DNA of 64,000 bases, from contig CM035358.1 of NCBI GenBank assembly GCA_020137815.1, forward strand, positions 6,882,001-6,946,000. The letters run 5' to 3'. This stretch comes from Hormiphora californensis. Taxonomy: Eukaryota; Animalia; Ctenophora. Made by a program: the position numbers and the translations under genes. Shown here piece after piece: positions 1 to 64,000 of this stretch (positions are counted from its first letter, which is position 1; each line of letters opens with the position of its first letter). The notes below the pieces were generated by a model. It saw only the letters and a list, made by a program, of their open reading frames with translations, did no database searches and was not told the DNA's origin.

Positions 1-189
1 TTTCATTGGATTGTACAGGCTAAGACGCCTAGTGTGATTTAGAAATATTTTTTTGTTAAAATTGTGAGAATTGGATAGAATTTTTTATAGCAAATATGTA
101 ATTAGTTTTACTGATTCTTCTTGATTTATTCATTTCACACAGACATTTAGCATTGATCCACCGTGTCACCTATCACATTCACCTGACTA

Positions 190-3100
190 GCGCACCCACC
201 GGGTGCGCCTCAATGTAAGAGGTTTTGACAACCCCCCCGGGGGGGGCACCTTGGTCCCCAATTTTGGGAAGAAAAACCCAAAATGGTCACCCAATCCCTT
301 AAGGGCCCGGGCCCCGGGGTTGGGCCTCTTTTTTTCCCCCCCAAAACCCCAAATTTTTTGGGGCCAGGCCTGTTTGGGAAAATTTGCTCCCCTTTTTCCC
401 CACTAAACTGCCTTGTTTTATAAAAAGGAACTCCCGGGTTGGGAAGGGGGTTACCCCCGGGGGTTGAAAACCCAAAAAAAACCTAGGAAAAATTTGGGAC
501 AAATGCCAAGGCGGTAACGGAACGCCCCCCGGGGGTAAAAGAGGATTTTTGGGCCATGGAATTCCCCCCACTTAAACTTTTGTTTTTTTGGGGCCCAAAC
601 CCTTTAAAAAAAGGACAATTGTCCCCCAAAATCCCCAAAAACTCGGGCCAAAAAGGTTTTTTATACCTAAAAGGGAACCCGGGGGCCAGGTTGGAAGGGG
701 GTTTTACCCAATTGGGAACGGGAAACCAAGAAAAACCCAATTGGTCAATAGAACTACCTTAACCCCCCAAAAAAGGGACTTCAATTTTTTCCCTCCCCAA
801 AAGGAAAATTTTTAAAAGAGATTTTAATTTTGGGACCATCCGGGATTTTAAAAAATTCCAATCCCCCTCAGGTTGAGGGAAATTGGAAACAAACCAAAAT
901 TCCGGCTGGGAGGACCTTTTTCCTTTAATCACTTTCCAAGTGGGGAAAAGCCCCCAGGGGAAAAACCGTTGGAGGGGGGGGGTTTCCCAAAAACGGGAAG
1001 ACTCGGGCTTTTTTGGGGGGTTACGGACCGGGGCCCCTTTAAATTTTCTACCAAATTGGCCGGGGCCCCGCCCCCTGAAAAAAATTTTTTTCCCCGAAAC
1101 GGTTGGGGGAAGTGGGAAGGGAAAATTTGATAAAATTGGGGCCTAAACAAAAATTTTTGGTTCCGGGGCCAAACCCCTTGGGGGGGAGAAACGGCCAAAT
1201 TTGGGCCCCGGGGGGGCCCCCTTCGGGTTACTGTTTCGCCCCCATAAATGGAAAAACGGTGGGGAGACGTTTGAGGAGGCCCGGAGGAAATTAGATTTTA
1301 GGTTCCAAACCCGGGAAGCCGGGACTTTTCAAAAGGAGGGGGTTAACGGCTAAAAAAAAGCTTTGGATTTACATTGGGGCGAATAAAGAACAAAAAATAA
1401 AGGAGGGTGGGATAACTGGGAAAACCCGGTTTTGGGGTTAAAAAGGGACGGGGCCAGGACGGGCCCCCGGAAGAGGGAAATTCCCCGGTTCGCCCCAAGG
1501 AACAATTTTCCTTAAAAGAAGGGAAAAACGCGGAAAGACCCCGGGTGGGGTTCGGTAAAAAATTTCCCTGTCCTTTAAACACCCAAAAGGAAAAGGAAAA
1601 AAACCCCGGGAAAAGGGAAGGGGGCGAAAGGGGGAAAAAAAACAAAAAGAAAAAAGGCCCCCGGGAAATAAAGAAAAAGGGGGATAAAGGGACATTTGTT
1701 GCAAAATTTTCCCCGGGGAAAAAACAAGGGAAAGCCTTCCCAACTTCAAAGGGGGAACCCTTCCCCCAAAAAGAAAAATTTTTCCGGAAAAAGGAAAAGG
1801 GGCCAACCCAAAACCAACCCCCCAAAACCCTTTTTTGCCAAAAATCCCTTCCCCCAGAAAACAAAAATGTAAACCCCCCCCCCATCCAAATCCCAAATAA
1901 AAAACCCCTTTTTAAATTTAAACTGGGGAAAAAATTTCCCAACCTTAAATTAAAAAAACCCCCAAAGAAAAATGGGAAACCCAAAATGGGTTAGTAGCAG
2001 GTTTTTAAAGCCCATCCCCCGGGAAAAAACCCCCGGAAAAAAGAAATAAAAAAAGGAAAGGGGTTCCCCGGGGGCGGGATTTTAAAAACGAGGGCCCCTT
2101 TACGGGAAAAAAAGGAAAATTTAAGAGGTCGAAAAGAGCGGTTTTTAAGGGGAAAAGGGCCCCTTTTAAAAGTAAATAAATTGGGAAAACCTGAGATTTT
2201 AAAGCGATGGATTTTTGAGGGACATTTTTTCTTCCCTTTTTGCAAGGGATGCTTTGGAGGGAAAAGGGGGAAAACCCTTTACATTTGGATTTCTGAAAAT
2301 TTTGGTTCCCGTCCCAAAAAAGGGGTTTTGACCTTATTTCCCCCCGGGAAATTACAGGGGGGATTGCAAAAAACCTGAATTTGGGAAAAATATAAAAACC
2401 CGGCATAAATTCTCACCGGATTCGGCCTTTACATTGATCAGTCCTTCTTGATTCTCAAAAACGGTTTTAGGGGGGGAAAGGGACCCCCCAAAACTAAGCC
2501 AAAACTTTCCCCCCCTCAGAAACCCTTTTTTAAAGGGGTGCTATCCCAAAAACATCTTCCCCCGGGGAAAGGTTTATAAAAATTTGTTAAGGCTTTTGAT
2601 TTATTTTTTCAAAAAAACCGGATATTAAGGGTTCTCAGGGCCTTTTTGGTACCCGGGAAAGTCGTTGCCCAAAAACCCAAATTGGGGTATAGTAAACTAG
2701 AGCACAGGGGGCTAAACCCCGGAGGGGCCAAAAACAGACATTTTTGAAATATTGGGCCGGGGGGGGTTGCAGGGGGGGACACAAGCCCCCCTACCGGGAA
2801 AAAAATTTTTTTTTGGGGGGGCTCGGTTTTACTTTATGCAAAACAGCACGGAGGGCACCCTGTTTATTGGTTTTAAACTAAAACCTTTTGCCCGAAGTAG
2901 AAAAGAAAATGTGAAAGGGAAAAGGAAAACTGCCCAAGTTTTTGCATAAGGGGCTCTTCTTGCTGTTTTTTCGGGGGGGGATTTTGGGGGGGTTTTTTTT
3001 AATGCCGGGAGGGGGGAGAGCGCCTGTAAAGGAGGTAGGGCTTGAGAAAAAATCGAGCTAAGCCCGGAAAAAAGGGTCGGGGGAATTTCCCGGGGCCCGG

Positions 3101-6030
3101 GGTTTACTCCCCCACATTTATCGCCCGGAAACCCTTATCAAACTCCCCAAAAGGACTTTAAATTTGGGCTCTTGGATAAGGGGAACTCAAAGGGGGGACA
3201 CAAGGTTGGGAAGGGGGCAAAGGGCCCGGGAATGCATGTCAGGGGCTCAGGAACACGGGAAGTCAAAACCCCCAGAGACGAGATCAAAGCTAGACTTTTT
3301 GTAGAAAAAGTTGAAAACGGCCCCCCGTATGGTTTCCCCAAAAACCCGGGGAAGTTTAAAAAGGAAGGAGGCGGAGGCTAAGGAAACCCGGGCCCAAACC
3401 AGAATGCTGAGGAGGGCCACAAATAAAAACCCACCCCCTTTCCAGATGAAAAACCCCAAACATTGTAGGGTATGGGGAAAACCTCCCTATTCTAGCACCA
3501 AGATCGCTAAAGGGAACTCAGTCCCCGGGCCCCGCTTGCACGTCATCCGGAAACTAACGCTAACAAAGTTTTTCTTTGGGAGCCTCCCCCAACGGACACT
3601 CCAGACGGGGGGGCGCCCCCAAAAAAACCCCTTTGGGGTTTTTACGGGGGCGAGACAGGGACTGGGAAAACCTCCAAAACCCTTCCCTTTGATGGCTAAA
3701 TCTGTGGAAGAGTGGAGAAATTTTTACCATGGATTTCCCGGAAATACCACCCGTGGAATCCGCCAAAGGGCAAGTAATTTAATAAAGTTTTTTAGGGGAA
3801 CTGATTTACAAAAGGTCTTTGAAAAAAAAAACCATAAACTCCCAAAAGTGTGAAAAATTTACAGCTTTTTCATATAAAGTGCTTTATAAAGGGGGCAGAC
3901 TGTCGTTTAAAAACCCGTTTAAACAAAACGTCGAAGGGCCACCACAAGGGTTCATCCCCAAACTTAAAACAGAGATCTTATTCAAAAAAGGGGCTTATTG
4001 CTGGGGATTTTTGGGCATTTAAAAATTGTAAAAGATTTGGATTTCCCAAATCATGGGTGGCAGTGATTTGGGGGAACATAGGGAAAATTACCTTTAAAAA
4101 AATTTAAAATTGTGTTAAATGTCAATTTAAAAGGGAAAAAAAATTTTTTAAAAAAAAAATAAAAAAAGGGGTTTTTTTTAAAATTAAAGGGGTTTTTTTT
4201 TAAAACCAAATTTTAAAAAATTTTTTTTTCCCCCCCTTTTTTTTCCCCCCCCCCCTTTTTAAAAGGGGCCCCTTTTTTAAAAACCCCCCCTTTTTTTTTT
4301 TTTTTGCTAAAACCCCTTTTTTTTTTTTTCCCCCCCCCCCCTCCCCCCCGACCCCCCCCAAAAAAGGGGAAAAAAAAAAATTTAAAAACCCCCCTTTCCA
4401 AATTTTTTTTCCCAAAACCCCCCCCCCCCCCCCCCCCCTCCCCCCCCTCCCCCCCCCCCCCCCCCTCTCCCCCCCCTTTCCCCCCTTCCCCTTCCCCTCC
4501 CCCCCCAAAACCCCCAAAAAAATTCCCCCCCCCTTTTTCCCCCCCCCCAAAAGGTAAAAAGGGCCCCCCAAACCCCAAATTTTTTAAAAAAAAAAAAAAA
4601 TTGGGGGAAAAAAAAAACCCCCCCAAAAAAAAAGGGAAAAAAAAAAATAAACCCCCCCCTTTTTCCCCCCCCCCCCCCCAAAAGGGGGGGGAAAAAAACA
4701 CCCAAAAAAAAAGGTTTTCCAAAAAAAATTTTTCCCCCCCCCCCCCCCCCCCGCCCCCCCCCCCCCCCTTTTTTTTTTTTTTTTTTCTTTTTTCCCCTCC
4801 TCTCTCCTCTCCCCTCTCCCCCTTCTCCCCCCCCCCCCCCCCCCAAATTTTAAAAAAACCCCCCCTTTCTCCCTTTTTTTTCCTTTTTTTTTGGGGGGGG
4901 GGCCGGGGCCCCCCCTTTTTTGGGTTTTTTTTTTGGGGGGGGGTTTTTTTTTTTTTTGGGGCCCCCGGGGGGGGGGGGGGGAAAAAAAAAAGGGTTTTTT
5001 TCCCTTTTTCCCCTTTTGGGGGGGGGGTTTTCCCCCCTTTTTCCCCCTTTTTTCCCCCCCCCCCTTTTTTTTTTTTTTTTTTTTGGGGGGGGGGGGGGGG
5101 GGGGAAAAAAAAAAAAAAAAAGGGGGGGGGGGGGGGCCCCCCTTTTTTTTTTTTTCCCCCCCTTTCCCCCTTTTTTTTTTTTTTCCAAAACCCCCCTTTT
5201 TTTCCCCCTTTCCCCCTTTTTTTAAAAAAAATTTTTTTTTTCCCCCCCTTTTTTTTAAAAAATTTAATTTTTTTTTTGGGAAAAAAAAAAATTTCCCCCC
5301 TTTTGGGCCCCCCGGCCCAAAAAAAAAATTTGCCTTTTTCCCCCCCCCCCTTCCCCCCCCCTTTTTTCCCCCCCCCTTTCCCCCCCCCCCCCCCCCAAAA
5401 CCCCCCCCAAAAACCCCCCCCCCCCAAAAAACCCCCCCCCCCCCCCCCCCAAAAACCCCCCCCCCCCCCCCCCCCTTTTTTTTTTTTTAAAAAAACCCCC
5501 CCCCCACCCTTTCCCCCCCCCCCCCCCAACCCCAATTTGGGGGGGGGTTTTTTGGTTTTGGGGTTTTGGGGGTTTTTTTTTTTTTTTTTTTGGGGGGGGG
5601 TTTTTTTTTTTTTTGGGGGGAAATTTTTTGGGGGGGGTTTTTTTTTTTTTTGTGGGTTTTTTTTTTATTTTTTTGGGGTTTTTTTTTTTTGGGGTTTTTT
5701 TTTTTTTGGGGGTTTTTTTTGGGGTGGTTTGGGTTTTTTTGGGGGGTTTTTTGGGGGGGGGGTTTTTTTTGGGGGGTTTTTTTTGGTTTTGGGGGGGGGT
5801 TTTTTTGGGGGTTTGGGGGGTTTTGGGGGGGGGTTTTTTTGGGGGTTTTTTTGGGTTTTTTTTGGGGGGTTTTTTTTTTTTTGGGGGTTTGGGGGTTTTT
5901 GGGGGGGGGTTTTTTTGGGGTTGTGTTTTTTGGGGGGGTTTTTTTTTTTGGGTTGGGGGTTTTTTTTTGGGGGGGGTTTTTTCAAAACCCCGGGCCAAAA
6001 AGGGATTTTATTCCCCCTTAAAAAATTTTA
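190..6030. other. Homopolymer-degraded, low-quality sequence (probable base-calling/assembly artefact)
   Basis: Abrupt switch at ~190-230 to sequence dominated by A/C/G/T runs, becoming almost pure runs at 4100-6000. Normal complexity returns at ~6030. All ORFs here are K/P/G/F low-complexity. Confidence 0.85.
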
Positions 6031-6355
6031 GGGATCTTTCCGACTCCTACTCTCTCTCTCCCTCTCTCCTTCTTGCTATCATCTATCCTTCCCAGGCACA
6101 CTAACGGGGCATATTGATTGATATTCATACAATGCTAGGTAGAGCACTGTAGCGGTCAAATTCTAGTGAAAATGTGATGCTTTAAATGTCACATCCAACC
6201 TTACAAACATAAATTATACTGTTCCCGACCCACATAAAACAATCTCTGCCCCCCCCCCCCCCAACTAAAATCTCTGTCCCCAACTAAAATCTCTGTCCCC
6301 CCAACACCCCCCCCCCCCCCCCCCCCCCACAGCTAAATCTCTGTCCCCCCGCCAG

Positions 6356-9300
6356 GTGATGTTGTTGGAATGATACTGGCATGGGTCAGTTTGATCCCCT
6401 GCTTTACCGTTGTCAGCTTTATACCAATTATCATCCTGCGGAGGGATCTTACCACGGTAAGTTAGTGTTTAGTGTGGTTAGTGGTATGTGGTTAGTGTGG
6501 TTAGTGGTATGTGGTTAGTGTGGTTAGTGGTTGTTTAGTGTGGTTAATGGTTGTTTAGTGTGGTTAGTGGTTGTTTAGTGTGGTTAGTGGTTGTTTAGTG
6601 TGGTTAGTGGTTGTTTAGTGTGGTTAGTGGTTGTTTAGTGTGGTTAGTGGTTGTTTAGTGTGGTTAGTGGTTAGTGGTTGTTTAGTGTGGTTAGTGGTTA
6701 GTGGTTGTTTAGTGTGGTTAGTGGTTGTTTATTGTGGTTAGTGGTTGTTTAGTGTGGTTAGTGGTTAGTGGTTGTTTAGTGTGGTTAGTGGTTGTTTAGT
6801 GTGGTTAGTGGTTGTTTAGTGTGGTTAGTGGTTGTTTAGTGTGGTTAGTGGTTGTTTAGTGTGGTTAGTGGTTGTTTAATGTGGTTAGTGGTTGTTTAGT
6901 GTGGTTAGTGGTTAGTGGTTGTTTAGTGTGGTTAGTGGTTGTTTAGTGTGGTTAGTGGTTGTTTAATGTGGTTAGTGGTTGTTTAGTGTGGTTAGTGGTT
7001 GTTTAGTGTGGTTAGTGGTTGTTTAGTGTGGTTAGTGGTTGTTTAATGTGGTTAGTGGTTGTTTAGTGTGGTTAGTGGTTGTTTAGTGTGGTTAGTGGTT
7101 GTTTAGTGTGGTTAGTGGTTGTTTAGTGTGGTTAGTGGTTGTTTAGTGTGGTTAGTGGTTGTTTAATGTGGTTAGTGGTTAGTGGTTGCTTAGTGGACAC
7201 TTATCTCGGGTGTTTGAGGTGGTACGGTATGATTTGGAGTCCCGGGTGGGGCCACCACTATTGCCGGATTGTCTAGTGGGGTGGTTTGATATGAGGGTTG
7301 TTGTTGGCTGTTGAGTCAGATCAAGAGACCTGAGTAAAGAAGGTGGGTGGTTATGTTGTTGGCGATAGGATAGGTTTCAATAACTGCTTGTATTGATGAG
7401 TATCTGTTCAGTAATGTTTGAGAGAGGTTGAGTTCCTTTGTTCAGCCACACTTGTTGTAGCGTGTGCGGGAGCTGGAGTAACACCTGGTGGCATCTTTCT
7501 CACCTTTAGAAGAGAGGGCGGGTGGAGAGAGAGAGAGAGAGATAGAGGGAGAGAGAGGGAGAGAGAGAGAGAGAGAGGGAGAGAGAGAGAAAGAGAAAGA
7601 AAGATAGAGGGAGAGAGAGAGAAAGAAAGATAGAGGGAGAGAGAGAGAGAAAGAGAAATAGAGATAGAGGGAGAGACAGAATGTGAAATAGGAACTAATT
7701 AACAAGTACCATACACGTGCCTTTCTATTTCTTCCCTGGACCTTCATATTATATGCAGTATACTAGTAGAGATACACTTGAAACGGGGAAAATCGGCAGC
7801 TCAGTGTTAGTTTTCAGGATGTTAATTTGCCCATATGAAAAGTATGTAACAACAAAATTTTTTTCTAAATCGTTTCTTTCAGATATTTTTCTACATTGGT
7901 ATGTTTGTAAATGAAGGGTGTAATCAGATTTTGAAGCGGTTGATAGCGGACCCTCGCCCTGCTCGCAGTAAGAACCCTCTACTTTCCCCAATTTCTCTTT
8001 CCCCCCTTCACTTTATTTCTATCTTGACTTTATCTTTAGCAGCAATTCAACAACTAGTTAACACCCCTCTATTCTTTAGCTTCCCCCTCCCCGCCTTCAA
8101 GACCCCTCTTTATCCCACACATTCTATATTTTACACCTATTTGTCCAAGTTATTGTCCTTATAAATCTCTTTATATAGTTCCCCCCACAGCCTAACAGCA
8201 TCTTCTCTGGTATTGCCCTTATAAAACGTTGGATATCACCCCACCCCTCCCCCCTTGTTTACCCCATCCTAACAGCATCTTCTCTGTTTCAGCTGCCACT
8301 ACGGCGCAGTGGAGTGAATATGGTATGCCCTCGGCCCACAGCCAATTTGCAGCGTTCTTCTCCGTCTTTATGATACTACTTTTCTATATAAGGTATGTAC
8401 ATATTTAAGGTCATTTAATTACAGTAATTACATCACAAAAAAGATTATATTATAACGTTATGTTTTATTGCAGGATAAAAGTGGTGACACTAATTATACC
8501 CTGTGCTAAGATATGGAAACACCTGATATGTATAGGTTTCCTCTGCGCGGCTGCTCTAATCGGATACAGCAGGTAAGCAGGGTCTGTCACCAGTGTCGCA
8601 TCGTTTTGAAATTCTCCGCACAAACGACTAGCACAAAATGACAACATGCAAAGAATTGCTTGCTGCTCAGTTTGTTTTTATGTTAGCGACTTGAAACAAA
8701 GTACATCGTTTAGAGAATTTAATTGTCTATGTCTAGGTCAAAACTAGACGAAAAATGAGCAAGTACAGGTGAAACTAGAGAAATATAAAAAATGACCTCA
8801 AAAAAACCACTTTTCGACCAAATATTTTGAAATCGCCATAGCTCTGGAAGTAGGGCTGATCTCAAAAATCGGTGAGAAGTCGGTCGAACAGTTTTGTCTG
8901 AATTTTCACGTAGTACCGGTTTTAACCTGATTGGACCAACCACCTATGAGCCTACCTCAAAAAACTTTGAAACAACCTGATTTTTTCAAAATTTCGCTCT
9001 TCCCGAGAATTTTGGAAAAGTGTCGCATCATTTTCGCGATTTTGATACGACACTTTCCCCCTGCATATAAATGCCTGTATCTCTCTTCCTCTCTAGTTTC
9101 TACGCCACGATCTCACTTTTCTAGTGTACCTAGGAGGTTACACTCACTGGGGAGGGGGGGGGGCTGCACTGTTTGGTCGTGCTGCTGTAGAATATCTGGC
9201 CAAAAATTGGCTAAATATGCAACTAATTGATATCAAATCAAAAATCACTCTACCCGACTAATTTCGATACGCTGAATCACGTGAGCAACTTTTTAAAACC

Positions 9301-11536
9301 CTCAGAGGTCGATAAAGTGCTCTAATTGGACATAATTGGGTCTAATTGGCTGACATAATTATAACTTTTTCCTGTAAACACGTTTGCTTCCTTTGAAGAC
9401 ACTTTTCCCATTGATTCTGATACCCTGATCATGGCATCTACATCTCAGTGGTGGGTACTCTAATTGGGTCTTACTGATTGAAATTATAATTCTTTCCAAG
9501 AAACACTTTAAATCCGTTTGAGGGCACCTCGCCAATAACTTGGATACGCTGATTCGAATGAATAACTAATCGAAGCTCTATGTGGCAGAGCCAATTCCCT
9601 AATTGAGCAAAATTGGGTCTAATTGACTATAATTACAACTATACTTTTCCCTGTAAAAAGTTCATTTGGATTTTGGAGACACTAGCTACACTGATTTAAC
9701 CATTATGTAAAGGGAACCCTACATAACAGGAAATAATTTGTAATTATTTTGATCAATTAGACCCAGTTATACTCAATTAGGGAATTGGCTCTGCCACATA
9801 GAGCTTCGATTAGTTATTCATTCGAATCAGCGTATCCAAGTTATTGGCGAGGTGCCCTCAAACGGATTTAAAGTGTTTCTTGGAAAGAATTATAATTTCA
9901 ATCAGTTAGACCCAATTAGAGTACCCACCACTGAGATGTAGATGCCATGATCAGGGTATCAGAATCAATGGGAAAAGTGTCTTCAAAGGAAGCAAACGTG
10001 TTTACAGGAAAAAGTTATAATTATGTCAGCCAATTAGACCCAATTATGTCCAATTAGAGCACTTTATCGACCTCTGAGGGCTTTAAAAAGTTGCTCACGT
10101 GATTCAGCGTATCGAAATTAGTCGGGTAGAGTGATTTTTGATTTGATATCAATTAGTTGCATATTTAGCCAATTTTTGGCCAGATATTCTACAGCAGCAC
10201 GACCAAACAGTGCAGCCCCCCCCCCCCCTCCCCAGTGAGTGTAACCTCCTAGGTACACTAGAAAAGTGAGATCGTGGCGTAGAAACTAGAGAGGAAGAGA
10301 GATACAGGCATTTATATGCAGGGGGAAAGTGTCGTATCAAAATCGCGAAAATGATGCGACACTTTTCCAAAATTCTCGGGAAGAGCGAAATTTTGAAAAA
10401 ATCAGGTTGTTTCAAAGTTTTTTGAGGTAGGCTCATAGGTGGTTGGTCCAATCAGGTTAAAACCGGTACTACGTGAAAATTCAGACAAAACTGTTCGACC
10501 GACTTCTCACCGATTTTTGAGATCAGCCCTACTTCCAGAGCTATGGCGATTTCAAAATATTTGGTCGAAAAGTGGTTTTTTTGAGGTCATTTTTTATATT
10601 TCTCTAGTTTCACCTGTACTTGCTCATTTTTCGTCTAGTTTTGACCTAGACATAGACAATTAAATTCTCTAAACGATGTACTTTGTTTCAAGTCGCTAAC
10701 ATAAAAACAAACTGAGCAGCAAGCAATTCTTTGCATGTTGTCATTTTGTGCTAGTCGTTTGTGCGGAGAATTTCAAAACGATGCGACACTGGTGACAGAC
10801 CCTGGTAAGCACTAAGCAGCTCAACAGGTCGTTAGTCCTGTCTGAACAGTTGGAGAACTCATCGGTGTAAATGATCGTCCTTGCAGATCCCAGTCCTCAG
10901 ATTTGACTTGATGTAACGCGCGCGGGTGTGTTTGTTATGTTTTGTGCGCGAAATAACTTCAAAAGTGCTGCGCGCGTGGTATTTATCGATCATCACCATA
11001 TCTCATGACTGGGCTAAAACAACTGAGAATGATGACAAGCGTGACAAGGTACAAGTGTAGCAACACACATTGCTTTAACCCAACAACTCTCTCCAGGCTG
11101 TATCTCAAGTACCACACGACAAATCAGATCTTGTGTGGGTTTCTAATTGGTGGTTTTAATGGTGCTCTCTGGTTTATTCTTCTAGAGAAATTTGTCGGTC
11201 CTTATTTCCCTATCATCGCATCACTGTAAGTTAACCCCTAATTAGCCCATAAAATATATTCCGGTCGCATTCAGTTGTTGAGTATTAAAAGTATTCCCCC
11301 TCTCCTCAACTATCTATCCCACCATATCCATCTCTAAATGGCGCTATTCCCTAACCCCCTCTCTTACCTAACTCCCCTCTCTTACCTAACTCCTCCTCTC
11401 TCTCCACTGCAGGCCCATTTGTGAGATGCTCCTGATAAAAGACTACTCCCTGATACCTAATGTGTTGTGGTGCGAGTATCACTGTATCAAACAGGAGATG
11501 AGGTCTCGTCTCAAGAAATATGTTCGTCCCGAGTGA
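6356..11536 (+). CDS. DOLPP1: Dolichyldiphosphatase 1 (PAP2 family), 5'-partial, 6 exons
   Basis: In-phase GT-AG exons 6356-6456 (GDVVGMILAWVSLIP..RRDLTT), 7883-7967 (KRLIADPRP), 8293-8392 (YGMPSAHSQF), 8474-8572 (..GYSR), 11097-11225 (LYLKYHTTNQ) and 11413-11536 (IKDYSLIPNVLWCEY..TGA). All three PAP2 catalytic motifs are present and collinear with DOLPP1. The first coding exon was not found. Confidence 0.93.
6460..7195 (+). repeat. 20-bp G/T-rich intronic minisatellite (TGGTTAGTGGTTGTTTAGTG)n
   Basis: About 35 tandem units starting immediately after the DOLPP1 donor at 6457. Confidence 0.95.
8578..10804. mobile_element. Foldback (near-fully palindromic) non-autonomous DNA transposon, 5-bp TSD GTAAG
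   Basis: Arms 8578-9607 and 9772-10804 (~1030 bp) are near-identical inverted copies. Termini CAGGGTCTGTCACC/GGTGACAGACCCTG. GTAAG at 8573-8577 and 10805-10809. Confidence 0.92.
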
Positions 11537-11963
11537 ATAACACTTACCCGCATCAGCTCCATATATTCCTAAATCCGCAGCGTTTACGCAGTGAATACGC
11601 AGTACTTCAGCAGTGATATGTGCTGAAGTATGACGAGAGAGTGTATCGGCTGAGCTGTGTATCTGATATCTAGGTTGAATTGGGTTATGTTGTATTATAA
11701 TAGTTTGGGACAATTATATATTAGTGAGCGAGGGTTAGCAAGAAATATAATTATTATTAGTATGAAATTATGTAGTATGAAATGACAGGCCTATGTTATA
11801 GATGATTGAATATAATACATATTTTAAACTCAATTGGCCAAAAGAGACCTATCTGAGCTCAGAGCTGCTTATATCTTGTATCGCAATATAATTAAATCAG
11901 TTGGCTGCGTTAGAACAGGGGCCGATTCTGTTTGATCAATATTTCGTGGCTGATTTGACTGTA

Positions 11964-12048
11964 CAGTTTGACCCCGATTTACCGGGACGCTCGGGGGAAA
12001 GGGTTTTGCCCGGTAAATTGGGGTGCCCGGTAAATCGGGGTCCGACTG
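11964..12048. mobile_element. 85-bp Tc1/pogo-type MITE
   Basis: TA-CAGT..ACCCCGATTTACCGGG / CCCGGTAAATCGGGGT..ACTG-TA. Related copy at ~42384-42566. Confidence 0.75.
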
Positions 12049-12171
12049 TATTACGAGATCGGTTCCGTGGCTGATATTCTCTCCAGATATATTTCTACAG
12101 TTGGTCCTTGTGTGTGGGAAAGGGTGTATTAATTTTATCTTGTTTTGCTACTTCTCTTTTTACGCCTACTA

Positions 12172-12685
12172 TAGTGGGAGACACTAGCGTGGTACACGCA
12201 AAAAAATGTGCGCCACCCCAATTTCGTTTTTCAAAAAACACGCAAGAAAAGGTTTTTCAAGATCGACTTTTCACGTTTTGGCTCATAACTCCTGTTCCTG
12301 ATAAGATAAAGACTTCAAACCTTCGCCATTCGATGGGGCTTGAAATTCCCTTTCCAACGGTATGCAAACGATTTCTGTAGCTCATCAGGAACCGGAGATA
12401 TGATCAATTATGATAATAACCGCGTAAGTTTCCTTCGGCATTATCATAATTGATCATATCTCCGGTTCCTGATGAGCTACAGAAATCGTTTGCATACCGT
12501 TGGAAAGGGAATTTCAAGTCCCATCGAATGGCGAAGGTTTGAAGTCTTTATCTTATCAGGAAAAGAAGTTATGAGCCAAAACGTGAAAAGTCGATGTTGA
12601 AAAACTTTTTCTTGCGTGTTTTTTTAAAAACGAAATTGGGGTGGCGCACATTTTTTTGCACGTACCACGCTAGTGTCTCCCACTA
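12172..12685. mobile_element. Palindromic MITE, Academ-like (TAG..CTA termini, 3-bp TSD CTA)
   Basis: ~250-bp arms TAGTGGGAGACACTAGCG../..CGCTAGTGTCTCCCACTA with a tiny loop. CTA on both flanks. Superfamily inferred from termini and TSD only. Confidence 0.8.
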
Positions 12686-13966
12686 CTACTACTTGACGGG
12701 TTGATATGATGACGATATATATCATACAGTGCTATTATCAAATAATTTACTGTTTCTCTTACACAAAACACCTTGTTTTGAACTTGTTTCTACCGGTCGG
12801 GATTGAAATCTGTCAGGCCAATGCTCTGACAGGACCCCATGTGAGCGCCAGATATCTGGCGAGACAGATTACAATTGGAGGAAACTAGAAGTAGAGGGGA
12901 GAATCACACGTCACTTTTGTACACGTGGTTCAACGGATACGTGTGATCACACTTCTGCAGCTGGTACCAGTACCATGGTAACAGAGAAACTCTCTCTCTC
13001 TCTGTTACCTTGGCAACAGATAGTGCATCATAACCAAAACCATTACCATGTACTGTATAGTGCCCAAAAACATGTGTACTGTGGTTGATGGGGGCTGGGG
13101 ACAAGTCATACCCTCGCTTTGCTAACATGTGTTCAGGGACAGCTGTGCTGATTTGCTGTTAGGCCAACGCTCTGACAGCACCCAAGTCTGTCTGGCGGCC
13201 CCAGACCCCGTTTCCATTCCTAGATTGGGTTGGCCCCGCCAGACAGATTCCACCCTGTCTGGCGGGGCATGGCTATTGCCATAATTTCACCCAATGCCCG
13301 ACCCAGCTTTACTAGAAGCCCCCTGGAGGGTCAAGTTCCCATTTCTCTCCCATCATCAATGGCCATTTCCCCATGATGGGGAGGGCCTCAAGAGAAGGGT
13401 TGGTGATTCACCTACCCTTTCTTTAGTTGAGTTATTTCTCTCGTTTTTGGTTTCTCTTTGGAGGAAACGGGGAATAAAAGAGCAAACTTAGAGTTGCGTA
13501 TCTCACTTGGTTACGAAACAACCCCTTCGCGGCAAGAAACGGGTAACTTGGTTATCAAGTATATCTGACTATCTCAGATCACAGCCGGGGATACAATTAT
13601 TGTTCCAGACCATCCATAATATCTCTGGATATCCCTCCTCCTCCTCTCTGGCATAAATAGTGCAATCACAGCGGGGTAGAAGAAAGGGAGCCATATCAAG
13701 AGGGAGAGAGATATAATAGCTGCAAGGGGGGCTTGCAGGTGCTAGCTTTTTTCACCACCACATCACATGTATATCTCGAGCGCTGCCCCCCATTTGGTGT
13801 TAATTTTAGCCTCCCCTTGTTTAACCAAGCTACCACACTAACGTTAGATCACGTGGAATCTGTGCACCGCTATTTTAGATTAGACTGTGGTCCCCCCATA
13901 CTGCACTTGCACCTTCTCACTGCAGCTCTCTTATATCTGCACACTCTCATAGATTCAACCTATCAC

Positions 13967-14015
<49 letters not shown>

Positions 14016-14477
14016 TCTCTCTTTCATAATTATCTTTTAGATCACTTCCGGCTAGAGATCTCAAGAGCACACCCGCTGCAGCCCCTTATCATCTGCCATT
14101 TCAATTCAATGCTGTATCTGTTTCGCTTGTTAACACACTCTCGAGCTCTGATTCACGCTATCGAAACATTTTCTCAACTTATTTCAGTTTGTATGTGATA
14201 TTATCTAGTTTGTATCTGACCCTAGCCTTCAATGAATCCTATTCAGCTTCAAAAAGTTAAATGTTGGAGCTGAATGAGGGTAGGGTACAAGCTAGACAAC
14301 CGGGTTTGGTTATTTGGATGGCTATAAACTAAAGTATAAAATTATAGTTGTATCTCATTTTGAATTCCTTGACAACTTGACCTACAGACCGATTCTAATC
14401 CAGTACTAATGCCTTTCCCCCTCTTCTCTAGCTAAGCACACGCTACACTAGCTCTCTCACCCACCCAAACACACAAC

Positions 14478-17408
14478 ATGGGTCATAAAGGAAGGTCTAA
14501 GCGTGGACACCGTCACAGCTCCGGAGGTGGAGGCGCCAACATGATGATGGCAGGAGGCAGCGGAGGTATGATGATGTCCGGTGGAGGTATGATGTCCTCA
14601 GGTGGATTTGAAACTCTCAACATGGATCAGATGAACATTGTGGAGGGTGGATCTAGTGGATTTATCGGTTTCCCCTCCGCTGGTATTGTCTCCGGTAACG
14701 GTATGTACAGCGTAACCCTTGCTGATGGTAACTGTGTTGAGATAGACGAGAGCTGCATCAAACAGAGCAGGAGAAGCGCCACCAAGTTCAGCTGTATGAT
14801 TGATGGAGTGAAACACAAGATCAAGTCCCACCAGCTCGCCCCCTGTGTGGCCACCTACTCCCAATCCGAGGTGGTGACTGATGGAGATGTCCTCAGAGTC
14901 CGATCTGCCACTCCCGCTGCTGCTGACGGTGCCATTGAGTACATCCACCAAGTGAGTTCATCTGCAGTCAGCCGTCCCTCCCCCATCTCCTTCTACCCCT
15001 ACTACAAGATCAAGATTGGTGACTCTGTCAAGGTCCTCCCTTACCATATCGTTAGCGCTGGCAAGGCTTCCCGCCGGTTCTTCCGATTCAGGTATGACGG
15101 TAAGACAATCACCATTCGAAAGTCTCACATCAGGCCAGTTACCAAGCATTACAAGGTTATCCTGGATGGACGAGTCACTGAGATTGGGTGTCACAACATC
15201 CAGCCCTATGGTGATAACGCCTATCTGATCACCCATAATGGTGTCGAGAGGATTGTGGGTGCCGCATCTGTCCACTCCGGTGTCCAGGATGGTGCTGAGT
15301 TGATTACTGACGATGAGTCCAGTGAGGTCCAGAGGAAGCCCCTGTTTGTGAGTGCCAAGAGACACAGCTCTCACGTCCAAGAGGATACCGAGACTGGCAG
15401 GAGGTTCGGGCTCATCAAGAGATACACCAAGACAAAGAGAGGCAAGAGGGTGAGGAAGGTGCCAAGGAGGAAGAGCAAGGGAAAGAAGGATATCAAGATT
15501 TACGATGTCAGCTTCTGTCTGTGTTACCAGATCATTCTGAACGGAGCCCACATTGTCATCCCCCAGCATAGGATCAAACAGTCCAAGAGGCACAGTGGGT
15601 ACATGAGATTCCGATATAACAAGATGGTCTACTACATCACGCCCCAGACCATTACCCAGGCATTCTATGCCCCTGTGGTGGGATACTACAGCGTCGTTCT
15701 GGATGAGAAGGTTGTGGTTGTCAGTGGTCGAGAGATGGAGAAGCACTCTGAGAAGGATGATATCTACATCATCCGGGTTAACGGTGAGAGCTACGAGATT
15801 CACGCAACTGCTATCACCTTCCTCGGTGAGTTTGTCCTCGAGCCCGATAGAGAGATGCTGACTGATGAGGGAGAGAGCACCCCAGTGTCCTCTGAAGAGT
15901 CAGATACCTCCGACTCTGATGCGTCTGTATCTGGTCGAGATGAGATCGTTGAGGATGCCAACGTGTACACAACCCGCACCTTCAAGATCCGTAAGAAGAC
16001 CATCGCCACCTGTTACAGGATCCGACTGAATGGCTCGGAGCTCGTTGTACCCGTCTCCCAGGTCAGCCAGTGCAAGACCCGCCCTGGCATGCTCAGAATC
16101 AGCTACTATAACAAGACCTACTTCATCAATACTGATGATATCGAGCTGCAGTATGAGACCGAGGTGACAGGATTCTACTCTGTCACTGTTAACGGTAACC
16201 CTGTTATCCTCACTGGTGATGACATTGATGAGAATACTAGCGATGGAACTTACATCTGCTACTACAAGAACTCCAGGTATGTCCTGGCACAAACCCAGAT
16301 CATGTACCTGGGAGATTACCCTGTGATCCAGGCACCCAACTACATGGAGACTGAGGTTGAGAGCAGCGAGGAGAGTGACTGTGCCACTCATCCTGACGAG
16401 GAATTCTCCGAGGAGGAGCCCCAGATGTGCATCTTTGTGAACGAGAAGCCAAATATGGACATGACCCTCCCTGAACCTACCCAGGGATCTGTGATGGGAT
16501 GGAAGGTATACATTGATGGTCGGTTCTATACCGTGCCCGCTAACAGGCTGAAGCAGCTGAGGAACGCTCCTGGGTTCATGGAGATCATCGTGAACAGGAA
16601 GTTGTACCACGTCTCCATCGAGAACATCCAGCCCATCATGCTGCCTACTGTCTACTTCATCACTATCCAGAACAAGCCCATCCTGGTACCTGCCAAGGAT
16701 GTCCGTCGTCATCCCACTGAGGAGGGATACGTGATTGTGAAGTACCGAGGCCAGGACTACGTGATCGCTGTCTCTGAGTTGAAGTTGGCTGATGGAAGTA
16801 GTGTGAACTGGGATGATATCCCTATGGACCACGAGTACCTCATCACCAGGACTACCAAGACTACCAGGAGAATCAGGAAGAAGAAGAGGAGTGGTAGGGA
16901 CTACATGAGGACTTGTTCTCCTCTCTGTGACAAGGTCCGTGCCGCTGGACAGTCCGATGATGATGCTGCCAGTAACATTAACGCCGATAACTTTGCGGCC
17001 ATGGCTCAGATCGCTGGAGCTTCCTCTAACTTCTCTCTCGGAGGTGCCACTCATGTGGTCGCCCCAGGAGGTGTTGTCATGGGACAGGGAGGATTTGGAC
17101 ACCATCTTAGTGTCCGACCTGCCTCCGGTGCTGGGCTAGTTAACATTGGAGCTAGTTACGGATATGGCGGTGGTATCGCCATGAGCTCTAGTCATGGTGG
17201 TGGACATGGAGGTTCCAGTCATGGACATGGAGGATCCAGTCATGGTCATGGAGGAGGTCACGGCCACTCTTCTGGTCACGGTGGACATGCCCAAACGAGC
17301 CCCAGGGGAGGACAGCAGATGATGAGCATGGGAGGTCTCAATGTGAGTCCTAAGAAGAGTAGCCGACACAGGAAGGGGTCTTCTTCTTCTAGCAGCAGCA
17401 GCAACTAG
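14478..17408 (+). CDS. Uncharacterised intronless 976-aa protein with nine ~47-aa beta-rich repeats and Gly/Ser/His/Met-rich ends
   Basis: 2.9-kb uninterrupted ORF with strong codon bias and ACAACATGG start context. Pyrimidine-rich acceptor (cttctctag) at ~14431. AT-rich 3' flank. No family recognised. Confidence 0.9.
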   Translation: MGHKGRSKRGHRHSSGGGGANMMMAGGSGGMMMSGGGMMSSGGFETLNMDQMNIVEGGSSGFIGFPSAGIVSGNGMYSVTLADGNCVEIDESCIKQSRRSATKFSCMIDGVKHKIKSHQLAPCVATYSQSEVVTDGDVLRVRSATPAAADGAIEYIHQVSSSAVSRPSPISFYPYYKIKIGDSVKVLPYHIVSAGKASRRFFRFRYDGKTITIRKSHIRPVTKHYKVILDGRVTEIGCHNIQPYGDNAYLITHNGVERIVGAASVHSGVQDGAELITDDESSEVQRKPLFVSAKRHSSHVQEDTETGRRFGLIKRYTKTKRGKRVRKVPRRKSKGKKDIKIYDVSFCLCYQIILNGAHIVIPQHRIKQSKRHSGYMRFRYNKMVYYITPQTITQAFYAPVVGYYSVVLDEKVVVVSGREMEKHSEKDDIYIIRVNGESYEIHATAITFLGEFVLEPDREMLTDEGESTPVSSEESDTSDSDASVSGRDEIVEDANVYTTRTFKIRKKTIATCYRIRLNGSELVVPVSQVSQCKTRPGMLRISYYNKTYFINTDDIELQYETEVTGFYSVTVNGNPVILTGDDIDENTSDGTYICYYKNSRYVLAQTQIMYLGDYPVIQAPNYMETEVESSEESDCATHPDEEFSEEEPQMCIFVNEKPNMDMTLPEPTQGSVMGWKVYIDGRFYTVPANRLKQLRNAPGFMEIIVNRKLYHVSIENIQPIMLPTVYFITIQNKPILVPAKDVRRHPTEEGYVIVKYRGQDYVIAVSELKLADGSSVNWDDIPMDHEYLITRTTKTTRRIRKKKRSGRDYMRTCSPLCDKVRAAGQSDDDAASNINADNFAAMAQIAGASSNFSLGGATHVVAPGGVVMGQGGFGHHLSVRPASGAGLVNIGASYGYGGGIAMSSSHGGGHGGSSHGHGGSSHGHGGGHGHSSGHGGHAQTSPRGGQQMMSMGGLNVSPKKSSRHRKGSSSSSSSSN

Positions 17409-18128
17409 ACGATGACGTCATAATGTGACGTCATGTTGTCATGGTGATTGTGTTGCTATGGTAACAATCACTATGGAACATGATAAATTAAGGGACTATA
17501 ATAATAACTGTCTAGCGGGACTACATATGTGAAAAACGGAACAAAAAATGAACTGGGATATTATGATATTTTGTAGATAAACAACATTGTGTATATTTTT
17601 GTGTGTATGTTCGTGTGTATGTGTGATATAAATGAGAGATGCATCTTCATTTTCTGTTAAATTTTTGAGTTTTTCTTCCGAAACTAATACATATTACATA
17701 CAATCATACATGATGGCATCTCTGGAATCTGGACCATATTCATATCTGGGTTGAGATTTTAAGGGTCTACCATTCAACCACTTTTTACTGAGTGAAGCCT
17801 TCACAGTTACCATCTATTCTTCCCGATTGATCTCCCACTGTCAATATCATGACTATGGTCCAAGATCACGGTCATTCTCTCTGAGTCAGAGTCTGACTAA
17901 CCAGTAACCACCACCAGTAACCACCACCAGTAACCACCACCGCTAACCACCACCAGTAACCACCAGTAACCACCAGTAACCACCACTACTGAGTAATACA
18001 ATGGTACAAGATCCCGATCATATTCTCTAGCTGACTAACTACCACTACCAACTACCAACAAGTCCATTATTATAACGACGGTCTGGCTACCTGAGTTACC
18101 CCCTACCGAGCGGAGAGAGAGAGAGAGA

Positions 18129-18188
<60 letters not shown>

Positions 18189-18193
18189 AAGGC

Positions 18194-18256
<63 letters not shown>

Positions 18257-18794
18257 GAGAAAGAGAGAAAGAGAAAGAGAGAGAGAGAGAGTCTCCCTCC
18301 CTTGTTAATCCGATGGATTAGGTACGCACGTTGAGAGCCACGGTTGTCATGGCAACAGAACCACCAAAGAGAGAACACTAATCAAGCAACCCTTCTACTC
18401 GAGAGGACTGACCATGCATTCATCTCTTTTATAAAAAAGATCGGGGTATGAACAAAAACCATAGAGATTGTTTGAACTCAGCCGATAGGCAGGTCCTTAT
18501 CAGGAATAGACCAATAACAACTGAGAACTCTCAGGCCTCAGCATCAAAGATTGTTTACGGGAGTGCGCTCAGGAATAGAAGAAGGATACTGTTAGCGCGA
18601 TGCCTGACAGAATAAGCTGCAGATATGCCTCCTGAAGGTTGTTGCCCTTCAAATGATATTACATTCAATTCAAGAAGCTGCTGGGGTTTAGGTTAACTCT
18701 TGTTTTATTAAAGAGTTAGAAACAAATAAATTGAGATACAAATTGTAACAAATATATTAATTAACACAGAGTAGAAATAACACAAATATCGTAT

Positions 18795-22512
<3,718 letters not shown>

Positions 22513-23760
22513 ATCTATTGGAAGTTGGAATTAGATTAGCTGGACAGAAATCAGATATTGGTCCAAAGCAAAAAAAAAAGAAAACAACAACAGTTCAAAT
22601 TCTACAAAGTTGGAATCTTACATCCTGAAGATTTCGGATTCAGGATATAGAATAGTTGCTTCCAGTATATTGTCACTAAAAACGCATGTGCATCCTACAT
22701 ACACCAACACCAGCTACTACCGAACTATGATCTCTCTCCTTCGTGCTACTGCTGCTGGCGAATCAAGCACCAGTTAAGTAATAGGGGATCAACCAATGAG
22801 GATCCCCCACCCATCAACACGTGATCGGACAAGCAATATGTGTGAGGGAGAGAGAGGAGAGAGAGAGAGAGGAGAGAGAGAGACGAGAGATGGATATAGA
22901 TAGAGGGAGAGAGATAGAGATAGAGCTCTCGCTCGTCGGAGCGCGATCGACTATCGAGAGCTAATGCGCTCGCTCTAGCTCTCTCTCTCTACTCTCTCTC
23001 GCTCTCTCTCTCTCTCGTCTCTCTCTCGCTCGATCTCTCTCTCTCAGCTCTCTCTCTCTCTCTCTCTCCTCTCTCTCCCTCTCTCCCTCCCTTTTTCTTC
23101 ACGTTGATCCTACAGAGAGAGATCGTCAGGTGAACAAGTCATCCTGACGGTATACAGCTGATCTGAGTGACGGGTTTTTAGAGAAAGAGAGAGACATGTG
23201 ACACATACCCACAGCTTTGTTGATCGTCGTAGCAACGAGAGAGAAAACTATCGTGTTACCATGGAGACGATGATTGTGTGAAAAAATAAATTGACACAAC
23301 ACATGTTGGAACGTACTCACCCAGTTCACGAAGTTTTCCTTCAGAGAAATTATACCGGTCAGTTTCACAGAGAATTAGGACATCCGGCCGGTAACTTGGC
23401 AAGCTTGGGTAGAGATTCTTTCGTGGATCGGAGGACGTCAAACCTGAGGAAGGAAATTACGGGAGGGTCTGATTGAGACATTGCGGTTGAGTCGCTGTGT
23501 ATGAACAATTCAACAGTCAGTTTTGTTGTTTTCAGTGCTCTGTTCCCGGTCATTATAACCAACCGAACACATGTTCTGGGCATAGCTGTATCATGCCGAT
23601 ACGAGTACATAATTTGTCATGAATTCTTCATGTGGCAGTTTTAACCTTTGTCAAGTTTCACGTTGCAGGTTCCATCTGGTGTGGCTCACAGTCATACTGC
23701 ATTTTATTTCTGCGAGGGTTCGGCAGATCCAGTTCCATCAACATCAAGTTGGAAGCTTTT

Positions 23761-23858
23761 CGAAACTAGTAAACAACCAATCAGAACTCGTTATTTAGGT
23801 CATGTGACTGGTTATCAGCCAATCAGGGACCAGTATTTCCTGATTCGGTCGGTTCCTG
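23761..23858 (+). mobile_element. Left-truncated copy of the 109-bp hAT-type MITE
   Basis: Matches 27571-27679 but lacks the left TIR. Flanked by a 22-bp direct repeat. Confidence 0.85.
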
Positions 23859-24320
23859 GTTGGAAGCTTTTCGAAACTAGAACTGCAGATGCTTGTCCTT
23901 GATATAATTCGACCATATTCCACGGAATTATCCTCTTCACTGGAATCTATAAATTCACACGTGAGGTATAAAAAGTTGGCGGAGGGGGGTAGAGTTATAA
24001 AACTCTACTCTCGTGGATATGGATTCTTCCAAAAGTATTGATTTGCGGTTCTCTTCTGATTGACGCACACATGAGGGGAGCATATAATGTGCAATTTTAA
24101 CACTCGCTCCTTCCATCTTTTTCAAACGTTCTGACGTATCTCGTCGCATGCAGAATGTCCCCCTCACTTTATCTCTCCCTCTTTCTCTCACCTTCTCTCT
24201 CTCTGATCGTCTCTCTAAGTGTGCACACGTAAGCTTGCCGAATGTTCCCTCTCTTTCGTCCCTCGTGATTCTAGCCACACGCGATCATCCAGGCTGGACT
24301 ATAAAAAGGCTGGGGGTATC

Positions 24321-27073
24321 ATGGGGACCGCTAGTTTAATGATTGCACTTGTCCTAGTAGTTTTGCTTCAACTCGCGGACCAAACGTAGGTTTTTCGTGC
24401 TTGTTATGTTTCGTGTACATTTTAGTACATTCTCTGCTTGTCGATATTGTTCATTCAGCTCTAAGCTGTGATTCTATACATCTAAATGACACCCTGAATC
24501 ACCGCTAAATTATCCCTAAATCACCACTCAATAATCCCTAAATCACCACTCAATAATCCCTAAATCATTCAGTGAATGACACCCTCTAATGACACCCTAT
24601 AATGACACCCTCTATTATGACACCCCCTTATAGTGACACCCTCTAATGACACCCTCTTCCTATCTCAGGGACCTTTATTGTCGAGGTGTAAGTGAAACAG
24701 GAGAACAGCTCGAAGCTAGATGCAGTTACCCAAGTTATAAGTGCTCCTGTATCAACAGTGCCAGTGACCCGCCCGTTTGTCATTGCACTCGAATAGTCAG
24801 GTTGGTCGTCATTGGCTTCCTTTGCTTGTGATTAGGGCTCCAATATATCAACCCCCTGGCCTAGAACCCTATTTTTTTCTCCCACCCCCGACCCGCTAAA
24901 CAGTAACCTTCCTTATTCTCAAGCCAGTCCTTTCCTACCCTCAAAGTCAAGACCTTTGTGCGTAATCCGCTCCTCAACCCACCCCACCCTCGCAGTGAAG
25001 AGGAAGAAGAGGAAGAAGAGGAAGACGTAACAAAACCTTCAAACACGGAAACTAAACAACAAACAGTTAACGGCTGGAATCCCCTTCATGTGTTAGGAGT
25101 TGGGTGTTCTATTTTAATGGTTCTCATCCTAACTTCAACTGCATGCTGCTGCCTCTGTAGACAGGTAGGGGGATCAGGGGGTTGTTGAGTAACAAAAAAG
25201 AGAGCCAGGTTCTATCCCTCCTTTGCATTTGGCATGGAGAGGGGATCGGGACTGTTGGTTGGTAACGGTGATCTTCACGGTTACCCTTTAGTCATGGCTC
25301 CGTGATAGGCATATAAGGTACTTTGTGGCCCACTGGGGTCTCCTAGAAAGATGGTGATAGTGGGTGCCACAATGCTCGTCTACAATTACTAGTGAAACCA
25401 ATTTGGTATAGGTCTCCACTCTCCAATCTTTATTGACTAAGTCTCTCTCAGACTGGATATAAATTGATTGGCTATTTTCTATCATGGTTCAACAATTACC
25501 AGATAGCCCTCGCTCTCGATATGACTTGCTTTCTCTCTCTTTCTCCCCTTCTTTTTAGCTCTCCCTCTCTTTCCCTCAGTCTCAGTCCTCCCTCTGCCCC
25601 AGACTCCTCCATGGGAGGGTGGGAGGGTAGTTTTTGCCGTCAGATACCCTGGCACTAATTGTAGGTCCGGTGATTGGGCACTTTAAATTACTCCTATATT
25701 AATTTTAGTTCAGCCCTGATTCTCCCAAGTCCCAACACCGTCTATCTAATCCAAGAATTATAAGGGGTGTGGTTTGTTTGACTGTACGTACTGTCTCCGC
25801 GATAACTTACGAGCAGTTCAAGTGGTCTGGCGACTGGCGTTGCCAGATCCCGTTTTGATTCTCGACACTGGGCTGATTAGATCGGGTCGGCACCGCCAGA
25901 CAGAATCACACAATGTGGTACAAACTCTCGGAACTAACCCCCAATTCTACATTTCAGTACTACTCTCGCCAGATGTCATTCATCAAGCCGCCAGACTACT
26001 CCGACTCCCCACCACCTCCCTACCCTGCCACACCCAGCGTGCCAACTCGGACAGCTGTTATCTCCAGAGGATCTTCATCCAGGGATATAAGGAGTGCTGC
26101 TTCTCGGGACTTGTTCAGCCGGGAACCTACTACTGCACATGTTATTAGTCATAATATAGCCATACGAGAGGCACCTAGAGACAGTGTGACTAGAGATCTG
26201 GTGGGTTCTCGAGATAGTTTTAGAGGGGCAGCACCTGGATGCCAGGACTCAATCAGATGCCAGAGGGCATCAATACAGACGATGAGGGAGATACCTTTAC
26301 AGCATAGATCAGACCTGAGACAGATGAATAGAGACGCTAGCAACGCACCTAGAGACCATAGCAACGCGCCTAGCAACAGGGTGCCTAGCAACGCCGCACT
26401 TGTTAGAAATGGCGTAACAAACAATCCGAGAGAATCTGTAAATATGAGTCCTAGAAGTAGGGAGTCAATAGTTGTTAGAAACTCTGTTGTAGACAATACC
26501 CTATCTGAAAGGGCCAGCGATTTAGATCAGAGAGAAAATGCCAGTTCTTCAAGAAACACTATGGTAGAGAGAAACTTTGGAAGTTCAGTAGTTGAAGCAG
26601 GAATTAACCGTATAGGTTCGTTCACTGCCCCTACCACCACTAGATCAGTGCCCCGGGACATTGAAACTACACCCGATGGCACCTATAATCCCCGCATGAA
26701 CACGGGGATAACACGGGGACTACGGGAGATATCATCAGCTGATATCAATAGACCTTCCTTTTTGGTGGGACGAAACAATACCTCCCCGGGCACGGATAGC
26801 AATGGACCTTCTCCCTTGTCAAGTCGTGGCGAGATAGAAAACACAGAGGAAGACCGGCCGGAGACTGTTAATCAGGATCAGATCACAACATCTGGCCCAG
26901 TACCTGATATCGTCCTGCCTTCATACAGACAGGGAGTTAGGGAGGTCCCACCGGCCGAGGTGGCTAGACCTGGACCGTCCCTTTTTAGTCGACCAGGACG
27001 TGGCGAGAACAATGCAGCTATCATGCTACCGACATATGGTCAGGGACTGGATCTGATAATTGAAGATACGTGA
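24321..27073 (+). CDS. Single-pass membrane protein, Shisa/WBP1/VOPP1-like architecture (six-Cys ectodomain, TM-CCC, PPxY tail)
   Basis: Four in-phase exons: signal peptide MGTASLMIALVLVVLLQLA (24321-~24385); Cys domain C..C..CSC..CHC (~24669-24800); acidic linker plus TM followed by CCCLC (~24996-25164); cytoplasmic exon from 25958 (branch-like ACTAAC at 25933) with PPDY, PPPY, LPSY and LPTY. Confidence 0.78.
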
Positions 27074-27323
27074 GCCAGAGATTGTGGGGGATTTGAATCA
27101 TTTGCAGGGGCTGCCTCACCCTCCTAAAATCGTTCCAAATGTGACACTTGCCAGATGATATTGTTGCTATGGTAACCGTCAATTAATAATCTTTTGATAT
27201 GATGTTTTTAGCGGTGTGAACTGGGTGTGAGAGTTTTAACTTCTTTTTAATGTCATTCTAAATGGGTCTTTATGTATTTAGTACCTCCAATTAGGAGAGA
27301 CAACACCCCGGGAAAGTGATACC

Positions 27324-27406
<83 letters not shown>

Positions 27407-27570
27407 TTTTTTTCTCTCTCTCTCTCTCCCTCTCCCTCTCTCTCCCTTTCTCTCTCTCTCTCTCTCCCACCCGTGGTCACGTGATTCATTCATGATTGTT
27501 ACACAAAACCTATCCGACCGAGTCAAAACTTCCATTCCTCAGTTCTTTCAAGACACGGTTCTCTTCAAAC

Positions 27571-27679
27571 CAGGAACCGACCGAAACAATTAAACAACCA
27601 ATCAGAACTCGTTATTTAGGTCACGTGACTGGTTATCAGCCAATCAGGGACCAGTATTTCCTGATTCGGTCGGTTCCTG
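27571..27679 (+). mobile_element. 109-bp hAT-type MITE, 8-bp TSD CTTCAAAC
   Basis: TIR CAGGAACCGACCGAA/TTCGGTCGGTTCCTG. TSD at 27563-27570 and 27680-27687. Confidence 0.92.
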
Positions 27680-29089
27680 CTTCAAACCAATGTCTGATAA
27701 ATCCAACCCGGGTAAACAGTACGAAATACATTTGGTTTGGGGGTTTGGGAATGCAATTGAATATCGAAATGGTACATTTATCTCTCGTTCAAAATCTCTT
27801 ACAAATATATTCGGCCAAATATAGCACACACTTCAACTGCCTAGCAAGAAGTGAACTAAATATTATACGGTGTTCCTTGCTGTACGGAACCCTCACATAA
27901 AGTGCGGTGGGAGCTACACAAGGTTCTCCCAGGCTTCATATCGAGATCTTACTGTACAAACACACTGTACAAACACCTGTCTAGCGCCGCCAGACCTGTC
28001 AGGCCAATGCTCTGACCACAGTTCTCGCGCTCGAGAATGGGTCAGGCCAATGCTCTGACAGCGCCAGACCACACTCAGATCGGTTTGGCGCAGCCAGACA
28101 GATAAACACGCATCTCTTTGCCTGGCTAGACTATTGTTACAAATGTAAAGGGAGGGTTAGAACATAACATGCATCTCTAACAGATCTCCAACAACGCAAA
28201 CACGATGGCGCATGATCATGTAGATCAAGTCTCGAGACTATTCTAATCACATAATCTGCTCTGATAAAACTTTATCTAGATCTACCGAACACTTATAACC
28301 CATGAAATAAAATACGGTGTGAGCCACACAAATAAAAACAAGATATATCTCAGTCTTCCTTCTACAAAGAACAGCTATGATAATTGATTAGTTACACAAA
28401 ACAAGAATTGTCACTCAAAGTCTATTGTTTTCGGGATCTGCTTGTTAGGGATGAAGAACAAGGATCGCTGGGTCGTCATTTTTTCATTATATCACCCGCC
28501 TCTTCTTCTCCATTGTTGAATGTTGAGTAATAACTTGAGCCACTCCCGTTTAGCAGATACTTTTGAAGAATTCTGAAAATGAAGTTGGGTGTTAGGTACT
28601 GAAAGTGAATAGGAATAACAAGGTAAGAAATATAGAGTAAAAACATACAACAGACAACAGGCGGGTCAGTATGTTTGTCCGCGTGGTTGTCAGTGCATGC
28701 GTTTGTCACTATGTTTGTCACTATGTTTGTCACTATGTTTGTCAGTAAATTTTACTCCGGCACATTGGATCTGAACACATGTCTATTTCTGCGGAAAGTA
28801 ACAGATGGGTTTGGTATCGAAGACACCTCACGGCCTTCGTTTGGCGTGCTTCGCACGCCGCGCCGGCAAGGGAGGGGTAACTTCGTTACCAACAGATGGG
28901 TACTGCCATTGCCAAGTCTATTCCAAGTAGATCTACCCATTTTATCGAAACCTGACATAAACCCTGACTCTGTCTATTTGTGATATTCATTCTGTCAGAC
29001 TGGGTATAATTCACGAGCCCTATTCATATGCTATTGACGATTAATTAACTGAACAATTGTTTCAAGCCTTCATATTACATGGACGAGAT

Positions 29090-29125
<36 letters not shown>

Positions 29126-29129
29126 GGGG

Positions 29130-29185
<56 letters not shown>

Positions 29186-29201
29186 AAGATATTAGAATAT
29201 A

Positions 29202-30088
29202 CAGGGGTGGGCATAAAAAATGTCCGCCCTAGACTAGCATAGTTCCAGATATCGTATAGGGCTAAAACTTGGCAGAGTTACTCTATAGAACAAATAAATA
29301 GGTTGACCAAAATTTCAGACTTTTAGCTCAAAGTTCATTTTTTTGATCGGAATGAACATTGTCAGTCATTCCAAAAAACATGAATTTTCGGTCCAGAATT
29401 CAAACAATTGTCTTTGGCTATCGAATTTCTTTCAAATGCGACCAAGAAAATCGAAAACGGACAAACACAAGGCACACAGAGGTCATGTTTCCGACAGTTA
29501 GTCAAGTCACGTGATCCCTATCGAATCGTGGACTATTCTGAATTGCTAATCAGGATTAGTGGTGGAGAATCACGTATCACAGCCGCCAATGAGGGATGAC
29601 GAAGATGATTGGCCATGAGATCCGAGACTCATTAAGAAGTGGCCTCTTTATCCCAGTGCTCTCGAATCACATGTCGCTTTTTCGATACACATTCCTCATT
29701 AGCGGCTATGATACGTGATTCTTCCCCAATAAGCCTGACCAGCAATTCAGAAAGTTGTCCACGATTCGGTGAGGATCACATGACCTGACTAACTGCCAGA
29801 AACATGATCACTGTGTGCCTTGTGGTTGTCTGTGTTCGATTTTCTTGGTCGCATTTGAAAGAAATTCGATAGCCAAAGACAATTGTTTGACTTCTGGAGC
29901 AAAAATTTATGTTTTTTTGGAATGAATGACAATGTTCATTCCGATCAAAAAATGAACTTTGAGCTAAAAGTCTGCAATTTTGGTCAACCTATTTATTTGT
30001 CCCATAGAGTAACTCTGCCAAATTTTGGCGCTCTACAATATCTGGAACCATGCTAGTCTAGGGCGGACATTTTTTATGCCCACCCCTG
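29202..30088. mobile_element. Palindromic Tc1/mariner-type non-autonomous element (TA TSD)
   Basis: TA-CAGGGGTGGGCATAAAAAATGTCC../..GGACATTTTTTATGCCCACCCCTG-TA. Imperfect arms span almost the whole 887 bp. Confidence 0.88.
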
Positions 30089-30831
30089 TATAATTGTTCC
30101 ATTGTTCCTCTCCCTACTAAATCTCCTCCTCGTACCAGGCTTCGAACCCAGTGTGAAACCATTGTGAGACATGTTTATAGTTCTCACATGTCTACTGAGT
30201 AGGGTGTCCCTTCCTTCCTTCCAATAATTTCTCCAGTGTAGCTTCCCAGTACACTTTGAATCTCGTGATCACGCAAGAGTATCCTTTTCTGTCTCAGACA
30301 GATTTCTTTCGCAAAACTGCAGCAGACAGTGTCTGCCGTGTGCAAAAGAAATACTTGACAGATATACCTACTCAATCCAAATTGTTTTGTCTCTATTGTA
30401 TTCCATGGCATTATAGGTCCCATACTATTCTGAAGACTAACTCATAATTGTGAATTGTTTAGGGCTATGGGGTCGGCACTAGTGCGATGTTGCTACACCA
30501 CCGGCTCCTTTAACACCAACCCTAAGTCGGTAAAAACCTTATTAATTTGTGGTTTCTGTAATACAAATACCAACTAAATATATGGCTAGTTACTGATACA
30601 AATAAAACAGTTGTGGCTAAGTCCCGTTTATAGATTTCTATCTCAAAGTTACCTCGATTACCCTATTTGACTGCAACTCTGTTTCAGATCATGGAGAGCC
30701 AGCAAAAGAAGAGCCTGCAGGAGTTGAAATTGAAGCGAGCACAATCGGAGAACCAGTTTGTGGCTAAGATGGTAGAAAGGAGATATGTCAAGACAGACTC
30801 GAAAAACTCGGACCTAGGGAGTTGTTGTGGT

Positions 30832-30910
30832 CTCTGATTGGCTGATAACCAGTCACGTGACCTAAATAACGAGTTCTGATTGGTTGTTTACTTGGTTCGG
30901 TCGGTTCCTG
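30832..30910 (-). mobile_element. Partial reverse copy of the 109-bp hAT-type MITE
   Basis: Reverse complement of the 27571 element core, ending GGTTCCTG. Confidence 0.8.
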
Positions 30911-31703
30911 TTGTGAGGGTGATTGAGGGATATAGAGGTAGAAAAAGGAACTGACATTCGAGTTTTAATTCTGGTTTGTGTTTTAGTTCTGATTTGTGCT
31001 TGAAGTCTTATAGTTCTGTAAAATTGGTTAATTTTGGCAACCACCTGAGTCAGAGGATTGAGTTCCCTATCTTTCTTTCTTTCGTCTTTCTAATTTCTAT
31101 CATCTCACCCCTCTCCCTCTCCCTCTCTTTTTCTCTCTATCTCCCTCTCCTCTCTCTATCTCCCTTCTCTCTCTCTCAATTATTTACGGTCGTTGCAGCT
31201 GTCATTTAATTGTCCTTCCTCATCTGACTTCGAAGTTAGGAAAATATAGAGAATGATAGGAGGCTAGATTCTTTCAGAAAGGGAGAGAGGGACAGAGATA
31301 TATATATAGTGAGGGAGACTGAGAGAGACAGATAGAGAGTGGGACCTGGATAGGACGAGAGAAAAAAAAGAGACAAATCAGGGAGAATCAGAGAAGATCA
31401 TTCTATGAAGGAAAGGATAGGGCGGCTGGAGATCCTGACAGATTGCATAGGAATTTAGGCCTATCTCTTTTTTGCTATGATTATCTTGTGTTTCGTTCAC
31501 AAATAGTTGCTCGGGATAGCTCCTGATTTGTTGATGCTATATCCTGTCTAAAGATATTTTCTTGGTGATTCTATATGTTGTGCGATATAGTTGTTATTGC
31601 AACCCTTTGCGACTTAGTTCAGTTGCCATAGGCGACATTGGCATTGTTTTCTAGACGATCACCAATTATCAGAGGGATAGAATTATAGAGAACGATAAAC
31701 AGA

Positions 31704-31756
<53 letters not shown>

Positions 31757-31764
31757 AAGAGAGA

Positions 31765-31844
<80 letters not shown>

Positions 31845-31859
31845 GGGAGAGAGAGAGGA

Positions 31860-31896
<37 letters not shown>

Positions 31897-32314
31897 ACTA
31901 GCAGAAAGAGGAAGAACTCTATTTCCGTCATTAGATCTGAAGTGTTCTTATTCTTTCTGACTTCAATTCCTCTTTATCTATCCCCCTCTCCCTCTCTATC
32001 TCTCTCTCTCTCCCGTTTGTCCTACTCTACTTAATCGCCCTGTAGTTACAGACTGGTCTTTTGTCATATAATAGGCCAATATAATATGTCCTAGCTAGGA
32101 CTCTCTCGTTTTATCGTCCTACTTACCTACTTAGGACGGCGTGAAAACGATAGGTAGCTAGAGAATTAGAAAGATGAATACTTAGCTTTTTCATTGAGAG
32201 AATAAGTTTCGAGAAAAAACGATAGCCATAGATAGAGAATATATACGAAGATAGGAAGATAGATACAGATAGAGAGATAGAGATAAATAGAAAAATGGAT
32301 ACAAATAGAGAGAT

Positions 32315-32363
<49 letters not shown>

Positions 32364-33750
32364 TAGTGATAGAGAGATATAAAGATAGAGATAGAAACAG
32401 TTAACAATGACCATTGTGACTAAACTACGCATAAATACGCACTGTATTTGAGATATATCGCTACTATAATTGTAATATACAGATACTCAAGACCACTAGC
32501 CTACTGAAATGAATAATTGATTTCTTGTTCAATATTTTCTATCATAAATATTACTGTTTAACTGAACTTGCTCAGTATATTAATCGAATACATGTCTAAC
32601 TGTAATGATCATAACAAATTGACTCATCCTGTTGTTCAGTTTGCTGTTGTGATCGATCATGGCAACTCTGCGTTAGTAGTAGGATCAGAGGATGGTGTTG
32701 TGAACCTCAAGCACTTCCACCCACATGTACTGCCGCTGTGGGATACAGTGCTTACTCACCGTCAGGCCAATGCTCTGACAACTTCCTCATACTCTAGGCT
32801 ACCCTAGTTGCCTGATTGCCTTATAGTTCTCCCACTTGCAAGGGATATTGGCCCATACCTTACTTTCTACCAAGCACACATATTCAGACTGAGGTTTAAA
32901 CAAAGATTCAGATTCGGGATAATGACAACACAAGAAGGATATAGAATGACGTTGTAAAATAGTAGAATCATAGCACCTTAAGAACTATAGCTTCTAGAAT
33001 TTTCATTTACAGCTTCTTAATCCTTAATTATTTAGAGTTTTATAAAAATGAAAAAGACGCCTGCTGCTGATATGAAAGAGACGGTAAAATTTTGGAATGG
33101 AAAAAGGAATTCTCGAGTTCTGCATACCTTTGCTTGCTATAACCTGCACTAAATGCTTGCCTTAACCTCTAACTGTTGTCATTTAAATTTTGAATGATCT
33201 TGTCCTACTTTGTATCGAGAAGTTAAAACTAAATTGAAATCGAATAATTAAAACATCCGCCCTTTCCGAAGTTTTTAAAGCAGACATCGTGTTTTCATAT
33301 CTCGAGAGAACCCGTCCAGGATCCATTTGAGGGGATGGGATCCTTTGGGGCTTACTACATTGCCGCTCAGGCACTACAAAATCAGGACTCTGAAACAGGT
33401 TAGTGGAGAACTCTGTGGGGCCTGCTAGGCGCATTTTAGTTTCATTTTGATGTGACTCGCTCATACCCCATTTAACATTTTCTCTAAAAAAGGGCCCAAT
33501 AATGTATGTACATGATTGCTATTCCAGATTTGGTGCAAGATAGTGGGGAGTTTGTCCGGTTAAAGCCGAATTGGAGAATCTCTGTGCGTCGAATATTAAA
33601 TCTCATCAGGTATAATAATGAATGGTCTCGTTAGCTAACCATCGACAGGAATAAAATAACCATGGACAGGAATAAAATAACCATTGATTTGATTTGATGA
33701 GAGCGGTTGCTTTTCTATGACAGCATATAATAAATATTTATCTCTATAAG

Positions 33751-43483
<9,733 letters not shown>

Positions 43484-43543
43484 GGAGAGGGGGAGAGAGG
43501 GGGAGAGAAGGAGGAGAGGGAGGGGGAGAGAGAGAGGGAGGGT

Positions 43544-43679
<136 letters not shown>

Positions 43680-44276
43680 GAGATACATAGAATGAATCTG
43701 ACCGATTAATTCTGACTGCCATGCGCTAGAGACGTTTTTACTAATCAAGTTTTTACAAATTAAGAGAACTAATGCTGTTTCTGGTGTTTTGTGATGTATT
43801 TTTTTGTTTGTTCAACAAATAAAATTTGTTTAAATGAAAACAACTTAACTTGTTAATTACCTTCAATCGTATAGTATGCTTCAGTCAAGAGGTGGAGCTT
43901 GTAACCAGGGACGCCAATTGTCAGGTAGATCCTCAGCGGTGTTGGTAGGTAGATCCTCAATCCAGAGCGGCATCTTGAAATTCATTTCTAGCTAGAAATA
44001 ACAAAATATGTTATGGGTTACTTTGGCTGTGCAATAAAATAAATCAGCTGAACATCACATAAAAGTTTTCACAGTCAAAATACACAAAATCAATGCGTTC
44101 AAAATAATATCATCCCATCCTTTAATCCCCGTCGATTACAGTCCGTATGAACACAACTCCTTCAACTGATTGGTAACGAAGTTACCCCTTCCTTGTCAGA
44201 CCGCGAGGGGTTATTTCGTAATTCAGCTGATATCAGTCTCTTTCTCCCACAAATCTCAGAACAAGCCATGTTGTTA

Positions 44277-46360
44277 TCAGTGCCCCTGCGGTGATCGGAC
44301 TGTCTTGGTCTTGGCTGGTTTCCTCTTCAGAGAGTGTCGCTTCTTCAAGTTCTCATTACCACCACCCTGATATGAGAGAGAGTGTTACTCCACCGCAAAG
44401 TTATTTGTTCATCACGTACAAAGACAATGAACAAAGCAGCGGTTTGATCTTGTTCGCTTCGCAATCACTGAAGGCACACATGTGTGTAAATGGACTAATG
44501 ATAACAGAATTATTAGTAGTAGTATAACATTTATGGAGAACAGAATCTCAAAACAAATACATATGCTATTGCTCCTAATACAACTACTTTATTGTTGGGT
44601 ACATAATCTAACAACAGACACAAAAAGGAGAGAGAGTTTTCGATATGTTTCCATGGTTAAAACATGATTTCCATGGTTACAAAATAGTTTCCATGGTTAC
44701 AACAACACGATATAGGGGACCTGGAGGAGTAGGACACGACGCATAGAGGGCGCCCGATCTGGGACTCGGACGGAGGAGTTAAAAAGAGAACCTCTTGAGC
44801 CGTGAGGTGGTACTCCTATCTCATCTTCCTTGCAGAAGTTAGTTGGGGAGGGGAGGTAAGGACGGGTTAGAGTTAGTAGGGTGAGGAGGGATCGGAGAGG
44901 AGATGGTCGAATGGGACTTGGGAGGGGATTATATAGGTAGCAGTACTAATATCACGTGTCAAGGGTAACAACAAACAGCTGAAAGGGGTGGTTACAACAG
45001 CCGCGTTACAACACACACGGTATACCAACATGAGTTTTAAATCTATAACGGGGTACCCGGAACTCAGGGCGGATGGGCTGGTAACGCAATTACCCCTATA
45101 TTGCGGGCACGCTAAAACGTGCCTTGCTATCGCAATGCCCTATGTACAGAGGGGCAATTTCATTACCAACGTATCCGGCCGGAACTCAATAATGTGTATC
45201 CAAGAGTCGCCACATGACACCTTGTGGTAACCATGGTGACCGACCTTATGCTACCTGAGACACAACAGAGTGCAATATATGTAGCTTACCGGGCTAAGAG
45301 GTTGTCGTTCGAGTTGTTGAGGGGTGTAATCCAGACATGATACAAGGATGAGATTCTGTGCCTTGAACCGGTCTAGTAACACAGATAACTCGGCTAGATC
45401 CTCGGGTCTGAAGAAATACGTGGAATTAACATGACCATGAAAATACGTGGAATTATTTCATCGCTCCTTTTGGCCACATAAAGTTGACAACAAGAATTAT
45501 TATTGCATTATGTTTCATAATGCTGTGTTTCCCTGCCAACGAATACTCCAGACGATACCGTGCAATGTGATCTGATCGTCGTCCGCCAACGCCTAATTAC
45601 AATGTTATGTGACACTAAGCTATGCATGGGAAACTTCTCACGTTCCCTCAGTCACCATACTAACGAGCTGAGCTTTCAACGCCTTTAAGTTTCAAGAAGT
45701 TAAATCCATTCGATCGCTAATAGTATAGCACCGCTATGCTGTAACGCGCGAGGTGTGTATACATACGCTGCATTGAGAGCGCCGCGCGCAGGCAAATTTT
45801 GAGCGCGTGCCACCACAATCCGTAGTGAAATAACTTTGCGGACGAACTTTTCAAATTGTCAGCATCGCGGTTGTCAGGCTGCTACCGTGACACACGCGAT
45901 TTTGACCACGCTCGAGTTACTATTTCAAATCCGAGATTTCTAAACCCTTTATGATCTTTTTAGCACACGTGCTAAAACGATCATCCGGGTGGATGCCCTT
46001 CGGGCATCCACCCGGGCAGGGAAAAAATGAAAACAATATCGAATGTAATAAATGGAGATTGAAAATACGGAATCCAAAAACTAACGTTATTCCGGTGGTA
46101 ATCCATCGATCATGACCTGAATCTTCCCTCTACACTCCTTGTGGTAACCATGGTAACCGAATTATATATGGTTACCATGGTAACAGCCTAACTTACGTTA
46201 TTCCGGTGGTAGGAAGCCCATCGATCATGACCTGAATCTTCCCTCTACACTCCTTGTTCATATTGCTACTAAACAACAGTTTACACGCCTCTAGATCCAG
46301 TCTGGCTTGAAGTGATCCGTTCTTGCACATGCCTTTCACTTCTGCCAACATCGCACACAC
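44277..46360 (-). CDS. 3' exons of an unidentified spliced gene
   Basis: In-phase GT-AG exons ~46195-46360 (VCAMLAEVKG..PTTGIT), ~45289-45407 (PEDLAELSVLLDRF..PLSP) and probable last exon ~44277-44366. No family recognised. Confidence 0.45.
45528..46024. mobile_element. Unclassified element with 10-bp terminal IR and strong subterminal hairpins
   Basis: TTTCCCTGCC/GGCAGGGAAA ends. Hairpin CCGGGTGGATGCCC-TTC-GGGCATCCACCCGG at ~45985-46015. Confidence 0.35.
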
Positions 46361-47579
46361 CTGTACAAGGGTGGTTAGTATGGTGACATATATAGGGGGG
46401 GGTGCAGCTGTAACTTCTGACAACATCGCACACACCTGTACAAGGGGGGGGGGGTTACTATGGTGACATTTGGTGACTTTTAGTGTCACCTATACAAGGG
46501 GGATTGGACTGGAAACTTTAGACGTAGACGGGTATAACAGGAAGGGGGAGGCGGCCTTTTTAGGCAGGTGAGAAGAAGCCCGACCGGTTAAGGGACCCTT
46601 TAAGGGAGCCTTTTAAGGACCCTAGAAAGTTAAGGGACCCTTTAAGGGACCCTAGAAAGTTAAGGGACCCTAATCCTTGGTGCCAAATTAAAAGTTTGGT
46701 GAAAAGATGACGTCTCTATCAATTAAAGAGAAACAACGATTTTGCAGTTTGTGTTATGAAGGAACAAACATTATTCCAAATAACATTCTTACATTCAGAC
46801 ACATTCTTACATTCAGACACAATGTCTGACACACCCCTGCGACACATTATATTACACACATTTTTGGCATAAATGATAATTAATACGGCAACAATACAAT
46901 AATCACAATCAAGCAGTCCTCTTAGCAACGCGGCGAGGAATGACTCTGCCCTGCTCCACCAGTTCCTTCAGTTTTGCCTCGTTGTCTGGCTCCTCTAATA
47001 TAGCACAGCAGGTGGACTCCATGTTGTTCAGTGTTGCAGAGGGAAGGAAGACAGCTTCAAATCTCTGAGGGTCCACTTTCTGTAGTTCAGCGATAAACCG
47101 GATTCTCCGAAACTGAGTCTTGCTCACTGATGCCTCCTCCATTGCCGCGGTGAGGTTAACTCCTTTCTGGTAGAGGTTGTTTATCTTGTTGTACTGCTCC
47201 ACCAACTCCTCGGATTTTTTAGTTCTTCTCCTTTTTCTGGAAGGCTCCTCTGCGATAGCGGTGTTGGACTCCTCTGGGACAGAAGGGGTAGGCTCTGGGA
47301 CAGAAGGTATAGGCTCCTCTGCATCTGGGATGGCGGTGGTAGGCTCCTCTGCATCTGGGATGGCGGTGGTAGGCTCCTCTGCATCTGGGATGGCGGTGGT
47401 ACTGGTAGGCTCCTCTGCATCTGGGATGGCGGTGGTAGGCGGGGGGGGGGGGGGTTCCAACCTATTTTTTTGTATTTTTTTGTATGTTTTTGTACGGGCC
47501 ATACAAAAAAATATCCAAAATTCTTGTTTTTTTCCGTACAAAAAAATACAAAAAAATACAAAAAATACAAAATATTTAA

Positions 47580-48004
47580 AGGTTGACAAGATACCTAAAA
47601 CTTTTCGTATATCGTCTTATTTTCAGCATTTTTTCAGAATTTTTTGTCGGCTAGAAATATGTGCAAAATAGGGGGGATTCTGATAAACGAGAGGCGCAAT
47701 TTGACACCGTAATATCTCCGGTTCCTGATGAGATACAGAAACCGTTTTGGTAGCGTTGGAAAGGTCTTATTGAGACCAATCCAACGCAACCAAGATCAAG
47801 TAGCTATCTTTTGAGGAACCGGAAACGTGAATTTCAATTTGCGAGACGCAGTGAGTGTGCCCAGTAAAACCAGTGCTGACAATATCGGTAGACCCCCTAT
47901 TTCGAATTTTTTTCTAGCCGACAAAAATTCTGAAAAAATGCTGTAAATTAATGATAAATCAAAATAAGACGATATACGAAAAGTTTTAGGTATCTTGTCA
48001 ACCT
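47580..48004. mobile_element. Kolobok-like MITE (TTAA TSD, AGG termini)
   Basis: TTAA-AGGTTGACAAGATACCTAAAAC../..GTTTTAGGTATCTTGTCAACCT-TTAA. Confidence 0.82.
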
Positions 48005-48140
48005 TTAAGGGTATATGGGTGCCTGATAAACGTGTAAATAATACATAGACGGGTTCCTTTTTTGCCCATGTACCACCTAGGAACGTTTTAGTTCCATTGT
48101 CACGCATTTTATTCCCTAAAAGTGTTACATTATACATGTA

Positions 48141-49467
48141 ACGGGTGATAACTAAAAGATGTCACAAAATTAAAACGGCTGTAGATCAGCCGGTATTGGG
48201 TATGGGAAAATAATATTGATAACATAGATAGCTCTAACGGTTAGCTTCATGATGATAATGGAAAATCTATCATACTACCACATCTCTTCCTGTAATGCCA
48301 GACAACCAACAGCTAGTTCGAGACCGGGTTGTCCGGTTTTACCAACGTGTCTTACCAGGGAATAGACATGCTAAGAGGGACACTGTAAGGCACTTCGAAG
48401 CCGAGGGTGAGCACAGAAAGACTATCTATAGAATAATTAATACCTTTATCACCCGGGGTAGCACTGAGAGGAAGATAGGCTCCGGTAGGAAGGCCAGGAT
48501 TATGACCCCTTATCAATGCCGCCGATTGAAGAGGTTAGTGGACCACCGCACTGGGGTTTCACAGCGCCGTCTCGCCGTCAAATTTGGGTGCACCCAGCCG
48601 TACATCTCCAAGGCCATCAAGAAACTTGGAATTGCTTGTAGAAAGAGGTCTAAGGTACCTTTTTACCGGAGTGCAACAGCGATGAGCATCGCCCAGAGAG
48701 CCTGCAGGAGATTGCACGACAAGTGGAGACTGGTGGACTTTATCATCGATGATGAGAAGTATTTCGGACTCAGCGGGTACCAGATGAGTGGCAATCGGTC
48801 CTTCTACACCTCAGACATCACTGCCACCCCTGATTCAGTCGCAACATTTGGTAAACAGAAGTTTGAACCCAAGGTTCTTCTGTGGATTGCCATTTCACGC
48901 AAGGGGATTTCCAAGCCTGTTCTGATATCTGGGCGGGGGATGGCGATTGACAAGCACAAGTACGTGAACAGCTGCCTCAAGCCCGGTCTCCTCCCCTTCA
49001 TCAGGAAGCACTACCCCAACGGTGGGTACGTCTTTTGGCCCGATAAGGCAAGTGCCCATTATGCAGATCACACACTCTCTTTTCTGAGGAGAAAGAAGAT
49101 AGACTTTGTGCAGAAGGACGACAACCCTACAAGTGTGCCACAGTGCAGACCCATCGAAGACTTCTTCGGACTGTTGGCGACACGAGTGTACCAGGGAAAC
49201 TGGGTTGCTAGGGACGTGGAGGAGCTCAAGAGGCGGATAAGAAGATGCCTGAAAGACATCCCTCAACCAACCGTACAAGCGGCTATGGACACTGTTAAGA
49301 GGAAGCTACTGAGAGCCTACAGGAGAGGACTTCTTTCCGTTTGTCATTGATGTTTTTTGTTCAAAATTGTCTGAAAAATCGTTGTATCACTGGCGCGAAG
49401 GTCTATCTCGAAAGGGAAAAAATCTACAGCCGTTTTAATTTTGTGACATCTTTTAGTTATCACCCGT
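48141..49467 (+). mobile_element. Full-length ITmD37E (DD37E) Tc1/mariner transposon
   Basis: Perfect 46-bp TIRs (ACGGGTGATAACTAAAAGATGTCAC..), TA TSD and an intact transposase ORF. Confidence 0.95.
48295..49350 (+). CDS. DD37E transposase, 351 aa
   Basis: N-terminal HTH with GSGRK linker. Catalytic motifs IDDEKYF, FWPDKASAHYA and PQCRPIEDFF, with 37 residues between the second D and E (counted). Confidence 0.95.
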   Translation: MPDNQQLVRDRVVRFYQRVLPGNRHAKRDTVRHFEAEGEHRKTIYRIINTFITRGSTERKIGSGRKARIMTPYQCRRLKRLVDHRTGVSQRRLAVKFGCTQPYISKAIKKLGIACRKRSKVPFYRSATAMSIAQRACRRLHDKWRLVDFIIDDEKYFGLSGYQMSGNRSFYTSDITATPDSVATFGKQKFEPKVLLWIAISRKGISKPVLISGRGMAIDKHKYVNSCLKPGLLPFIRKHYPNGGYVFWPDKASAHYADHTLSFLRRKKIDFVQKDDNPTSVPQCRPIEDFFGLLATRVYQGNWVARDVEELKRRIRRCLKDIPQPTVQAAMDTVKRKLLRAYRRGLLSVCH

Positions 49468-49509
49468 TAATACATATATGAAAAAGTACATGTTCTTGAA
49501 ATTTGGAAA

Positions 49510-50382
49510 AGCAAACATGATTGATTCAGATAACGATTCGAGAAAATTTTCTCGGTTAGAAGTTATGATTCGAGAAACTTTCTCGGTAAGAAATTGTCAT
49601 TAGAGATAACTTTCTCCCTAAGAAATTGCGATTCGAGAAAACTTTCTCGCTAAAAAATTGCGATAAGAGAAAAATTTTCGCTAAGAAGTTGTGATTCGAA
49701 AAATTTTCTCTCCTAGAAATATCGATTCAAGAAAAATTTTTCTGTAAGAAATTGCGATTCGGGAAAATTTCTCTCGCTTAGAAATTGCGATTTGGAAAAA
49801 TTTTCTCGCTTTGAAATGTCGATTCGAGAAAATTTTCTTGGTTCGAAATTACGATTCGAGAAAATTCTCTCGGTAAGAAATTGCGATTCGGAAAAATTTT
49901 CTCGCTTAGAAATGTCGATTCGAGAAAAATTTCTTGGTTCCAAATTACGATTCGAGAAAATTTTCTCGGTAAGAAATTGCGATTCGAAAAAATTTTCTCG
50001 CTTAGAAATGTCGATTCGAGAAAAATTTCTTGGTTCGAAATTACGATTCGAGAAAATTTTCTCGGTAAGAAATTACGATTCGGGAAAATTTTCTCGCTTA
50101 GAAATGTCGATTCAAGAAAAATTTCTTGGTTCGAAATTACGATTCGAGAAAATTTTCTCGGTAAGAAATTACGATTCGGGAAAATTTTCTCGCTTACAAA
50201 TTTCGATTCGAGAAAAATTTCTTGGTTCCAAATTACGATTCGAGAAAATTTTCTCGGTAAGAAATTACGATTCGGGAAAATTTTCTAGTTTACAAATTTC
50301 GATTCGAGAAAAATTTCTTGGTTCGAAATTACGATTCGAGAAAGTTTTCTCGGTAAGAAATTGCGATTCGAGAAAGTTTTCT
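49510..50382. repeat. 32-bp minisatellite with 96-bp higher-order periodicity
   Basis: Unit ~TTACGATTCGAGAAAATTTTCTCGGTAAGAAA. The array resumes at 54160-54180 after the inserted element. Confidence 0.92.
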
Positions 50383-51382
50383 GGCAGGTCGGTAGAACTT
50401 CGACAGAATTTAGGGCAGGTCTGAATTTAGGGCAGGTCTGAATTTAGGGCAGGTCTGAATTTAGGGCAGGTCTGAATTTAGGGCAGGTCTGAATTTAGGG
50501 CAGGTCAATTTAGGGCAGGTCTGAGTACTAAGCATGTGAATGCGATTCGGGGAAGCTTATTAGCGGTGTGAGACGATAAGAGATATGGAACATGATTCGG
50601 GGAAGCCAATCAGGAGTGTTAGACGATATGAGACACGATTCGGTGAAGGTTTCTATCGCTTTCCATCCCTAGACCCTATACCCCTCTCTGGAACATGATT
50701 CGGGGAAGCCAATCAGGAGTGTTAGACGATGGATATGAGATACGATTCGTGGAAGGTTTCTATCGCTTTCCATCCCTATATAAGCCATTGGTTAGATAGC
50801 AACATGGGACAGCCCTACCTTTGTAGACTGTACCCATGGGGTACTGGCGGTATACAAGCGTTAATATTATTATTATTATTATTATTATTATCCCCCTCTC
50901 TGTTCGCTATGTCTCTCTTTCTTTCTCTTTCTTTCTCTTTCCTTTTCTATGACGGGAGAAAGAGAGACATGGAGAAAGAGAGATACCCTTAACTTGCGCT
51001 GCCCCTCCCCCCTCTCTCTCTAGCTCTCCCCGATCTTATTCAGCCGATCGGCGCCAAGCTGCCGGCTGCCCCTTTCCTACTCGGAACAAGTATTTCTACT
51101 GTAAGATTTTCACGGTAGGAACATATCTCTCAAAAGCCCCATTCTATGGAAGAAAATAATGATTTCACCGACTAAACTAATCTTTGAGTAAAGATAAACC
51201 CGAGCAAAAATAGGCAATAGCACTCGCTTGATCTTTGCGTTTTTTCCACAGACTTCATACGATTATTAAATCTTGTATTACTTTGTAATCAGCTCCAGAA
51301 TCTTGATCCTGTCGAGCGCTTTACCAGAAATCCCTTTACAAGCAAAGACTTCATACATATATTTAAAAAAAAGATAATATTG

Positions 51383-53524
51383 GGGGGTGGCGGCCAACAT
51401 CGGCCTGAATATAAATAGTGTAGACACTTAACAATGATAAAAACTGTAATAAATTAAACATAAAATGAGTCTATTACCCCACTTGATATAGCTGCTCGCC
51501 CCTGTTGCCCTCGCCCCTCAATCTACCCCGATGCCCCCTGATGGAAACAGTTATTGATCGCACCATGGCGAAAGATAGTCTGAGTCGAAGATAACGGATG
51601 CATTGGTCGTAGGTGTATCCCGTTTTCTTAGCTTTCTTATCGGCTAGCTGTTTCAGTGTCTTTTTGAATTCTCGACCGAGACCCCCCGTCGTGGACATTA
51701 CCAGAGGTGTAAATGAAGATTTTTCTACTTCAATGACCCGATGAAGGTAGCCAGTCTTTTTCTCCCTCTCATGTTTTTCATACACTTTACAGATTGCCTG
51801 GTTAGAGTTAGATGCCACCCTAGGATTAAATACCCTCACATCAAAATAGGTGTTATCCATGCTAGACCAGAAATCACGTGTACTGATATCTAGGCGAGCT
51901 CCATCCGCCGTAATAGTTCCCTCTGGGAGACTCATTCCTCGTACATTTAGCAGATGGGGTTCAACTTTCGTGTCGTGACACACATTACTGAACTCACTTG
52001 CGATAAAGTCTCTCACGTTGTTGTGGCGAAAGCATACAAAACCGCCGATCTTACATGAAATTGAGTGATCGATACTATTTTCCTCTCCACACACGCAGTT
52101 GGTAGGCAGTGCTTCTCCTGTCAGCGGCAAGTTGTAACGTGCAGACAGAGCATCATGCCACTCTTGTCTGTTCAATGTAAAGTTCAGTGCTTGGAGGGGA
52201 AGACAAGTAAGCCAAGAAGATGCACCTTTCTCAGACAGGAGATCAAGGTTCCTTCTTTCGGCGCTAGTCATTTTGCTTCGAATCTCCTCAATTTTCTGAT
52301 GATGAATGTCATTTTTGGTACGGCGAATAATTGATGATTTCTCAGTTTGTTGGTTTTTGTCAACCTGAAATGTTTCGTGTTGGCCAAGAACCGCTGCAGA
52401 CAAGTCTTCTGTGATGAACTTAGAAAAGCTGTACTCCGAATCCGCTGATAGTTCTGGGTTATCAATTCCCAATCCTCCAAATCTAACAGGGAGGGATGCA
52501 ACTGATCTCAAGGTGTCGCTGATAACATGTTGGCCAGTTAGTACAGGAAGAAGTTTTTGGTGGATGGTTTTCTCGATGACTCCAAGTTTTTGGGATATTC
52601 CTGGAGTTGTTCTCATGAGGTAGCTCCACCTTTTCGAGATCCCGATGGTGTATGCACTATAGGCTATCTGTGGTTCGTTTACTGCAATTTCACAGAGTTG
52701 ACTGATTTCCTCGTTCCATTTTGCAACCTCGTTCTGAACAAATTCCCTCTGGCTCTCCTCTGTTCCGATGTATGATCCTAGGTAGCGTTGGCCGTCTGTA
52801 GTGATGTTGACGTCCGTGAACATTTCCCTTGCAGTTTCTTCGTATTGGGGTTTCACAATTAGCCACGATTTTCCGGGGTTAGGGAGGTATCCGTAGCCCG
52901 GTCCGTCACTCTTTATTTTTTCCCACCATGATTTTACTGACGAAAGTTTGCCTCCACCCAGGCCATCATCGGCATAGAATATTTGAGTGAGAGAGGAGTC
53001 CTTTAGGGAGCGAATGAGGGGCATGAGGCAACAAGCGTACATTGGCATAGCAGCAGTGTCTCCCTGGGTTGTACCCTCGGCTGATTTCATAGTCTCATGG
53101 GTCATGCCATCGCATAGGAAGAGATCAGCTGTTAGTCCGTACGTATTTTTCAAATATAATTCGAATTCAGGGCAAGTATAGTTAATATTATTCAAAGCTG
53201 ACACACGATTTAACGAATTGAATGCATTACTAGCATCTACAAGCAAAATACATTCACAATTTTCACTCTCAAATAAATCTCTTGCTGCGTGAACAGCAGC
53301 CTCCACACCGCTTTCGAGTCCTGCACACAGTTGAATTGGTGCTGTGCATTCAATAATGTCCGGTTTGAGGGCTCGAGTGATAACTTTGCCCACCAATCGT
53401 CTGAGTATTTCACCAATCCCGATCGGTCTAATACCAGTTGGCTTCTTGCTCAGTGGAACTAGCCGGGAGGCCACATAGGATGTAATATGTTTCGGGTCGA
53501 TTGGTTCTGTAGCTATCTTAACAG
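51383..53524 (-). mobile_element. 5'-truncated CRE-clade non-LTR retrotransposon (RT, CCHC finger, restriction-like endonuclease), 15-bp TSD
   Basis: Stop-free ORF to 51474 with IRPIGIGEILRRL, DASNAFN, GTTQGD, YADD, CVCG..H...C, RHN, RLD..FDV and EKK motifs. TSD AAAAAGATAATATTG at 51368-51382 and 53525-53539. Confidence 0.9.
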
Positions 53525-53552
53525 AAAAAGATAATATTGAAATATTTTGGTC

Positions 53553-53607
53553 GGCAGGGTGGTGTAGTGGCCAGTACACTCGCCTCCCATGCATTAGGTC
53601 CAGGGTT
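53553..53607 (+). ncRNA. tRNA-Gly(CCC)-like fragment (SINE head or pseudo-tRNA), truncated at the B box
   Basis: GGCAGGG TG GTGTAGTGG (A box) ..CTCGC CTCCCAT GC.. AGGTC CAGGG TT. The anticodon stem is mismatched, so this is not a functional tRNA. Confidence 0.6.
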
Positions 53608-54372
53608 TTCCAGGTCGGTAGAACTTCGACTGAATTTAGGGCATGTCTGAATTTAGGGCAGTTCTGAATTTAGGGTAGGTCTGAATTTAGAGCAGGTCTG
53701 AATTTAGGGCAGGTCAATTTAGGGCAGGTCTGAATACTAAGCATGTGAATGTGATTCGGGGTCCGGGGGAGCTTATTAGCGGTGTGAGACGATACGAGAT
53801 ATATAGAACATGATTCGGGGAAGCCAATCAGGAGAGAGATGAGATACGATTCGGGGAAAGTTTCTATCGCTTTCCATCCCTATATACGCTATCACCACTC
53901 AGAAAGCTTTCAGTGTATGTGGCTCTAAGCTTCGGAACAATGTACCCAAAAGCCTAAAAGAAGTATCATTCTAACACTCCTGATTGGCTTCCCCGAATCA
54001 CGTTCCATATCTCGTATCGTCTCACTCCGCTAATAAGCTTACCCGAATCACATTCACATGCTTAGTATTCAGACCTGCCCTAAATTCAGACCTGCCCTAA
54101 ATTCAGACCTGCCCTAAATTAACCTGCCTTAAATTCTGTCGAAGTTCTACCGACCTGCCAGTTTTCTCGGTAAGAAATTGCTCCTCTGCATCTGGGATGG
54201 CGGGGGAAAGCTCCTCTGGGATGTAGGGCTCCTCTCCTGAGCTAGTAGCGGGATGACACAGGACTTCCCAGGGTAATCCAAGTTCCTCGGTAAAGGTAGT
54301 GGGCTGTAAAAGTGAGGCAGGAGGGAAGGGTATTTAGGTCTAGGATTGACTTCAATTGTTCCTGTTATAAAC

Positions 54373-54481
54373 CAGGAACCGACCGAAACAGATAAACAAC
54401 CAATCATAACTCGTTATTTAGGTCACGTGACTGGTTATCAGCCAATCAGGGACCAGTATTTCCTGATTCGGTCGGTTCCTG
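54373..54481 (+). mobile_element. 109-bp hAT-type MITE, 8-bp TSD TTATAAAC
   Basis: Same family as 27571. TSD at 54365-54372 and 54482-54489. Confidence 0.92.
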
Positions 54482-54847
54482 TTATAAACCAATCGATTAG
54501 TTATAAAGATGACGTGTCTCTTTCTCTCTCACACGTGATCAGTGATCAGATCACGACAATACGTGGTAGACGAATATTAGCAATGAGTAGGGATACATGT
54601 TACTTCCCTAGGTATAAATAAATCCAGAGGCATCGCTCGTTCTTTGACTTCAATTGATCGTTATAAACCAATCGAGTACTTATAAATCCGCTCTAGGCTA
54701 ATCTTTTAGACTTCATAACCAGAGGCAGAACCTTCCCGGGCTACAGTTGTTACAGTAATTTATTGGAATTGGTTGTCAGTGGTAAACCCATTTAAAACAT
54801 ATCTTTGTTTCAGTATAGTTTAGTAGTATTGAAATCATGCGGTGAAA

Positions 54848-55430
54848 ATGTTCATAGTCCTATTCCTACTACTTTTCTGTGCGACCCTTCAAAGTGGTAC
54901 GGCCGTTCACAGTTAGTGTAGCGAATCACCACACCGGGTGCCCCGTTTTTTACAAACCGGAATTTATTGATTATATAAATTGTATCTGCTTTAATTCAAA
55001 TTTTGCTCCTTTTTACAGCTCTCTCATTTCCAGGCAGTGGAAGTTGGTCCCCAACGTCAGAGATCAAGTTTCAAGTGTTTCCTGTTGCAGATGGCACGGT
55101 AAAGTTCAAAACAAGCTCCCCCACTGTAGGGATGAGATCAGATGTTCGATTTTATGACTCCACACTTTCGTATACCGGCGGATTCGCGGTTAGTTTTGGA
55201 TTCTTATATGCGAGGCATGGTTAGTATAATTATCAGTTGACTGTGATTGTTTATTTCGGCAATGAAATGTATTTTCAGGTGATATTCGAGAGTTCAGGCC
55301 TGAGGTATTGGTTAGAAGGCTGTGTTTCCTCTATAATCGATAAGGACTACTCTGGTGAGTCTTATGAAGAAAACATCGAAACTGACGACTTGACTTACTT
55401 GACTTATGCCGAGTGGTATTCTCGAACACG
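54848..55430 (+). CDS. Small secreted protein of unknown function (3 exons seen, 3' end unresolved)
   Basis: Signal peptide MFIVLFLLLFCATLQSA spliced in phase to exons ~55019-55188 (WSPTSEIKF..KFKTSSP..VRFYD..GGFA) and 55279-55430 (VIFESSGLRYWLEGC). Confidence 0.6.
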
Positions 55431-55739
55431 GTAGGAAAGTTCTCACCATAACAGTCCGTCATACACATTTCCACTTGGAGTTTCTTGCTCGTATTTTCTG
55501 TCAGAATCTGTATAACACGCACGTGAATTTGAGCCGCGGCGCGGCGCATCTGCACGGGCAGTTTTTCCAGAGAGAGTGAGAGACAATCGTATAACGTTAA
55601 TGTGCGTCTCTCTCTCTTTAATCTCGCACGTGAATATGAGCCGCGGCGCGGCGCATCTGCACGTGCGGTTCTTCCAGATAGAAATTCCAAATATAAATTC
55701 CAGATAGAAATTTCAAATAGAAATGTGTATGACGCCGTG

Positions 55740-56281
55740 TAAGTCTCGGTCAGCCATCATTGAAGCTATCTCGTCTATTCTTTTCACTCCAGTGTCCTTT
55801 CGTATCATGGTGTCCACGAAAGTAAGTTTAGGTCTCCCTCTCTTAGTTTTACCATGGGAGGGTTCCCATAACAACACTGAGTGTAAAGTTAGTTCTGGGT
55901 GTCGAAGTGCATGGACCGCATGTTTAAGCCTCCTCTCAAACGGATCTTGAGTCCCAAATCTTTTTGAGTTTATGACATGCTACCCATGCCTTCCTGAGCA
56001 GAACTCCAAGTTGTTCAGCAAGGAGTGCCAGGTCATCAGCAAACTCCGTGTCCAATACCCGTTTGGCCTCAATAGCCAATAGGTCGAGATCTAGTACCCC
56101 GTCTTGGGTGGATGGTGAAACCAATCTCCGCTTTGAGAGTGCTGTTGTAATTTACAAAAATCCAATGCAATGATGAAGAGGAAAGGGGCAAGTGTATCCC
56201 CTGTAATACTCCAGCAACAATCTCAAAGAGGGCTGTTTCTCCATCAGCTGTAAGGACCTTGGCTTTAGTGTTCTTATACAA
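55740..56281 (-). mobile_element. Decayed RTE-type non-LTR retrotransposon fragment
   Basis: Broken frames give YKNTKAKVLTADGET..GVLQG, FADDLALL, AWVACHKLKKIW and WEPSHGKTKRGRP. Confidence 0.8.
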
Positions 56282-56302
56282 CCAAGAGAGAGACCATATC
56301 TA

Positions 56303-56885
56303 TATTATAAAGTACAAATGAACGTCGTAGTGATGATGACCTATCCTCACGTGCAAATAGAGGGGGTTGCCAAGGAGGTGGCTTGGAAGGGGTATTGGAG
56401 GGTGATACTGCACGTGCATGTTGTTGATTGTTTGTTGCGTGTTCCTGTGTGGTGTTTCGTGGTGTTTTGGGATCTACTACTGCTGTCCCCATGATTGCTA
56501 AAGCTTTTCTACCTACGTACCCTGTTGACTTTCTACACAGCTACAATTCTACGGATCTTTATCACCTGATTCTACATGTTATTCAGCGGGATTTCCCTTG
56601 ATGTTTGTCACCAGCGCTCTACCACTACCAACCTCCGTATTCTTTACCCCGACATGGAGAGACGAAGAGTAAGAGGGGGAGAGAGACATGGGGACGGTGG
56701 GGGGGGGGGGGGGGGGGGGGGGTGAGGGACTTCAATGGGCTTTCTAGTCCTTATTATAAAGTACAAATGAACGTCGTAGTGATGATGACCTATCCTCACG
56801 TGCAAATAGAGGGGGTTGCCAAGGAGGTGCCTTGGAAGGGGTATTGGAGGGTGATACTGCACGTGCATGTTGTTGATTGTTTGTT
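56303..56885 (+). repeat. Two ~134-bp near-identical direct repeats
   Basis: 56303-56436 and 56752-56885. Confidence 0.85.
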
Positions 56886-58164
56886 AGCCTTCCCTATTTA
56901 CCGTCCCGTATGGTTTTGGAACTAAAATTCGGAATTTCTGTACCAATGAGTGTTTAGAAGACAGTAATAGCTGCAATATGATGGCTCGAAAATGGGCGAA
57001 AAGTTAACCTGGCTCTTTAGCCAGCGGCTGGAAACCGTGCGAATTTTAGCGAACTTTGGCTACCTCCCGCCACTTCTTGCTACTTTTTGCGTGCGCGCGC
57101 GATGTTACGCGAAAAGAAAATCCGCGCTTACATGCGCGTTGCCGCGCGCCACCCCAAAAAGCATCTCAATACCTACAGATTTTTTTGGGTCTCGCCTGTT
57201 TTCTAAACTTTTCAGACTTCTCCAAATTTTACTTTACAACTTTTTCTAACTTTTCCTTGCCACTTTGCAGTCTTGATGAAAGCCTTTTTAGACTTCAATT
57301 TCTGCTGGAAATGAATCCTTCTTTTTCAATTATCTTGCTTTCAGATGCTTTTGCGCTAAAAGCTGTGTTCAAGGGTCAAATACCCAAACAGTGCGACAAA
57401 AGAGGGACAAAAGGTGGTTATTTGACTATTGGACACATAACTTTTAGCGCAAAAACATTTGAAAGCAAGATAATGGCAAAATTAGGATTCATTCCCAGCA
57501 CTGGGCCAGCAGAAAACGTAGCTTTAAATGGTGTCGATCAAAACCATAAGACAAAACACAGTTAGAAAGTTAAAAGTACTGAAGTTTGTGAAGTTTTGAA
57601 AGCACAAGCGATACCTAATAAGTTAAGGTGTTGGGATGCTTTCGGATCAATGAATTACCAAATTCTTTAGCGTTTAGTAACACCCTTCTCTTCAGAATCA
57701 GATTATCGCAACCTGAACCAGGGAAAATCGTTTCATAAAGATGAATTAACTGAAGCGTTAAGGGTCCCGCTGTTCTAACCCAGTTAAGAGAGATGATGCA
57801 AGTGAATCAAATCATCAAGATCAGGTATGAACAGTTTAATGTTAATATCACTAGCATGGCTGATCATACCAATATATGCCCCTCTCGATGTGTCGCCCCT
57901 TTTTTCTCTCACCAGGATTTCCATTTCTCTATTTCCTCATCTCTGTTTCTTTCTCTCTCCTTTCTCTCTCTCCTTTCTCTCTCTCTCTCCGCTCTCTCTC
58001 TCTCTCTGTCATTCTCTCTCTCTCTCTGTCATTCTCTCTCTTTCATTCTCTCATCCCTTCATTCTCTCTCTGTGTCATTATCTCTCTTTCATTCTCTCAT
58101 CCCCTCATTCTCTCTCTCTGTCATTCTCTCTCTTTCATTCTCTCATCCCTTCATTCTCTCTCTG

Positions 58165-59497
58165 GGCAGGTCGGTAGAACTTCGACAGAATTTAGGGTAG
58201 GTCAATTTAGGGTAGGTCTGAATTTAGGGTAGGTCTGAATTTAGGGTAGGTCTGAATTTAGGGTAGGTCTGAATTTAGGGTAGGTCTGAATTTAGGGTAG
58301 GTCTGAATTTAGGGTAGGTCCGTAACGTATCGTTTATTAAAGCATTGTAATTCGACATTAGGTTCTGATGAGGTCGCTGAACCACGTCCCGTATCTCGTA
58401 TCAACTCATTTCAATTCGATCTTAGTCACCGATTAGGTCGCTGAACCACGTCCCGTATCTCGTATCAACTCATTGAAATTCGAGGTTAGACACAAATTAG
58501 GTCCCTGAACCGCGTCCCGTATCTCGTATCAACTCATTTCAATTCGATCTTAGTCACCGATTAGGTCGCTGAACCGCGTCCCGTATCTCGTATCAACTCA
58601 TTGCAATTCCATCTTAGTCACCGAGACTAAGTACTACTTAAAGTAGGTGAACTGAGTTAGGTCGGTATACTGTGTTCCGTATTGCATCAAATGAAATTAT
58701 TAGTTTATGCACGTAGACTTTAAGAGTTCCATCCTGAGTTGAAACCTGTTTAAGAAAAAAAAAACAATTCGTTTGCCATCTCATTTGTGTCTAACCTCGA
58801 ATTCCAATGAGTTGATACGAGATATGGGACGCGGTTCAGCGACCTAATCGGTGACAAAGATCGAATTGAAATGAGTTGATACGAGATACGGGACGCGGTT
58901 CAGGGACCTAATCGGTGACAAAGATCGAATTGAAATGAGTTGATACGAGATACGGGACGCGGTTCAGGGACCTAATTTGTGTCTAACCTCGAATTTCAAT
59001 GAGTTGATACGAGATACGGGACGTGGTTCAGCGACCTAATCGGTGACTAAGATCGAATTGAAATGAGTTGATACGAGATACGGGACGCAGTTCAGGGACC
59101 TAATCGGTGACTAAGATCGAATTGAAATGAGTTGATATGAGATACGGGACGCGTTTCAGGGACCTAATTTGTGTCTAACCTCGAATTTCAATGAGTTGAT
59201 ACGAGATACGGGACGTGGTTCAGCGACCTAATCGGTGACTAAGATCGAATTGAAATGAGTTGATACGAGATACGGGACGCGGTTCAGCGACCTAATCAGA
59301 ACCTAATGTCGAATTGCAATGCTTTGATAAACGATACGTTACGGACCTACCCTAAATTCAGACCTACCCTAATTTCACCTACCCTAAATTCAGACCTACC
59401 CTAAATTCAGACCTACCCTAAATTCAGACCTACCCTAAATTCAGACCTACCCTAAATTGACCTACCCTAAATTCTGTCGAAGTTCTACCGACCTGCC
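58165..59497. mobile_element. Foldback element with the same termini as 50383, 9-bp TSD CTCTCTCTG
   Basis: Identical terminal sequence, 17-bp subterminal repeats and inverted arrays of a ~64-bp unit. Inserted into a CTCTCTGTCATT-type repeat. Confidence 0.9.
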
Positions 59498-60239
59498 CTC
59501 TCTCTGTGTCATTATCTCTCTTTCATTCTCTCATCCCCTCATTCTCTCTCTCTGTCATTCTCTCTCCGGCATTCTCTCTCTGTCATTCTCTCTCTGTGTC
59601 ATTCTCTCTGTGTCATTCTCCAATTCTGTCTGTCATTCTCTTATTCTCTCTCTGCCATTCTCTCTCTGTCATTCTCTCTCTGTCATTCTCTCTGTAAATT
59701 ACTCGGTTATTCTCTCTGTAATTCCCTTTGTCATTCCCTTAACCCTTTGTCATTCCCTTTGTCCCTTTGCCAAAATGACCAAAAAAGTAGGGCCAAAACA
59801 AGCCAAACCCGCCCTAAAATCTGGGATTGATATGGCTTTTTTGGCCCCCCCCCCCTATAACATTTATTATTACTCGTCTGACGTCTCAAGCTGACTTGAA
59901 CCACATCCCCGTCAGAGCCTACCATTTCGTAACATGTCTTACTTCCCCTTTAGACCCTCCCATTTCGTGACATGTTGCCAAGAATCGAACCCCGCCTGCA
60001 AGAACTGCTACATTAAATCAGGTGGAAACAGCATGCGGAGAATGAGTAATGAGAGAGTGAGGACGGATTCATCGAATACTTCGATAAATAGTCTTAGTAA
60101 CACACGAAGTCGCCGCTATTCTAAACAAGTGGATGCCCCTATTATTAAGGCAAGTGTGGAAGATGGTTGGCAGTGTGGGGGGGGGGGGGGGTTGTCAAGA
60201 TAACCAAATATCACCATGACAAGCACGGGTTACATAGTA

Positions 60240-61921
60240 GGGTAGACCGGGGTAATTTGGACGGTTTTGGCATTCAATTGGTATTTCAAGAGCCATTAAT
60301 TTACTTAATCAATTAGTTAGCTACTCAATTTGTGCAACTGAACCTTTATCTTGAGCCTCAGAACAAATTTGAATCGAAAACATAACTTTTAGATAGCTAA
60401 TTAACCTTGTTAATGAAGGTAAGTCGGAATATTTTTGATCGCGAGACACGGGGCAATTTGGACTAGTGGCTTCTAGACCAATCACAATGCGCGCATTCAA
60501 TCACGTGACCGCGACACACCACATTGCCCCAGCTGTATATCTGCGATGTAAATCAGACCGAGGTTGGGGCTATTTGGACAAACTTAGATTGTAGCCACAG
60601 TTTTTGAGATATCGATTTCAAACTTTTCAGTCATCTAGTAATTTAGTATCCCATGCTATTCCTTTTTTCAAATTAGTTAATTAAGTAGTAATTAGCCTAA
60701 TTAACCAAAAAATTAAGTGTTCATCAGATCTATATCTATAGGGTGCATTTTCGAAAGCTCAGGATTAGCCTAGTCGATTAGAAAAAGATTTGATCTAATC
60801 CCAAATAGGGTTTTTGAGAAAATCGACATCAAAGATCAAAAAACCACAAATAAAGCTACGGTTTTCAAAGGAATGCTGTTTGTGTTTTCAGGTGCTTACA
60901 AGGCCAGAAATTACTATTATGGGGATCCAGTCTAATTAATCATGTTAGTGGCCGATTCCCACTCAATGCAATTCCCTGGGGTTACTATAGCAACGGAGTT
61001 TGTTACCATAGTAACCGGCGAATTTGCATTAGTTTACTATTTTCTTGCTCCAAATTCACCCATTACATCCGTATTATTAGACTATCGATTATTTAAACAT
61101 GATTGTGAGTCACAATGAGACATCAGACTACCTTCAGTTACCAGCCAGTCAGGGGCTTTGGTTATCAAATGTATGCCTATTGCTCTAAGTTAGCCTGTAA
61201 TTTATCCCTTTATTTGCACTTTGCAGTTATATCAGCTACATATGGATGATTATCATGATAAAACACTACTTTTGGTCATCAAAGCACCAGTCCTAGATAT
61301 TCTGGAGCACCTTATGAAGTTGGTTTGTCGAATGCCACACCATGGATTGACGTGTTACCTTGGCATCCAGAGAATTGGTTGTAAAATGCGCCTTTTTTCT
61401 ATTTTTTTGGTCTATTTACTCAGTTTTAGCCATCTATATTGATTGAATAGGATAATTATGAAAGCAGGTTGTCTATGGTTACCATAGAAACGAGTATAAT
61501 GGCGCCATGAGGCCAATTTGTTTTAACCAATTTGCCCCATGGGGCAATTTGGTCTAGTCCAAATTGCCCCATGGGGCAATCTGGATTATGACCGAATTGC
61601 CCCCGATTTTTTCGTCCGAATTGCCCCAAATTGTCCGAATTGCCCCGCTTCATTAAAATGCCAATTAGCTAATTAAATCGAAAGCTAATGTCATTTTGAT
61701 GATGAAACTGAATAGAAAAGTATCATATTGTGAAATTCTGACCCTTAATTTAAATAATTATCATAATTAAGTTTACCGAAATAAAGTTAAACTTTAAAGT
61801 CGTCATTTTTCGTTATTTCACACTAAACACCACAATTTAAAAGTCCCATATAAATCACTAGTCCACATTGCCCCGTCCTGTGACCACATTGCCCCACCGT
61901 CCAAATTACCCCGGTCTACCC
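60240..61921. mobile_element. Non-autonomous pogo/Tc1-like element (TA TSD)
   Basis: TA-GGGTAGACCGGGGTAATTTGGACGG/CCGTCCAAATTACCCCGGTCTACCC-TA. Internal GGGGCAATTTGG repeats. No transposase ORF. Confidence 0.8.
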
Positions 61922-62064
61922 TAAATTGGGGATTGTGTGGATTGTAGATCTTGTGGTTTTGTGCCCTAAATTGTGGTTGTGTAATGTTTGCCCTAAATTG
62001 AGGTTGTGTAATGTGTGCCCTAAATTGTGGTTGTGTGCCCTAAATCCATCAACTTCCTCTCCAG

Positions 62065-63289
<1,225 letters not shown>

Positions 63290-64000
63290 TAGCGGGGGAC
63301 GAGCCGTACCTCCTAAACGGTGATAGTTGTGCAAAAACAAACTACGGGAACATCCTGGAACAATTCCTGGACGACTTTTTGCAAATTATAAAATTTTTAT
63401 TCAAAAGTTCATTTTTCATTAATGAACTTTCTACACGTTCATTAATGAACTAAGGACTCTAATTTACCGAGAGTTGGGCATTTTGTTTGGGTTGAATTTA
63501 TCTTTCCAATGAGCACCATAAATATCAAATTGAAGCACCAGGTCACATGGCAGTTGAGAAAATGCACATGCATGATTTTGGCTCTTCCTGCGACTTTCAA
63601 TCGGCTGTATCACGGCTACCTTTTGTTCAATCTTTTTAAAAATTTGGGAGAACATCGGATAAGCAAAGATCTTTCCTCACAAGAAAAATCAAGGTCAAAA
63701 CTTAAAGTTCATTTTTAAGTGTTGGTAGTTCATTCCACTCATTCAGGAACAAACATCCCTAAAGTGATGAAAAGTGATGGTTTTTGTTTGGCCGATACCC
63801 TGCAATGATAGAGAGGTGTAAAAATACGCTTCCGGGCTAGTTAGTGAGTGTCCATGTGATCATGATGATATCTGACACCTTTTCTAAGCCATAATTAAGG
63901 GGTTTTCTCAAATGCAAGCATGTGATTTGAGTTTTCGTGATTGGTATCGTGCAGCAATGTTGAGAGATCTCATAGCACCTCAAAAACGATGATTAGTTCA

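Follow-up and report, generated by a model that had tools for sequence, protein, structure and literature searches.

What kind of protein is encoded by a long, uninterrupted reading frame in the ctenophore Hormiphora californensis that is built from nine copies of a small beta-rich module? An original prediction, made from the DNA alone, regarded the gene as an orphan and as the best candidate for a new system in the window, the 64-kb stretch of DNA analysed here.

The locus and its transcript

The reading frame is preceded by an in-frame stop 15 codons upstream of its start. The gene comprises the following features:

14395..14431, plus strand: splice-acceptor-like site, a pattern match (branch-like TAAC/TAAT, pyrimidine tract, AG)
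14478..17408, plus strand: intronless coding sequence (976 aa, ~107 kDa, pI 8.9)
17409..17642, plus strand: 3′ untranslated region, to the limit of RNA-contig reach

A transcript exists, with RNA contigs covering the gene and leaving its flanks empty in eight of eight runs compared. The contigs tile positions 14487 to 17642 continuously with no joint listed, as expected of the predicted intronless coding sequence. The intron-rich neighbourhood that had been described around it holds for a nearby zinc-finger gene on the minus strand, whose coding sequence is in pieces, but not for another neighbour, a 386-aa open frame. No second copy of the gene is found within the 64-kb window. The splice-acceptor-like site ends 46 nt ahead of the ATG and may serve as the acceptor of a 5′UTR intron or of a spliced leader. 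No donor of the pattern GT[AG]AG[TC] occurs in positions 13000-14430, and no 5′UTR-intron joint is seen in the RNA contigs over the gene.

The gene is under purifying selection: all 36 coding variants listed are synonymous, against 22% expected. Its codon bias is strong (ENc 42; AAG supplies 51 of 55 lysine codons), and in one run not chosen via this gene the contig depth is 100-205, depth being a poor measure. Both would equally suit an abundant structural protein. Neighbouring genes have zero RNA cover in four runs, three of which were selected via this gene, hence no ranking of expression follows. X-box-like palindromes lie on both sides of the gene, at 13004 and 17452. The window holds 7 strict sites of this type and 19 with one mismatch, and because they are scattered throughout it they are uninformative and were rejected as specific evidence.

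Nine modules in a paired array

All nine predicted modules are recovered, starting at 14703, 15000, 15147, 15522, 15684, 16011, 16173, 16497 and 16650. Self-alignment among them is clear from a leave-one-out HMM, in which eight of the nine outscore all 2000 of their own shuffles and module 1 is exceeded by 2 of 2000. The grouping of modules 2-9 into four tight pairs is likewise upheld, with six of six pair-versus-pair comparisons at z 3.7-29.8. In a tree of 44 rows, with few columns and long branches, modules 2, 4, 6 and 8 split from modules 3, 5, 7 and 9 plus module 1 with support 99/98. On this sequence evidence the repeat unit is an A-B pair of ~105 aa made of two distinct module classes, and the array consists of four pairs and a lone module. 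Net charges are given in the following lines:

14478..14702, plus strand: N-terminus (aa 1-75), basic start, then Gly/Met/Ser-rich low complexity, predicted to be disordered
14703..14846, plus strand: module 1, predicted lone barrel, the most divergent (31-62% to homologs)
15000..15287, plus strand: pair A, module 2 (+11) and module 3 (-1)
15288..15521, plus strand: linker 2, acidic TDDE site followed by a long Lys/Arg-rich NLS-like stretch
15522..15833, plus strand: pair B, module 4 (+7; 96-98% conserved) and module 5 (-5)
15834..16010, plus strand: linker 3, acidic and Ser/Thr-rich with CK2-type sites, 81-93% conserved though predicted to be disordered
16011..16322, plus strand: pair C, module 6 (0) and module 7 (-4)
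16323..16496, plus strand: linker 4, strongly acidic (-12 to -15) with CK2-type sites, 66-88% conserved
16497..16802, plus strand: pair D, module 8 (+4; identical in 7/7) and module 9 (+1; 90-94%)
16803..17405, plus strand: C-terminal region, short basic stretch, Ser-Pro site, Gly/Ser/His-rich tail, basic-plus-poly-Ser end

Each module had also been read as two similar halves. This stands at the profile level, where half 1 against half 2 gives an hhalign probability of 93.8 and a score of 24.7 (column-shuffle maximum 10.9 in 200), and in the predicted secondary structure, but the likeness is weak in single sequences, with only three of nine second halves outscoring all but at most 13 of 300 shuffles.

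Relatives and constraint

The protein is not an orphan of one species but belongs to a conserved family with six full-length relatives, 69-83% identical, and an intron-bearing sister lineage. The only named relative is a hypothetical protein of Mnemiopsis leidyi, ACHWQZ_G016707 (KAL5251076.1), a likely ortholog with 83% identity over the module region and the same nine-module layout, but with different tails and no annotation. Its gene sits on a 14.6-Mb contig, and the annotated neighbour G016706 has no match in the 64-kb window. Module 8 is invariant over its 51 residues in all seven full-length sequences; such constancy among sequences only ~80% identical overall suggests that the module serves an essential interaction under tight constraint. 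The N-terminal region (aa 1-75) has 21-23% identity to homologs.

The sister lineage with introns has pairs B-D in common with the intronless gene, and no full-length form of it occurs among proteins of 575-2000 aa. That one form lacks introns while its sister has them suggests either retroposition or the loss of all introns. A weak match (E 2e-5) links the Gly-Pro-Asp-Gly repeat tail of the sister lineage to an unnamed protein with filamin domains, a likeness that is likely compositional. Codon usage gave no placement for L001 (r 0.06 over 130 codons). Short-pattern scans, which detect close relatives only, returned no relative among 154 candidate stretches in viral contigs, 97 candidates in prokaryote genomes, or phages. 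That the frame is non-functional, being a chance ORF, pseudogene, transposon or contaminant, might be argued from its intronless state and lack of a named family, but this is effectively refuted by its transcription between empty flanks, the exclusively synonymous variants, the identity to an M. leidyi gene on a long contig and the empty prokaryote, viral and phage scans.

As predicted, no named family claims the protein, and a confident full-length match to a known one is absent from the searches. Pfam returns only PCC_BT for the whole protein (E 0.087), nothing below E 0.06 for 10 homologs and fragments, and nothing below E 0.05 for each of the nine modules. The best NCBIfam match (E 0.023) is far below the family cut-off, and sequence searches of the PDB reach at best E 3.6, 0.096 (an afadin fragment) and 0.1. 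The weak echoes of the acetyl/propionyl-CoA carboxylase BT domain were rejected, as no such fold is listed among the structural matches; a likeness to LytTR or SHD1 finds no support there either (SHD1 cluster TM 0.23). Searches of full-text literature found no paper that mentions a ctenophore SH3-like orphan, the accession, two of the conserved peptides or the locus tag, and the last of these is absent from the six searchable supplements of PMC12221973, gene names there being assumed to equal NCBI tags.

Predicted fold of the modules

The modules are predicted to fold as SH3/Tudor-like small beta-barrels. A model of a single pair (pair B; pLDDT 92, pTM 0.68) contains two such barrels joined by one long strand, the last strand of the A module running into its B partner; the full-length model is poor (pLDDT 43.6, pTM 0.24). 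The pair model has the five antiparallel strands of the fold, with beta2 split, and a 3-10 turn between beta4 and beta5, while beta1 and beta2 are connected by a two-residue turn. A conserved Gly at the beta2 bend is given as a feature of SH3-like small barrels in a section of 10.1101/140376; here only three of nine modules have it, and a 3-10 turn is predicted at that point instead.

Fold searches return SH3-like barrels at Z 4-5.4 and rmsd 2-3 over ~50 residues, values of Z below the 7-8 typical for models without a clear match and drawn from a fold library rich in nuclear barrels. Modules 1, 2, 3, 5, 6, 7, 8 and 9 all superpose as whole modules at Z 4-5.4. The best match lies at Z ~5, where Tudor, integrase C-terminal and myosin SH3-like domains tie, the top entries being Tudor domains (6wau, PHF19, Z 5.2-5.4). 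Many of the matched barrels bind nucleic acid or chromatin, including the PHF19 and TDRD3 Tudor domains, the integrase C-terminal domain, KorB, PWWP and Spt5 KOW. With Foldseek the pair model finds nothing at E 0.001 or better in the PDB and viral libraries. The full model has one match at that level, with rmsd 29, and high in its ranking come chains with several Agenet domains and Spt5 chains (E 4e-3 to 8e-3, rmsd >20). ESM Atlas gave no usable match by features. The pseudo-symmetric SH3/KOW/Sm-like barrel of the original prediction is therefore supported at the fold level only, by the pair model and these searches; of the folds it named, the SH3-like barrel stands but Sm-type and classical SH3 features look absent. 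The KOW motif is a stretch of 27 residues with an invariant Gly. A Gly is present in the first turn of seven of nine modules; no KOW Pfam match was obtained, and Spt5/NusG KOW domains superpose at Z 3.8-4.2.

Three functional readings follow particular barrel types. A signalling adaptor of the classical kind, carrying several SH3 domains that bind polyproline, is already disfavoured and highly unlikely: some SH3 domains (STAC, Tuba, Nck2) occur among the fold matches, but the modules have the short beta1-beta2 turn in place of a long RT loop, a Trp in only one of nine and no SH3 Pfam match. A multi-Tudor-like reader of methyl-arginine or methyl-lysine could scaffold germ granules or chromatin, in the manner of Drosophila Tudor, TDRD6 or the AGDP proteins of plants. 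The Tudor domains heading the fold search, the high rank of Agenet and Spt5 chains and the Gly/Met-rich tails would fit such a reader. It is nevertheless improbable. Tudor/Royal readers use an aromatic cage of three to four residues. At seven columns flanking the hairpins, the presumed site of such a cage, each of the nine modules has 0-2 aromatics, and neither the protein nor any of the nine modules matches a Tudor, Agenet, PWWP or chromo Pfam profile at E up to 10.

Pairs might instead join through their edge strands, as in Sm/Hfq-like rings or fibres, and self-assemble into a lattice or granule. Short beta1-beta2 turns leave edge strands free and favour oligomers of small barrels (part of 10.1101/140376), the invariance of module 8 implies that its whole surface is engaged, and alternating charge would permit head-to-tail contacts. 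However, no N-terminal helix of the Sm/LSm/Hfq type of at least 4 residues precedes any module in either model, the last A strand is already continued into the B partner, and Sm/LSm domains are missing among the fold matches listed, leaving such assembly a poor prospect. A homodimer prediction for pair D without an alignment scored 0.00 and counts neither for nor against.

A proposed nuclear scaffold and a possible structural linker

The favoured reading, held at a probability of roughly 40%, is that the protein is a nuclear multivalent scaffold that binds nucleic acid and recruits partner proteins. It would consist of one single and four paired SH3/Tudor-like barrels on flexible linkers, the barrels and the joining strand being predicted. 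Linker 2 and the two termini carry Lys/Arg clusters that would direct the protein into the nucleus. Within each pair the first barrel, invariably more basic than the second, may grip RNA or DNA by the backbone, largely irrespective of sequence, through Arg and aromatic residues that alternate with core positions (inside and outside being assigned by alternation in the alignment, not by model coordinates), and several pairs would provide avidity. The neutral or acidic second barrels may brace the first ones and offer protein-binding faces. The conserved acidic Ser/Thr linkers after the first three pairs could imitate a polyanion and fold over onto the basic barrels, with phosphorylation of the CK2-type sites adjusting the contact, and the Gly-rich tails might promote condensate-like assembly.

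Net charge is higher in the A than in the B module in all four pairs, a pattern that holds in all seven full-length sequences and in three of three distant fragments checked. The basic stretch of linker 2 carries net +9 to +11 in all seven, and in the distant relatives P0031 and P0053 pair B is likewise preceded by a basic stretch. Six of six homologs keep the basic NLS-type motif at aa 320, the CK2-type sites at aa 277, 462, 471, 472, 478, 625 and 644 and the C-terminal Ser-Pro site. All seven full-length sequences terminate in basic plus poly-Ser segments, presumably resembling those of nuclear-speckle proteins. The predicted lack of a signal peptide or transmembrane segment agrees with hydropathy in a 19-residue window (maximum 1.54, within module 4; N-terminal maximum 0.62). 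The charge pattern, the conserved NLS-type motif and CK2-type sites, the basic and poly-Ser ends, the many nucleic-acid or chromatin binders among the fold matches and the lack of a membrane or signal-like segment count for a nuclear scaffold. Against it count the neutral module 6, the acidic modules 3, 5 and 7 and two acidic linkers, as well as fold scores that the SH3-like domains of myosin and plectin equal.

Tubulin tails, actin and acidic lipids are further ligands of basic clusters. The main rival reading, somewhat less probable, is an abundant structural linker in the cytoplasm of a cell type peculiar to ctenophores, with comb or multiciliated cells, ciliary rootlets and giant muscle as candidates. 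Its basic barrels and linkers would attach to actin or to the tails of microtubules, and the spacing of its pairs would let it cross-link filaments. Modules 4, 8 and 9 are near-invariant, as in polymer-bound proteins, and the codon bias, the tie of myosin N-terminal SH3-like and plectin domains in the fold search and the filamin-domain match of the sister lineage, compositional as that probably is, point the same way. Ctenophore-specific comb proteins do exist, namely CTENO64 and CTENO189 (described in part of 10.1101/2022.03.27.486007), but the text of the comb-plate proteome study singles out a 1582-aa protein as the novel one among 21 top candidates. The X-box-like palindromes flanking the gene would suit a ciliary role but, given their scatter, carry nothing specific; SxIP, IQ and LC8-type motifs are absent from the protein, and the NLS-like clusters are conserved.

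Origin of the barrel

That the SH3-like fold arose a second time, in ctenophores or on their close stem, is unlikely; by this route a hairpin/3-10/strand peptide of ~23 residues would have been doubled to a barrel, then to an A-B pair and finally to four pairs. If so, small-barrel proto-domains that have kept their sequence likeness would survive in this family, and its near-invariant array would form a core part of a comb-jelly-specific machine, with chromatin or RNP organisation, spliced-leader processing and comb and muscle architecture as candidates. Ctenophores branched off very early among animals, and few proteins specific to them have, to our knowledge, been characterised. Small barrels have a two-fold geometric symmetry that is possibly a mere by-product of barrel closure (a point made in one part of 10.1101/140376), and a family with sequence-alignable halves makes the proposed duplication of proto-domains testable. 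The predicted fold, the internal history and the named Mnemiopsis model make knock-down, localisation and binding work directly possible.

Comparison with known systems

CTENO64 and CTENO189 are, like the nine-module protein, lineage-restricted and conserved across ctenophores; CTENO189 has 1582 aa with metalloprotease and death domains (both points from a portion of 10.1101/2022.03.27.486007). The barrels of SCOP b.34 (6wau, TDRD3, integrase C-terminal, myosin N-terminal, KorB) have the same predicted topology in ~50 residues, with 4-17% identity in nearly all comparisons and no standout match. In contrast to them, the two halves here are still alike in sequence, and a cage or RT loop is not evident. 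Spt5 (a KOW array), AGDP3 (an Agenet array) and Drosophila Tudor likewise string barrels together, some in tight pairs, with acidic or low-complexity regions. Spt5 and AGDP3 chains come near the top for the full model, but an rmsd >20 shows only repeated small barrels, and the protein here is without an NGN, SN or other companion domain. Tandem small barrels are frequent in RNA-binding and scaffold proteins, and in the C-terminal tandem SH3-like domain of KIN17 both tails pair with the inter-barrel linker (both from part of 10.1101/140376). The strand layout of the pair model appears compatible with this, extended strands spanning the linker and lying at either end, although KIN17 is not among the fold matches listed and has no sequence match. 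In layout the proposed scaffold would resemble Spt5, KIN17 or multi-Tudor/Agenet proteins. The nine-module protein adds a new family to a known fold and is not the new kind of system for which it had been put forward.

Transcription and gene structure

The nine-module gene is genuine. Its open reading frame runs for 976 codons at 14478-17408 on the plus strand, as originally predicted, and RNA contigs tile 14487-17642 in all four runs, two of them oligo-dT, without any joint, so that the gene is transcribed and the originally predicted lack of introns in its coding sequence is borne out. In the same runs no contig cover was found in the flanks 13368-14452 and 17708-18792. Four additional RNA runs also cover the gene; one of these, not found via the gene itself, derives from a related organism with ~85-90% nucleotide identity. 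The 40 variants listed of 122 variant places include 36 coding changes, every one synonymous and at the third position (random expectation 22%). Codon use is biased, with an ENc of 42 for which the window holds no good host-gene comparison set. The intronless state is compatible with retroposition or intron loss. Upstream of the frame an acceptor-like site ends at 14431, and no canonical donor was found in the 1.4 kb preceding it. Ctenophore spliced-leader trans-splicing would account for such a donorless site; a spliced leader at 14431 is not visible in any read.

Other features of the window are as follows.

1343-3853, several Phe/Pro/Gly/Lys-rich frames that resemble low-quality or homopolymer-rich sequence more than genes
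12172-12685, MITE- or foldback-like inverted repeat with 246-nt arms (97% complementary) and a 22-nt spacer, 1.8 kb upstream of the nine-module gene
17884-17999, tandem repeat of a 10-13-nt unit a short way 3' of the nine-module gene
19715-19840 and about 20200-20570, minus strand, exons of a gene encoding C2H2 zinc fingers, which converges on the nine-module gene and is, by sequence pattern, presumably GLI/GLIS-like
25913-27073, plus strand, low-complexity frame of 386 aa with no Pfam match and several PPxY/LPxY motifs, presumably WW-ligand-like
46909-47502, minus strand, 197-aa frame in which TTAIPDAEEP recurs internally and whose C-terminal part resembles CCDC106 (E 5e-6, below cut-off)
48295-49350, plus strand, intact-looking transposase frame with HTH matches only, which we take to be Tc1/mariner-like
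49816-50424, tandem repeat readable as a 202-aa repetitive frame
51474-53594, minus strand, reverse-transcriptase frame (RVT_1, E 9e-9)

Repeat architecture and predicted fold

All nine modules start where the original prediction placed them, and the repeats are real: in a leave-one-out profile test none of 2000 shuffles equalled eight of the modules, and two outscored module 1. Modules 2-9 form four pairs of ~105 aa (A, modules 2 and 3; B, 4 and 5; C, 6 and 7; D, 8 and 9) with mutual alignment z of 3.7-29.8 in all six comparisons. A module tree of 44 rows, limited by 52 columns and long branches, separates the first members (2, 4, 6, 8) from the second members plus module 1 with a split of 99/98. 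Together the split and the pair alignments indicate that a single module gave rise to a pair, which was then multiplied to four. The proposed division of each module into two halves holds at the profile level (probability 93.8; half-versus-half score 24.7, maximum 10.9 in 200 column shuffles) and is weak for individual sequences, where just 3/9 second halves gave good scores. Descent and shared hairpin geometry are not separable as sources of this likeness because the column-shuffle control destroys strand periodicity.

Confidence in the full-length model is low (pLDDT 43.6); its linkers and tails are disordered, and all nine modules share one strand pattern. A model of pair B from a 17-row alignment of all pairs reached pLDDT 92 and pTM 0.68. 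Each module is laid out as hairpin, 3-10, strand, loop, hairpin, 3-10, strand, and a single extended strand leads from module 4 into module 5.

Table. Fold matches to the pair B model
PHF19 Tudor: Z 5.2, rmsd 2.4, 50 residues
Integrase C-terminal domains: Z 5.1
IscB domain: Z 5.0
Myosin VI SH3-like domain: Z 4.9

Among 48,161 chains searched, four reached Z 5 and none reached 8; a repeat search gave the same list, and modules 1, 2, 3, 6, 7, 8 and 9 of the full-length model matched the same fold class. The top matches are ties under the level typical of chance-like best matches, and therefore support a fold class and not a specific relative. The SH3-like small barrel originally proposed is thus upheld at class level, as is the lack of a named family, since profile searches gave no family match. 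A methyl-reading Tudor is improbable because the modules seem to lack cage aromatics, and an Sm-like assembly equally so because its helix is absent from the models. Classical SH3 domains are highly improbable, the modules apparently lacking both the RT loop and the Trp.

Relatives and the sister gene

Six full-length relatives are 69-83% identical; the single named one is KAL5251076.1 of Mnemiopsis leidyi, the likely ortholog, which points to a ctenophore origin of the window. Module 8 is identical in all seven sequences; conservation is 96-98% in module 4, 90-94% in module 9, 81-93% in the acidic linker 3 and 21-54% in the tails. Two full-length relatives, P0006 and P0007, have cores of 88% identity and lie on contigs of identical length; they are probably paralogs within a single genome, from a duplication in one lineage. 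G016706, the helicase-like, unrelated neighbour of the M. leidyi gene, shares a database cluster with the ortholog; nothing in the window matches it, and gene order on that flank is therefore not conserved within 64 kb.

Among 1.84 billion representatives searched, 15 matched, and all but the relative P0002 are fragments. None of the 14 fragments has a name in its cluster, and 12 of them, 32-63% identical, terminate at GT-like positions. The DNA locus L001 carries three coding segments with GT-AG introns between them. In the pair tree the distant fragments group by position with pairs B, C and D, each time on their own starred branch. Contigs of equal length carry fragments of pairs C and D and, likewise, two fragments of pair B. 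The fragments are thus parts of an intron-bearing sister gene, which diverged after pair multiplication. Its C-terminal end has Gly-Pro-Asp-Gly repeats in place of the Gly/Met tail. Gly-Pro-Asp-Gly/Tyr repeats of ~30 residues each occur in L001 (1-1144), P0025, P0029, P0033 and P0047, fragments in which introns are present in some and absent in others; Atlas structure rows (TM < 0.3) weakly hint at beta-flower repeats. The family may be ctenophore-specific, judging from the absence of a named match outside ctenophores.

Charge pattern and possible role

No catalytic signature was found in the protein sequence and, as predicted, no membrane or secretion signature. The first barrel is more basic than its partner in 4/4 pairs, and this holds for all seven sequences and for the three distant fragments checked. 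Each of pairs A, B and C is followed by an acidic Thr/Ser site retained in 6/6 homologs, a long basic stretch lies ahead of pair B, and all seven C-terminal ends have basic plus poly-Ser segments. We favour, with a probability of roughly 0.4, a multivalent scaffold that would bind nucleic acid in the nucleus under the control of its acidic linkers; beyond fold and charge, we infer every step of this mechanism. A cytoskeletal or ciliary linker, somewhat less probable, would explain the near-invariance and codon bias as well as a nuclear scaffold does. RFX X-box-like 14-bp palindromes lie at 13004, 17452 (in the 3'UTR of the nine-module gene), 27163, 36095, 46171, 60981 and 61002 (7 strict, 0.03 expected; 19 with one mismatch, 0.48 expected). 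Those near the gene lend no support to a ciliary role because such sites are scattered across the window.

Comparison with known systems

A literature search, with most subscription papers outside its coverage and gene-id tables that could conceal a mention, found no description of the protein; PMC11184263 describes 11 genes that are tissue-enriched and lack RefSeq hits, and no link from any of them to this gene was found. The family is genuine, highly constrained and hitherto undescribed, and its predicted unit is an SH3-like barrel in a symmetric variant form. Its significance would be far greater if the barrel had been invented independently or the protein were central to a structure peculiar to ctenophores. 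In layout it is similar to Spt5, AGDP3, Tudor and KIN17, and the predicted fold is the one defining feature of these systems that it clearly shares.
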